Shown here: piece by piece, positions 1 to 53,672 of the stretch | How the letters are laid out: the number at the start of each line of letters is the position of its first letter | Numbering within the stretch: position 1 is the first letter of the stretch | Source: a virus | Taxonomy: Duplodnaviria > Caudoviricetes | IMG/VR virus record: IMGVR_UViG_3300027734_000094 | Location: 1 to 53,672 of that record | Strand: one strand, 5' to 3' | Length of the DNA stretch: 53,672 nucleotides | The notes under the pieces: model-generated | Database searches by the model: none | What the model saw: only the letters and a program-made list of their open reading frames with translations | Told to the model about the DNA's origin: nothing | Translations under genes and position numbers: made by a program

Positions 1-30
1 TGACTGGTAATAACAAGAAGGAGCAAGACT

Positions 31-915
31 ATGGGCGTTAAGGTTAAATTCGCAAACGCGCACAACGTATTCAAGACAGCACTGGAGGGTGAAGAGCGCT
101 TCGAACGCAACGACCCTTCAAAACTGTATGTAAACCCGCATACGCAGCTACTCATCGACAAGCTGCTTCTGCGCAACCCTGCATGGGAGTTCTGGGCGTC
201 TGACTTCGCCTCTACCGCAACACCGGACAAGCACATCCACTCTCGCTTTGAGGTGATGTCAGACGGCGAAAGGCTGGGCTGGTTTGGTTCCGATAAGAAT
301 TGGAGGTCTAACGAGCCGAGGTACGAGTTCGACTGCGACCGGCTCAAGACGAAGCGTCAGAAGAGCACTACACCGCACACCAAAGACCTCAACAAGGCCG
401 CGAAGACCATCCTCGGGAGTATGTATAACCGGACGCCCGCTGAACGCGCGCGGACGGCTATGAGCGCTGTATCGACAGCGGTAGGCCGGTCACTGTATCA
501 GGCAGAGAGTCGTTACCGTGTAACGCTCGATACGCTGGCACCGTACATGGTGGAGTTTGTAGCAGCGCGCTGGGAGGAGTTTTGTGCAGTGACACTGCCC
601 AAACCAGCAGATGCGGCTCGCGCGGTGCTGCTAGATAGGAAGCAGGCTGCGGCAGATGTCAACACTATCAACGCCCCCTTGGCTGCAAACAAAGGCACAG
701 TGCTTACCGACGCCGGGGCGGCATATGTAGTGTCGAGGATGGGTAACCCAGATGAGGCGCGGATCGTGCGTCTCGACGAGATGAGCGACAAGCTCAAAGG
801 CTCACTGGGCATCCTCAAGTTGTTGGAGCCCAAGCAGTTTGCGACCGGCATTGGTATGCGGGTAGACCCGACGACGTACTACGTGGTGGACGTGGATGAG
901 CAGCAACAGCCTTGA
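31..915 (+). CDS. hypothetical phage early protein
   Basis: 294-aa ORF with AAGGAG RBS; no recognised motif. Confidence 0.75.
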   Translation: MGVKVKFANAHNVFKTALEGEERFERNDPSKLYVNPHTQLLIDKLLLRNPAWEFWASDFASTATPDKHIHSRFEVMSDGERLGWFGSDKNWRSNEPRYEFDCDRLKTKRQKSTTPHTKDLNKAAKTILGSMYNRTPAERARTAMSAVSTAVGRSLYQAESRYRVTLDTLAPYMVEFVAARWEEFCAVTLPKPADAARAVLLDRKQAAADVNTINAPLAANKGTVLTDAGAAYVVSRMGNPDEARIVRLDEMSDKLKGSLGILKLLEPKQFATGIGMRVDPTTYYVVDVDEQQQP

Positions 916-1120
916 GCTCCTGCGTAAGGAGCTAGAGCGCTGGCAAGGCGTAGCCTGCCCGGTCGAGAAGACCGGCAGGCACCCTCGCCTGTGGGTGGAG
1001 TACCGGGGTACAAAGAAGTTCGTGCCCTTCAGCTCCACCCACGTGGGTAAGTACGGACTTATGCAGAAGGTAACGCAGTTACGTCGTGTGCTGCGAGAAA
1101 TAGGAGCTAAACGTGGATAA
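896..1120 (+). CDS. small protein, possible HicA-like (dsRBD) fold
   Basis: 74 aa, helix then G-R-H-P-x-L strands then basic C-terminal helix; pattern similarity only. Confidence 0.45.
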   Translation: MSSNSLELLRKELERWQGVACPVEKTGRHPRLWVEYRGTKKFVPFSSTHVGKYGLMQKVTQLRRVLREIGAKRG

Positions 1121-1271
1121 AAGATCAAGAGGACGCCCCAGACTCCCCGAGGGCGAGAAGCTGGTGGTTGTGGGAGTGCGCCTGCCGCAGTGGGTGATTG
1201 ACGCCTGCCGTGAGGAGGGCAACCTCTCTACCGTCATCCGCAAAGCGCTGACCGAGCACCTTCGCACTTGA
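1113..1271 (+). CDS. ribbon-helix-helix (CopG/Arc-like) DNA-binding protein, absent from ORF track
   Basis: Hand-translated GTG..TGA: MDKRSRGRPRLPEGEKLVVVGVRLPQWVIDACREEGNLSTVIRKALTEHLRT; AGGAG RBS; strand VGVRL plus S-x-V-I-R-x-A-L helix. Confidence 0.7.
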   Translation: MDKRSRGRPRLPEGEKLVVVGVRLPQWVIDACREEGNLSTVIRKALTEHLRT

Positions 1272-1296
1272 CACTGTCTAATGAGGGGGTAAAACT
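1268..1296 (+). promoter_or_regulatory. sigma70-type promoter with near-palindrome over the -35
   Basis: TTGACA-C-TGTCTA then GGGTAAAACT; same architecture at 8278. Confidence 0.6.
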
Positions 1297-1320
1297 TCTT
1301 ACATAACCAAGGAGCAAACA

Positions 1321-1638
1321 ATGGCACAGACGCCCGAGAAACGCGTCAAGACCAAGGTCGAGGCCATCCTCAAGAGCGAGGGCGTCTACTACTTCTTCCC
1401 CGCTACGCACGGTTATGGGCGTAGCGGGGTTCCCGACATCGTGGCCTGCGTCAACGGCTGCTTCCTCGCTATCGAGTGCAAGGCAGGGACCAACAAGCCC
1501 ACTGCCCTGCAGGTCCGCGAGATCGAGTCTATCCGCAAGGCGGGCGGTTGTGCCGTCGTGACCAACGAAGAAAACTGGGACGAGGTGCGCGCCCTCGTCC
1601 GCAATCTGAAGGAGAGCAACCATGGACAGGCATTATAG
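1321..1638 (+). CDS. VRR-NUC family nuclease / Holliday junction resolvase
   Basis: PE..VK, GVPDI, IECKA, PTALQ motifs. Confidence 0.9.
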   Translation: MAQTPEKRVKTKVEAILKSEGVYYFFPATHGYGRSGVPDIVACVNGCFLAIECKAGTNKPTALQVREIESIRKAGGCAVVTNEENWDEVRALVRNLKESNHGQAL

Positions 1639-1816
1639 GACACGTTGTACCGTGCCGATGATAAACCGGCTGACCCGTAAGACCGACTTCGAAATCGTTC
1701 TGTACGGCATACAAGTCCGCGACCTCTGCACGGTACCCAACGAGATCGCTGCGTCGTTAGCACGGCGCTACCCGGACCATATCAGCTCCATATTCTTAGT
1801 TAGGGAAGGAGTGTAG
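1622..1816 (+). CDS. hypothetical protein
   Basis: 64-aa ORF with GGAG RBS, tiled in operon. Confidence 0.5.
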   Translation: MDRHYRTRCTVPMINRLTRKTDFEIVLYGIQVRDLCTVPNEIAASLARRYPDHISSIFLVREGV

Positions 1817-1820
1817 CAAC

Positions 1821-2012
1821 GTGAGGTTTGGTAACCCCGACAAGTACGGGCTTCCGGATATACCAGTAGGGGAGACTAAGGAGTTCCACTCCCCTACTCG
1901 CGAGCTGCACTCAAGGATCAAGCGCTCTGCGCACAACTACAACGAACGTACTAATATGTACTTCGGTACCCGGATGAAGGACGGCGTACTCTACGTGGTG
2001 AGGATCAGGTAA
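1821..2012 (+). CDS. small conserved-type phage protein (ends VxRxx)
   Basis: Pattern VGE..F...YVVRIR resembles 12866..13063; AAGGAG RBS. Confidence 0.6.
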   Translation: MRFGNPDKYGLPDIPVGETKEFHSPTRELHSRIKRSAHNYNERTNMYFGTRMKDGVLYVVRIR

Positions 2013-2272
2013 TGGCTACACCTATAACTGAGAACGATATGAAGAATATGGCGGAGGAAGCTCTCAGCGACGTTTTTGATGCCATCAAGAACCGTAGATG
2101 GACAGTCTTCGTGGACTACGACGTGTCAGAGATGCGCTGGCGCATCGCCGAAGTGAAGCCGTGGCATATATTCGGCACCTACGACGCTACAAAGACTATC
2201 CACATCGACAACGCACCTGACGAGCTTGGTGCTTATGCGCAAGCGCTAGAGAGGTTGGAGCAGAGCAAATGA
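2012..2272 (+). CDS. hypothetical protein
   Basis: TAATG and ATGA translational coupling to both neighbours. Confidence 0.65.
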   Translation: MATPITENDMKNMAEEALSDVFDAIKNRRWTVFVDYDVSEMRWRIAEVKPWHIFGTYDATKTIHIDNAPDELGAYAQALERLEQSK

Positions 2273-4089
2273 GGATTATCACCTACGACTTCGAAACTTT
2301 CTACGACAAGGCGTTCTCCCTGTCGAAGATGACTACGGAAGAATATATCCGTGATGACATCTTTGAGGTGATCGGCGTTTCCGTGAAGGTGAACGACGGC
2401 GAGCCGTGCTGGTGCTCAGGCACTCGCAACCAGATCAGCAGGTTTCTTGAGCAGTTCCCGTGGGATGACGCGCTGGCCGTGGCGCATAACGGTATGTTCG
2501 ACGCTGCCATCCTTAACTGGCACTTCGACATCATCCCCAAGATGCATGCCGATACGCTCTCGATGCTGCGCGCCATCGACGGCCCCGATGCGGGTAACAG
2601 TCTGGCCAAGGCAGCGGAGCGCTACGGGCTGGGCGTGAAGGGTACGGAGGTAGTCAACGCGCTGGGTAAGCGCAGGCTGGACTTCACACCCCAAGAGCTA
2701 GCCAGCTACGGCCTGTACTGCGTCAATGACGTAGAGCTGACCTATAAACTGTTTGCTGCGCTGGCTCCGCTGATGCCGAAGCTGGAGATGCGGCTGATCG
2801 ACCTGACGCTGCGTATGTTCACCGAGCCTAGGCTTGAGCTGGATACGGACGTGCTCACAGCGCACCTCAAGGATGTGCAGGAGAAGAAAGCCAAACTCAT
2901 GGAGGCCGTCGAGGCCGACAAGTCGGTGCTTATGAGCAACCCGCAACTGGCTCGCCTTCTGGGTAGCATGGAGGTCAATCCACCTATGAAGATCAGCCCC
3001 ACGACCGGCAAGCTAACTTACGCCTTCGGTAAGAACGACGAGGGCTTCAAGGCCCTGCTGGAACACCACAATCCGGGGGTGCAGGCGGTTGTCGCTGCCC
3101 GTCTGGGGGTAAAGTCTACCCTTGAGGAGACGCGCACCGAGCGCTTCCTGCGCATCGCCGAGCGTGGGCCTCTCCCTGTCCCGCTACGCTATTATGCAGC
3201 GCACACGGGCCGCTGGGGTGGCGATGACAAGGTGAACCTTCAGAACCTGCCGCGCAAGTCACCGCTCAAGAAAGCTATGAAGGCACCCAAGGGTTATCTG
3301 CTCATCGACTGCGACTCTTCGCAGATCGAAGCGCGCATCCTTGCGTGGCTGGCTGGGCAGGACGACCTCGTAGCTGCATTCGATGCAGGCGAGGATGTCT
3401 ATAAGATCATGGCTAGCGCCATATATGGTGTGCCTATTGAGGAGGTTACTCCCGAGCAGCGGTTCGTGGGCAAGACTACTATCCTAGGTTGCGGCTATGG
3501 CATGGGGCATGTGAAGTTCCGCGCGCAGCTCAAGACGTTCGGTGTGGACATGTACGAGGCAGAGTGCCGCCGCATCATCATGGTGTATCGTCAGACCTAC
3601 CCCAAGATCGTCAAGCTGTGGGAGCAGGCGGGGCGCGCGTTGACCGCACTTATGGACCAGAGGACCGCGCCTATAGGGCGTGAAGGGGTTGTGACCGTGG
3701 ACCTTATGGGTATCCGCCTGCCTAACGGCATGTACCTGCGCTATCCCAACCTGCGCATCGAGGTGAACAAGGCGACGCTCGTGGAGGAAGTTGTCTACGA
3801 CACTAAGAAGGGCCGCGCGACGATCTCTACCCGCATTTACGGTGGCAAAGTCGTCGAGAACATCTGTCAGGCGCTGGCGCGCATCGTGATCGGTGAGCAG
3901 ATGCTCATGGTCGCCCGCAAGTTGCCGGTAGTTATGACCGTACACGATGCCGTGGGTGCGCTGACACCCGAGGGCGAAGCTATCGAGAACCGCAAGTTCG
4001 TCGAAGACTGCATGCGCATCCGCCCCAAGTGGGCGTTGGGCCTGCCGCTTAACTGTGAGAGCAAGATAGGAGCAAACTATGGAACCTAG
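2269..4089 (+). CDS. polA: DNA polymerase family A (3'-5' exonuclease + polymerase, no 5'-3' exonuclease)
   Basis: DFET, AHNGMFD, TGRWGG, NLQNLP, motif A DSSQIEAR, motif B RFVGKTTILGCGYG, motif C VHD. Confidence 0.95.
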   Translation: MRIITYDFETFYDKAFSLSKMTTEEYIRDDIFEVIGVSVKVNDGEPCWCSGTRNQISRFLEQFPWDDALAVAHNGMFDAAILNWHFDIIPKMHADTLSMLRAIDGPDAGNSLAKAAERYGLGVKGTEVVNALGKRRLDFTPQELASYGLYCVNDVELTYKLFAALAPLMPKLEMRLIDLTLRMFTEPRLELDTDVLTAHLKDVQEKKAKLMEAVEADKSVLMSNPQLARLLGSMEVNPPMKISPTTGKLTYAFGKNDEGFKALLEHHNPGVQAVVAARLGVKSTLEETRTERFLRIAERGPLPVPLRYYAAHTGRWGGDDKVNLQNLPRKSPLKKAMKAPKGYLLIDCDSSQIEARILAWLAGQDDLVAAFDAGEDVYKIMASAIYGVPIEEVTPEQRFVGKTTILGCGYGMGHVKFRAQLKTFGVDMYEAECRRIIMVYRQTYPKIVKLWEQAGRALTALMDQRTAPIGREGVVTVDLMGIRLPNGMYLRYPNLRIEVNKATLVEEVVYDTKKGRATISTRIYGGKVVENICQALARIVIGEQMLMVARKLPVVMTVHDAVGALTPEGEAIENRKFVEDCMRIRPKWALGLPLNCESKIGANYGT

Positions 4090-4729
4090 TCATACCTATA
4101 AAGAGGCGCTGCGCGGGCGTACACTCTTTGTCGATCCGCGTGGGGGCACCCGTTGCGGGCGCATGATCTGCGCCGAGTGCGGGGAGGTTGGCAGCGTTAA
4201 TTTCACCACCCTTCCGCCCCCGGAAATGCTCGATAAGAAGTTCGTGCAGAAGGGGTGGGAGGTTGATCCCAACACGTGCCCCAGCTGCGTTGTGAAGAAG
4301 AAGACTGCTAAGGCACTAGCTAAGAAGGAGCAGAAGGCCATGAATGCTATTACCACGAACGCGAAGCCTAACGGCACCCTGTCGGATAACCCGGTGCTCA
4401 AGGCAGTGAGTGCGGACACCCACAAGGCTACCGCCAAGATGCACCAGATGCTGGGCACCCACTTCGACGTCGATACCGGGCTTTACGCTGAAGGTTGGAA
4501 CGACGAGCGTGTCTCTAAGGAGAGTGGTATTTCCACTACCCACGTCACCGAGGTGCGCAACATCGCCTACGGCGAGCTCAAGGAGCCTGAGGAAATCACT
4601 CTGCTTCGCAAGGAGATCAAGTCCCTTAACGACCTGATTGGGGAAACCCTGATTGCCGCTCAGAAGGAGGTCAACGCTCTTAACAAGCGCGTGACTGAGC
4701 TCTGCACGAAGCTGGGCATCAAGCAATAA
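4079..4729 (+). CDS. hypothetical protein with CxxC..CxxC zinc ribbon and C-terminal coiled coil
   Basis: CAEC and CPSC pairs; heptad-like C-terminus; AGGAGCAAAC RBS. Confidence 0.7.
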   Translation: MEPSHTYKEALRGRTLFVDPRGGTRCGRMICAECGEVGSVNFTTLPPPEMLDKKFVQKGWEVDPNTCPSCVVKKKTAKALAKKEQKAMNAITTNAKPNGTLSDNPVLKAVSADTHKATAKMHQMLGTHFDVDTGLYAEGWNDERVSKESGISTTHVTEVRNIAYGELKEPEEITLLRKEIKSLNDLIGETLIAAQKEVNALNKRVTELCTKLGIKQ

Positions 4730-4757
4730 ACCGCCAAACTACCAAGGAGCAAACAAT

Positions 4758-5285
4758 ATGGTAAAGTCCCCCAATAAAGCCGCCAAAGTTATGGACGCGC
4801 TTAACGCACACCCTGAACTTGAAAACCACGAGATCGCCAAGAAGGTAGGATGCACTTCTACCTACGTGCGTATGATGCGTCGTAAGATGGTCCATGTGGA
4901 CGAGCCTGTGGAGTCGCTCGACATGAAGGAGGAACCTATGCTGCCGCTTGACCTGAACAATGCTCCTACACAGGAGGAGCTCGACGAAGTGCTGGAAGCA
5001 GCGTCCATCCTCAACCCTACTACTCTCGACGAGGTGCTCAACGAGCGTGGCTCGCGCTATGGCTCGTTCATCAAGCATGCCATTATCACGCAGCGTCTCA
5101 AGGCCGTGATGTCTGACACGCCCAACTGGATCAAGCTCGACGATGATATGGTGGAGTCGCTTGAGATGATCGCCCATAAGATGGGGCGCATCCTGAATGG
5201 TGACCCGTCCTACGCAGATAGCTGGGTGGATATCGCAGGCTACGCTCAACTGGTCGCCGACCGCCTGCAAGGGAAGGAACGCTAG
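4758..5285 (+). CDS. conserved phage protein: N-terminal HTH plus ERGxxYG..DSWxDIAGY domain
   Basis: EIAKKVGCTSTYV HTH; LNERGSRYGSF..HKMGRILNGDP..DSWVDIAGYA, a common phage domain of unknown function. Confidence 0.8.
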   Translation: MVKSPNKAAKVMDALNAHPELENHEIAKKVGCTSTYVRMMRRKMVHVDEPVESLDMKEEPMLPLDLNNAPTQEELDEVLEAASILNPTTLDEVLNERGSRYGSFIKHAIITQRLKAVMSDTPNWIKLDDDMVESLEMIAHKMGRILNGDPSYADSWVDIAGYAQLVADRLQGKER

Positions 5286-5286
5286 G

Positions 5287-5421
5287 GTGGGTGAACTCCT
5301 ACTCTATGGCATCACAGCCATTTTCGTGTTCGCAGCAGGGTATGTAACTGGTATGCTGCGTGGCTATATTCACGCCCTCCCCAAGCGGGATGAACGTGGC
5401 CGTTTCGCTAAAAAGGATTAA
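5287..5421 (+). CDS. small single-pass membrane protein
   Basis: GTG start; hydrophobic LLLYGITAIFVFAAGYV; C-terminal RDERGRF. Confidence 0.55.
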   Translation: MGELLLYGITAIFVFAAGYVTGMLRGYIHALPKRDERGRFAKKD

Positions 5422-5424
5422 CAA

Positions 5425-6114
5425 GTGACCGCGTGGAGCTACTCTTCGATAAAAATCTTCGAGCAGTGCCCGAAGAAATACTTCCATCTGAAGGTAGCTA
5501 AGGACGTCAAGGACGATCCGGGTGAGGCGGCAGACTACGGTACTGCCGTCCACCTCGCGGCGGAGGAGTTCGTGCGGGATGGCAAGCCCATCCCCGAGAA
5601 GTTTGCCTATGTGCGGCCCATCGTCGAACGGCTGGCCGCGCTGCCGGGTGAGAAGCATGCCGAGCTCAAGCTGGGGCTGGCCAAGACCAAGTCGGGGTTC
5701 ACCCCTTGCGACTTCTTCGATAAGAACGTCTGGTGGCGGGGCATTGCTGACCTGCTGGTTATCGACGGTCACCGCGCATGGTGCGTGGACTATAAGACCG
5801 GGAAGAGCGCTCGTTACGCAGATACCAAACAGTTGGACCTGCTGGCTGGTGCAGTGTTCACGCACTTTCCTGAGGTCGTGAAGATCAAGTCGTCACTCAT
5901 CTACGTGGTTAGCGGAGAGCTGATCCCTAAGACGCACGTCATCACCGAGCGTAGCAATTACCTGTCCGTGTTCGACCCGCAGCTGGACCAGCTGGAGGCG
6001 GCGATGGATAATGGGGTATGGAACCCCAAAACTTCTGGCTTATGTAAGCGACATTGTCCTGTTATGCAGTGTGAGCATAATGGGAGAAATGGATATGGCT
6101 CGCGCCGCTACTGA
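5425..6114 (+). CDS. PD-(D/E)XK exonuclease (Cas4/RecB-like)
   Basis: WSYSS..F..CP, GTAVH, GIADL..VDYKTGK, QL, C-terminal Cys cluster. Confidence 0.9.
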   Translation: MTAWSYSSIKIFEQCPKKYFHLKVAKDVKDDPGEAADYGTAVHLAAEEFVRDGKPIPEKFAYVRPIVERLAALPGEKHAELKLGLAKTKSGFTPCDFFDKNVWWRGIADLLVIDGHRAWCVDYKTGKSARYADTKQLDLLAGAVFTHFPEVVKIKSSLIYVVSGELIPKTHVITERSNYLSVFDPQLDQLEAAMDNGVWNPKTSGLCKRHCPVMQCEHNGRNGYGSRRY

Positions 6115-6211
6115 TATCACAGGTAAGCGTTTTGGTAGGTGGGTAGCTTTGTGTTATATTCCGGGCACACGCAGAGAGCGCAAGCGTCCCTATAAACCTA
6201 GGAGGAAGTGA
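6095..6211 (+). pseudogene. truncated N-terminus of an HNH/AP2-type homing endonuclease
   Basis: MARAATDITGKRFGRWVAL matches the DxTGxRFGRxxV start of such proteins but stops after 38 aa. Confidence 0.5.
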
Positions 6212-6447
6212 TGTCGGAGCGGTTAGTTCGGCTGAAGGACTCCTTAGACGAGTACCACCAACAACGCGCGGATAAGCACGGCTGGCTGTATATTGTCACC
6301 AACTATGACACTAGCAGGCGCGCTATAATGTATCAGAGGGAGTTGAGGCGGCTCGAAGGCTTTTACGAGGCTAGGTCGCTAGCAACGGGTGTGATATGTA
6401 CGTTGCTGCCCGAGTTCGTCGAGGAAATAGCCGATGCCGAAAAATAG
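6208..6447 (+). CDS. hypothetical protein
   Basis: 79 aa, GGAGG RBS, overlaps neighbours. Confidence 0.55.
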   Translation: MMSERLVRLKDSLDEYHQQRADKHGWLYIVTNYDTSRRAIMYQRELRRLEGFYEARSLATGVICTLLPEFVEEIADAEK

Positions 6448-6718
6448 GGACTACCGCGCCGAGTATGATTCATATCAAGGCAAACCCGAGCAGATCAAGA
6501 ATCGCACCGCGCGCAACGCTGCGCGCCGTAAGGCTATGAAGGCGGGCAAGGTGAAGAAGGGCGATGGAAAGGACGTCGCCCACATTGTTGCACTAGACAA
6601 AGGCGGTACGAACAAGCAAGGTGTGCGGATCGAAAGCAAAGCTGCGAACCGCTCGTTCCTCCGCGACAAGAAGGGTAACCTCGTGTCGGAGACCAGCAAG
6701 CGGGAACGCAAGCGGTAA
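6434..6718 (+). CDS. HNH-like endonuclease (small, basic)
   Basis: RDY..EY, GDGKDVAH..LDKGGTN, ANRS. Confidence 0.8.
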   Translation: MPKNRDYRAEYDSYQGKPEQIKNRTARNAARRKAMKAGKVKKGDGKDVAHIVALDKGGTNKQGVRIESKAANRSFLRDKKGNLVSETSKRERKR

Positions 6719-6735
6719 CCACACAGGAGCAAACC

Positions 6736-8274
6736 TTGCAGATCGTTAACGACTCTGTCCTGCTAGTAGACGCAGCCGACCCTACATCCATCCTCTCCCG
6801 CATCAAGAAGAGCAAGATGGTCGATGACCACGTTGCGGTCTGGTGGGGTCAGAAGGAAGCCGAAGCGCTCGCCGATCTCAAGCTAGAAGCGCCGTCCCCC
6901 ATCCTGCGGGACTACACGTGGACAGGGAAGTTCACCCCCTTCGACCACCAGAAGGCAACTTCTTCATTTCTCTCAATCCGCAAACGCGCGTTCTGCTTCA
7001 ACGAGCAGGGCACCGGTAAGACTGCTAGCGTCATATGGGCGGCGGATTACCTGATGAAGCTGGGGCTGATTAAGCGCGTACTGGTGCTGTGCCCTCTGTC
7101 CATCATGAAGTCGGCGTGGCAGCGCGACCTGTTTACCTTTGCTATGCACCGCTCGTGCGGCGTAGCGCACGGCACACCGACGCAGCGGAAGAAGGTCGTC
7201 GAGTCTGGCGCGGAGTTCGTCATCCTCAACTTTGACGGGCTGGCTGTGGTCAAGGACGAGGTAGCGGCAGGTGGCTTCGACCTGATCGTGGTGGACGAGG
7301 CCAACGCCTACAAGAACGCGCAGACCAACCGCTGGAAGGTGATGAACCAGCTCCTCAAGGCCACCGACCCGCGCCTGTGGATGCTAACCGGGACGCCTGC
7401 AGCGCAGTCCCCCGTAGATGCCTACGGCCTTGCCAAGCTGGTCAACCCCGAGAATTGCCCCCGGTACTACACCGAGTTCCGTGCCACGGTCCTGACCAAG
7501 GTCACGACGTTCAAGTGGGTCCCCAAACCCACGGCTCCGGCCTACGTGCATAATATCCTGCAGCCTGCTATCCGCTTCGAGAAGAAGGATTGCCTCGACC
7601 TGCCCCCGGTCACGCACGTAGAGCGCGATGCGCCACTCACCCCCCAACAGATGAAGTACTACAAGGTGCTCCGCGACGAGATGCTGCTAGAGGCAGCGGG
7701 TGAGGAAGTCAGTGCGGTCAACGCAGCGACCAAACTGAACAAGCTCCTGCAGATCAGCGGCGGCGCGGTCTACACCGACGAGGGCTCAGTGCTGGAGTTC
7801 GACGTGTCGAACCGGCTTAACGCGGTCCTAGAAGTCATTGAGGAGGCCAGCCACAAGGTGCTGGTCTTTATCCCCTTCACCCACACCATCGAGCTGCTTC
7901 GCGCTAGGCTGGAGAAGGAAGGTATCTCCTGCGGCGTCATCAACGGCAGCGTGTCGGTGAACAAGCGCAGCGATATTGTGCACCAGTTCCAGACCCAGAA
8001 GGACCCGCATGTGCTGCTCATTCAGCCGCAGGCTGCAAGTCATGGCCTGACGCTGACGGCGGCGGATACTATCATCTGGTACGCGCCTGTGACGAGTGTG
8101 GAGACCTACCTGCAAGCCAACGCCCGCATCGACCGTCCGGGGCAGAAGCACAACATGACCATCGTGCACATCAAGGGCAGCCCGGTCGAAGAGAAGCTGT
8201 ATACGATGCTACGTGGGAACATCGACAATCACCAGAAGCTGATCGATCTTTATCGTGATCTGGTGAGCGCGTAA
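6736..8274 (+). CDS. SNF2-family helicase
   Basis: EQGTGKT Walker A, VVDEAN, LTGTP, HGLTLTAA, QANARIDRPGQ; TTG start after AGGAG. Confidence 0.93.
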   Translation: MQIVNDSVLLVDAADPTSILSRIKKSKMVDDHVAVWWGQKEAEALADLKLEAPSPILRDYTWTGKFTPFDHQKATSSFLSIRKRAFCFNEQGTGKTASVIWAADYLMKLGLIKRVLVLCPLSIMKSAWQRDLFTFAMHRSCGVAHGTPTQRKKVVESGAEFVILNFDGLAVVKDEVAAGGFDLIVVDEANAYKNAQTNRWKVMNQLLKATDPRLWMLTGTPAAQSPVDAYGLAKLVNPENCPRYYTEFRATVLTKVTTFKWVPKPTAPAYVHNILQPAIRFEKKDCLDLPPVTHVERDAPLTPQQMKYYKVLRDEMLLEAAGEEVSAVNAATKLNKLLQISGGAVYTDEGSVLEFDVSNRLNAVLEVIEEASHKVLVFIPFTHTIELLRARLEKEGISCGVINGSVSVNKRSDIVHQFQTQKDPHVLLIQPQAASHGLTLTAADTIIWYAPVTSVETYLQANARIDRPGQKHNMTIVHIKGSPVEEKLYTMLRGNIDNHQKLIDLYRDLVSA

Positions 8275-8277
8275 GGC

Positions 8278-8305
8278 TTGACACTGTCAAATCTCAGGGT
8301 AATGT
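8278..8305 (+). promoter_or_regulatory. sigma70-type promoter with perfect palindrome TTGACA-C-TGTCAA
   Basis: TTGACA (8278-8283), 16-nt spacer, TAATGT; directly upstream of the tRNA-like element. Confidence 0.6.
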
Positions 8306-8312
8306 AAGGGAT

Positions 8313-8384
8313 ACCGGGGTGGCGAAATTGGCAACGCACCCTCTTACGTGAGGGAGAGTGGGGGTTCGAGTCCCTCCTCCGGGT
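8313..8384 (+). tRNA. atypical tRNA-like element (6-nt anticodon loop TTACGT, Arg-ACG-like or pseudo-tRNA)
   Basis: Acceptor CCGGGG/CTCCGG, T8-G9, D arm GCG..TGG..CGC, anticodon stem CCCTC/GAGGG, T arm GGGGG-TTCGAGT-CCCTC; no encoded CCA. Confidence 0.75.
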
Positions 8385-8401
8385 ACAACAAGGAGCAAAC
8401 T

Positions 8402-8809
8402 ATGGAAGACAACGCACTCCCTGCGGATAAGCTCGTCGCGGTCTACCGGAAAATCCGGGCCGTTATCGACAAGAAAGAGGAAGCGCACAAGGAAGAGATC
8501 GGTAACCTCAAGACTCAGCTCGATAAGGTCTCAGCTAAGCTGCTGGACATCTGCAACGAGCAGAACGTCGATGGGCTGAAAACCCCCGAAGGTACCGTGA
8601 CCCGCCGCACCGTGACCCGCTACTGGACGAACGATTGGGAAGCCATGTACCGGTTCATCAAGGAGCAGGACGCTCCGTTCCTCTTGGAGCAGCGCATCCA
8701 CAACGGCAACATGAAGCAGTACATCGAAGAGAACCCCGATACGCTGCCCATGGGCCTTAACGCAGACACCAAGTACGCGATCACCGTTCGCAAACCGACC
8801 AACAAGTGA
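8402..8809 (+). CDS. conserved phage replication-module protein (coiled coil)
   Basis: True start is the ATG at 8402 after AAGGAG; usual position upstream of SSB. Confidence 0.75.
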   Translation: MEDNALPADKLVAVYRKIRAVIDKKEEAHKEEIGNLKTQLDKVSAKLLDICNEQNVDGLKTPEGTVTRRTVTRYWTNDWEAMYRFIKEQDAPFLLEQRIHNGNMKQYIEENPDTLPMGLNADTKYAITVRKPTNK

Positions 8810-8816
8810 GGACACA

Positions 8817-9767
8817 ATGAGCAATCTTGCCATCTTCAAGAACGCGACTGCTGTCGCCAATACCCGCCGTCCGGTCTCTGACCTTACCAAGTCGGTGGCT
8901 ACCTCTGTCTCGGTGCGCCGCATCCAGACCAATACCAACGGCACCTTCAAGCGTATCGTGGGCGGCGAGCAGATCGGTAAGGCGATCCGTGGCGAGTTCA
9001 ACGCCATCATCGTGAGCATGCTGCCGAAGGTGAGTCGCACCTTCTACGCGGGTAAGTATGACCCCGACGCGAAGCCGACCCTGCCTGACTGCTGGTCGAA
9101 CAACGGCGATATGCCGGAAGCCAATGCCCCGAAGCGCCAGTCGGCCAACTGCGCCAACTGCAAGAACAATATCGACGGCTCCGGCGAGAACGGTAAGGGT
9201 AAGGCATGCCGCTTCCAGCGCCGTGTCGCTCTGATCCTCGAAGGTGATGACTCCGGCGATACCTATCAGTTCAACATCCCGGCCAAGTCGCTCTTCGGTA
9301 AGGGTAGTGGCAATACCCACCCGTTCGAGAGCTACGTGCGTTTTCTTGCCGCGAACGACGAGTCGATTGATTACGTGGTTACCAATATCGCGTATAACCT
9401 CGACGCCGACACGATGGAGCTCCAGTTCACTCCGGTGCGCCCGATCACCGATGAAGAGTATGAGCTGGTTGTGGCAGCACAGGCAGACCCGGCTACGCAG
9501 CGTCTCGTTCAGCTGACCGTGGCTGAAGCTGACGGTGCAAAGGCTAAGGAGCCCGCTGCGAAGGAGGAAGAGGAGGAAGAAGCGCCCGCCGCTAAGCCTG
9601 CTACCAAGCCCGCTGCGAAGGCCAATGTCTGGGCCGACGACGAGGAAGAGGAGGAAGCCCCGAAGCCTGTCAAGCGCGCCGCTAAGCCTAAGGAAGAGAC
9701 CGCCAAGCCTAAGGACGACCTTGCTGCTCTGGTCAATGTCTGGGCTACGGATGATGAGGAAGGCTGA
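8817..9767 (+). CDS. putative single-stranded DNA-binding protein with Zn-binding cysteines and acidic tail
   Basis: PDCWS..CANC..GKACR; low-complexity acidic C-terminus ending DDEEG; synteny. Confidence 0.7.
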   Translation: MSNLAIFKNATAVANTRRPVSDLTKSVATSVSVRRIQTNTNGTFKRIVGGEQIGKAIRGEFNAIIVSMLPKVSRTFYAGKYDPDAKPTLPDCWSNNGDMPEANAPKRQSANCANCKNNIDGSGENGKGKACRFQRRVALILEGDDSGDTYQFNIPAKSLFGKGSGNTHPFESYVRFLAANDESIDYVVTNIAYNLDADTMELQFTPVRPITDEEYELVVAAQADPATQRLVQLTVAEADGAKAKEPAAKEEEEEEAPAAKPATKPAAKANVWADDEEEEEAPKPVKRAAKPKEETAKPKDDLAALVNVWATDDEEG

Positions 9768-10009
9768 TGAGCCAAGGCTATAGTCTGCGCATTCGTGACT
9801 TGAATGCCAAGGCAGATGCGCGCAAGCTGGGCGTTCGTCTTGGGCGGCTGTGCATCGAGCACGATGTACCCGTTTCAGTGCTCGCGCAGCGTATGGGTGT
9901 GACTAGGGCCACGGTGTATAACTGGTTCTGCGGGGCTTCGGCCCCGCAGGCCAACGTCACCACCCCTATTGAAGCCTTCATCGCTACCCTAGAGAACGCC
10001 GCTGCGTAA
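9767..10009 (+). CDS. Cro/XRE-type HTH protein
   Basis: LAQRMGVTRATVYNWFCG. Confidence 0.85.
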   Translation: MSQGYSLRIRDLNAKADARKLGVRLGRLCIEHDVPVSVLAQRMGVTRATVYNWFCGASAPQANVTTPIEAFIATLENAAA

Positions 10010-10024
10010 GCACGGTGTTGGAGA

Positions 10025-10056
10025 TGGTATAACGGGAGCCGTGCCTCACACGGCTC
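10025..10056 (+). promoter_or_regulatory. possible extended -10 followed by an 8-bp hairpin upstream of the primase
   Basis: TGGTATAAC then GAGCCGTG-cctca-CACGGCTC. Confidence 0.35.
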
Positions 10057-10065
10057 TGATATGGG

Positions 10066-12885
10066 GTGTCCGCAAACATGGACGGGTTCGACCTACTGAC
10101 GACGGTTCAACCAGCTAACGGCTGGTTCGCCATCGTGGGTATCAAAGGGGATAGCAGGCAGCAGGAGCTAGTAGAGACACGCGAAGAGTTTGAAGAATGG
10201 GTTGAGCACTTCCAGCGCACAAAGCGCAATGTCTTCTTCGGGGTAGCTAAATATACAGACGGTTCTTCCCGTAAGAAGGACAACGTCCAAGCACTCAAGT
10301 CTTTCTGGATCGATATCGACTGCGGCCCCGGTAAGGGGTACGCCACGCAAGCAGAGGGGATCATCGCCCTCCAGCAGTTCTGCCGCAACGTAGGCCTGCC
10401 TAGGCCCATCATCGTTAACTCTGGACGCGGGCTGCACGTATACTGGGCGCTCGAAGAGGAGGTGACCCGCGCAGAGTGGGAGCTGATAGCCAAGCGCCTC
10501 AAGGAAGTCTGCGCTACGCAGGATATGCGGGTAGACAACAGCTGCTTTGAAGTAGCCCGCATTCTGCGTGTACCCGGCACTCACAACCACAAGGGCGATG
10601 AACCGGCACCGGTCTACGTTATTAACGAGGCCAAGCCTACGACCTACGAGCATATCCGCAAGGTGCTGGGGGTGAAGGAGCAGGCTGCGCCTGTAGCGCG
10701 CTCCGGGCGCGGTATGAGCGCACTGGGTAAGCAGGCGCAGGACAGCATCACCTCGGTCTTCAGTCACATAATGACGCGCGAGGATGGTGGGTGTGCGCAG
10801 CTCGCCGCCTGCTACAAGGAGAGGGAGACGCTCGCCGAGCCCCGCTGGTTCGACGCACTCTCAGTAGCTAAGTTCTGCAAGGACAAGGATAAGGCAGTAC
10901 ACAGGCTGTCAGCTGACCATCCGGATTACGACCCGGCAAAGGTCGAGCAGAAGCTGAAGCACATCGCAGGCCCGCACACCTGCGAGATATTCGAGAGCAA
11001 CAATCCGGGCGGTTGCGCGAAGTGCCCACACAAAGACAAGATCAAGTCCCCCATCGTGCTGGGGCGCGTCGTAGAGGTAGCCACGGAGGAGGATAACACC
11101 TTTGAGGAGGTAGCCGACAACGGCACGACCACCCTCTACAAGATACCCGAGTACCCGTTCCCCTACGTGCGTGGCAAGAATGGTGGCATCTACCGCCAAC
11201 CTGACGGTGCGGAAGCTGAGCCTATCTTCATCTACCCGTACGATCTGTACGTGGTTAAGCGCATGAGGGACCCGAATGAAGGTGGTGTGGTGTTGATCCG
11301 CTCGCACACACCCAAGGATGGCGTCGAGGAGTTCGCCATTGCTAACAGTAAGATCAGCGAACCCACTGAGGTACGCAAAGAGCTAGCCCGCAGGGATATC
11401 CTGTTGGCCAAGAAACAGTTCGACCTGCTGGTGGACTACATCATACGGTCGGCACAGGACCTACGTCATAACAGGAAGGCAGAGCAAATGCGTAATCAGT
11501 TTGGTTGGGCAGACGGAGATAAGAAGTTCATTATCGGGGACCGTGAGGTCAGCGCAGAGGGCACGTATCACAGCCCCCCGTCCTCAGTGACCCGCGCACT
11601 CACCGATCACATGGCACCCGCAGGGACGTTCGATAAGTGGAAGGAAGTGTTCGACCTCTATGGTCGCCCCGGCCTTGAGGCATCTGCCTTCGCTGCGGCT
11701 ACTGCGTTCGGTGCACCTCTGCTACGCTTCTCTGGTCAGCGCGGTGCGATCATCAACCTCGTGAACACGCTTTCTGGCACCGGTAAAACTACGATCCTTC
11801 ACATGGCTAACAGCGTATGGGGGGACCCTGAGAAGCTCTGCGCCAAGAAGGACGACACGTTCAACTCCAAGGTGTTCAAGCTCGGAGTGCTCTGCAACCT
11901 GCCGGTGTGCTTCGATGAGATGTCGAACATGGACCCTAAGCACCTTAGCGAGTTGGCTTACCTCATCACGCAAGGTACGGGTAAGGACCGCATGAAGGCG
12001 AGCACGAACGAGCTCCGGGTCAACCTCACGTCGTGGCAGACCATCGCACTCTGCTCGTCCAACCACTCGTTTTATGAGAAGTTGGAGTTCCTCAAGGATA
12101 ACCCGCAGGGTGAGATGATGCGCATCATCGAGTACAGCCTCGGCTACTCAGACGCTATCGACACCGAGACCGGCAAGCAGATGTTCGATCATCAGCTCAT
12201 GGAGAACTACGGTCACGCTGGGGATATCTACGCCCGCTACCTGATCGAGAACTACGAGGAGGTGAAGGCGCTGTATATGACGGTACAGAACCGCCTCGAT
12301 ACGATCCTCAAACTTACGCAGCGCGAGCGCTTCTGGTCCGCTACCGTCGCTGCCAATATCACTGGTATCCAGATAGCCGTGCGCCTCAAACTGTGTAGCT
12401 GGGATATCGCTGCTATCTTCAAGTGGGCCTGCAAGATGGTCCGCACTCTCCGCAACACGACGGTTCCCCCCATTGCGCAGGACAAGGAAGTCCTCGGTGA
12501 TTTCATGCTTCGCCACATGGACAATGTGTTGATCGTCAACGACGGGGTGGACCTGCGCAGTAAGATGCAGGGGGTGCCTGAGCTAGAGCCGAAGCGCGAG
12601 CTGATCGTACGCTACGAGCCCGATACGCAGCTAGTCTATATTACCGTAGCGGCTTTCCGCCTCTACTGCGCGGCGCGTAACATCGGTTATCGTGAGACCA
12701 TCAAAAACCTCAAGAACACTGGTGTATTCCTCAAGACGGACCAGAAGCGCATGTCCAAGGGCATGCGCGTGAACACCCCGCCTGTGCAGGCTATGATCCT
12801 AGACGGACGTCACTCCGACTTCGCTGCACTTGTGGATATGATCCCCGAAGACAAGGCCGACGCAGATGCGGGTAGCGGGGGTTGA
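10066..12885 (+). CDS. primase-helicase (RepB/AEP-like primase, DUF927-like region, SF3-type ATPase)
   Basis: WIDID, SGRGLHVYW, RILRVPGT, Cys cluster, QFGW, SGTGKTT, FDE; start may be ATG 10078. Confidence 0.9.
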   Translation: MSANMDGFDLLTTVQPANGWFAIVGIKGDSRQQELVETREEFEEWVEHFQRTKRNVFFGVAKYTDGSSRKKDNVQALKSFWIDIDCGPGKGYATQAEGIIALQQFCRNVGLPRPIIVNSGRGLHVYWALEEEVTRAEWELIAKRLKEVCATQDMRVDNSCFEVARILRVPGTHNHKGDEPAPVYVINEAKPTTYEHIRKVLGVKEQAAPVARSGRGMSALGKQAQDSITSVFSHIMTREDGGCAQLAACYKERETLAEPRWFDALSVAKFCKDKDKAVHRLSADHPDYDPAKVEQKLKHIAGPHTCEIFESNNPGGCAKCPHKDKIKSPIVLGRVVEVATEEDNTFEEVADNGTTTLYKIPEYPFPYVRGKNGGIYRQPDGAEAEPIFIYPYDLYVVKRMRDPNEGGVVLIRSHTPKDGVEEFAIANSKISEPTEVRKELARRDILLAKKQFDLLVDYIIRSAQDLRHNRKAEQMRNQFGWADGDKKFIIGDREVSAEGTYHSPPSSVTRALTDHMAPAGTFDKWKEVFDLYGRPGLEASAFAAATAFGAPLLRFSGQRGAIINLVNTLSGTGKTTILHMANSVWGDPEKLCAKKDDTFNSKVFKLGVLCNLPVCFDEMSNMDPKHLSELAYLITQGTGKDRMKASTNELRVNLTSWQTIALCSSNHSFYEKLEFLKDNPQGEMMRIIEYSLGYSDAIDTETGKQMFDHQLMENYGHAGDIYARYLIENYEEVKALYMTVQNRLDTILKLTQRERFWSATVAANITGIQIAVRLKLCSWDIAAIFKWACKMVRTLRNTTVPPIAQDKEVLGDFMLRHMDNVLIVNDGVDLRSKMQGVPELEPKRELIVRYEPDTQLVYITVAAFRLYCAARNIGYRETIKNLKNTGVFLKTDQKRMSKGMRVNTPPVQAMILDGRHSDFAALVDMIPEDKADADAGSGG

Positions 12886-13063
12886 GTACGAGGTGAACTG
12901 GCGAGGCTTCACCAGAGGCAAGTCGCTGTTCTTCCCCTGCCTAGATACGAAGGCGGCGTGGCGCGAGGTTAGTCCTGTGTTGCGCCGCCTGAGGTTCAAG
13001 GTGGTCTATAAAGGCGTAGTGGACCAGTCTGGAGTTAGGGGTTTACGAATCTGGCGAACGTGA
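12866..13063 (+). CDS. small conserved-type phage protein (ends GLRIWR)
   Basis: G.SLFFPC..GVRGLRIWRT; last gene before terminator. Confidence 0.7.
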   Translation: MRVAGVEYEVNWRGFTRGKSLFFPCLDTKAAWREVSPVLRRLRFKVVYKGVVDQSGVRGLRIWRT

Positions 13064-13109
13064 TAGAACGTCCTCGGAAGTTTGCTCCTTCCATTTCACT
13101 CTCCCAACT

Positions 13110-13142
13110 CCCCCGCAGCCCCCCGCGCTGCGGGGGTTTTTT
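13110..13142 (+). terminator. rho-independent terminator where the two arms converge
   Basis: CCCCCGCAGC / GCTGCGGGGG stem plus T6. Confidence 0.85.
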
Positions 13143-16100
13143 ATTGTACGAACCGGCGCTGCGCGGCGATGTCCTTAGGCGCGGTCTTCTTGTCGAACTG
13201 AACGCCTTCCACTGTGCGCGCACGGATTTTACCGCGCGACTTCATGGACTCCTGTACCGTCTTCATGCTGATTACGAACTCAGGGTCCGGATAAGTGCGA
13301 TTGAACGGTACTACGTTATCCTCCCAGAACTGCCGGAAATCATCCTGCGTCTTGAACTCGCCAGCCATAGCTTTGCGCTCGATAGAGTTGAGAATCCCCT
13401 TACGCTCACCTTCGATACGCGTCTCGTTCTTGGCACGGGTGATGTAGTACTCTTGTATGCGACCAAGGCGCGGGGACCGCAGGCCAAGCATGTCGCGGAA
13501 CGAGTCCGCAGCGGTCAGCTCTCCCTTCGGAATGAGGACGTCCCCTCTCCGGTTCTTAATGCCTTCACTCGCGTTGTAGGCTGCAGTGACCCAACTGCGG
13601 GCAAAGGCTGGGGCTATCTTGGTAAGGCCTCCCTTGGTGTCACCTTCTTTGAAGCTGTCCAAAGCCCGCAGGTACTGCGCTACCATGCTCAGCCCGGCGA
13701 TATTGGCTATGGCAGTCTGCACCGCTGTGTCTTCCATAGAGTCGCCCGCGACGGCATCGCGGAACCACATGTTCTTGAGGTCGAGGGTAGTACGGCTTGC
13801 CGTCTCAGTGCCGGTAAGGGCAGATATGGGGCCAGTGGTCAGGATATCTGCGAGCGACATACCCCCCACCTCAATAGCGCCAAACTTGTCGTTCATCCAC
13901 GAGCGGAAGAAGATGTCGGGGTTGTACGCAGTGCGCGGGTCGTCGGAGGCCATCATCGCGCGGACGTCCTCATCATCATCGTCGTCATAACCGAAAGCAG
14001 CCATGAAGGCGTAGGTCATCGCGCTGTACAGCGGCATACCCATGAGGCCACCGAACATACCGGCCATCATCATGACGCCGGAGAACTCCTTTACCGCACC
14101 TGCGCGCTCCGCGCCCGTACCCACTGCCATGTCACGGATAGCGCCCACCATGAACTTGGTCTGCAGAAGCGGATGCATCTTGAACAGGAACAGAGGGCGT
14201 GTGTACGTACCCTTAGCAAGGCTCGGACGCTCAAAGCTGGAGAAGTCGCCCAGCGTATCACGCACGACGCTGACAGCCTGCTCAAGGGCGTAGTTGCGGG
14301 CTTCTTCCTCCGTGGCGTTGGGGTTCTGCTTCTGGTACTTATCAAGCGCTAGCTCGAACGTCATATAGTACGCAGACTGGCGGGTGATGTTCTCGGTACC
14401 TGTGAACAGGAAGCTCATCATCTTACCAGTGACAGCCCCTGTATCCTGTACAACGCGCTTCACGCCGGTTCCCCGGACCTTAGGCACTGAACGTTCGTTC
14501 TGTACGAGCGTGTCAGTCACCATATCGAGGATGCCGCGCTCCTTACCCGCGCGCATAGCCCACTGTAGGTCAGCGTTACTCTTTACGAAGTGCGAGCCAT
14601 TCACGTTGGGCATTATGGCATCGATGCGGTCACCGAACGTAGTGTGCTCACGGTTGACCTTTACCCGGCCAAGGCTATCCCAGACCTGCATGTACTTAAC
14701 CCACATAGCGGTGCCCTTGGCAACGCCGTAGTCGCGCCAGAGACGCGGCACAACGCGGATCGGAATTGAGGTCATATTGAACATCGCTGTCGATGCACTG
14801 GTCAGGTAGTAGTAGTACGCTGCCCGGTTCATCAGGTTCATCGCCGCATTCTGCGGGTCGGGCTTGAGCTCTTGGTTAGCCCGCTTCTCCAGCTCCCGTA
14901 CGAAGATACCCATCTTTGCACGTTCCGTAGTCGGGCGTTCCTTTTCGTTAGCGATATCCCGTGCGATATCCACTGCACCGCGTATCCTACCTGCGTAGGC
15001 GAGTTTGCTAAGCTGATTGGCATACGACGTAGCCTGCTGCCGGAAATGCAGCTCCACGTTAGGTGAGAAACCTGCAATCTCCTTGGCGCGCATCAGGCGG
15101 CGACGGACAGAGCGCTCGGGAGTCGTCTGCAGCCAAGTCTCATAGATAGCACCGACCAGCTCATCCATATCGGTACGGCCTGTGCTATTAGTCTGACTAC
15201 GTGCCTTCTCCACGATATCGAACACGCGCTGCAGGATAGCGTCCTCGCCCTTGATCTGATCCTGCAGCTCCGCGATGTCGTAGCCGGTTTTGATGACTCC
15301 TGAGTTCTTTTCGGGGTCCACACCCAGTCGCGCAGCGACAGCCTTCTGAGCACGTTGCAGCTCCCTCACCGACTCGAAGGTGTGGAACTCTTCCTCACGC
15401 CCGGAAGCCTTATCCTCGCTTACGCGCAGCCAGTACTTACCTTCACGCATGAGAGGGAAGTAGTCCTTGGCGAACAGATCGGAGTTGATATCCCAGAAGA
15501 TATCGCCCGACTTCTTTGCATCATCAGGTGTACTGATCTCGCGCATCAGCTTAGCGCGCATGTCTTGGATGCGGGTCGCCTGTTCCTTGTCGGTAACGCT
15601 GTTGATGCGCTCGTCAAGAAGTGCCAGCTCGGCGTCAAACATGTCTTTATAGAACTCGCGCATCTGCAGGTAGACCTTGTGGCCGTTCTTTTGCTCGCCC
15701 AGCTTCTCCCAAGCGTCGTAGGTATCGCGGATGCGGCGCGTCATCTCAGTGAGCTGCTCGACTTGGGCACTCACCTTCGTGTTGTCGATAGCAGTGGTAG
15801 TAAGCGCCTTGAGCTTGGGGCGCAGATCACCTTTACCCTTTGCGACCAGCTCCTTGATCTCAGCTATGGTGCGCTTGGCCAGCGCCTTGTCGTTCGAGTT
15901 GGCTACGATACGCTTTTCGATTTCGACGAGTACCTTATTGTTCGTCAGCGCCTCATCCCGCGTGGCAAATTCATCCGGCGACACCTCGTTAATACGTGAG
16001 GTGAACATAGCCGTAGCCAGCTGCGCGCTGCCGTACTTGTCAACGAAGTTCCGGATAAGGCGTGCGACCTTGTCGCTGTGCTCATTTATACGGTTCTTCA

Positions 16101-19100
16101 TACTGTTCATTTTATGTACGTAGTCATCCACAGCGGCTAGCGCCGTATGGAACTGCGGAGAGTAGAGCGACTTGGCCCAGTTGAGCAGCCCGGATGTCGG
16201 CATAGCCGTAGCCATACCTTCCATGAACTTAGGGCTGATCGCATCGATGTTCTCGGTAACGGCCTTCTGGTAGATCGACGAGTCATGCGCCGAAGCCATC
16301 TCCTCCATGCCGTCATTCAGCCCCGCAGTGCTAAACGTGTTTTTCACACGTTGCGCGCCCTTGCTCAGAGCCTCGGTAGCGCTCTTCAGCTTCTTGGCAT
16401 TCGGCTTAGAGGTCTTGGGGCGAGCGTACTTAGGTACGAGCGTAGCGCCAATATAGCGCATACCCTTAACTGCGGTGCTCTCCTGTTTTCCGTCCACGAC
16501 CATATCGTGCGCCGCGCGGAGGATAGCGGCTACGTCGCCGTCGCTGATCTTGAGGCTAAAGCCAAGCCTGCGCGCAAAGTCACGCACGACTGTAGCTAGG
16601 CGCTGCATAATTGTAGGTTCGAGCACACCCACTTCGGAGCGCTCTGCAAGAACTTCCTCAACAGCGCGGGCCAGTGGATTGGCGTCCTGTGCGTATGCGC
16701 CCGAGTTAGCCTTCCGCCATTTATCGACTTCAGCCCTGAGGTTGGCGTTACCCCGGTAAAGTGCGGTCAGCACGCCATCAAGATTGTTCCGGAATAGTTT
16801 AGCCAAACCGACATGGCCCAGACCTTCGTGGAACAGGACAGCCTTGACGTCTTCGATGGAGTCGATGTTGTCGGCAATGAGATAGACTGTACCATCAGGA
16901 GCAACGAGACCACGCGCATCGGTAGCGCCATCGCGCTCGATAGCCGCACGCAGCCGGGCGTCCTTGATATCCGCAACAGACTTAACCACGGTTACGGGGT
17001 TAGTGCTCTTCCACTTGGATACGATGTTATCAACGAGAGCCTGCACCTGCTCTATAGGCGTACCCCTAGCGGGCTTGGCAGCGCCCCTACGGTACTTCTG
17101 GACCTTGGCTTCCTTGAGGTCGATCCGAGCATCGCGGGCTTCAACCTTCTCGGCCTTGGTATCCGCGCCTTCCGCCCTACCTAGACGCTCTTGTACTGCT
17201 GCGTTACCGATGCGCTGTTTAGCACCCAGCTTCTCGTCTTGCCGCGTCTCCACCATTGTCTTGAGTGCGGCGCGGGCCGGGTTCAGCAGGCCGTTCTTAA
17301 CCGCAGCGCGGAGGCGTTGGTTGGCCTCCATGCGGGCAGCTTCGGCAGCTTCCTTTTCTTCGGCAGACGCATTGCGTGCGGTGCTAGCGGCGTCCAGTGC
17401 GGCCTTCTCTAGCTTAGCAATAGCGTCGTTGGCTACCTGTTTGCCGTTGACCATACGGTACGCATTGGGGCGGTTCATCCGCTGAAGGAGCTGTGCGCGC
17501 TGGTTGTTGTCAATCTGCCCTGCTTCGCGCGCAGCGTCCACCTCACTGACGAAGCTCTGCACCATACGAGTGGCGACGGTAGGCGCTTCCTGTTCAACTC
17601 GCGCGGGTGACTCAAGCTCTTCAAGCGCAGCGGGGGCCTCGGGGATGTACGGAGTGAGCTCCATCATCCGACCATAGACTTGGTCCGAGAAGTCCTGCAG
17701 CGTTTTGGCCTTCAGCACTTCCTCAGGCTTCTTGCCCAGCCTCGTCTCCGCTACGAGCTTATACGGTGCGTTGGTGTCCGTAGGGTCGTAGTCTACCTTG
17801 TAGACGGCATTCTCAGGAGCCTGCGCACGGAGCGCATACTCAATGTCGCCAAGGGTCTCTTCACGTTGCTCGGCCTCACGCTGCTGAAGTGCCGCAGCGC
17901 GCTCTTGGTTGGCTTGGGCTTCTTGGAGCACCTGCTCCTGTAGTGCGGCTTTCTCTTCCGACGAGGTAAACCGTTGTGCGTTGAACTCCTCGCGCTTGGC
18001 AGCTTCACCCGGCGCTTCCTGCATGGGGAGCGCGCCAAACATATCGGTGGTCTCGGTGTCCTTCGGCCTGCGACCACGCGAGTAGCGCGGGCCGGGGCCA
18101 GAGTCCGCAATGCTATATAGGTCGTCCAATGTCAGCCCGGTCGCGGCTTCCACTTCGCTCTGGAGCTCCGGCTCGACCCCGATACGCCGGATAAGCGCAT
18201 CGGCCTCATTAGGTGAGAAAACGGTGCGGACAGGAGTAGGCGCAGCCTGCGCAGGTGCTCCCCCTGCCTCTTGCTCATAAGCCTGCTGCATAGCAGCCTG
18301 CTCTTCAGGGTCTACCGGAGGTGGAGCGAACTCTTGCTCGGCACCGGGCATACCGGGCGCATTGATATCCGGCTCAGGCGAGGGCTCAGCGCCCGCTGTA
18401 CGCGCAGCGCGCTCCTCTTCCTGCTGCTGACGTAGAGCTTCTTCCTGTCGGGCAAGTGCATCCTTCTGTGCGGCCATACGCTTTACGACCGTGCGCGCTT
18501 CTTCCTCACTAAAGCCGCGCTGGATGAAGCGCTCGACAGCGGCATCCTTGACCTCAGGAGTAGCATTAGGCGGAAGCGCGTCGAGCTCTTTTTTGACATC
18601 TTGGGCGACCCCGGCCCGGACTTCTCGATGCCCGCCGTAAGCACCGGGGATGAGGGACGCGATACCTGCTTCAGCGGCGCGACCGGCAACGCCAGACATT
18701 AGGTCAACATCATACCCGGCGCGCTTCTGCGCTAGGTTACTAGCGTACTGCTCTTGGCCTTCCTGTATGGCTTCAGGGATAGCTTCTTCCGCCGCGCCCG
18801 CAACCATACCTCTAGGCAAGCTACGCTTTACGACTTCGCGCTCAACACCTGCTTCTGCAACCTTAGCCGCTGCCCTACGCCCGATAGCACTACTGATTTG
18901 GCGCGGGAGGCCGGTTGCCGAAGCAACAGCACCAAGAACGGTACCTAGCGCAATCTGGTCGAGATTCTCCCCGCCATATTCCTGCGCCTTGGTAGCAGCG
19001 GCGGTAGCCTGCTCTTCGTTGGCACCGTGCTCGCGCGATGCGCGGTACATAGCGTCGTAGATGTCACCCTTAATTGCGCCAGCGCCCGAAGCAGCGCCGA

Positions 19101-19614
19101 GCATGAGGGGAACCCCCGCACCTCCCGTAGCAACAGCAGCCCCGATAAATGGAAGCGCAGAGCCGACAAGGTTAGCGGTTGACTCCAACGGCGAGGAAAG
19201 GAAGTTCTGCCCTGCAGCTGCGATCTCCCCCAGCGCGCCCTTACCCTTGGCGGCTTCGCTGCGCGCTGCGTTGATCTTCTCCTGCCCGCGAGATTCCGAA
19301 GAACGCAGATCGTGCGCGTACTGGCTCACATCTTCTAGCGCATTGGACGCGACGTTGCCCGCACCAAAGACATCAGTAAGGGTCTTGCCTACCCCAGTAA
19401 GACCTTCAAACGCCTGAAGGGGGATATCCGCAAGGTACGCTGCTGCGTTACCGACAACACCTGACCGCTCCAGAGCATTCTCAGGCTGCGGTGGGATACC
19501 CGCTTCAGGGAACTTACCTAGGACGTCTGCGACTACCTGCTGTTTGGTCAACCCATCAGGACCGTTAACGCGGTAAATAACGCCGTTCTTACCGGTGATC
19601 TGATAGGTGGGCAT
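13141..19614 (-). CDS. giant internal virion (ejection) / polyvalent protein with zincin-like motif
   Basis: 2157 aa, helical, last gene of the virion arm; HEGLGH..EEVLAE; hydrophobic stretches. Confidence 0.75.
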   Translation of the reverse strand: MPTYQITGKNGVIYRVNGPDGLTKQQVVADVLGKFPEAGIPPQPENALERSGVVGNAAAYLADIPLQAFEGLTGVGKTLTDVFGAGNVASNALEDVSQYAHDLRSSESRGQEKINAARSEAAKGKGALGEIAAAGQNFLSSPLESTANLVGSALPFIGAAVATGGAGVPLMLGAASGAGAIKGDIYDAMYRASREHGANEEQATAAATKAQEYGGENLDQIALGTVLGAVASATGLPRQISSAIGRRAAAKVAEAGVEREVVKRSLPRGMVAGAAEEAIPEAIQEGQEQYASNLAQKRAGYDVDLMSGVAGRAAEAGIASLIPGAYGGHREVRAGVAQDVKKELDALPPNATPEVKDAAVERFIQRGFSEEEARTVVKRMAAQKDALARQEEALRQQQEEERAARTAGAEPSPEPDINAPGMPGAEQEFAPPPVDPEEQAAMQQAYEQEAGGAPAQAAPTPVRTVFSPNEADALIRRIGVEPELQSEVEAATGLTLDDLYSIADSGPGPRYSRGRRPKDTETTDMFGALPMQEAPGEAAKREEFNAQRFTSSEEKAALQEQVLQEAQANQERAAALQQREAEQREETLGDIEYALRAQAPENAVYKVDYDPTDTNAPYKLVAETRLGKKPEEVLKAKTLQDFSDQVYGRMMELTPYIPEAPAALEELESPARVEQEAPTVATRMVQSFVSEVDAAREAGQIDNNQRAQLLQRMNRPNAYRMVNGKQVANDAIAKLEKAALDAASTARNASAEEKEAAEAARMEANQRLRAAVKNGLLNPARAALKTMVETRQDEKLGAKQRIGNAAVQERLGRAEGADTKAEKVEARDARIDLKEAKVQKYRRGAAKPARGTPIEQVQALVDNIVSKWKSTNPVTVVKSVADIKDARLRAAIERDGATDARGLVAPDGTVYLIADNIDSIEDVKAVLFHEGLGHVGLAKLFRNNLDGVLTALYRGNANLRAEVDKWRKANSGAYAQDANPLARAVEEVLAERSEVGVLEPTIMQRLATVVRDFARRLGFSLKISDGDVAAILRAAHDMVVDGKQESTAVKGMRYIGATLVPKYARPKTSKPNAKKLKSATEALSKGAQRVKNTFSTAGLNDGMEEMASAHDSSIYQKAVTENIDAISPKFMEGMATAMPTSGLLNWAKSLYSPQFHTALAAVDDYVHKMNSMKNRINEHSDKVARLIRNFVDKYGSAQLATAMFTSRINEVSPDEFATRDEALTNNKVLVEIEKRIVANSNDKALAKRTIAEIKELVAKGKGDLRPKLKALTTTAIDNTKVSAQVEQLTEMTRRIRDTYDAWEKLGEQKNGHKVYLQMREFYKDMFDAELALLDERINSVTDKEQATRIQDMRAKLMREISTPDDAKKSGDIFWDINSDLFAKDYFPLMREGKYWLRVSEDKASGREEEFHTFESVRELQRAQKAVAARLGVDPEKNSGVIKTGYDIAELQDQIKGEDAILQRVFDIVEKARSQTNSTGRTDMDELVGAIYETWLQTTPERSVRRRLMRAKEIAGFSPNVELHFRQQATSYANQLSKLAYAGRIRGAVDIARDIANEKERPTTERAKMGIFVRELEKRANQELKPDPQNAAMNLMNRAAYYYYLTSASTAMFNMTSIPIRVVPRLWRDYGVAKGTAMWVKYMQVWDSLGRVKVNREHTTFGDRIDAIMPNVNGSHFVKSNADLQWAMRAGKERGILDMVTDTLVQNERSVPKVRGTGVKRVVQDTGAVTGKMMSFLFTGTENITRQSAYYMTFELALDKYQKQNPNATEEEARNYALEQAVSVVRDTLGDFSSFERPSLAKGTYTRPLFLFKMHPLLQTKFMVGAIRDMAVGTGAERAGAVKEFSGVMMMAGMFGGLMGMPLYSAMTYAFMAAFGYDDDDDEDVRAMMASDDPRTAYNPDIFFRSWMNDKFGAIEVGGMSLADILTTGPISALTGTETASRTTLDLKNMWFRDAVAGDSMEDTAVQTAIANIAGLSMVAQYLRALDSFKEGDTKGGLTKIAPAFARSWVTAAYNASEGIKNRRGDVLIPKGELTAADSFRDMLGLRSPRLGRIQEYYITRAKNETRIEGERKGILNSIERKAMAGEFKTQDDFRQFWEDNVVPFNRTYPDPEFVISMKTVQESMKSRGKIRARTVEGVQFDKKTAPKDIAAQRRFVQ

Positions 19615-19626
19615 TGGTTAATCCTG

Positions 19627-21264
19627 CTACATCTGACCGTAGTCTGTAGTTACCACTTGTTGCTTACCGCCGCCAGTGGGGGTCACTACCGGAAGCCCGG
19701 TGCTAGGGTCAAAGCCTCCTGACTGTTGACCACTCGGCATACGGTTAACGACTTCCTGCATCGCCATAACACGCAGCTCTTCATTGCTCTTGGAGTTCGG
19801 CGGTAGACGTTTACCGTTGACGATCAAATTGCCAATAGCGTTACGCCGCACGTAATCCGCAAATATATCTTTGGCAAAGCGCTCCCTGAAGTCCAACGAC
19901 TCCGGACGCATAGCTGCGATATCCCTCTGAGCCGCAATCTCTTCGCGGGTGAGCTCGCCCTGCTGCTTCAGCCTCTCTACATCAAGCCCGTACCCCTTCG
20001 CAAACTGCTCGGCACGGATGCCTTCCTGCCACAGCGGGACAACTGCCTTGAAGTTCTCCGCAGCCTCCTTGCGGTCGCGGGCACCGAGCTCCATGAGACC
20101 TTCGATAGCGCGATCCTTCGTCTCCTTGCGCTCCTTCTTGCTGGCGCGGGCACCCGGCAGTGCAGCTGCTGCTGCTTCACCAATAGCCTGCAGGACGAAC
20201 GGCGATTTGGATGATGCCATGTTGAAGCCGATTTCTGCGAGCGTAGCCCACATGTCTTCCTTGCGCTGCTTCTCGTAATCCTCGTCTGATGCACGTTCAG
20301 TCAGCATAGCTCGGTACTTGTCCGTAGCCGCGACCTCGTCATCCGACTTCTTGTTGATCGTACCCATCATACCCATAAGGTCTTGCAGCGACCCCGCACG
20401 GCCAGCGGCTGAGTCTGTATTACGTTCAGGTATCGCAGCTGCAGCGTTGAGACCACCAAGTTCGGAAACGTAGTTGCGTGTCTCGCTCGGGATACGCTCT
20501 GCGGGGGAGCCTGCATCGCGCCACTTCTGGTAGTTACCCGGACCCCAGTTATAAGCCATGGCCCCGCCAACATCACCGTACTTCTTACGTAGGGCCAGCG
20601 CGAGATCACTACCGACGCGGTTGTACTCCTCCGGAGTCTCCGCAGAAACAGGGTCTACACCATAGCCGGGATCACGTGCGGTCGAAGGCAGTACTTGCAT
20701 AGCATACATCGCACCAGCCCGACTGCGCAGCGGCTTGCCGTTTTTATCGTAGTCGCGGCCCCGGCTCTCTTTGCGACGGATATAGTCAAGGTACTCCTTG
20801 TCCGTCATGCCACCCCCAGCAAACGCAACCAGACCGCCGCCTGCGTAGCCCTCGTCGAAGCCGCCATTGCTCGACTCGTCGAACATGGTGTCGGGGATAT
20901 CGAGACCGACGATACCGCCTTCGGCCATACCCATAGGGGGACCTTCAGGTGCGGGCATAGCGCCCATTTCGGGCGGCGGTGCCATGGACGGCGCACCCTG
21001 CGGCAGCGCTTCCAACCCCCCGGGAGAGGCAGGAGAGGGCGGGGAGGCGGCGGGTGCACCGCCCATGACCTGTTGGGCGACTGTGGGAGGATTAGCACCT
21101 TCCATAGTCTGCGGACTACGCATGCGATCAATGAACATACCGGCAAGGACGCCAGCCGTGGGATCGACGATACCAAGCTGCATAGCTTGGCCGATCTTCT
21201 GTTTGTTGCCACCGTACTCCTTGGCGATGTCTTCCGGCGACTGGATGCTGAACGGCTTAGCCAC
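19627..21264 (-). CDS. internal virion protein with lytic transglycosylase (SLT) domain
   Basis: KESRG, GAMYAMQVLPSTA, AMAYNWGPG; MAEGG/YAGGG/FAGGG motifs. Confidence 0.85.
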   Translation of the reverse strand: MAKPFSIQSPEDIAKEYGGNKQKIGQAMQLGIVDPTAGVLAGMFIDRMRSPQTMEGANPPTVAQQVMGGAPAASPPSPASPGGLEALPQGAPSMAPPPEMGAMPAPEGPPMGMAEGGIVGLDIPDTMFDESSNGGFDEGYAGGGLVAFAGGGMTDKEYLDYIRRKESRGRDYDKNGKPLRSRAGAMYAMQVLPSTARDPGYGVDPVSAETPEEYNRVGSDLALALRKKYGDVGGAMAYNWGPGNYQKWRDAGSPAERIPSETRNYVSELGGLNAAAAIPERNTDSAAGRAGSLQDLMGMMGTINKKSDDEVAATDKYRAMLTERASDEDYEKQRKEDMWATLAEIGFNMASSKSPFVLQAIGEAAAAALPGARASKKERKETKDRAIEGLMELGARDRKEAAENFKAVVPLWQEGIRAEQFAKGYGLDVERLKQQGELTREEIAAQRDIAAMRPESLDFRERFAKDIFADYVRRNAIGNLIVNGKRLPPNSKSNEELRVMAMQEVVNRMPSGQQSGGFDPSTGLPVVTPTGGGKQQVVTTDYGQM

Positions 21265-21274
21265 TTATATCTCC

Positions 21275-22246
21275 TTAACCTTGGAGCATCTTGTACGTGC
21301 TATACGCACCAAGCCCGCCGCCAAGCAACTGCGATGCCACCGAGGGGGGCGGAGCATACGAGGTCTGTGTGCTGTTGAGCTGCATCGGGAGGCCGCGCAG
21401 CAGGTTGCTGAAGTACCCCAGCTGCTCCATCGGGTAGTCGCGCTGGCGCAGGAAGTCACCGTACTGCTGGTCAAGATACTGCTGCTGCATCTGCTGCTGC
21501 TGGCCCGCTGCCGCGCCCTGAGCCCCGAGGCGTTGGATATCCGCGTTCTGCTGGTACTGGCCAAGGTTACCAAGTGTCTGACCCATCTGCCCCGCAGCCT
21601 GCAGCCCTGCAAGGCCTTGACCCGCACCGAACTGACGCGACTGCTCCGAGAGGCGCTGGGATTCCATCCCTGCCATGCGGTCACGCTCGAACTGGCTCTG
21701 CGCGTTCTCGTACGCCGCCTGCTGACCGCGCGCCTGAATATCGCCAAGCTGCGTACCCAGATTGCGCTCCCGCTCAAGGGAGGCAAGGAGCTGGCGGGAG
21801 CCACCATAGGTACCCTGACGCGCAGCACCGAGGTCTTCGGCAAGCTGCGACTTCTGAGCATCCCGCGTAGCTTCGCGCTTCTGCACGTCCATAACATTCT
21901 GGGCGTACGGAGACATGTACTGTTTGGCTTCAGCCCCGCCAAACGAGCTCGCGTTGAACTGCTTCGGGTCGTACTTCTGGTTAAGCGCACCGAGGCCCGC
22001 CTGATACGCAAGTGCCGAACCAGTACCGAACTGGTTGGGTGACCCCATCCCGAGCGTGTTCTGCTGAATCTGCTGCTGCGCAGGTGTGAACCCGGCAATC
22101 CGCTGACCGCTGTAGGGAGTGTACTGCTGGTATGACTGCGCCTGCGCGCGGTTCATCATGTTCTCGAAATACGGACGTGCGTATTCCGGCAGGTTCGACG
22201 TAGTACTTGTTACGTTCTGTTGGGTTGGTGTGCTAGGACTACCCAT
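21275..22246 (-). CDS. internal virion / DNA pilot-like protein
   Basis: Q/G/A-rich, YMSPY..V, GGSRQ; synteny. Confidence 0.7.
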   Translation of the reverse strand: MGSPSTPTQQNVTSTTSNLPEYARPYFENMMNRAQAQSYQQYTPYSGQRIAGFTPAQQQIQQNTLGMGSPNQFGTGSALAYQAGLGALNQKYDPKQFNASSFGGAEAKQYMSPYAQNVMDVQKREATRDAQKSQLAEDLGAARQGTYGGSRQLLASLERERNLGTQLGDIQARGQQAAYENAQSQFERDRMAGMESQRLSEQSRQFGAGQGLAGLQAAGQMGQTLGNLGQYQQNADIQRLGAQGAAAGQQQQMQQQYLDQQYGDFLRQRDYPMEQLGYFSNLLRGLPMQLNSTQTSYAPPPSVASQLLGGGLGAYSTYKMLQG

Positions 22247-22247
22247 A

Positions 22248-22667
22248 TTAGACCCCTACCTCAAAATGCTGACTGGTAAGTTTACTGCCGTCTGGCCTGA
22301 ACACTCTAGCCCAACCAACACGCCCACCGGCTTCTATAGCATCGCACTCGTTATCCCTAGCCCAAGACTTGAGTGTTTCAAACATGGGAGTTTTCCAACC
22401 CCAACCGTCAGTGCCACCGCAATACTCTATGAACAGGTACTTCTTCCGTGGGTACTGCACAAAACGGGTTATGACGACGCCCTTAATACCGTCTTCGTTG
22501 AACGCAATCCACAGCGGATATCCATACTCAACTAGGAGAGAATACACGTCTTCCAGCTCGTACTTACCCGACGCATGCTCCAGCGCGCTGGTAATATACG
22601 GCGCTACGTCTGGCCACACATCATCGATAAGTCCTTGCGGTACAAGGGAAACCTTATACTCGCTCAT
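22248..22667 (-). CDS. GNAT-like virion assembly protein
   Basis: WA...C..IE..GR.GW pattern; located between nozzle and ejection genes. Confidence 0.55.
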   Translation of the reverse strand: MSEYKVSLVPQGLIDDVWPDVAPYITSALEHASGKYELEDVYSLLVEYGYPLWIAFNEDGIKGVVITRFVQYPRKKYLFIEYCGGTDGWGWKTPMFETLKSWARDNECDAIEAGGRVGWARVFRPDGSKLTSQHFEVGV

Positions 22668-24490
22668 GCAAGCCCCCTACGTAGGTGGGTATCCGTACCA
22701 CGCCCCGCGCGTTTGCGCGCCTTATGAGCCTTGTCCATGAGAGCGTAGAGCTTCTTGGTGCCGCGCTTCTCATCGCCGCCACCCACACGGCGCACCGCCT
22801 CGGACGAGAAGATTACCTCATCACGGGCTACACGCGCTTCCTGCTTACCTCCGATACGCGCAGGGACAGAGTCGCTCACACCATCACCAGCGCCGCGAAC
22901 CGGGTGCCCGCCCATACGCGAGAGAAGCTCAATACCCGCGTTGCTGCTACCATTACCCAGCTCAGAGACCGTACGCGCATCCACGACGAACGAGCCATCG
23001 TTCATATTGATCTTACCGCCAGTAGCCACTTCTACCCGCTTGGTACGGTCGCCACCCGCCCCACCATAGCGACTGTAGTACTCATATGGTGTGGTAGGCG
23101 TGGGTGTAGCCGGAGTCTTGGTCGCAGGCGTAGGCGTAGGCGTAGGCGTAGGCGCAGTTACATACTTGGAGAGGTCGATGGGGCCGTAGCCGGGAATATT
23201 GATTACCCCTCCAGAAAACCCAGCGCCCGTGCTAGTGCTCACCGGGGGAGTCTTGAAAGCATGCGCCTCTTCTTTCATCGGCGCAGCGGACTGGACCGGG
23301 TACATAGAGGCAGTAACCGGGCCGGGGCTGCTAGACTGGAAGTAGGACACGAGGTCATTGAAGCCTGCGTCCTTGGAGGGGGCCTTGGCAGTGCCGCCCT
23401 CAGCTAGACCATAGACACTGCGCTCCTGCTCCGTAACCTCACTCGACGGGCGGTAACCCGGCACAGGGTTGGACGGCGTAAAGTACATAGCTTCCGAGCT
23501 ATCCATGTTATACGGATCATACGGCCTAGGGGCAGAGACTTGGCGGGGGCTAGGGAGGTAGGGACCCTTATAGTTAGACTTTTCCTTACTCGGATCGTAC
23601 TTAGGCATATCAGGGGTAGCCACCTGAGACACGGTGTTCAGCACGCCGGAAGCCGCCAGCATAGGCGCGGCGTTAGCGATAATACCCTTCGGGAGCCCCG
23701 CCTTGGCGGCATCACCGAACTTAGAGAAGAAGCCCGCGCCATTAGCGCCAGTCTGTGCGGCTGAGTTTGCAAGCGCTGCCTGCCCTGTCGCTGCGGCGGA
23801 GGCCGGAGTAATAGCCCCTCCAAAAACGGGCGCAGTTACGTTACCCATACCAGCCGGTGCAGCGATAGTGGGGGCAACACTGGGTATAGCAGTAGCAGCA
23901 CCAGCCCCCATATTAGCACCGAGAATACCGGCCTTGTCGCCCAGTGCACCGAAGGCATTCGAAGATAGCTCACCACCAAGACCAGCAGCGCCAGCAAGGG
24001 AAGCGCCACCGAATGCACCGAGGCCTGCCATGAGACCCTTCCTCAGGTCACCTGTGAGTGCAGTCTGACCAAGGCCTACGATACCAGCAGCGAGGGGGGC
24101 ACCAACGCCGGTAGCCGCCAGAACGCCGCCTAGCAGTGTGGGCAGCAGCTTGCCGAGCCAGCCAGCTTCAGGAAGGCCAGTGTGGGGGTTAGTGGTAAGA
24201 GAGCCACCCGACGCCATAGCCAGACCCTGCAGGCTGTTAACCTCGTTAGGGGTCATGTGGACAAGGACGGAGTCATCACCACGACCCATATCCTGAAGCT
24301 GCTTCGCCATCGGGTTACTAGCAACGGAGAGGCCCGGCTGCGCTGGAAGGCCACCGGTAGTACCGGGAATTTGCGGACCCAGAGTAGGACCAGTGGACAT
24401 ACCGGACCCACCCGCTGGGGTATAGGGGGAAGTCATCTGGGGAGGAGCCGTGAGCGCTTGCATGTAATCACCCTTACCGTATGGCGGCAC
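22664..24490 (-). CDS. internal virion protein with tape-measure-type GxGDGxSDSVPA domain
   Basis: GRGDDSVLVHM..NPHTGLPEA, glycine zipper, DGSFVV, GAGDGVSDSVPARI..DEVIF; start may be 24463. Confidence 0.7.
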   Translation of the reverse strand: MPPYGKGDYMQALTAPPQMTSPYTPAGGSGMSTGPTLGPQIPGTTGGLPAQPGLSVASNPMAKQLQDMGRGDDSVLVHMTPNEVNSLQGLAMASGGSLTTNPHTGLPEAGWLGKLLPTLLGGVLAATGVGAPLAAGIVGLGQTALTGDLRKGLMAGLGAFGGASLAGAAGLGGELSSNAFGALGDKAGILGANMGAGAATAIPSVAPTIAAPAGMGNVTAPVFGGAITPASAAATGQAALANSAAQTGANGAGFFSKFGDAAKAGLPKGIIANAAPMLAASGVLNTVSQVATPDMPKYDPSKEKSNYKGPYLPSPRQVSAPRPYDPYNMDSSEAMYFTPSNPVPGYRPSSEVTEQERSVYGLAEGGTAKAPSKDAGFNDLVSYFQSSSPGPVTASMYPVQSAAPMKEEAHAFKTPPVSTSTGAGFSGGVINIPGYGPIDLSKYVTAPTPTPTPTPATKTPATPTPTTPYEYYSRYGGAGGDRTKRVEVATGGKINMNDGSFVVDARTVSELGNGSSNAGIELLSRMGGHPVRGAGDGVSDSVPARIGGKQEARVARDEVIFSSEAVRRVGGGDEKRGTKKLYALMDKAHKARKRAGRGTDTHLRRGLA

Positions 24491-24503
24491 TTATAACGCT
24501 AAT

Positions 24504-24806
24504 TTAGCCGGAAGTCACGGTCTGCCACGCAGAGCCATCATAGACGCATAGCTTACCTAACGTCGTATCAAAAACCACCCATCCCGCTTCAGGAGTAAGC
24601 GCGTTCTTCTGCGCAGTGGTCACCCGCTTTGCAGCGAAGATGCCATTGAACGTATCCGCCGTGTACTTTGACGCATGGTTGGCAGCAGTCGAATCCAACT
24701 GTGAGAAGTAGAGCTCAAGCACGCGCAACACCTGCCGCATATACTGCGGGTCCCAGTGTGAAGGGGGATTAGGGAGCGGTGGAGCTTTGAACTTATCAAG
24801 GGCCAT
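24504..24806 (-). CDS. small tail-associated structural protein
   Basis: Start MALDKF coupled (TAATG) to upstream gene; GWVVFDTT..L.VYDGSAW. Confidence 0.65.
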   Translation of the reverse strand: MALDKFKAPPLPNPPSHWDPQYMRQVLRVLELYFSQLDSTAANHASKYTADTFNGIFAAKRVTTAQKNALTPEAGWVVFDTTLGKLCVYDGSAWQTVTSG

Positions 24807-26704
24807 TAGCGTGTCCCATCCTGCCGTGCGTCTAGGCGCGGCGCACCCAGCTGCCACTGAACACCAAGCCCATCAGACATCACCTTGAGTGCCATCTGGC
24901 GCGCACGTGCGCGAATGAAGACCTGCTCGGTGTACTGATCGACACTCGTCTTAATGACGCTACCGTAGTCCTCACTACTCCCCTGCAGGCTGCTGCCGGG
25001 GAAGTTACGGTACCGTGTCTCAAGGGTAACTTCTGGCGATACTGCAGTGGAGCTACCAAAGCTAATGTCGGGCAGGATGCGCCGGGTCAGCATAAAGTTG
25101 TCGCCGTCACCGAGGTCAAAGTCACTCGACTCGATATAGCTCTCCATAGCCACACCATCAGCATCAAGGCCATATTCATGGTTGTAGAGGTAGCCTGATG
25201 TAGCGCCACCAGCAGTGTTTGCAGCCTGAGGATAGTGGCGGATTGGCGTATCTAGCCAAGCAGTGCGCGCAAGCGAGCCGTAGTACCAGATGCGTTCTAA
25301 GTGGTTATAGACCACATAGGCGTCGTTATAGTCGCTATCCGCAGTGGGGTAGAACCACCAGACCTCGTTCCACTGCTCATTGGTACCGCAAACAATCTGA
25401 TCAGCTTGGAACATATTGATGTTGTTGAACACATGGTCGCGCAGAGTGCATGGCAGGGTCTCGACGCGCCCGGTATAGGCGTAGAACTTATCTTGCCCCA
25501 TCCAGTAGGTAATGCTTGCTGCCGTGGTGACTGCACGGGGTGATGCTATGGAGATGTTGTCTGCGTACTCCTGCAGAGCAAACACGTCAGTCGTGCCGAG
25601 GAACTGTAAGGTATATAGATGCGAATCAGTCCAAACGAGAATTTCCTGCCTCGTCGGCAGTGCACGCACAATGCGGGAGCCGCGTGAAACCCTGAGATCG
25701 CCAGCGCTATTAGTGATTGTCGGAGTCCAGTCTGCAGGAGTACTCTGATCTGCCCAGCGGATCAGCATAGGGTCAAAGTCGTTAACCATCGTAGACCCGA
25801 ACGGTACTGCGCCAAAGGCGATGAGGTGGCGGTCTTGCTGGGAGACCATGAGCTGCATAACCTGCGAAGGTACAGCGTCGGGGTCAAAGCCTTGGCCTGC
25901 GGCATATTCCTGCAGTGTGACCGCATGCACATCTACGTCGGGGACGTAATCAACTCCGTTGCCCCACCAATAGGCAGGGCCATTACGGATGTTCATAACT
26001 AGGTCGTTATCAAAGTTATCGAAGAACCAGTCGCGCTGCTGGAGTGGCACCCCCGATGGGGGTGTAGATGCGCTACCCCACGCACCTCGACTCCACGTGC
26101 TCGTGCCCCATCCATAGCCCAGAGTGGTTATTGCGTTATAGGGTTCGATCTCAGGCTGGACCTTATAGTCTACGTCGCTAGCTGAGTTATTCGAGGTAGC
26201 AGCAGTAGAAACGGTATACGTAAATGTATTGGCCCCGGTGACCGTTACTACGTGAACACCATTAAGCTGTTCAGCCGGAATACCGCCAACAGGAGAGACA
26301 AAACCGCTGACTTTTACAGGCTCGCCGGTAACTACTTGCGAGGGAAGAGCTGTAGTAGTGGTTACGGTAACTACATTAGACGTATTAGACACCGCGAAGG
26401 TATTAGACCCAACCAGTGGGTCGGCGAAAGGGGTGATATCAGAATACACACCATTGATCTCAAGGTAGACCTTGGTGTTAGTGCCCAGTGCGAGGATATT
26501 GGTCGAGTATGTGGTGCTCCAGTTCCACATATGCCTACAATAACCACTAAATGCGGTGGGGGTCGCCTTAGCCCAACCCCCTAGCTTCTCTGGGTATCCG
26601 GAACGGAAACGAATCTTGTCGCACTCGTACCACCCACCCTCGTTCGAGTAGGTAGTCTGGTCCCGGTTAACCCCCGGCTTGAACTGGAGCTTGATGAAAG
26701 GCAT
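24806..26704 (-). CDS. tail nozzle / stabilisation (tubular protein B-like) protein
   Basis: Start MPFIKLQFKPG; beta-propeller-like content, IRWADQ, EVWWFYP; podovirus synteny. Confidence 0.7.
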   Translation of the reverse strand: MPFIKLQFKPGVNRDQTTYSNEGGWYECDKIRFRSGYPEKLGGWAKATPTAFSGYCRHMWNWSTTYSTNILALGTNTKVYLEINGVYSDITPFADPLVGSNTFAVSNTSNVVTVTTTTALPSQVVTGEPVKVSGFVSPVGGIPAEQLNGVHVVTVTGANTFTYTVSTAATSNNSASDVDYKVQPEIEPYNAITTLGYGWGTSTWSRGAWGSASTPPSGVPLQQRDWFFDNFDNDLVMNIRNGPAYWWGNGVDYVPDVDVHAVTLQEYAAGQGFDPDAVPSQVMQLMVSQQDRHLIAFGAVPFGSTMVNDFDPMLIRWADQSTPADWTPTITNSAGDLRVSRGSRIVRALPTRQEILVWTDSHLYTLQFLGTTDVFALQEYADNISIASPRAVTTAASITYWMGQDKFYAYTGRVETLPCTLRDHVFNNINMFQADQIVCGTNEQWNEVWWFYPTADSDYNDAYVVYNHLERIWYYGSLARTAWLDTPIRHYPQAANTAGGATSGYLYNHEYGLDADGVAMESYIESSDFDLGDGDNFMLTRRILPDISFGSSTAVSPEVTLETRYRNFPGSSLQGSSEDYGSVIKTSVDQYTEQVFIRARARQMALKVMSDGLGVQWQLGAPRLDARQDGTR

Positions 26705-26714
26705 CAGCTGTCCC

Positions 26715-28589
26715 TTAGTTAGCCTGCATGATAACCCAGTTGGTGCCGTCACTCACCAGCGTAGCGAACTTACCATCAGTGGCTGCAAGAATGGCTGTAC
26801 CCGCTGCAGTCGAGTTCATGGGTACCACATTAGACGACGCTGAGATAACCGTATGCGGCTGCACGTTCTTGACCGTCAGGATACGCCCAGTGAACGAAGC
26901 TGCTGCAGGTAGTGTCAGGGTGACGGTACCATTTCTATTGGCGATGATCCAGTTGTCGGCAATACCAACAGTGTAGGTAGCATCAGTGACCGTAACTGGC
27001 GCGTTGTAACCAACCGCACCACTGACAGCGAGTGCCTGAGTAGGTGCAGAATTACCTACACCGACATACCCATCGCTAGTGATGCGCAGCCGCTCGACGG
27101 GACCCACACTAGCCGAGGTATTATCGGCGGTACCAAACACAATTGCTGCATCGGGGGTGGGGGTTTCCGTAACGACAGTGATGAATGCTTTGGGGCCAGC
27201 ACCCGGTGAGGAACTGTCCGCACTATACCAATCAATCGTACCGAGCTGCTGGTTAGCGCCAACAAAAGTACCCGTGTCGTGGAACCGGATGCGATTAGCA
27301 GCTTGGGGTACCGTAGCAATTGTTATGGGGGAGCCCGAACTACCTACCGTCTGGCTAATCGAAACCTTATAGGGGCCGACACCGCCAATTGAAGGCGGTG
27401 TAACCTCGGTGATATACGTCCCTACAGCAATACCGGGACCCCAAATAGGTTGCCCAACTGCTAGCGTACCAGTGGCTCCAGCCGTAACAGTAAGGGTAAT
27501 ACCTGAGATATACCCCGTGACATCGGTACCATTCTGGAAAGCTGTTAGCGCAATTTTTGCAGTAGTCGTATCGCCCGGTACACCGCCGAGGTAGAGGCTA
27601 CCGTTGAGGTAGTTAGCCGCAGTGCTTGACGCGTAGAAGTTCCATGCTGAGCCGCCACCAGTAGCAATAGGGACCTCGCTACGGAAACCATATACAGTCT
27701 TACCCGCTGTGATTGCTGCAGCGCCGGGGTTGCCCATGCGGAAGCCATAGTTAGTAGCTGCGCTTTTGAAGCCGTTCGAAACAGCATATCCCGTCTGTTC
27801 TGTGATAGTGCTGTCTACGTTATACGTACCCTCGCCGATGCCGTTATGGTAGAGTTCAGCAATAGTGTACCCAGTACCACCATTACCTGCAGTATTCAGG
27901 GCACTGTAATAGCCTCGTGCTACAGTGACGACATCTGGCTGAATAATACTAATGAGGCTGAGCGCCTGCGCGTTCCCGCCGACACCAGTGACTGGCAACC
28001 TGAAAAGAACCGATGCTGTGGTGCCGATGTCACCGCCGATAGAGACCTTGGTCCCGTTATCTTGGACGGAGCTCAGTGCCAGTGCACCCGTACCGTTGCC
28101 CTTAAGCAGATAGTTAGCAGTGAATGTAGCCGCACCCGTGCCGCCACTAGCGACTGGCAGTGCAGCGCCCAGCGTGAGGGACGTAAGGTAATTTACTGCA
28201 TCTACAACGTTGGTACCATCGTTATATACCCACGTGGTCTTACCGGTGGGGACGGCGATGCCGGTGCCCGTAGCATTTTTGACCGTAACCGTGCCGTCAG
28301 TGCCGTTGTTGATGATGTACGGCTTCTCAATGGCGGGCACAGTCAGATTGCGGCTAGGCCCACTCAAGGTACCGGCCAGATCGAGACGTACGTTACGCGC
28401 GGGCTGAGAGGCATTGCTATCTACGAGGTCTAGCGTCCTGCTAACGCCCGCGAATGTAACGGTCGCAGAGCCAACAATAGCCTCTTCAAGAGCTGTACCT
28501 AGGTTAATATTAGTAATAGCGCCCCACGTGGTGTTGTTCTCACCAGTGGCCATCAGCTGAATTTTCAGGCTGCTGTAGGTACTAGGCAT
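26715..28589 (-). CDS. tail fibre protein
   Basis: MPSTYS..GEN..TWG N-terminus, LPVASGGTGA, ERLRITSDG.VGVG; T/G/A-rich. Confidence 0.8.
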   Translation of the reverse strand: MPSTYSSLKIQLMATGENNTTWGAITNINLGTALEEAIVGSATVTFAGVSRTLDLVDSNASQPARNVRLDLAGTLSGPSRNLTVPAIEKPYIINNGTDGTVTVKNATGTGIAVPTGKTTWVYNDGTNVVDAVNYLTSLTLGAALPVASGGTGAATFTANYLLKGNGTGALALSSVQDNGTKVSIGGDIGTTASVLFRLPVTGVGGNAQALSLISIIQPDVVTVARGYYSALNTAGNGGTGYTIAELYHNGIGEGTYNVDSTITEQTGYAVSNGFKSAATNYGFRMGNPGAAAITAGKTVYGFRSEVPIATGGGSAWNFYASSTAANYLNGSLYLGGVPGDTTTAKIALTAFQNGTDVTGYISGITLTVTAGATGTLAVGQPIWGPGIAVGTYITEVTPPSIGGVGPYKVSISQTVGSSGSPITIATVPQAANRIRFHDTGTFVGANQQLGTIDWYSADSSSPGAGPKAFITVVTETPTPDAAIVFGTADNTSASVGPVERLRITSDGYVGVGNSAPTQALAVSGAVGYNAPVTVTDATYTVGIADNWIIANRNGTVTLTLPAAASFTGRILTVKNVQPHTVISASSNVVPMNSTAAGTAILAATDGKFATLVSDGTNWVIMQAN

Positions 28590-28598
28590 ATTTCTTCC

Positions 28599-30926
28599 TC
28601 ATGTAGGTATCTGCGTCCAGATAACGGTATTCCCATCTGCTACCGGGACCCAGCTACCAGATTGAGAGTCGTCCACCGGCCCCCAGTTAGGAGTTTGGTT
28701 ATCGTTGATCTGGCCCCATACAAGAACACCGGCAATGCTACCCGACGCCTGTACACCTAACGGATATACATTAGAATTGCCAACCTCGCTAGTCTCACCC
28801 AGCAATGCCGAAGCCGTTGTGCCACCTAGGTAAACCTCGGTAGATACAGATACGCCCCCATTTACGGTATCTGCTACGGATATAGTCTCAGCTACTGCGC
28901 CGGAGGCAGTGCTGGATGCGCTCTGCGCGTCAGTGGGTGTAGCAGTCTCAGCTACTGCACCGGAGGTAGTGATGGATGCGCTCTGCGCGTCAGTGGGTGT
29001 AGCAGTCTCAGCTACTGCACCGGAGACAGCGCTGGATGCGCTCTGCGCGTCCGTAAGGGTAGCAGTCTCGGCCACTGCGCCGGAGACAGCGCTGGATGCG
29101 CTCTGCGCGTCCGTAAGGGTAGCAGTCTCGGCCACTGCGCCGGAGACAGTGCTGGATGCGCTCTGCGCGTCCGTAAGGGTAGCAGTCTCGGCCACTGCGC
29201 CGGAGGCAGTGCTGGATGCGCTCTGCGCGTCCGTAAGGGTAGCAGTCTCGGCCACTGCGCCGAAGGCAGTGCTGGATGCGCTCTGCGCGTCCGTAAGGGT
29301 AGCAGTCTCGGCCACTGCGCCGAAGGCAGTGCTGGATGCGCTCTGCGTGTCCGTAGGTGTAGCAGTCTCGGCTACAGTAGATGCTGCAGGTGCAGCAAAG
29401 TTGATCCCGGTGTTGCCACCGCCATCGGTATTGCCATTAGAGGTGTAAGCGTTCCACACAGCACCGCCCGTCGCGGTGATATCGCGGAAGGTCATCCCGG
29501 TGAAATTGACCGTGCCAGATGCCTTACTGATCGTCGCCGGGGTGCCGTTGGTCGCCGAGCGCAGGGTGCTGTTTGTCAGCGTAACAGTCGTAACGGTTGT
29601 CGTTTGGGACGCGGGGAGTTCGAGTACGCCAGTCGAGGCTTGGATCGTGCCAAGAACGGGGCTCGAACCCGAAAGCGTCAAGGTGCCAGCGGAGTTGATG
29701 ACGGTCAGGTTGGCGCTGTTCGCATTGCTCAAAGTGCGCGTTGCGGCGGTCGTGAACTCGATAATCGAGTTTGCACCAAAGGTTCCGCCAACGACGTCAC
29801 TCGTGCTGGTGCCAGTGACGACAATCCTGCCGCCGCTCATATTTATAGTCGGGAAGCTTACGTCAAACGTGCCGAGGGTAATAGACCCCACGGTAAGTGT
29901 ATAGGTTCCGATGTTAAGTGTTGAGCTATCAACGAAATTCAATGCTGTGGCACTGACATCGCTGCCAAGAGTGGTGGTTACAGTGGTCCCAGAGCTTATA
30001 TAGGATGCCAGTTGGCCCCCAAGTGTGCGCCCGTTGGTTATCAGCGTGCCATCGACGACCAACGCGCCGCTGCCGGTCCAGCCCCCAGACCCGCCGCCAA
30101 GGCCAGTGGGGATCGTAAAGCTCGAAAAGACCGCCGTACCCGAGTTGGAGATCGTGCCGGTGAAGCCACTCAGAGTGAGTGACGATACTGCGCCCGAAGC
30201 CGTAATTGTTGGCGCGCTGCTGGAGCTAGTCAACGTCAGGGCAACGCGCGAAGTCCCTGCCGAAACTGTGGTTGAGAACGCGGCGGTGTTGACCGTCACC
30301 GCTCCGGGGTTGGTCGTGGTGCCTGCAAGGCTCAAGACGGTTCCGGTAGCAGTCGCGTTGATGACAGCCGAGCCGGTGGTGCCGAAGTTGACTGTCGCGC
30401 CCGATACGGACGACAGGGCGGAGGCGGTCAGCACCTTGCCGTTGATTAGCAGCGAAGCGCCGCTGGTACTGAGCGTGACGGCACCGACTGTGCTGAAATC
30501 ACTGCCAAGCGTGACGTTGGAACTGGCTGAATTGAGCGTCAAGGCCGCGCCAAGAGCCACGCCGTTGGTGTTGAGTGTGTTGGTCGAAGCGCCAACAGTT
30601 ATCGTGCCAGTCCAGCCTGTGGCTGTCACCCCGCTGGCGGCGATGGTCAACCCACCCGCGCCGAGAGACATGTTGCTGGCGTTGACGAACGTCAGTGTGC
30701 CGCTCGACGGTGCGGCAAGGCTCAGACTTCGGATGCCCGTCCCTACGGTGCGGGTCGCGGTATAAGACGCAGAGGAGGTCGCGCTGTCGAACGTGACATC
30801 ATCGGAAGCGCCCGGTACTGCTTGCCCGCCCGCACCGCCCGATGTCAGCGCCCATTTAAGACCAACGGTGGCGTTCCACGCAAAAGCGCCTGCAACAACG
30901 CCAGTTGATACAGCGAACCGAGCCAT
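28599..30926 (-). CDS. Ser/Thr-rich adhesin-like tail protein with 20-aa repeat stalk
   Basis: W..TSGGAGG..VP...DDV.FD N-terminus; repeats AVAETATLTDAQSASS. Confidence 0.7.
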   Translation of the reverse strand: MARFAVSTGVVAGAFAWNATVGLKWALTSGGAGGQAVPGASDDVTFDSATSSASYTATRTVGTGIRSLSLAAPSSGTLTFVNASNMSLGAGGLTIAASGVTATGWTGTITVGASTNTLNTNGVALGAALTLNSASSNVTLGSDFSTVGAVTLSTSGASLLINGKVLTASALSSVSGATVNFGTTGSAVINATATGTVLSLAGTTTNPGAVTVNTAAFSTTVSAGTSRVALTLTSSSSAPTITASGAVSSLTLSGFTGTISNSGTAVFSSFTIPTGLGGGSGGWTGSGALVVDGTLITNGRTLGGQLASYISSGTTVTTTLGSDVSATALNFVDSSTLNIGTYTLTVGSITLGTFDVSFPTINMSGGRIVVTGTSTSDVVGGTFGANSIIEFTTAATRTLSNANSANLTVINSAGTLTLSGSSPVLGTIQASTGVLELPASQTTTVTTVTLTNSTLRSATNGTPATISKASGTVNFTGMTFRDITATGGAVWNAYTSNGNTDGGGNTGINFAAPAASTVAETATPTDTQSASSTAFGAVAETATLTDAQSASSTAFGAVAETATLTDAQSASSTASGAVAETATLTDAQSASSTVSGAVAETATLTDAQSASSAVSGAVAETATLTDAQSASSAVSGAVAETATPTDAQSASITTSGAVAETATPTDAQSASSTASGAVAETISVADTVNGGVSVSTEVYLGGTTASALLGETSEVGNSNVYPLGVQASGSIAGVLVWGQINDNQTPNWGPVDDSQSGSWVPVADGNTVIWTQIPT
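28884..29375. repeat. 60-bp tandem repeat, about 8 near-identical units
   Basis: Successive 60-nt lines align almost base for base. Confidence 0.95.
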
Positions 30927-30954
30927 TTATGCCTCCTACCTCATGCGGAGGCCG

Positions 30955-31506
30955 TTACAAAGACAGCGTGTATGTGACGCTAAGGGTATCCCCGCTCACC
31001 AGAGAGCGATCACCCCCCGTGAAAAGACCTTCTGAGAACAGAATACCCGTTGTGCCGCCCTTAGTATTATTGGAGATAAGGAAGCAGCCTTTGATCGTAA
31101 CGGTAGCATTGATTGAGAACGCCACAGCTGCCGACGTAGTTTTCGAACCTGCTGAAGCCGCAGAGAACGAAGGTGCGGGACGTGTAGCTTCTGAGTAGGC
31201 AGTAGATTCAGTCCAACCCGCGTGCGAGGCCGCAGTATCAGCAGCCGACAACGCACTGTAACCAGTGGAACTGATCAACCCGAGGTACCATGCAGCAGTG
31301 TAGGCCGAGCCCGATAGGTACTTGTCGAGCATGTCGTTCTTGCCGACCGTGGTGACGAGGTTGTGGATCGTCTCCGACCACTTGATATTGCCATCGGCAT
31401 CACGGCACTCGATAGTGTACGTACCTACGGGGTTAACCATCTCACCGCTAAACCCCGAGCGCCCGATACCAGCCCCGAGCGCATCGCGCGCATTCATCTT
31501 TTCCAT
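30955..31506 (-). CDS. virion structural protein
   Basis: KW....NLV...G...L, WYLGL, GILFS...F; common tail-module protein. Confidence 0.7.
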   Translation of the reverse strand: MEKMNARDALGAGIGRSGFSGEMVNPVGTYTIECRDADGNIKWSETIHNLVTTVGKNDMLDKYLSGSAYTAAWYLGLISSTGYSALSAADTAASHAGWTESTAYSEATRPAPSFSAASAGSKTTSAAVAFSINATVTIKGCFLISNNTKGGTTGILFSEGLFTGGDRSLVSGDTLSVTYTLSL

Positions 31507-31688
31507 TACTGAGTACCCCCTTCAAGCTGGGTCTCAAGGAACCAGCGCTGCTGCATGCTACCCTCGGCGTCCGCGTAACGGACAAGATGACGGAGGCCAC
31601 CGCTGTCGCGGTCGTACTCGGTGTCTATAACTTCGCCTTGGATAACAGGCTGGATGAGGCGAACCACGTCTCCGGTATTAAACGCCAT
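31506..31688 (-). CDS. small SH3-like hypothetical protein
   Basis: MAFNTGDVVRL..WF.E.QLE; coupled to next gene. Confidence 0.6.
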   Translation of the reverse strand: MAFNTGDVVRLIQPVIQGEVIDTEYDRDSGGLRHLVRYADAEGSMQQRWFLETQLEGGTQ

Positions 31689-31869
31689 CGATCTTACCCT
31701 TCTTATTCGTGCGCTTGGACTTAACTGACCACATAGCCGCAGCGATTGCGGCAAGTGCGCCGGCAAGCGACACAGCGGTCTCGGAGTCAACCCAACCACG
31801 AGCTACAGCGAAGCCGCCCACAGCCGCGAGAAGGTTACGCGTTACACCGTAAATTTCTTCCTTGGTCAT
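31678..31869 (-). CDS. putative holin
   Basis: 63 aa, two hydrophobic segments, basic C-terminus, GGAG RBS, directly after endolysin. Confidence 0.7.
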   Translation of the reverse strand: MTKEEIYGVTRNLLAAVGGFAVARGWVDSETAVSLAGALAAIAAAMWSVKSKRTNKKGKIDGV

Positions 31870-31870
31870 C

Positions 31871-32263
31871 TTATTTCTCCTTCGGATACGCCTTCCAAGG
31901 CAGCTCCCAATGCGGGCCGTCCTTGAAAGTGCGCCAGTCACCGCCCCACTGGATCGGGACGTTCTCTGCCTTCGCCGCGTCCTTCACGACCGCAGCAAGC
32001 TGATGGTACAACGGCCAGTCCCAACGGACAGTGCCGCCAATCATGGGTGCCAGATCAACCGCGTGGCCAGTCAAGTGGCGGGAGTTCATCGTCTTAGTAG
32101 CACCAGCAGCCATGAGCTGCTTCTGCCGGTCAAGCGTGCGCAACCCCTCCAGCACGGTGAAGTCGAGCGGCGACATGGCCACAGCCTTCTTGACGACGCG
32201 GACTAGATCAGGGTGAACCCCTTCAAGCCGCAACAGCGAACGTTGACCTAACACAATAGCCAT
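31871..32263 (-). CDS. endolysin, M15 family (L-Ala-D-Glu) peptidase
   Basis: EGLRT..RQ, SRHLTGHAVD, WGGDW..FKDGPHWEL. Confidence 0.92.
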   Translation of the reverse strand: MAIVLGQRSLLRLEGVHPDLVRVVKKAVAMSPLDFTVLEGLRTLDRQKQLMAAGATKTMNSRHLTGHAVDLAPMIGGTVRWDWPLYHQLAAVVKDAAKAENVPIQWGGDWRTFKDGPHWELPWKAYPKEK

Positions 32264-32628
32264 TACATCAGGTTCCTGAGCTTATAAGTGGTGGTGAGAT
32301 ACACGCCGGTCACGCTATCTACCAGATTGGCGACCGCACGGTTACCCCTGCAAATCTTCTCGTGGTTCTTCTCGATCCACTCCGCGTCCTCGACGAGGAT
32401 CATCAGGATATCCTCAGCCTTGGTCTTGGGGGCAGGGATGGTACCCACCAGTTCAAACGCACCCTGATACGCCTCTACCAGAGTATCGATAGCCTCAATA
32501 ACCTCGTCGTAGAACGCGCCGAGCGCCTGATGCCGCGCATAACCACCAACACCATGAGCACGCCAATGCTCAAAGTGGGCCACGTTACGGGCATAGAAGA
32601 CGCGGGCGATGAGCTCTTCGATCATCAT
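32263..32628 (-). CDS. ferritin/Dps-like four-helix protein
   Basis: H..HW....YA.H.ALG.FYD.....D.LVEAYQG. Confidence 0.7.
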   Translation of the reverse strand: MMIEELIARVFYARNVAHFEHWRAHGVGGYARHQALGAFYDEVIEAIDTLVEAYQGAFELVGTIPAPKTKAEDILMILVEDAEWIEKNHEKICRGNRAVANLVDSVTGVYLTTTYKLRNLM

Positions 32629-33098
32629 GCGATCCGGATGATGGCGGTGGTGCTAGTCGGCGCAGGGAAGATGATGGTAAAGTCACCAACCGTAGACGTT
32701 TTATCCGAACCAAAGTCCAGCACGCACACCGTAGGGTTCGTCAGGGTGGTACCTGAGTTAGAGAGTGCCGAAGGCGTGGCATTATAAATCAGCGCCCCGC
32801 GAGCCGTGATCGTCGAAACAGAAAAGGTAAGGTCGGAGAAGTCTGTAAACCCCGTGCCACTCGATTCAGTACCGTTCGAGGTAGTAACCCCGAGACGGGT
32901 GAGCGTGCCACCACCAGCGGTGTAACCCGTGCCAGTGACTTCGTTGGTTGCCGTATAGGCAGTTGTGTTGGCGTTAAGTGTAGCCACCGACGTATACAGC
33001 GCCAGCTTGAAGGTGTCGCCACCAGTAACGCGGAAGTCGTGCACACCGAGCATAAGCTCAGCTTTAAAGCTAGTGCACATGGATTGCGTAAGCGCCAT
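32625..33098 (-). CDS. virion structural protein
   Basis: CTSFK.EL..G.HDF, FKLALY, GYTAGG, VLDFGSDK. Confidence 0.75.
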   Translation of the reverse strand: MALTQSMCTSFKAELMLGVHDFRVTGGDTFKLALYTSVATLNANTTAYTATNEVTGTGYTAGGGTLTRLGVTTSNGTESSGTGFTDFSDLTFSVSTITARGALIYNATPSALSNSGTTLTNPTVCVLDFGSDKTSTVGDFTIIFPAPTSTTAIIRIA

Positions 33099-33108
33099 TC
33101 TGGCCTCC

Positions 33109-33393
33109 TTATACGTCGAGGATCGGGATCAGCTCTGGGTGCCCCGCCTGCATGAACTTGTTTGTCAGGGTGACGTTATGTGAGCGTACTACCTCGTGCA
33201 TATAATGGATCAGCACATTGCGGATGTTATCCTTGAAAGCTTCGGCCTGCTCGCGGATCGCCGGGTGCGCGCTGCTTCCGACATAGATGATTTTGTCGAG
33301 GGCGCGTTCAGCGATCTCTTCGGGCGTGGAACCACGACCACTAGTGGCCATGACCATAACGTCCCCAATGCTACCTGTTGCCGGATCAAACAT
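33109..33393 (-). CDS. hypothetical protein
   Basis: 94-aa ORF tiled in operon, GAGGTGA RBS. Confidence 0.7.
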   Translation of the reverse strand: MFDPATGSIGDVMVMATSGRGSTPEEIAERALDKIIYVGSSAHPAIREQAEAFKDNIRNVLIHYMHEVVRSHNVTLTNKFMQAGHPELIPILDV

Positions 33394-33394
33394 A

Positions 33395-34054
33395 TCACCT
33401 CACCGGATAGCGGACTTGGCCGCTACGATACACATCCTGACGGTTCTTGCCTTCACCAAACTGTTTCAGCATAGCTAGCGCATCATCGTACCGCTTCTGG
33501 TACTCGGCCATGACATCGTTCTCACCCTTCATGAAGGTATATGCCTCAAGTAGGGAGCCGTAGAGCAACACGCTATCAAAGTTATCACCGAGCCACGACG
33601 TCCCTGCGGTCACAATGGACGGAGGATAATAGAAGTAGTGTAGCTCTATAGCGTAGTTCGCGTCGGGGGTCGGACCTAGGATAAACGAGTTCTCGTCAAA
33701 ATAGGCATAGCAGTAGGGGAGCCCTCTGTCGTTCGGGTTCGGATAGGCCTGCCGGATGAAGTTGACATCCTTATTGAGTAGATACTCATAGTTCCCGCTG
33801 CCATCTATGACGGCGATAGAGAAGGTAGAGAGCCAGTCAGTGGGGACAGAAAGGTACTTGTTCGATGCCGTGCAGTTGCCGGTTACGTTCTTACGTAGGT
33901 CCAGCAGCTGGACTGAATTAAATATACGCTGCTCGGCTTCCTTGATGAAGGTATCAATCTGCTCAGCAGACGTCAAACCCCCGATACCAGCGGTATTGGG
34001 GAACTGGTTTTCCGTATAGGACCTAATTGACGCTGCGAGCTTGGTGTAGTTCAT
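33395..34054 (-). CDS. putative head-tail adaptor / tail tubular protein
   Basis: MNY..L...I, FI..AE.RI, GPTPD, LLYGSL.EA. Confidence 0.7.
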   Translation of the reverse strand: MNYTKLAASIRSYTENQFPNTAGIGGLTSAEQIDTFIKEAEQRIFNSVQLLDLRKNVTGNCTASNKYLSVPTDWLSTFSIAVIDGSGNYEYLLNKDVNFIRQAYPNPNDRGLPYCYAYFDENSFILGPTPDANYAIELHYFYYPPSIVTAGTSWLGDNFDSVLLYGSLLEAYTFMKGENDVMAEYQKRYDDALAMLKQFGEGKNRQDVYRSGQVRYPVR

Positions 34055-34221
34055 CAGCCCATCTTCTTGCTGTGCCCGGTACCCTTGGTAGCCGCACCCG
34101 TGCCGCGCATCTTCTGCGTCTGGGTGTTAGCAACCGTGTTGGGGTAGCCGTTGTTGCCCATCGGGCCCGAGTACGACTTAGGCTGGCCATACTTGCCAAT
34201 GTCCTTGGTGTGCTCAGCCAT
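34054..34221 (-). CDS. small basic protein ending RGTGAATKGTGHSKKMG
   Basis: Start MAEHTK at 34221 overlapping upstream stop; tail resembles the array tag. Confidence 0.65.
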   Translation of the reverse strand: MAEHTKDIGKYGQPKSYSGPMGNNGYPNTVANTQTQKMRGTGAATKGTGHSKKMG

Positions 34222-34339
34222 TCTTATTGACCTTCCCCATATCCTTCGAAGGCTTCTTGCCCGACTTCTGGTTGGCAATCTTGGCGAGATTGCGCCCCAT
34301 CTTCTTCATCTGCGAGTTGGTCTTACCACCTTTGGCCAT
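34214..34339 (-). CDS. 41-aa basic peptide starting MAKGG, absent from ORF track
   Basis: Hand translation MAKGGKTNSQMKKMGRNLAKIANQKSGKKPSKDMGKVNKNG; AGGAG RBS. Confidence 0.65.
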   Translation of the reverse strand: MAKGGKTNSQMKKMGRNLAKIANQKSGKKPSKDMGKVNKNG

Positions 34340-34497
34340 GTCTCACTCCTAGTATGCTTGGTTAGAAATATACCATACGTCCCCGAGCCTGCCTAGGCTC
34401 TGATGTAGCCTAAGGCAGTACAGAAATATTGCCCCCTATACCCGAACCGCCGACCCAGTAGCGAAATGCCATTAGCTGGTGCTCCTACTTGAGGGGG

Positions 34498-36897
34498 TCA
34501 CGCCATGAAGCCTTGAAAGATGTAGGTTGAACCTGCAACCGGCGTACCGATCCACGTAAACGAACACCCGCTCAGATAAGGCACACTGGCACCCGAGCTT
34601 TCCGAGATCACCTGCGCGTAAGCTCCGGGAGTTCCGGTGTTGCAAAAGCATTGCTGGACGAACGGAAACACCGCTGTTGGGTAGGCTATATCGGTGCCCG
34701 CGACTGTGGGGAAAGTGATACGGCACTGTGGATTGGCTGCGGGACCAGTTCCAGCAACGATTGTGATGCGCCAACGCCCCGCGAAGGAGTTGGCATAGGG
34801 CGTAATGACCGCGCCCGCCCCCCAATTCACGAGACGAAAATCGCCTGCTATACCAGACCCGTCAATGGTGCCGCCAACAAGAGCCGTCCCTCCACGCTGG
34901 ATAAGCTTTTGTGGCCGGAAAACGCCGTCGAGATACAGATTACCTGCAGCGCCTCGGTACAAGGCCACATCCAGCGAAGCGGTGCCGTCGCCCCAACTCT
35001 GCCGTCCAGATGCCAAGCGCTGATAAAGCGCAAAAGCCGAGCGCGCACCCGTCCCTTCATCCACCGTGCCCGTGCGCTCAATCGGATCGGTCGAAGACGG
35101 CATATATGTATCGTTCAGTTCGCGCGTGAACGAATAGAAGCGGTATTCCTTGGCAACTGTGGTCGAACGAACCTGATCGTCCACAAGGAAGTCGGACACA
35201 GACAGGCTGGAACCCATGCGGCAGTTCGCCAGCGAGTAAAACGATACTTTTGTGCCGGTCAAAAGCAGGATGGCATTCGTAACAGGAGTGCCGCCGCCGA
35301 GCGGGTTGCTCGGGATCGTGTTGACGTTTTCAACCGCCACAGTCACGCGCTCCATCATGTGAAGCTGTACCGTATTAGGCGAATAGGCCGTCGTGCTGGA
35401 GGCCGAGCTATCAATCTCATGCTTCAAGTCGCGGAAAACAATATCCTCCGCCGCCATGTTCTGCGCCGCCGCCACGCGCAGCGAGCCGTCGAGCATGATC
35501 AGCGCAGGCTGATAGGTTAGCGCAGCGCCCGCCGCGTCAACCGTCTGCGACACGCCGCCGATGAAGTCGCCCTGAATATCATCAAAGACGAGGCTATGCG
35601 TTCCGCGATTGGCGTTATAGTCGAAGTGGATCACCGACCCGCCAAGATACCGCCCCCACAGCCTGCGGAACCGCCCCGGCAGCGGAATGACGTTGCCGTA
35701 GATCGCATCTTGCGCGAAGTTGTGAAACTCGCACTCTTCAAAATAACAGTTCTGGATGGCATAGACACCATCGAAGGCAATTGCGCGCCCGGTGGTATTG
35801 GTAACATCGCCCGGCCCGGTCCAGTTGCCGCGAAAGCAGACCCGCGAAATGCTGGTATCAGTCAGGCTGTCGCCCGTGTAGATTGAGCCCGATGCAACGG
35901 TCTGCGACTTGTTGACGGTATAGGTGCCCACGCCGCCCGTGCCGGTGTCGGCGCTCGGGATCGTCGTTACCGTAGTGATGGCGACGTTCTGCGCCGCGCC
36001 GCCAATGGTGTACGTCCCGATACCGCCTGTACCTGACCCGAAACCGGTGATTGTTGCGGTCGTGAACGCGCCCGTAATCTGGTCGCCCACCTTGATCTGA
36101 CCGGCAGGTCGTCCAAGGGCCGTGACTTCAAAGATGTTCCCCGCCCCGCCAAAACCGTCGCTGATCTTCCCCGTCACCACCGCCCGGCGCGAAATGATCT
36201 GCGTTCCGAAGGTGATAGTGTTGGCTGCGTTCTGGAGACCATTGCCCACGCGGATTATGCCGTCGGGCACCACTGCCGTAACGGTCAGCGTGGTGCCGCT
36301 GATCGATCCGGTGAACTGCGCCGTGCGGGTTGAGTTGGCGTTGAAAAGGATCATGTTGCCGTTGTAGCCAGCCTTGGCAACAAGGGTCGTCTGCGAGCCG
36401 CGATTGAGCCAGCCATTGGTCGGCGGGCCGCTGTTGCTGGTCCCCGCGCCGCGCCCGCGCAAGTTGACGTACTGGTAGCCCTGAATATCGGCATCAATCA
36501 CATAGGTGCCGAAGCCGAGATCGATGTCAGGGTGAATGCCGCCGTTGCTGTTAAAGGCTATCAAGTAGGCGAGCTGGATTGCGCAACGGTCCACCGAATT
36601 GGTCAGGCTGGTAGCGAACGGATAGACCGCCTGCGCCGCAGCAAGCGTGCCGTAAAACTCCGAAAGCGGGTGCAGCGTGCCGTCGCCTACTGCGCCGAGG
36701 TTCTTGACGTTGATCGTGTTTGCAGCAAACTTAGAGAGGGTGCTAGGAACGGTGTAGCCGTTCATACCAGCGGCATATCCGATCAAAGCCGCCCCCTCGC
36801 CCGCAGCAGTCGAGGCAAAAGCGGCAAAATTTTCATTCATATCAGCGGCATAGATAACCTCACCACTGACGAAGGTATTAGGAATGGGCATACTCAA
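34498..36897 (-). CDS. tailspike with pectate-lyase-like beta-helix
   Basis: INVKNLGAVGDG, AIQ.A, GTY.I, L.G.G; parallel beta-helix pattern. Confidence 0.8.
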   Translation of the reverse strand: MSMPIPNTFVSGEVIYAADMNENFAAFASTAAGEGAALIGYAAGMNGYTVPSTLSKFAANTINVKNLGAVGDGTLHPLSEFYGTLAAAQAVYPFATSLTNSVDRCAIQLAYLIAFNSNGGIHPDIDLGFGTYVIDADIQGYQYVNLRGRGAGTSNSGPPTNGWLNRGSQTTLVAKAGYNGNMILFNANSTRTAQFTGSISGTTLTVTAVVPDGIIRVGNGLQNAANTITFGTQIISRRAVVTGKISDGFGGAGNIFEVTALGRPAGQIKVGDQITGAFTTATITGFGSGTGGIGTYTIGGAAQNVAITTVTTIPSADTGTGGVGTYTVNKSQTVASGSIYTGDSLTDTSISRVCFRGNWTGPGDVTNTTGRAIAFDGVYAIQNCYFEECEFHNFAQDAIYGNVIPLPGRFRRLWGRYLGGSVIHFDYNANRGTHSLVFDDIQGDFIGGVSQTVDAAGAALTYQPALIMLDGSLRVAAAQNMAAEDIVFRDLKHEIDSSASSTTAYSPNTVQLHMMERVTVAVENVNTIPSNPLGGGTPVTNAILLLTGTKVSFYSLANCRMGSSLSVSDFLVDDQVRSTTVAKEYRFYSFTRELNDTYMPSSTDPIERTGTVDEGTGARSAFALYQRLASGRQSWGDGTASLDVALYRGAAGNLYLDGVFRPQKLIQRGGTALVGGTIDGSGIAGDFRLVNWGAGAVITPYANSFAGRWRITIVAGTGPAANPQCRITFPTVAGTDIAYPTAVFPFVQQCFCNTGTPGAYAQVISESSGASVPYLSGCSFTWIGTPVAGSTYIFQGFMA

Positions 36898-36931
36898 ACT
36901 CCAGAGACCGTAAGTCTATATATGTTAATTG

Positions 36932-37423
36932 TTAACCATATAGGCATCTATCCCAGCGGCTTTCATCATATATACCTACAGTATAACTTCCCGCGTCTAC
37001 GACTACCGAGCCGATACCACCCTGCATTTGTAGCACATCTACAAGCCCAGACAACTGGAGTGGGTTATTGAGGCCCACGGGGTTCCAGCCCCACTGGATC
37101 ACACGGCTACCGCCCGATGGGCCACCAAAAGCAAGCGAGTTAATATCAGGTACTTCGCCGTGCGTCTCTTCCTTAAGGCCGGTAAGGCCCGCCTGCCAGT
37201 ACGTGGTATCCGGGCGCGGGTTACGCAGTGCCTGAGGATCATCTACCGGATACATACCAAGCTGCAGCTGTGGCTGATCAGGTTCCCAGCACGTGGGGCA
37301 CACGAGAATATTGACGTTCTTCGTCTTGATGACGAGTTGCTTAAGCTCCTTGAGCTTATAGCGGAATCCGCAGCGGTCGCACTGCGAGATAGCCCGCTTA
37401 CCAGAGGCAAACCGGTTAGGCAC
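36932..37423 (-). CDS. conserved structural-module protein with CxxC..CxxC
   Basis: CDRCGF, VCPTCWEPDQPQL, DPQALRNPRPD. Confidence 0.75.
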   Translation of the reverse strand: MPNRFASGKRAISQCDRCGFRYKLKELKQLVIKTKNVNILVCPTCWEPDQPQLQLGMYPVDDPQALRNPRPDTTYWQAGLTGLKEETHGEVPDINSLAFGGPSGGSRVIQWGWNPVGLNNPLQLSGLVDVLQMQGGIGSVVVDAGSYTVGIYDESRWDRCLYG

Positions 37424-37426
37424 AGA

Positions 37427-38134
37427 TCACCTAAAATACTGGCGCGGTGCAATCCGCAGCGCAGCCTTTTCACGGTCCTCGTTTGCCGCCTGATCCCAAG
37501 CCTCGTCATACATAGCCTTAAGCATCTCTACGCGCGGGAGAGCGTCAGGTAGCTTCATGGAGAGGTGGTAAGCCAGACCGGCCACCATGCACGGCAAAAA
37601 GCGGAACGGGATATCCTGTGTAGCCACGCCGGTACCGGTATCTTGGATACGGCGAAGCCGCCAGTATACGAACGTATAGTAGTTGGACTGCTCCGGCGCG
37701 GGCCACACGTTGATCTGGGGGTTCTTAACCCCCGTAGGAGTGGTCGCACCTGACTGGCGGTTAATCCACACCTGAATAGGACGCCCCTGCGCGTTCTTAT
37801 TCGGGATCGTGGCGTAGGTATCGACGCTAATGCGGTTGATATTGATATCGGTCTGCCCCTGCCCGCTCTGGGTACGGATGACGTGCTCTATGAGGTCGAT
37901 TGTATCGACGGGCAGGTCGTATGTGATCTGACCTTGCACCATGGCAATGCTGCCCTGCTCAACCGTCCAGAGGTTAATACCCCGGTTAGCCCACTCAATC
38001 GTGAGTAGATTGAGACTCCGGCGAGCGGTACGAAAGTCGTAACCAGTCCTAAGCTCGGCACCGCAGCGCTCGAACGCCTCCTCAACCAGCTCGTTGAGAT
38101 TCAGATTGAACGAGGCAGTACCAGTCGTGGTCAT
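37427..38134 (-). CDS. putative head-tail connector / tail tubular protein A-like
   Basis: EEAFER.G, ARRSLNLL..EWANRG.NLW, WPAP, GLAY.L. Confidence 0.7.
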   Translation of the reverse strand: MTTTGTASFNLNLNELVEEAFERCGAELRTGYDFRTARRSLNLLTIEWANRGINLWTVEQGSIAMVQGQITYDLPVDTIDLIEHVIRTQSGQGQTDININRISVDTYATIPNKNAQGRPIQVWINRQSGATTPTGVKNPQINVWPAPEQSNYYTFVYWRLRRIQDTGTGVATQDIPFRFLPCMVAGLAYHLSMKLPDALPRVEMLKAMYDEAWDQAANEDREKAALRIAPRQYFR

Positions 38135-38529
38135 CTATAACTCGCTGTCTTCTTGGCTATTGTCTTGGGCTGCTTGACGAACTGCTTGCCCGCCTTGGTG
38201 CCCTCACGCTTAGCCTTGGTTGTAGCAGCATATTCGGAAGATGTCAGCGCCTGCCGTGCCTTCTTAGGGAGGTAGCGCTCGCCGGTAGCCTTGGCACCCT
38301 GCGTGGACGGCTTGCCCGACTTGGTGCCCCAGTCCTCCTTGATCCATTTGGACAGGGATTTCTGCGCTTCCGTCTTGGGGCCAGAGTAACCTCCACCAGA
38401 CTTCTTGTACCGCTGGGTCGCAAGTTCAGCCTTGCGAGCGGACCACTGACCCGGCTTTCCACCCTTATCGCTAGCCTTCACACTAGCGACAACACGCTTC
38501 CATTTGCCTTCGTCAGTATGCCCGGCCAC
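38131..38529 (-). CDS. basic conserved phage protein
   Basis: GGKPGQWSARKA..YKK.GGGY, W.TKSGK, ERYLP. Confidence 0.75.
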   Translation of the reverse strand: MAGHTDEGKWKRVVASVKASDKGGKPGQWSARKAELATQRYKKSGGGYSGPKTEAQKSLSKWIKEDWGTKSGKPSTQGAKATGERYLPKKARQALTSSEYAATTKAKREGTKAGKQFVKQPKTIAKKTASYR

Positions 38530-38778
38530 TTACTTCCCTTTCTTGAACCCCTTCAGCACCTGCGCGAAGCGGGCACGCTGACCGAGCTTACCGGGAGCCT
38601 TCGCAGCTTTGGCCAGAGCCTTACTCGGAATCTTCTTACCTTCCGGCACGCCCATCTGCTTGTGCAGCGCACCGGGCTTCTTGATGGCCTTGGAGATATC
38701 CAGCTTGCCGCCCTTGGCCATGGCCTTGTTGGGCACCTTGGACTTCTTCATGTCACCCATGCCGCGAGACGCGCGCAT
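38530..38778 (-). CDS. small basic protein with MAKGG motif
   Basis: TGATG-coupled start; MAKGG then AIKKPGALH..GVP.GKKIP. Confidence 0.75.
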   Translation of the reverse strand: MRASRGMGDMKKSKVPNKAMAKGGKLDISKAIKKPGALHKQMGVPEGKKIPSKALAKAAKAPGKLGQRARFAQVLKGFKKGK

Positions 38779-39062
38779 CAGCACATACCCCCGCGCTTCA
38801 TGGCAACCTGCTTGCCCTTGGTCTTACCCTTCTTAGCAATACCATCGGCGCGGGATGACACAGAGCCACCAGCAGCGTAGCCCATCTTACCCATAGCGCC
38901 GAGCTTAGGCTTGGGTGCCGGAGCCGCCTTCTTCGGCGTGGGTTCGTAAGGCGTACGGTTACCGCGAGCCACGATAGCCTTATCGCTACCAAGGGTAGCG
39001 CGGTAGGTGTCGATAGGCTTGCGCTTCGACTCCATGAGCGGCTTGGTCTTCTTGTCTACCAT
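38778..39062 (-). CDS. tagged basic protein (array member)
   Basis: YAAGGSVSSRADGIAKKGKTKG..MKRGGMC. Confidence 0.8.
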   Translation of the reverse strand: MVDKKTKPLMESKRKPIDTYRATLGSDKAIVARGNRTPYEPTPKKAAPAPKPKLGAMGKMGYAAGGSVSSRADGIAKKGKTKGKQVAMKRGGMC

Positions 39063-39074
39063 CTTGTGTTCCTT

Positions 39075-39809
39075 TCAGCGTGCTTTGGTCTTGCCACGGA
39101 TGGCGCAACCGTCGATGGAGCCACCCTTGGCGAGCTTCTTGGTGGTAAACGCATCAGGGTTATTACGCCATGCAGGCACACCCGCCATATCTTTAGCTTC
39201 CTTATCCTTCTTGGCTGCTGCCTCTGCGGCAACATTACGGCGTTGGCGTAGGCCCTCCAGCGCACCCCTCCTGACCGCCTTAATAGGGGTAGGGGCGGCC
39301 CTCTCTTCCACATAAGAAGAAACGTCCTTCATCCCCGGAGTACGCTTCAAGAAAGAAGGGGCACCCACGCTACCAAACGGGCCAGCATCTTGAGGGGGGT
39401 TCCCACGCACGACAGGAGGGGCACCCTTGGGGGTAGGGGGCGTTCTACGCTCGGCGGGGGCCTTAGCAGCAGGCGCATCGCGCTTGACAGTGGGCTTAGG
39501 AGTAGAACCCGCCATACGGGCTACCTTCTTCTCTCCGCGCCATGTGAAGGTCTCTTTATTCGGATCACGGCCAGCCTTGATCGCTGCCGCACGAGCAGCC
39601 TTGAAGGCGGAACCGAAGCTGCCTGCGTCAGACATACCTTGCTTCGTCTTTGCGCCGATCTTGGAGACGGCTTCGTCCAGACCCTTGTCCAGACGCTTCG
39701 TCGAGTACGCGTGAGGCGAGGCCGAAGAGGGCTTATCGATAGCCATCTGGACACCAGATATACGCGAACCGTACTTCTGCAGGTCTTTATCCTTGAGCTT
39801 ACGTGCCAT
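39075..39809 (-). CDS. tagged basic protein (array member)
   Basis: Start MARKLK via TGATG overlap; SFGSAFKAAR..FTWRG; ends LAKGGSIDGCAIRGKTKAR. Confidence 0.8.
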   Translation of the reverse strand: MARKLKDKDLQKYGSRISGVQMAIDKPSSASPHAYSTKRLDKGLDEAVSKIGAKTKQGMSDAGSFGSAFKAARAAAIKAGRDPNKETFTWRGEKKVARMAGSTPKPTVKRDAPAAKAPAERRTPPTPKGAPPVVRGNPPQDAGPFGSVGAPSFLKRTPGMKDVSSYVEERAAPTPIKAVRRGALEGLRQRRNVAAEAAAKKDKEAKDMAGVPAWRNNPDAFTTKKLAKGGSIDGCAIRGKTKAR

Positions 39810-39982
39810 CACTTCTTCCCCATCCAACGCTGCACAGTCTCCGTCTCGTAGATACGGATAGCCGTCCACACAATCGTGAAGATCGCTGCCACTGCCGGAA
39901 GCACGCTGATCATAGTCCCCAGCACAGTTGCAAACGATAACACGTCTATAGCATATTTTGTGGCTTCATCATGGTCAGTCAT
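39809..39982 (-). CDS. 57-aa membrane protein (holin-like), absent from ORF track
   Basis: Hand translation MTDHDEATKYAIDVLSFATVLGTMISVLPAVAAIFTIVWTAIRIYETETVQRWMGKK; fills the gap exactly. Confidence 0.7.
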   Translation of the reverse strand: MTDHDEATKYAIDVLSFATVLGTMISVLPAVAAIFTIVWTAIRIYETETVQRWMGKK

Positions 39983-39983
39983 G

Positions 39984-40244
39984 TCAGCAGTCCCACTTCT
40001 GCAAAGACAATGCCTTACGTGTCGGGCGACCCTTCTCGTCCTTCATAGGACCGGGCATTCCCGACATCCGGGCACAGAAGCTCTTGCGGCGACCCGCAGC
40101 TTTAGGCGACTTCTTGGCCTGCTCCGAGCTTACGGGCGGCTTCAGATTCATACCCTGCTTCTTTGCGGAGGCACGCCCTTTGGCGTTAAGGCCACCCTTA
40201 GGGTTCTTGCCTTCCTTACGAGTCCAAGCCGGAGTTTTTGCCAT
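39984..40244 (-). CDS. small basic conserved phage protein
   Basis: AW.RKEGKNPKGGLNAKGRAS..RRKSFCARM..ALSL.KW.C. Confidence 0.8.
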   Translation of the reverse strand: MAKTPAWTRKEGKNPKGGLNAKGRASAKKQGMNLKPPVSSEQAKKSPKAAGRRKSFCARMSGMPGPMKDEKGRPTRKALSLQKWDC

Positions 40245-40552
40245 TACACGAACCTCCCCTTGGTCTTACCCTTGGTAGCGCAGCCATCAGCGCGCGACGA
40301 GGCCGAGCCGCCCTTAGCCATCTTCTTGGCCTTGGCTTTGCCGCCACGCTTCATACCGTCACCTGAGTCGGACACCACAGTATCGCCCTTGGCTGCTTTA
40401 GCGGCTTTACGGCGTTTCTCATCCGCCGTGTCGGTTTCACCGATAACATGCATAAGTGGACTGATCTTGCGTAGGTTGCCGAACATGCCTTCGCCGCTGG
40501 CCATACCGTAGACTGGGGAAATAGACCCGAGAATCTTGTCGAGCTTAGCCAT
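40244..40552 (-). CDS. tagged basic protein (array member)
   Basis: Ends MKRGGKAKAKKMAKGGSASSRADGCATKGKTKGRFV. Confidence 0.85.
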   Translation of the reverse strand: MAKLDKILGSISPVYGMASGEGMFGNLRKISPLMHVIGETDTADEKRRKAAKAAKGDTVVSDSGDGMKRGGKAKAKKMAKGGSASSRADGCATKGKTKGRFV

Positions 40553-40974
40553 TACACGAACCTCCCCTTGGTCTTACCCTTGGTAGCGCAGCCATCAGCG
40601 CGCTTGGAGGCAGAAGAGACCGAGCCGCCCTTAGCATAACCACGAGTTTTGTAGCTCTCGATAAGGCGCTTACGGCCTTCCCCCGAGTCTTTCAGCACCC
40701 GAGCCTTAAGACGCTTTGCAGCGGCGGCGCTATGCTTGATGCTCTTACTAGTTGGGAAATCGCCCATAGTATCATACGCATCTTCGCTGCTTTTAACCTT
40801 ATTCGCTTTATCGCCGTAGTAGCTAGCAGCCATAGACTGAGACTTCTGCAGGGCATGGTCTGCAGTATCAACCTTATCCCAGAACGACTTGCTATCCTTC
40901 TGCATAGCACGGTAATAGTTTTTCTCGTAGGGGCCAGTTTCCGTGAGTTTATCAGCGTTATTCTTCTTAGCCAT
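40552..40974 (-). CDS. tagged basic protein (array member)
   Basis: Ends YAKGGSVSSASKRADGCATKGKTKGRFV. Confidence 0.85.
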   Translation of the reverse strand: MAKKNNADKLTETGPYEKNYYRAMQKDSKSFWDKVDTADHALQKSQSMAASYYGDKANKVKSSEDAYDTMGDFPTSKSIKHSAAAAKRLKARVLKDSGEGRKRLIESYKTRGYAKGGSVSSASKRADGCATKGKTKGRFV

Positions 40975-41414
40975 TACACGAACCTCCCCTTGGTCTTACC
41001 CTTGGTAGCGCAGCCATCAGCGCGCGACGAGGCCGAGCCGCCCTTAGCCATCTTCTTGGCCTTGGCTTTGGCTTTGACCTTGCCACCTTCAGCAAAACGG
41101 AAACTAAGTCTGGCACCGACACCACCCGGTGCGTACGGGCCGGGAGCCCCTGAACCAGCAAACTGCACTGCAGAAGGCATCTGAGCCGGGCTAATCCCGC
41201 CAAAAGTGAGCTTGGGGCCGGTAATGGGTTTGCCAGCCGGGCCTCTGGAGGAGGTAATACCCCCCTTCATGTCATCTGCGGCCCTGCTAGACCTCATCTT
41301 AGACAGATCAAACTGAGACGGGCTAATCCCACCCTGAGGAGCCATAACCGTCATAGGTGCACCGGCTGTAGTAGGCCCGCCATCAGCAAAGCGCTTCATC
41401 TTCCTAGCCATCAT
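40974..41414 (-). CDS. tagged basic protein (array member)
   Basis: FADGG near N-terminus, FAEGG, ends MAKGGSASSRADGCATKGKTKGRFV. Confidence 0.85.
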   Translation of the reverse strand: MMARKMKRFADGGPTTAGAPMTVMAPQGGISPSQFDLSKMRSSRAADDMKGGITSSRGPAGKPITGPKLTFGGISPAQMPSAVQFAGSGAPGPYAPGGVGARLSFRFAEGGKVKAKAKAKKMAKGGSASSRADGCATKGKTKGRFV

Positions 41415-42148
41415 GCAACCTCCTTTGCAGCGGGAGCAATCATCGGGTAGAGGGCGTCCCTACCGAAGTCACCTTCATACTCTTGCACGCCCATATGGCC
41501 GAGCTTGATGGCCGGGTCGATCCAGACTTCGAAACCGTGCTCGCGGGCGCGGTCACAGAAGAGATAATCCTCCCCGATATACCCCTCGTCGGTCTTCATG
41601 AAATCGAACATACAGGGGATACTACGGTTGGAGCGCGTATCCTCGTAACGCCATTCGGGGTGGGCAGCGTCCAGCGTCTCAAACACATCGCGGCGTACAA
41701 GCATGAACGCTGTAGCTACACGTTTGGCGCGGACGAGGCCCATACCGTTCATGGTCAACTCGTTGTTCTCGTCATAGTCCAACGTAGCAATATAGGTCTT
41801 AACCTCACTACGCGTGCGGGGCACACCTGCGACAATACCCTTCTTAGGGTCAGCGCCCCAAGCCATGAGGCGGAAGATATCATCCGGCTCAAAGTTGATG
41901 TCGCTATCGATGAACATCAGGTAGTCGCAGTTAGACTCCAGCATATCCTGAGCAAGCAGGTTGCGGGCACGGCTGACCACCGAGCACCCGCAGATGGAGC
42001 CAATCTGAATGTCGATCCCGTGCTGCATTGCCCGCGTTGCAAAGCGCGTCAACGAAATAGCCAGCTTCAAGGAGACCTTGAAGTCATAGGCCGGAAGAGC
42101 GAAAAAGATGCTCTTTCCGGCTAGATCGTAACTGCGTTGAGCCTGCAT
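41411..42148 (-). CDS. GT-A fold glycosyltransferase (GT2-like)
   Basis: SRARN, LMFIDSDI (DxD), GEDYLFC, WIDP.I.LGH.G. Confidence 0.85.
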   Translation of the reverse strand: MQAQRSYDLAGKSIFFALPAYDFKVSLKLAISLTRFATRAMQHGIDIQIGSICGCSVVSRARNLLAQDMLESNCDYLMFIDSDINFEPDDIFRLMAWGADPKKGIVAGVPRTRSEVKTYIATLDYDENNELTMNGMGLVRAKRVATAFMLVRRDVFETLDAAHPEWRYEDTRSNRSIPCMFDFMKTDEGYIGEDYLFCDRAREHGFEVWIDPAIKLGHMGVQEYEGDFGRDALYPMIAPAAKEVA

Positions 42149-42151
42149 ATA

Positions 42152-42433
42152 TCACCCATAGAAAACTGAGACGTAGCAGTTCGTGAGCGTAGCGTAGACG
42201 TTGGTCTCGAACAACACACCTTCACCGGGGATGATGACGTTATGGAACGCAGCGGTCGCAGGTACGTCCACCTCTAACCTAGCAGTACCGCCAGAACCGC
42301 CATCCTTAAGGATAACAGTACCCGCGCCAGCCCCAGTCGAAGTGATAACCATACCCTTGACGCGGGTGCGGTAGCCCACAAGACTACCACTTGCATTCAG
42401 GTGGACATTTTTGACGTCGTATTGCATGCCCAT
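42152..42433 (-). CDS. small virion structural protein
   Basis: R.KG.., IPGEGVLF, ends FYG; GGAGG RBS. Confidence 0.7.
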   Translation of the reverse strand: MGMQYDVKNVHLNASGSLVGYRTRVKGMVITSTGAGAGTVILKDGGSGGTARLEVDVPATAAFHNVIIPGEGVLFETNVYATLTNCYVSVFYG

Positions 42434-42456
42434 AGGGAGGCCCTCCTATTGAGCTA

Positions 42457-42822
42457 TTACGCTGCGCCAAACACCAGAACGCTATAGGACGCAGCTGCGG
42501 GGTCAACTGCCAACGCCGTGATATTGGTGGCGCGGATCGTGACCGTGTTGGCCGCTGAGACGAACGCGTTGAAGATGATACCCGCAGCGGGAGCAGCGGG
42601 AAGGGCCATAGAGACTTCGTCCCCAACAGCTGCGCCGGTAACCGTGATGGTCAGGTCTGCCTGCGCAGCGGCAGCAATAGAAGGAAAGTTAAGAGAAGCT
42701 GAAGCGGTACGCAGTTTGGTAAGCGTAGCGCCAGTAGTCTCGGTACCTGTAGTCTCGTCGATCGTGACGATCTGGAAGCCGTTCTGTGAACGTACGGGAC
42801 CGCTGAAAGTCGTGTTAGCCAT
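42457..42822 (-). CDS. capsid decoration / head fibre-like protein
   Basis: Start MANTTFSGPVRS.NGF after GGAG; Ig-like C-terminus TITVTGAAVGD..VSAANTVT. Confidence 0.65.
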   Translation of the reverse strand: MANTTFSGPVRSQNGFQIVTIDETTGTETTGATLTKLRTASASLNFPSIAAAAQADLTITVTGAAVGDEVSMALPAAPAAGIIFNAFVSAANTVTIRATNITALAVDPAAASYSVLVFGAA

Positions 42823-42828
42823 CGAATA

Positions 42829-42903
42829 TCTCCGTGTAGCAGCACATTCCCACACCGTCTCTGCTACGTCTGCTAGGTCAGTCGGTGCGGGATAGATTCC
42901 TAG
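42829..42903 (-). ncRNA. candidate doubly pseudoknotted structured RNA (5' leader)
   Basis: 10-bp stem TCCCGCACCG/CGGTGTGGGA; loop CCTAG pairs with upstream CTAGG; loop GTAGCAG pairs with downstream CTGCTAC next to the SD. Confidence 0.55.
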
Positions 42904-42932
42904 TTAAGTAGGTGTATCACTTCTGCAGGCAT

Positions 42933-42961
42933 AAGAAAAGGGGGAGACCGAAGTCTCCCCC
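42933..42961 (-). terminator. rho-independent terminator after the major capsid gene
   Basis: GGGGGAGAC-TTCG-GTCTCCCCC-TTTTCTT on the minus strand. Confidence 0.9.
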
Positions 42962-42974
42962 TCCCCCTGTTTCC

Positions 42975-43886
42975 TTAGGCAGCGCCTTCGGAACCGTACA
43001 TGCCCAGCGGGTCAGACCAGCCGAACGAGTAACGTTCACGGGCCTTGTAGCGAACGTTGCCGGTATCGAAGTCACCGTCCATCGAGTTCGACATGGGAGT
43101 ACGAACGAAATGCTTCAGGCCGTTCGGCACATCGGTGGTGAGGAACCACGCGTCCGTATCGGTCAGGAAGTGGTTGACGGCGTAGCCTTCGGGGATCGAC
43201 CCGTTCGACTTCAGGGCGTTGATGTCGTTGTCCGCAGTCGAGACGCGAAGTTCGGTCTCAAGCAGGCGGGTGGCGACGAACATCAGGCTCGGCGGGATGA
43301 CCAGCTTCTTCGGCTTCGCAGCGATAAGCAGACCACGTTCATCCGTCCACGCCGCAATCTGAATGACCGCCGCTTCAAGCGACGTTTCGTTCAGATCGGC
43401 GGCAGTGCTCGGGATGTTCGAGTTGACGCCACCAGAGACGAGCGGGTGCGTAGCCGAGAACAGCGGCTTGCCGTCGCCACCGAGGTAGTCGGTGTCGAAG
43501 CCGTTATTCAGGATAGCCGCAGCCTTGGTCTGCTTGGTGTACGCCATGGCGCGAGCCAGAGCCTTCGTGTACCGCGACGACAGCGAGTCGTAGAGGTTGT
43601 CTTCAATGGCCTCTTCCGTGAGCGAGAACCCGAGGGCAATCGTCTCATGGTTGTAGCGAGCCGTGTAGACTTCCTGACCGTTGTCGTAGGCGATGGCACT
43701 GCCTTCGTTCTTAACCGGAGCAGCCGAGAAGCCCGACAGCTTGGTTTCTTCTTCGAACGAACGCTCGGAAGTCTCCGTCTCGAAGATTTCCTTATGCTCT
43801 TCGCCGTAGCGGGCGTATTCCAGACCGAACAGGGCGTTCAGGCCGGGCAGGAGCTCCTTGAGAAGCTGTGCGCGTGAAATTGCCAT
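42975..43886 (-). CDS. major capsid protein
   Basis: MAISRAQLLKELLPGLNALFG, EEAIEDNLY, GGDGKPLF, ARERYSFGWSDP; biased codons; followed by terminator. Confidence 0.9.
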   Translation of the reverse strand: MAISRAQLLKELLPGLNALFGLEYARYGEEHKEIFETETSERSFEEETKLSGFSAAPVKNEGSAIAYDNGQEVYTARYNHETIALGFSLTEEAIEDNLYDSLSSRYTKALARAMAYTKQTKAAAILNNGFDTDYLGGDGKPLFSATHPLVSGGVNSNIPSTAADLNETSLEAAVIQIAAWTDERGLLIAAKPKKLVIPPSLMFVATRLLETELRVSTADNDINALKSNGSIPEGYAVNHFLTDTDAWFLTTDVPNGLKHFVRTPMSNSMDGDFDTGNVRYKARERYSFGWSDPLGMYGSEGAA

Positions 43887-43898
43887 TGTTCAGTCTCC

Positions 43899-44498
43899 TT
43901 AGACGCCGGTCGGGTTGAGGTACTGATGCATACCCTGATTCCACTTAACGACGACCTCGGTGTAAGAACCGGGGGAGCCAATAGGCGAAGTTTCAGGAAT
44001 GACATCGATGACGCGAATCGGCCATGTGCTAGTGGTAGCGACAGTAGCGCTGATAGCTACCTTCGAGTTGCCAGTGGTGGTGCTGCCAGTATTCTGAACC
44101 AGCACAGCGTTGGCACCCACAGCAGCACGGGTAACAGTGCCAATGGTAGTGGTGGCCGAAACAACAGCAACCTTGAAGAGCGCATCCGGGTCATCAAGCA
44201 CATAAGCCTGAATATCGGCCACGTTCACACTACCGGGGTAGTACTGACGGAAAGTCTTACCATACACCGGGTCGGTGTAGGTGCAACCAAGGAACACGCC
44301 AACCGGAGTGGCAGCAGAGGTACCGGTATCCTTCTCGGCTGAGCCATCAGTCACCAGCTTAACGACGTCACCATAATAGATGGCAGTCGCCGAGTTGGCG
44401 GTGATCGGGATCAGTCGGGTGGAACCAGCAAAAACCTGCCCGCCGATCAGGTTGATCGGAATCAGCCCGTAGGGGCTGTCAACAGTAGGATATGCCAT
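43899..44498 (-). CDS. capsid-associated (cement/decoration) protein
   Basis: PYGL.P, IYYGDVV, GVF.GC.YTDP, DDPD..F; directly upstream of capsid gene. Confidence 0.65.
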   Translation of the reverse strand: MAYPTVDSPYGLIPINLIGGQVFAGSTRLIPITANSATAIYYGDVVKLVTDGSAEKDTGTSAATPVGVFLGCTYTDPVYGKTFRQYYPGSVNVADIQAYVLDDPDALFKVAVVSATTTIGTVTRAAVGANAVLVQNTGSTTTGNSKVAISATVATTSTWPIRVIDVIPETSPIGSPGSYTEVVVKWNQGMHQYLNPTGV

Positions 44499-44512
44499 TC
44501 TAAGCTCCTAGC

Positions 44513-44995
44513 TTATCTGCCTGAACCAAACGACGTCGAAGACCTCTTCTCCTTGAAGAGGGGCATACGAGAGTCGCTCTCACGCATGAAGTTGTTGTCC
44601 ACGGAGTCCATCTGGGCCTGATTCTTCTGCGCAAAGTAGTCCTTGCGCTGATCCATCAGTTCCTTCGGGGCCTTGCACAGCACCAGTCCTGCGACCTCGA
44701 TGTTGTCTTTGAAGCGGCTATCGGGGTCGATCATCATGCGGAACTTCGGCTGCTCCTCGATACGGACCGGTTCCCAACCTTCCCTCGTCTTGGACGAGAT
44801 GTTGCGGGCATCGTTCTGACCGAGAGTGGAGACACGTACCCAGCGGTACACGTATCCGGGCTGCTTATCCGGCTCTGGCAGCATCGAGGCAGGTTGCCAG
44901 ACCTTAGGGCGTTCCGCTTGTTCGCGCGTTTTGCGAGGAGTACGATTCGAGGTCACTGCCTCTTCGAAGTCCTCAAGAAGTCCACGTTCCGTCAT
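44513..44995 (-). CDS. conserved head-module hypothetical protein
   Basis: W.P...LP.P...PG..YRW.R, REGWEPV, GL.LCK.P. Confidence 0.75.
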   Translation of the reverse strand: MTERGLLEDFEEAVTSNRTPRKTREQAERPKVWQPASMLPEPDKQPGYVYRWVRVSTLGQNDARNISSKTREGWEPVRIEEQPKFRMMIDPDSRFKDNIEVAGLVLCKAPKELMDQRKDYFAQKNQAQMDSVDNNFMRESDSRMPLFKEKRSSTSFGSGR

Positions 44996-44996
44996 C

Positions 44997-45932
44997 TTAG
45001 TTCTCCATCTTCATAAGTTCACGAGCATACTGCTCGGGAGTGAGACCCAGCTTCTTCGCAATGGTAAGCTGAGACTGCTTGAGCACGATCTTCTTGGGGG
45101 ACCGGCTACGAGAAGCGGGAGCGACGACAGATGCAGCGGGCTTGGTTTCGCGCGGTTGAGCCGCTTCTTCCCCGAAGTAGTCGGGGAAACGACGACGCAT
45201 CGTTTTGTCGATGTTCGTCCAGTATTCGTCGGTGCCCGCATACTGCGGACCACGTTCGTTGATGAGCTTCTGGTGAAGCCCAAGAGCCGACGCAGTCATC
45301 TCCGGGTCTGAGCCGTACCACGTATTGCGCTCTTGCCACGCAATAGTCTTCTGGTCGGGACGCGGAGCCTGTACCGGCTGTGTAGGCTGTTCTACCTCAA
45401 CTTCAGGGGTCTGTAAAGTAGGGCGGTAAGAATTGAGCTGCTGCGCCCTGTAAGACGCTGCATTCAACTTCTCCTGAGCATCAATAAGCTTATCCGAGTC
45501 ACCAGACTCATAGGCTTCGCGGTACGCGCGCTTGGCCATTTCGAGCTCATACTCGGTGTTCTGCTTGTAGCTGTTAAGAAGATGCTGTTCGCCCTGAGAC
45601 AGGTTAGTCTTGAGCAGACGGTTTTCTTCCAGCAGCCGCTGGGCGGCGCTAAGAGCTTCAGTCTGTTCGCGCTGGAGACGCTCCTTCTCGCGGCGCTCGT
45701 CGTGCCAGACCTTCTTCATCTGCTTGAGACGGGTCTTGACCTTCTCGGAGTACTCTTCGAGCTCGTCATTCTCCAGCTCTTCGACGACCTCCTTGGGCAT
45801 GGGCTCGCGCCCGCGATCTGCCTCGGGGGTATCGTCTTCAATCTCGATATCAGGCTTATTGCTATCAGGAACAGGGGTGTTCTCGTCCTCGATCTCGAAC
45901 GAAAAGTCATCATCGGGCTGAGTAGCCATCAT
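44997..45932 (-). CDS. putative capsid scaffolding protein
   Basis: Acidic N-terminus, coiled coil, W..RN.WYG, C-terminal IAKKLGLTPEQYA; synteny. Confidence 0.75.
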   Translation of the reverse strand: MMATQPDDDFSFEIEDENTPVPDSNKPDIEIEDDTPEADRGREPMPKEVVEELENDELEEYSEKVKTRLKQMKKVWHDERREKERLQREQTEALSAAQRLLEENRLLKTNLSQGEQHLLNSYKQNTEYELEMAKRAYREAYESGDSDKLIDAQEKLNAASYRAQQLNSYRPTLQTPEVEVEQPTQPVQAPRPDQKTIAWQERNTWYGSDPEMTASALGLHQKLINERGPQYAGTDEYWTNIDKTMRRRFPDYFGEEAAQPRETKPAASVVAPASRSRSPKKIVLKQSQLTIAKKLGLTPEQYARELMKMEN

Positions 45933-45959
45933 TCTTCTCCTTTGTACGGGTTACGCCCG

Positions 45960-46400
45960 TTAAGCGCGCGTAATGCCACGCGGGTCTTCCACGACACCTT
46001 CGACAGCGTCGTCATTGATCATACGGAACTCACGTCCGTGAATCTTGATGCGGCTACCAGCCATAGGGCGGGTAACGATGAAGTCGCCTTCCTTGCACCA
46101 CGGGCCGCTCGGGAACCGCTTCTCGTCCTTGTAGGCGTCAGGGCCGACCTTGAGCACGAACAGCACTGGAGTAGTGAGCTCTTCGTACTGCTTGGTGATA
46201 TCGGCCTTGAAGATGCCGCCCTCGGTCTGGTCGTCCACGTCAGGCACTGCGCACAGGATGCGGTAGCCAGTGGGGTCAGGAAGCTGCTTTGCCTTGCGAT
46301 CATCCGAGTCTGGCAGCACGGTGGTGTTGCCGTCCTTATCTGCAATCAGGAACTCAGGAATCTTCGGCAGAGTCTTGTCCTCTGCATTAGTCGTCATCAT
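45960..46400 (-). CDS. groES: GroES-like co-chaperonin
   Basis: P.GYRIL, TEGGI, VLKVGP, GDFIV, MINDD.V.GVV. Confidence 0.85.
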   Translation of the reverse strand: MMTTNAEDKTLPKIPEFLIADKDGNTTVLPDSDDRKAKQLPDPTGYRILCAVPDVDDQTEGGIFKADITKQYEELTTPVLFVLKVGPDAYKDEKRFPSGPWCKEGDFIVTRPMAGSRIKIHGREFRMINDDAVEGVVEDPRGITRA

Positions 46401-46584
46401 TATTCTCCATCCTCTGCGCCGTCTCTGCGAACAGAGTGTTAGCGATCATAAGCCCACGGACGATGCCGCAAGCGTACTTGTAGTCCCCATGATCCTTGGC
46501 GGTACCGCGAGCGAGGTCGTCGCTCATGACGGTGATCTCCTCTTGGACCTTACCGGACAGGTACTTCAGTAGTTCCGTACTCAT
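46387..46584 (-). CDS. small hypothetical protein
   Basis: L..G.AKD..DYKY.CG..RGL; coupled to portal gene. Confidence 0.7.
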   Translation of the reverse strand: MSTELLKYLSGKVQEEITVMSDDLARGTAKDHGDYKYACGIVRGLMIANTLFAETAQRMENNDDD

Positions 46585-49073
46585 TTAGTCTCCTCTGGCT
46601 TGCTTGCGGGAACAGGGGGTTCCTTGGCGAGGTTCTGCATACCCATTGAAGCTTCCTTGGCGACTTGGACGCCAATACGAAGCCCTTCGAGTTCTTGTTT
46701 GGCCGAGAGATTAGCCTTGTCCGTGGCGACCTTGGCACCGACCTGAAGACCTGCGATCTCCTTCTGGGCCGCGATCCGCTTCTCTTCGAGCTCGATCCGG
46801 TCGTTCTTCTCCGCAGCGTCGATCATCAGCTTCCGCTCCTTGATATCGACTTCCTTCTGCTTGATCTCCAGCTCCTTCATCTGCATCTGGACGAGCGGGT
46901 CCTGAGCCATCTGCTGGTTCTGCTGCTGCTGAGCCTCAGCCTGATCCTTCTGCAGAAGCTGCTGCGAAGCCTGAGCGGCAAGGCGCGACACCGCGATCTC
47001 AACATCCTCGCTCATCTCGGCACCGGGCGGCGGCAGCGGCACGCCAGCTTGTTCCTCGATCTGCTTGCGGTACGCGAAGGCCAGATGCTCCTGAAGGTGG
47101 GCCATGCCAGCGGCCATTATAGTCTGTGCGTTGGGGTTCTGACCCATCATCTGCTGCATCTTGGGGTCTTGGGCCATCGCCATATGGACTGCGATATGCG
47201 CCTCGTGGTCTTGGTAGATAAACGCCTTGACCGGCTTGCCATTGAGCAGGTCCATGTTCTCCGACACCGGGTCGCGCGGCTTCATGTCGTCGTTGTCCTT
47301 GAGCGGGACAAGCTTCTGCGCGTTCTTGATGCCGAGCACCTCCAGCATCTGCCTATGCAGGTACGGCAGGTCATAAATCTGCGGAGCACCCTGCGCGAGC
47401 TGGATCACTGCCTGATACTGGACGATCTTCTGCGCCATAGTGGCAGCATTGGGGTCCGATACCGGCATGATATCGACGCTGTCGTAGTCCGACTTCTTGG
47501 CCTTGCGGCCACCTTCCTCAGGCTCGTAGCTGTACTCAGCGGGGGTGTAATCCCGGATAATACCCTTCAGGAGCTTGAACTCCTGCCGCATCGAATAATG
47601 GATGCGTGCCTGCACAGCTGACATGAGCTTGAGCGTGCGCTCTAGGATAGCTAGGGTCGTACCCACCGGGGCCTGCGCCGACATGTCGGACACCTGCAGG
47701 TCAGCGGCACCCGCGAACTTGCGCCCCTCCTCGATGATGGTCTGGAGGAGCTGGAACAGGGTCTGCGACGGCTCCTTGTACGGCAGCGGCATGATATTGT
47801 CGCGCATCGAGCCCGAAGCCACGTCCACGTCACGCCACTCGGCGGGAGCGATGGGAGTGTCGTCACCCTTGACCCGCAGACCCTTGGTCTTGAAGCCGCC
47901 CGGCAGGTTGCTCAGCGTACCTGCATCGACGAGCTGGCGCAGGATGGACGTGCCCGACTTAGCAAAGGCCCCCACGAGGTGGATGAGGCCGAAGGCATAG
48001 AAGCCGAACCCCGGCACGTACGAGTAGTGTACGAAGTGGTTGCGCTTCGCTTTCTTCTCGTCCTCCGGGTCCCAGTTACGACGGATAGCGAGGACCTCCT
48101 CACTCTCCTTATCGATGGTCACGATATAAGGCAGCGCGATGTCGCCGTCGTCCTTGTCGCGGAACTTGTCATCCTCAATAATGAGGTCAACCTGCATCTC
48201 AAGCAGCTTGTACCGGTCGTCGGTCTCGGCGCGGAAGCCCATCTTCTCCGCGATCTTCTTCTCGACCTCGTCCATGGTATTGGTAGGCTCGGGAAGATCG
48301 ACATCACGGTAGAAACCGCCGCGCTGCAGCTTCTTCATCTCGTTCTTGGTCTTGCGCAGCACGTGCGTGACACGCTCAGCCGACTCAAGGTTAGACGCAC
48401 CATAAGGGACAATGACGTCCTCAGCGGGCACGTACATCGACACCTGACGTCCCATACTGGGGTCGTAATACACCTTCTTGAACGCATTGCCTGACAGCCC
48501 GAGCCCCCAGAGCATCCGCTCATGTTCCGGACGGTACTCCACCATGCGCTCAGTGAGCTGGTAGTTCATGTCGTCCTGCACGCGGACAGCCGCCTCGCGC
48601 TTCGCAGGTGTCTCCTTACCGATGATCTGCGTCTTCACCGGGCCAGCAGCGGGGAACGTCTCCGTGATGGTCTCGGCTTGGAACTTGACCAGTGCTTCAC
48701 TCAGGAGGGGATGGTACACACCGCAAGCACCGGGCCACGGCTCAGTGCGGTCATCGACCTTCATCCCAAGGAGCTCAAGGCCATCGACGTAAGTCTGAAT
48801 CCAGTCCTTACGGCTATTAATATCCTCCTCGTAGTCACCTAGCAGGTCGCCAACCAGCTCGGTCAGCACGCCTTCATCGAGCGTTTCAGCGAGATTGCTG
48901 TTAAACTCCTCTTCCCCGGCTTTAGCCGCGTCGGATTCCTCCTCATCGCCCTCGCCAAGGTCGATCTCAATCTCGAAGTTCTCATCAGGCATGTTCACGC
49001 CCGCCTGAACACCATCTGCCATCGAAGCATCGAGGCCCAACGGGGCTCGGTTAAGGGCTTTATCTACGGCCAT
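46581..49073 (-). CDS. portal protein
   Basis: 830 aa after TerL; EPW.GACG..HP.L, GFY.FGL.H, LVDAGTLSNLP; Q-rich C-terminal barrel. Confidence 0.85.
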   Translation of the reverse strand: MAVDKALNRAPLGLDASMADGVQAGVNMPDENFEIEIDLGEGDEEESDAAKAGEEEFNSNLAETLDEGVLTELVGDLLGDYEEDINSRKDWIQTYVDGLELLGMKVDDRTEPWPGACGVYHPLLSEALVKFQAETITETFPAAGPVKTQIIGKETPAKREAAVRVQDDMNYQLTERMVEYRPEHERMLWGLGLSGNAFKKVYYDPSMGRQVSMYVPAEDVIVPYGASNLESAERVTHVLRKTKNEMKKLQRGGFYRDVDLPEPTNTMDEVEKKIAEKMGFRAETDDRYKLLEMQVDLIIEDDKFRDKDDGDIALPYIVTIDKESEEVLAIRRNWDPEDEKKAKRNHFVHYSYVPGFGFYAFGLIHLVGAFAKSGTSILRQLVDAGTLSNLPGGFKTKGLRVKGDDTPIAPAEWRDVDVASGSMRDNIMPLPYKEPSQTLFQLLQTIIEEGRKFAGAADLQVSDMSAQAPVGTTLAILERTLKLMSAVQARIHYSMRQEFKLLKGIIRDYTPAEYSYEPEEGGRKAKKSDYDSVDIMPVSDPNAATMAQKIVQYQAVIQLAQGAPQIYDLPYLHRQMLEVLGIKNAQKLVPLKDNDDMKPRDPVSENMDLLNGKPVKAFIYQDHEAHIAVHMAMAQDPKMQQMMGQNPNAQTIMAAGMAHLQEHLAFAYRKQIEEQAGVPLPPPGAEMSEDVEIAVSRLAAQASQQLLQKDQAEAQQQQNQQMAQDPLVQMQMKELEIKQKEVDIKERKLMIDAAEKNDRIELEEKRIAAQKEIAGLQVGAKVATDKANLSAKQELEGLRIGVQVAKEASMGMQNLAKEPPVPASKPEETK

Positions 49074-49355
49074 TTACTTAACTTTCCTCTTGGCGCGGGT
49101 AGCGCGCTTCACGGTCTTAGCGACGGCAAGCACGGGGGTAGCGACCTCAACAACTTCAGCCACCGTCTCGACTGCGTCTTCGAACACATCAAAGATGTTT
49201 TTCTTCTTGGTCAGCTCCAACCCATTCGCGTAATTGACTGCTTCCGGGAACGGCACACCTGCGGCTCGTGCCTCGTTGAACGCAATCTTCTGTTCGTCGC
49301 GCCACTTGCGCCACTGAGTCTTGCCAATCGGGAACAGTGCTTTGACCTCAGACAT
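49074..49355 (-). CDS. hypothetical protein
   Basis: 93 aa, coupled to TerL stop. Confidence 0.65.
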   Translation of the reverse strand: MSEVKALFPIGKTQWRKWRDEQKIAFNEARAAGVPFPEAVNYANGLELTKKKNIFDVFEDAVETVAEVVEVATPVLAVAKTVKRATRAKRKVK

Positions 49356-50884
49356 CAGTAATACCCCCTGTTGCGGTTTGACTTGAAATACACTGGTTCG
49401 TCGGGCTCGTCGAGGTTGGTAGTGACGTAACCACCTTTGCGGAAGCGATGCATGGCCATAGATACGCTATCTACGTAGTCGTCATGGCTACCGGCAGGGA
49501 ACTCAGCGACCTCATCAACCACTTCTTCGGCCCACCGAGTAGCAGGTGCCCATACCCGTCCAGACGCAAACAAGTCTGCGACAGCATTCAAACGGGAAAT
49601 CTTGTCGTTGCCACGTGTAGGCGTAAACTCCTGAACCGGTATACCCATCGCTCTCATCTCGTAGATCAAAGGCGCACCGGAAGCCTTCTTCTCGATGATC
49701 ACACTGTCCGGTTCCCACTCGCGGTACTCCTCGATGGCTACCTGCTTAAGAGTCGGGAACTCCATACGGTCCCTAAAGGCGTTCAGGAGGATGATATTGG
49801 CCTGATCTGTGCCGTTGTTGTCCGGGTGGTAGAACACTCCCCACGTCGTGCAGGCGCTATAGTCCGCACGTTGGCTCTTCTCGAAGGCCGTATCCCAGCT
49901 CTGGAGGATGAAATCGCACTGTGGAGCCCGATCAGACTCCCACTCACGCCACCACTCGCGCTTCACGATGGCGGCTGACTCAGAAACTGGGTTCTGCTGG
50001 TACTGCGCCTGCCATTTACTGTTCGGGACGTCTCTTTTGACCTTCAGAAGCTCGTCGAGCGACCAAAACTCGGGCCAAAGCGGCTTTTCTGACGGTAGAA
50101 TGGCCGGAAACTCAATCACCTCCCACTCGTCTAGGCTGCCATTCACAGCTGCGTCCTTCATAATTTGGCCGCACAGATCACGCTTTGCCCACCTAGTGGC
50201 AACGATTACAATAGCCCCACCCGGCTGCAAACGCTGACGAGGCCCAGAAGTGTACCACTCGTAGGTCTTGTCGTAGATATCCGGGTTTACTTCCGCGAGT
50301 GCGGCTTCCTGTTCGGAGTGCGGGTCGTCAATGATGAGTAGGTCCGCACCTTTACCGGTAACGGCACCGCCAACACCGATAGCGAAATAGTCGCCCTGCT
50401 TATTGGTGTTCCACCGTCCCGCTGCCTTGCTGTCTGATGCAAGGACAAGATCAGGAAAAATCGCCTTGTACGCGTCCGTATCGACAAGGTTACGGACTTT
50501 ACGCCCGAAGCCGACCGCCAGCTCAGCCGTATGGGAGCACTGGATGACCTTCTTGTGCGGAGAATTGCCAAGGAACCAAGCAGGTAGCAGGTAAGAAGCA
50601 AACTCGGACTTGGTATGGCGAGGAGGCATATTAATGATGAGGCGTTTGCACTCGCCGCGAGCCACCCTCTCAAACGCATCGGCCATCTTGGCATGGTGCC
50701 TCCCCGCAATGAACGACGGCCATACTTCCTGTACGAACTTAATGAACCGCTTCTTACTCAGGTCACGCCGCTTGAGCTCTGTCAGCTTCTCCAGCTCGGC
50801 AAGCAGCAGCTCCTGCTCGTGCAGAGGCAGCTTATGCAGGATTTTTGGGATATCCTTAAGGCTGACGTCAGCGAGAGTGACCAT
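49355..50884 (-). CDS. terL: terminase large subunit
   Basis: INMPPRHTKS, GKGADLLIIDDP, SWDTA, IEKKASG, HDDYVDS. Confidence 0.95.
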   Translation of the reverse strand: MVTLADVSLKDIPKILHKLPLHEQELLLAELEKLTELKRRDLSKKRFIKFVQEVWPSFIAGRHHAKMADAFERVARGECKRLIINMPPRHTKSEFASYLLPAWFLGNSPHKKVIQCSHTAELAVGFGRKVRNLVDTDAYKAIFPDLVLASDSKAAGRWNTNKQGDYFAIGVGGAVTGKGADLLIIDDPHSEQEAALAEVNPDIYDKTYEWYTSGPRQRLQPGGAIVIVATRWAKRDLCGQIMKDAAVNGSLDEWEVIEFPAILPSEKPLWPEFWSLDELLKVKRDVPNSKWQAQYQQNPVSESAAIVKREWWREWESDRAPQCDFILQSWDTAFEKSQRADYSACTTWGVFYHPDNNGTDQANIILLNAFRDRMEFPTLKQVAIEEYREWEPDSVIIEKKASGAPLIYEMRAMGIPVQEFTPTRGNDKISRLNAVADLFASGRVWAPATRWAEEVVDEVAEFPAGSHDDYVDSVSMAMHRFRKGGYVTTNLDEPDEPVYFKSNRNRGYY

Positions 50885-51063
50885 CAGTGGAGCTTCCTAC
50901 CCTGTTCGTAGCTCTCACGATCATCCGCAGCGTGGTGTGTCACCACAGTGCCCACCCCTACGTACTCTACGTCGGGCCTGCACCAGCACTCCTCTGTGTC
51001 ATCGTGCTCCCTGAGGTCGTTAAGTGGTACGACGTGCCATGTATCGCTGGTGTTAACCTGCAT
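50884..51063 (-). CDS. small His/Cys protein (probable metal binding)
   Basis: Start MQVN at 51063; HVVP.ND.REH..CWC.P..H. Confidence 0.65.
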   Translation of the reverse strand: MQVNTSDTWHVVPLNDLREHDDTEECWCRPDVEYVGVGTVVTHHAADDRESYEQGRKLH

Positions 51064-51064
51064 C

Positions 51065-51712
51065 CTACGCCTCCTCTTGCGCACTCGGCGCATTCGATTC
51101 CGCGTGTTGGGAGTGTCCCGCATCGTCTTCCAACACCTCTTGGAAGTCTGCATCGAGTATACCAAGCTCTTCGTCTAGGTCCATACCCAGCGGCTTCATA
51201 TCTATGATGTCGGCGTTCAGCAGGCGCTTGACGCGCTCCTTGATAGCCTTCTCCAGACTCTCAGGGTTGTTGTAGTTGACCGTGACCTCGCTGCGTTCCG
51301 TGAACAGGCCGATGTCTGAGTGCTTACCCAAGAGCTCAATAGCCTTGAGCTCGTACTTGGTCTCGCCGCAGTCAGCGATCTCCAGCAGCTTGTTGGTCAG
51401 AGCGGCACGCACGGCATCGATGTCGAGCGCACGCGACTGGCCGTAGGCCCTGAGGAACGCAGAGGCTCCTAGCGCCGCAGGCAGGCTGCTCTTCAGGGGT
51501 GTGATCTTCTGCTCTTTGATGGCCTTGTCGAGGAGCGCAGCCTCCTCATTCAGTGACCCTTTAGTCACCTCTACTGGAGCACCCAGCTCTTCAAGTAATT
51601 CAGCCGTGGTTGCCATAGACGCCAGCCTGTCTGCGAACGCATCCAGCTCTTCATCCGACGTATCAAATGGCACGGGGTACTCAGCTGAAGGCTCAATCTT
51701 AACAACAGGCAT
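51065..51712 (-). CDS. putative terminase small subunit
   Basis: LKAIELLGK..D.GLFTERSE; position upstream of terL. Confidence 0.6.
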   Translation of the reverse strand: MPVVKIEPSAEYPVPFDTSDEELDAFADRLASMATTAELLEELGAPVEVTKGSLNEEAALLDKAIKEQKITPLKSSLPAALGASAFLRAYGQSRALDIDAVRAALTNKLLEIADCGETKYELKAIELLGKHSDIGLFTERSEVTVNYNNPESLEKAIKERVKRLLNADIIDMKPLGMDLDEELGILDADFQEVLEDDAGHSQHAESNAPSAQEEA

Positions 51713-51743
51713 GGTGCAGCATCCGCTTGTAGGAGCAGGTGCT

Positions 51744-51773
51744 TATATACGCACGTGTGGGAGACGGAGTAAA
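51744..51773 (-). promoter_or_regulatory. possible sigma70 promoter for the packaging operon
   Basis: TTTACT-N18-TATATA on the minus strand. Confidence 0.3.
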
Positions 51774-51783
51774 GGGTATACCA

Positions 51784-52140
51784 CTACCCTCGATGGGTGC
51801 GACCCATATCCCGGTAAGTTTTTTTCCGGTGGCAGTTACAACACCGCACTTGGCATTTAGCGACTTCTTCTATTACCCGCTTAAGGGGTATACATTTACG
51901 TACCGCGTCCCCAATATGGAATAACTTGTCGCGTATGTGGTCAAACTCTAGCAGTATTGGGTCAGCCTCTCCACAGTCTGTGCAGGGGTTATTCTTCAGG
52001 TATTCATACAGCCAGACCTTTAACTTCCCACGCCGCACGTTCGCGCGCTTGCATGCAGCGATATTGAGGCGCTTTTTATTGGCCTCGTAATACCGACGCC
52101 TGCGAGATGCATTTTCCTGTCTAGGATCATGTATCGCCAT
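51784..52140 (-). CDS. HNH endonuclease
   Basis: CTDCG..LEFDH..KC.V.C.NCH. Confidence 0.9.
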   Translation of the reverse strand: MAIHDPRQENASRRRRYYEANKKRLNIAACKRANVRRGKLKVWLYEYLKNNPCTDCGEADPILLEFDHIRDKLFHIGDAVRKCIPLKRVIEEVAKCQVRCCNCHRKKTYRDMGRTHRG

Positions 52141-52536
52141 ACACCCTCCATACCATGCAAAGATTACAACGATACTACCTTATGGGGCGGGGGACTCCAA
52201 CGGGTCCCATAACGGGGGGTCCCTTCTAAATCGAAGGGGCCTAAAAAGGTGTAACTTTTAATAGGGGGTGGGGGGTGTGTTTTCAAAACGCAGTGCTGGG
52301 ATGTGCAGAATAGTAAGTATAAGGCGAGCGCGGAGTCCCAATACCCCAGCGGGGGGTACCCAGTGGGTACGGTAACGGTATAGTTATATCCTTATCCCCT
52401 GCCCCCTATCAACTAATCTATAGCTATTAACCTACTAACCAAAGCGAGCGAAGCGAGCGAAGAAATTTTTATTCTTGGCGCTGCTAATGCGCTGCTTAAC
52501 TGGGGTTAAGCGGTGTCTGTTAATTGCCGGGGTCAT

Positions 52537-52565
52537 TTGGCCTAAGTGGATTGTTGTTGTATAAG
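52537..52565 (+). promoter_or_regulatory. possible sigma70 early promoter
   Basis: TTGGCC-N17-TATAAG upstream of 52629. Confidence 0.4.
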
Positions 52566-52628
52566 TAAGGGGCTGGGGAAGTCCCCAGCGGCGGCGCTGC
52601 CGCCTAACTCTGGTTAAGGCCTTATATT

Positions 52629-53483
52629 ATGACTGCTAATTCAAACGTCCACATGATCGCCCTTGGTATCGGTGAGCATCGGGAAGGCTCGGCCATCTCT
52701 GAGGGCGGGATTGCTCGCATCGCCGAGGGTATCGGCGAGGCGTGGTTCACTCCGCTCCGCTGGTCCTACGGTTCGGGAGACAACGAGATGTCGGGCTGCG
52801 TGAACCTCGGCGATATGTTCAAGGGGCGGCGCAATCCCAAGGGGGAAGTTGACGGCAAGTTCCTTCCTGCCATGTATCGCGCGGTTGCGGAAGCGTTCGG
52901 CATTACGTCAATGTCGAGCGCGGACAAAATGGCGTTCCAGCGGGGGTTCTCGATTGCTGCCGCGCGTCACGTCTCGGAAGGCATCAAGTTCATTGATGCC
53001 TCGGTGGAACGTGGCAAGCGCGCGGTTAAGGTGCGGGCTGTGGAGGTTCCTGCCTCGGTCGCGTTCGTTCTCACTGATGAAAACGACAAGCCTACTGATG
53101 CGGCTCGAGATGCCATCGGGCGCATCAAGTCGAACCTCGAACTGGAAGGCAAGGCCATTCCATCGGACGCTGATTTGCTCAAGCGTGCGGGGGCGCTGCG
53201 TATTAAGTGCGTGGGTGGGCAGCATGGTGTGTTCGGCAAGGTGCCTTCGTCTACCGATATCGCGCGGACACTGCGGGAAGTGGCGGCATCGCATGGCCTC
53301 ATGCCTTCGCCAAAGGCGCGCAACTCCTCGCCAAAGGCGGCGCAATTCCTCGAGAGCCTGTCCTTCACGGTCAAGTGCTTGGACTCGCTCGGGAGTGATG
53401 AACCTGAGATTGCGCTGGCTGTGGAGGGTGAGAAACTCCTGCGGGAAGTCGCAGAACGCATCGCGGCCTATTTCGCCAAGTGA
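52629..53483 (+). CDS. hypothetical early protein
   Basis: 284-aa ORF followed by a terminator; no recognised motif. Confidence 0.7.
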   Translation: MTANSNVHMIALGIGEHREGSAISEGGIARIAEGIGEAWFTPLRWSYGSGDNEMSGCVNLGDMFKGRRNPKGEVDGKFLPAMYRAVAEAFGITSMSSADKMAFQRGFSIAAARHVSEGIKFIDASVERGKRAVKVRAVEVPASVAFVLTDENDKPTDAARDAIGRIKSNLELEGKAIPSDADLLKRAGALRIKCVGGQHGVFGKVPSSTDIARTLREVAASHGLMPSPKARNSSPKAAQFLESLSFTVKCLDSLGSDEPEIALAVEGEKLLREVAERIAAYFAK

Positions 53484-53527
53484 TTAACCTAGGGGGCAGG
53501 CTCCGGCCTGCCTCCGCCTCCGCCTCG

Positions 53528-53558
53528 CCTCGCTGCCTTCGGGCAGCGGGGTTTTTTT
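53528..53558 (+). terminator. rho-independent terminator
   Basis: CCTCGCTGCC-TTCG-GGCAGCGGGG-T7. Confidence 0.9.
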
Positions 53559-53577
53559 GCGCCCGTTTTCCGCGCCC

Positions 53578-53654
53578 GCGCGCGAAGCGCGCCCGCCGCC
53601 CGTAGGGCGGCATCCGGCGAAGCCGGATTTATCAAACTAACGCCAGCGAAGCTG
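53578..53654 (+). other. cluster of four C(GNA)G triloop hairpins
   Basis: GCGCGC-GAA-GCGCGC, GCCGCCC-GTA-GGGCGGC, ATCCGGC-GAA-GCCGGAT, CAGC-GAA-GCTG. Confidence 0.8.
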
Positions 53655-53672
53655 ACTAATTAAATGGGTGAT

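What the first reader, a model, noticed from the sequence alone, without database searches (positions are those of the whole stretch)
20809..24330. The AxGG motif recurs in ejection proteins, beside a tape-measure-type domain that normally follows it
Seen: MAEGG, YAGGG and FAGGG in the SLT protein sit between a Pro-rich linker and the enzyme domain. LAEGG, VATGG and MASGG occur in the 608-aa protein, which also has DGSFVV..V and GAGDGVSDSVPA..DEVIF segments. From recalled family knowledge, siphophage tape-measure C-termini contain FAxGG.V.GPG..TSDSIPA.LS.GE.V as one unit. Here more than a dozen AxGG-like peptides are spread over about nine proteins while one protein holds the downstream domain. 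Inference: AxGG is a trans-acting docking or cleavage signal recognised by this domain, sorting cargo into the head or ejection conduit.
Basis: partly seen in the sequence, partly recalled or inferred. Interest (0 to 1): 0.7.

Follow-up and report, generated by a model that had tools for sequence, protein, structure and literature searches.

The report
Shared peptide motif on phage ejection proteins
A five-residue peptide (bulky residue, Ala, any, Gly, Gly) recurs far above chance on the injected proteins of this short-tailed phage, next to a domain otherwise found in tape measure proteins of long-tailed phages; it looks like an assembly or docking tag, but what binds it is unknown.

Summary
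[FYML]AxGG occurs 15 times in 9 of 61 proteins, against 2.35 expected (0 of 400 shuffles reach 15; permuted control motifs are at chance). The motif sits in the SLT protein, the 608-aa protein and a block of small basic proteins.

In 34 non-redundant related loci it is confined to the SLT homologs (58 motifs, 21 of 21 proteins) and the 608 homologs (78 motifs, 33 of 34). The other ejection proteins and the fibres are at chance.

The 608-aa C-terminus is homologous to a tape-measure unit. hhalign gives 97.4% to a Gordonia TMP, and the unit hits 536 phage records, almost all annotated as TMPs. In TMPs the same motif flanks the unit.

AlphaFold2 places the motifs in low-confidence segments at module borders.

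Three divergent podophage lineages that have the domain also carry the motif on unrelated late proteins. One relative without the domain does not.

Recognition by the 608 domain is not shown, and no protease was found. The scan noted this motif before, on an HMO-2011-type phage (e1-3537959).

The parts
22664..24490 (-). 608-aa ORF: a tape-measure-like ejection protein. The real start is probably Met10, because most homologs begin there and the Atlas record starts at residue 10. A database cluster calls it 548 aa.
   Evidence: More than 2102 homologs at E<=1e-3. No Pfam or NCBIfam family. Conserved synteny with the 139-aa, 323-aa, SLT and 2157-aa genes.
22667..23014 (-). C-terminal domain (res 493-608). 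It consists of two tape-measure-type 'hook' units (DGSFVVDARTVSELGNGSSNAG.. and GAGDGVSDSVPARIGG..ARDEVIF..AVRRVGGG) followed by a basic helix.
   Evidence: 5311 cluster representatives at E<=1e-3. hhalign 97.4% to a Gordonia TMP and 95.9% to the DSL-LC04 C-terminus. AF2 pLDDT is 75-97 over this range. No PDB fold match.
23015..23029 (-). VATGG (res 488-492), the motif copy directly at the N-terminal border of the hook domain.
   Evidence: 29 of 30 complete homologs have X-A-x-G-G here (Y 19, F 6, L 3, R 1). Model residues 10-32 have pLDDT <50 and the fold starts at residue 34.
23393..23407 (-). LAEGG (res 362-366), the mid-protein copy.
   Evidence: Conserved as YG[FM]A[EKD]GG in most rows of A1, with G366 nearly invariant. 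It is absent where the segment is deleted.
24161..24295 (-). N-terminal conserved module (res 66-110): GRGDDSVLVHMTPNEVNSLQGLA-MASGG-SLTTNPHTGLPEA. MASGG lies at 24203-24217.
   Evidence: Invariant columns in A1. 32 of 34 homologs have a strict [FYML]A.GG directly before [SD]L[ST].NP. This module also hits the DSL-LC04 'tape measure' protein.
23966..24163 (-). Gly/Ala-rich hydrophobic segments (about res 110-175), of the membrane-insertion type seen in tape measure proteins.
   Evidence: Read directly from the sequence and its conservation in A1. The membrane role is inferred.
19627..21264 (-). 545-aa ejection protein with a lytic transglycosylase (SLT) domain.
   Evidence: PF01464 at res 154-250, E 1.4e-5. 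PHROG virion structural and lytic tail families.
20809..20928 (-). Motif cluster of the SLT protein (res 113-152): MAEGG..IPDTMFDE..NGG..YAGGGLVAFAGGG.
   Evidence: 58 motifs in 21 of 21 homologs, against 2.9 expected. The cluster is kept even where the enzyme cassette after it differs or is missing. AF2 pLDDT <50 over res 53-153.
21275..22246 (-). 323-aa DNA ejection protein, without the motif.
   Evidence: phrog_4287, E 2.9e-18. Homologs have 4 motifs in 29 proteins, against 3.3 expected.
22248..22667 (-). 139-aa protein of unknown function, without the motif.
   Evidence: phrog_7642, E 2.7e-4. 0 motifs in 17 homologs.
13141..19614 (-). 2157-aa giant internal protein. It has one VATGG and no [FYML]A.GG.
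   Evidence: phrog_10089 (DarB-like), E 5.7e-22. 0 motifs in 12 homologs, against 2.7 expected.
38530..41414 (-). Block of seven ORFs, six of them small basic proteins that carry the motif (38530-38784, 38778-39062, 39075-39869, 40244-40552, 40552-40974, 40974-41414). The motif usually comes before a tail of the type S.SSRADGCATKGKTKGRFV.
   Evidence: 9 motifs against 0.27 expected in 7 proteins totalling 916 aa. Relatives give 116 motifs in 1178 unique ORFs, against 23.4 expected. DNA repeats were found.

Best explanation
Phi-A-x-G-G (Phi = F, Y, M or L) is a short linear motif on proteins that leave the virion with the DNA.

The 608-aa protein is the podophage counterpart of a tape measure protein. 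It has a conserved N-terminal module, Gly/Ala-rich hydrophobic segments, and a C-terminal domain made of two copies of the G.G..SD.IPA.L..GE.V 'hook' unit of siphophage tape measure proteins.

In TMPs and here, the motif lies in a flexible segment right at the border of that unit. Further copies lie in disordered linkers. One set precedes the exchangeable cell-wall-hydrolase cassette of the 545-aa protein. Others precede the basic tails of the small Lys-rich proteins.

Most likely the motif is a docking peptide that folds on binding, probably as a short strand ending in a Gly-Gly turn. It would tie these proteins into one internal or ejection assembly.

Shown: enrichment, conservation, homology of the domain to TMPs, and the predicted disorder of the motif segments. 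Inferred: docking, and the nature of the partner. The hook domain is one candidate; the portal, the tail channel or self-association are others.
For: - Enrichment not explained by composition: 15 against 2.35 expected, with controls at chance.
- Conservation in exactly two ortholog groups across 34 non-redundant loci, at fixed alignment positions.
- In small proteins of 80 MCP-neighbour loci: 116 against 23.4 expected. The motif precedes at least five different basic modules.
- Sub-alignments share only the pentapeptide (hhalign probability <2%), so it behaves as an independent element.
- The motif segments are low-confidence in AF2 while the neighbouring domains are confident.
- Homology of the domain to TMPs.
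- The motif flanks the unit in TMPs: 6 of 10 have it directly upstream, and 5 of 10 have a second copy 35-45 aa downstream.
- The motif cluster is kept while the enzyme cassette behind it is swapped among two SLT types, an M23-like domain, an M15-like domain, or none.
- DSL-LC04 and MW202545 (portals 43.5% and 29.8% identical) also carry the motif on unrelated late proteins: 4 against 0.72 and 7 against 0.52.
- HTVC023P, which lacks the domain, gives 4 against 2.18, all in Gly-rich or capsid proteins.
Against: - No binding partner is identified.
- No virion proteomics exists for this clade, so 'ejected' rests on gene position and PHROG names.
- The three largest non-motif ejection proteins must get into the virion without the motif.
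- TMPs sit in tails, not heads, so a single 'head-sorting' role cannot cover all occurrences.
- In the siphophage PfII40a the motif is found only in the TMP itself: 3 against 1.52 for the whole genome.
- Part of the count is paralogy (99% identical 104-nt repeat).
- The co-occurrence sample is small (five lineages) and is confounded by shared ancestry.
Confidence: 0.45

Rival explanations
1. One reading: the motif is read in trans specifically by the 608-aa C-terminal hook domain. That domain thereby collects cargo (the SLT enzyme and the small basic proteins) for the head or the ejection conduit.
For: The domain and trans motif-bearing proteins co-occur in 3 of 3 podophage lineages examined. 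Both are absent from HTVC023P. The motif always adjoins the domain in cis, as would be expected if the domain has a groove for it.
Against: There is no direct evidence of binding. The siphophage PfII40a has the unit but no trans motifs. All 30 complete homologs keep the domain, so there is no natural loss to test. Co-occurrence can be explained by shared ancestry.
Confidence: 0.2
2. The motif is a passive structural junction: a hinge or cap (hydrophobic anchor plus Gly-Gly turn) at module borders. It spreads together with modules by recombination and has no partner of its own.
For: It always lies at borders of conserved modules and of swapped cassettes. It is predicted flexible. DNA repeats show that tails move between genes.
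Against: A mere linker would not keep Phi, Ala and both Gly invariant across lineages whose portals are only 30% identical. Nor would it occur in tandem clusters of 2-5 copies. Ordinary linkers in the other 30 late proteins lack it: 1 against 1.06.
Confidence: 0.25
3. The motif is a proteolytic maturation site (cut at or after Gly-Gly) that releases enzyme domains or basic peptides.
For: Gly-Gly sites are used by other viral proteases (general knowledge, recalled). TMPs of T5 are cleaved (PMC10038345, passages read), and JBD30 TMP cleavage is speculated to lie just after the unit (PMC11445458, passages read). The motif precedes the hydrolase cassette.
Against: No protease family was found in 10 + 11 + 18 proteins scanned in Pfam, nor in the 63 scanned in PHROGs, other than capsid-protease fusion families that match over the capsid part. 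The known T5 cut is after an Arg, not at this motif. Tandem copies 3-8 residues apart make poor sense as cut sites.
Confidence: 0.07
4. The recurrence is an artefact of Gly/Ala-rich composition and recent gene duplication.
For: The proteins are Gly- and Ala-rich. Two tails are 99% identical at the DNA level.
Against: Per-protein shuffles keep composition and never reach the observed count (0 of 400). Permuted motifs are at chance. The motif is conserved at fixed sites in non-paralogous proteins and in distant lineages.
Confidence: 0.03

Closest known systems
The 'hook' segment of siphophage tape measure proteins (JBD30 gp46 residues 1022-1066, PDB entry 8rk3 sequence; also two copies in mycobacteriophage Douge gp16, 8zdo)
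   Same: Same sequence unit, G.G..SD.IPA.L..GE.V plus helices. Phi-A-x-G-G lies directly before it. The predicted strands-plus-two-helices architecture matches the JBD30 authors' AlphaFold description (PMC11445458, section 16 passages).
   Different: Here the unit is duplicated and sits at the C-terminus of a 608-aa protein in a phage with podophage-type gene order, not in a tail-lumen ruler. In JBD30 and Douge the unit was not resolved experimentally. Its anchoring role is the JBD30 authors' speculation, made by analogy with T5 pb2 (PMC10038345).
Podophage ejection (internal virion) proteins: T7 gp14-16, P22 gp7/gp20/gp16, cyanophage A4 gp26-29
   Same: A cluster of genes after the tail and fibre genes. 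It includes a cell-wall hydrolase protein and a giant protein. A4 likewise has four proteins, including a lytic transglycosylase/peptidase protein and one of more than 1700 residues (PMC12002296, passages read).
   Different: The 608-aa or SLT proteins have no detectable sequence relation to solved ejection proteins. No shared peptide motif or tape-measure-type domain appeared in the passages of those papers that I read.
T4 capsid targeting sequence of internal proteins IPI-III
   Same: A short peptide shared by otherwise unrelated proteins that end up inside the particle.
   Different: The T4 sequence is N-terminal and is removed by the prohead protease (recalled). Here the copies are internal or near the C-terminus, are often tandem, also occur in tail tape measure proteins, and no protease was found.

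Membership tests
Tape-measure 'hook' unit (G.G..SD.IPA.L..GE.V module) | Sequence signature and significant similarity to the unit in annotated tape measure proteins | tested here: met
   hhalign 97.4% (E 1.1e-11) to the Gordonia Burnsey TMP and 95.9% to the DSL-LC04 C-terminus. tblastn finds 84 phage records, mostly TMPs, with best E 1e-4. The single-unit form hits 536 records, almost all TMPs.
Tape-measure 'hook' unit (G.G..SD.IPA.L..GE.V module) | Phi-A-x-G-G immediately N-terminal of the unit | tested here: met
   29 of 30 complete 608 homologs. 6 of 10 sampled TMPs have it 2-4 residues upstream; the other 4 have xAGGG-type variants.
Tape-measure 'hook' unit (G.G..SD.IPA.L..GE.V module) | Short beta-hairpin plus two helices | tested here: met
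   AF2 model: strands 35-37 and 42-44 with helices 46-52 and 57-66, then strands 82-87, 91-96 and 100-102 with helices 104-110 and 115-135. The comparison is with a published prediction, not with a solved structure.
Tape-measure 'hook' unit (G.G..SD.IPA.L..GE.V module) | Anchors the ejected protein to the tail tip or channel | not testable with these tools
   This is only speculated for JBD30 (PMC11445458).
Tape measure protein (whole protein) | Encoded between tail assembly chaperones and the distal tail protein of a long-tailed phage; carries TMP Pfam domains | tested here: not met
   No tail tube, chaperone or TMP family was found in the window. The gene lies between the fibre genes and the ejection genes. 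The DSL-LC04 homolog's 'tape measure' label rests on the shared unit.
Podophage ejection / internal virion proteins | Co-linear gene block with a hydrolase-bearing protein and a giant protein, downstream of the tail genes | tested here: met
   SLT domain, phrog_4287 DNA ejection protein, phrog_10089 giant protein. Synteny is seen in 74 loci.
Podophage ejection / internal virion proteins | Presence in virions and release on infection | not testable with these tools
   No cultured member of this clade and no proteomics were found.
Capsid targeting / maturation-cleavage signals (T4 CTS, Gly-Gly protease sites) | A cognate phage protease and a terminal position of the signal | tested here: not met
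   No protease family was found. The motifs are internal, C-proximal or tandem.

The most novel reading that the evidence does not exclude
Phi-A-x-G-G and the hook unit form one peptide-domain docking system, shared by long-tailed and short-tailed phages.

In tape measure proteins, the flanking motifs of one chain would bind the hook of a neighbouring chain and lock the trimer at the tail tip or after ejection.

In this podophage lineage the same code would have been extended in trans. A tape-measure-like organiser would then recruit exchangeable cargo for co-injection: cell-wall hydrolases, PcfJ-like proteins and small DNA-binding basic proteins. That would amount to a modular address label for phage-injected proteins.
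Probability: 0.15. Interest if true: 0.8.

Novelty: new variant of a known kind. Interest (0 to 1): 0.55.

Why it matters
How internal and ejected proteins are selected for the virion, and how they reassemble in the cell envelope, is open for most podophages.

A short, conserved, transferable peptide on such proteins would give a testable handle: peptide binding, tag swapping and cargo loading.

A tape-measure unit in a podophage ejection protein also ties the two kinds of DNA-conduit protein together by sequence homology, not only by analogy.

The phage group is very abundant in metagenomes.

Tried and rejected
- **Complex prediction** of the 608 C-terminal domain (A2, residues 25-149) with the SLT motif cluster (A3, residues 98-165). 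The verdict was 'no answer', score 0.00, and the controls were not run. This is no evidence either way.
- **Fold searches** with the domain model. Foldseek against the PDB gave 0 matches at E<=1e-3. VIA-align wide gave a best Z of 3.9. So there is no usable structural relative, which does not show that the fold is new.
- **PDB by sequence** with profiles A1 and A3 gave nothing meaningful.
- **Family libraries.** Pfam and NCBIfam found no family for the 608-aa protein, its ends, or the small basic proteins.
- **DNA similarity.** blastn of the region against 50,697 phage records found no match.
- **Search among longer proteins** for TMP-sized relatives of the domain gave only 17 hits, none with TMP Pfam domains. 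The word index limits this search.
- **ESM Atlas** returned only unnamed viral clusters.
- **My idea that the SLT cluster and the 608 N-terminal module are degenerate hook units** was rejected. hhalign aligns only the pentapeptide, with probability <2%.
- **Looking for homologs that lost the domain** found none. The 4 of 34 without it are cut by contig ends.
- **Literature.** Searches for the motif strings gave 2 unrelated papers, and 121 papers of which none of the 15 listed concerns phages. The HMO-2011 papers did not mention the motif in the passages searched. I did not open any supplements.
Full report
**What the window is.** The 53,672-base window is the whole assembly. It is a phage genome with replication genes on the plus strand at 31-13063 (DNA polymerase, helicase, primase). 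A long minus-strand late operon runs from 52140 down to 13141. In order it encodes:
- terminase, portal, a Cpn10-like protein and the capsid protein;
- a glycosyltransferase and a block of small basic proteins;
- two SU10-type adaptors, tail proteins, an endolysin and fibres;
- five genes that look like an ejection-protein block: 608 aa, 139 aa, 323 aa (phrog_4287, 'DNA ejection protein'), 545 aa with an SLT domain, and 2157 aa (DarB-like PHROG).

No tail tube, tail chaperone or tape measure family was found, so the gene order is that of a short-tailed phage. There is no nucleotide match among 50,697 phage records. The portal is 40-45% identical to those of pelagiphages HTVC023P and HTVC027P, roseophages CRP-901 and CRP-902, and the metagenomic phage DSL-LC04.

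**The observation.**
- Over my 61 gene calls (17,085 aa), [FYML]A.GG occurs 15 times in 9 proteins, against 2.35 +/- 1.53 in per-protein shuffles. None of 400 shuffles reaches 15.
- Six permuted or substituted control patterns are at chance, and one is mildly high (6 against 2.32; 17 of 400 shuffles reach it).

The excess lies in two places. The ejection block has 5 against 0.70, all in the SLT and 608-aa proteins. The small basic block at 38530-41414 has 9 against 0.27. The remaining 30 late proteins have 1 against 1.06, and the 19 plus-strand proteins have 0 against 0.32.

One caution applies. The tails of two small genes share 104 nt at 99% identity, so some copies are recent duplicates.

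**Conservation.** The 608-aa family is very large. More than 2102 proteins score E<=1e-3 among 8000 scored candidates. The C-terminal 149 residues alone hit 5311 cluster representatives.

From 74 related IMG/VR loci I kept 34 that differ by more than 15% in this protein. In them the motif is confined to two ortholog groups:
- SLT homologs: 58 copies in 21 of 21 proteins (2.9 expected; maximum 9 in 100 shuffles).
- 608 homologs: 78 copies in 33 of 34 proteins (11.8 expected; maximum 26).

All other groups are at or below chance:

| Group | Motifs | Proteins | Expected |
|---|---|---|---|
| 2157-aa homologs | 0 | 12 | 2.7 |
| 323-aa homologs | 4 | 29 | 3.3 |
| 139-aa homologs | 0 | 17 | 0.3 |
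| 648-aa fibre/tail group | 0 | 34 | 2.3 |
| 624-aa fibre/tail group | 3 | 28 | 4.2 |
| 775-aa fibre/tail group | 1 | 21 | 1.2 |
| ORFs with no window homolog | 8 | 198 | 10.0 |

So 'ejection proteins' in general is too broad. Two of the five carry the motif.

Within the 608 family the three sites are fixed:
- LAMAxGG sits before SLTxNPxTGLPEA. 32 of 34 homologs have a strict copy.
- YG[FM]AxGG sits mid-protein.
- [YFL]AxGG sits just before the C-terminal domain: 28 of 30 complete homologs, plus one R and one LKAGG variant.

In the SLT family the order is an N-terminal helical domain, a Pro-rich linker, and then MAxGG..LP.PD.MFDEP.NGG..YAGGG.VAFAxGG. This is kept even though the enzyme segment that follows varies. 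It is an SLT domain of two kinds, an M23-like or an M15-like peptidase segment, or nothing, before a conserved helical C-terminal half.

In 80 loci around the capsid gene, 1178 unique ORFs hold 116 copies, against 23.4 expected. 64 of the 90 motif-bearing ORFs are 160 aa or shorter. [MYF]AKGG precedes at least five different basic modules.

**The domain.**
- tblastn of the 608-aa C-terminus finds 84 phage records at E<=5, including 67 Gordonia and 6 Tsukamurella phages. The hits lie almost entirely under 'tape measure protein' features, with best E 1e-4.
- hhalign of a 40-sequence profile gives 97.4% (E 1.1e-11) to the Burnsey TMP over both halves of the domain. It gives 95.9% to the C-terminus of the DSL-LC04 759-aa protein.
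- That DSL-LC04 protein sits in the same gene order as here, yet is annotated 'tail tape measure protein'.
- Its single-unit C-terminus hits 536 phage records at E<=0.01: Gordonia 160, Mycobacterium 154, Arthrobacter 42, Burkholderia 39, Vibrio 32, Pseudomonas 26. Nearly all listed hits are TMPs.

In ten sampled TMPs the motif stands 2-4 residues before the unit in six; the other four have AGGG-type variants. A second copy follows 35-45 residues after the unit in five. In the seven sampled TMPs from phages of Gram-negative hosts and of Streptomyces the unit lies within about 140 residues of the C-terminus. In the Arthrobacter, Mycobacterium and Corynebacterium TMPs it lies about 60-70% along.

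By sequence the unit is present in two PDB entries: JBD30 gp46 (8rk3) and Douge gp16 (8zdo, two copies). The papers resolve only the last 33 and 42 residues of those proteins. For JBD30 the authors predict that residues 1022-1066, which is this unit, form a hook of two helices and a beta-hairpin. They speculate that the hook anchors the cleaved TMP in the baseplate, by analogy with T5 pb2 (passages read in PMC11445458, PMC13033339 and PMC10038345).

My AlphaFold2 model of residues 460-608 has mean pLDDT 80.6 and pTM 0.70. It folds residues 493-608 into two strands-plus-two-helices units and a long basic helix. Model residues 10-32, which hold all but the last Gly of VATGG, are below 50. No PDB fold match was found.

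The SLT protein model has mean pLDDT 62. Residues 53-153, which hold the linker and all three motifs, are below 50, between better-modelled domains.

**Cis or trans.** Sub-alignments of the SLT cluster and of the 608 N-terminal and middle modules share only the pentapeptide with the hook domain (probability <2%). The motif is therefore an independent short element rather than a remnant of the unit.

I compared whole late regions of other phages:

| Phage | Hook unit | Motif on other late proteins |
|---|---|---|
| DSL-LC04 | yes; 3 cis copies | MANGG on a 645-aa protein; three N-terminal copies on an 825-aa 'PcfJ-like' protein between terminase and portal; YAKGG near the end of a 114-aa basic protein (4 against 0.72 in 30 CDS) |
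| MW202545 (portal 29.8% identical) | yes; 4 cis copies | 5 copies on a 449-aa protein after the capsid gene; 2 on an 890-aa protein between terminase and portal (7 against 0.52 in 19 CDS) |
| HTVC023P | none; no 608 homolog | 4 against 2.18 in 60 CDS, all in Gly-rich fibre-like or capsid proteins |
| PfII40a (siphophage) | in its TMP | 3 against 1.52 in 52 CDS; only the TMP copy is canonical |

So, among the podophages examined, the motif on 'other' proteins goes with the presence of the hook-bearing protein. This fits a linked system but also fits shared ancestry, and the sample is small.

**Reading.** The most economical account is as follows. The 608-aa protein is a tape-measure-like ejection protein. 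Phi-A-x-G-G is a short linear motif at flexible module borders of proteins that travel with the DNA. It probably acts as a docking or strand-addition peptide that holds them in one assembly.

A passive junction element is the main rival. Cleavage is unlikely, because no protease family was detected and tandem copies sit only 3-8 residues apart.

That note is an untested reading on related viruses, not independent evidence.

I found no paper describing the motif (listings only).

Noticed in passing
window 38530-41414 (minus strand); relatives L078-L157: A family of small Lys-rich proteins built from interchangeable short modules placed after [MYF]AKGG. The modules include S.ASKRADGCA.KGKTKGR, KLDISKAIKKPGALR, KTNAQMKKLGRNLAK, ESKVNEAGNYTKPGMRK and LYANIAAKKKRIA. 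Many end in GG.C. Neighbouring genes are DUF6321 (39984-40244) and a weak DUF5872 match (38131-38529).
   Followed up: partly
window 40237-40340 and 40967-41070: A 104-nt direct repeat that is 99% identical (a third copy at 40545-40648 is 70% identical). It covers the C-terminal tails of adjacent small genes and indicates recent duplication or gene conversion.
   Followed up: partly
window 41411-42148 (minus strand): A GT2-type glycosyltransferase (PF13506, E 5e-7) lies directly upstream of the small basic protein block, inside the structural operon. Its target is unknown.
   Followed up: no
alignment A3 (SLT homologs), columns about 215-400: The cell-wall hydrolase segment is an exchangeable cassette between a conserved N-terminal part and a conserved helical C-terminal part. 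Different relatives carry two kinds of SLT-like segment, an M23-like segment (L061), an M15/VanY-like segment (L058, L051), or none.
   Followed up: partly
window 13141-19614 (minus strand): The 2157-aa giant protein carries an HEGLGH (zincin-like HExxH) motif. It matches only the C-terminal part of a DarB-like PHROG and has no Pfam family.
   Followed up: no
window 28599-30926 (minus strand): The 775-aa fibre-like protein holds about nine tandem copies of an 18-residue repeat (AVAETATLTDAQSASST..).
   Followed up: no
window 24464-24490: The 608-aa ORF probably starts at Met10. Most homologs begin there, and the Atlas record starts at residue 10. One database cluster instead calls a 548-aa form.
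   Followed up: partly
L003 11883-14162 (DSL-LC04) and L170 10344-12821; L171 13690-16362 (MW202545): The DSL-LC04 homolog is annotated as a tail tape measure protein although the gene order is podophage-like. Large proteins encoded between terminase and portal in DSL-LC04 (825 aa, 'PcfJ-like') and MW202545 (890 aa) carry the motif. The window has no counterpart at that position.
   Followed up: partly
window 45960-46400, 33395-34054 and 37427-38134 (minus strand): A Cpn10/GroES-like gene sits in the head module, and there are two paralogous SU10-type adaptor proteins.
   Followed up: no
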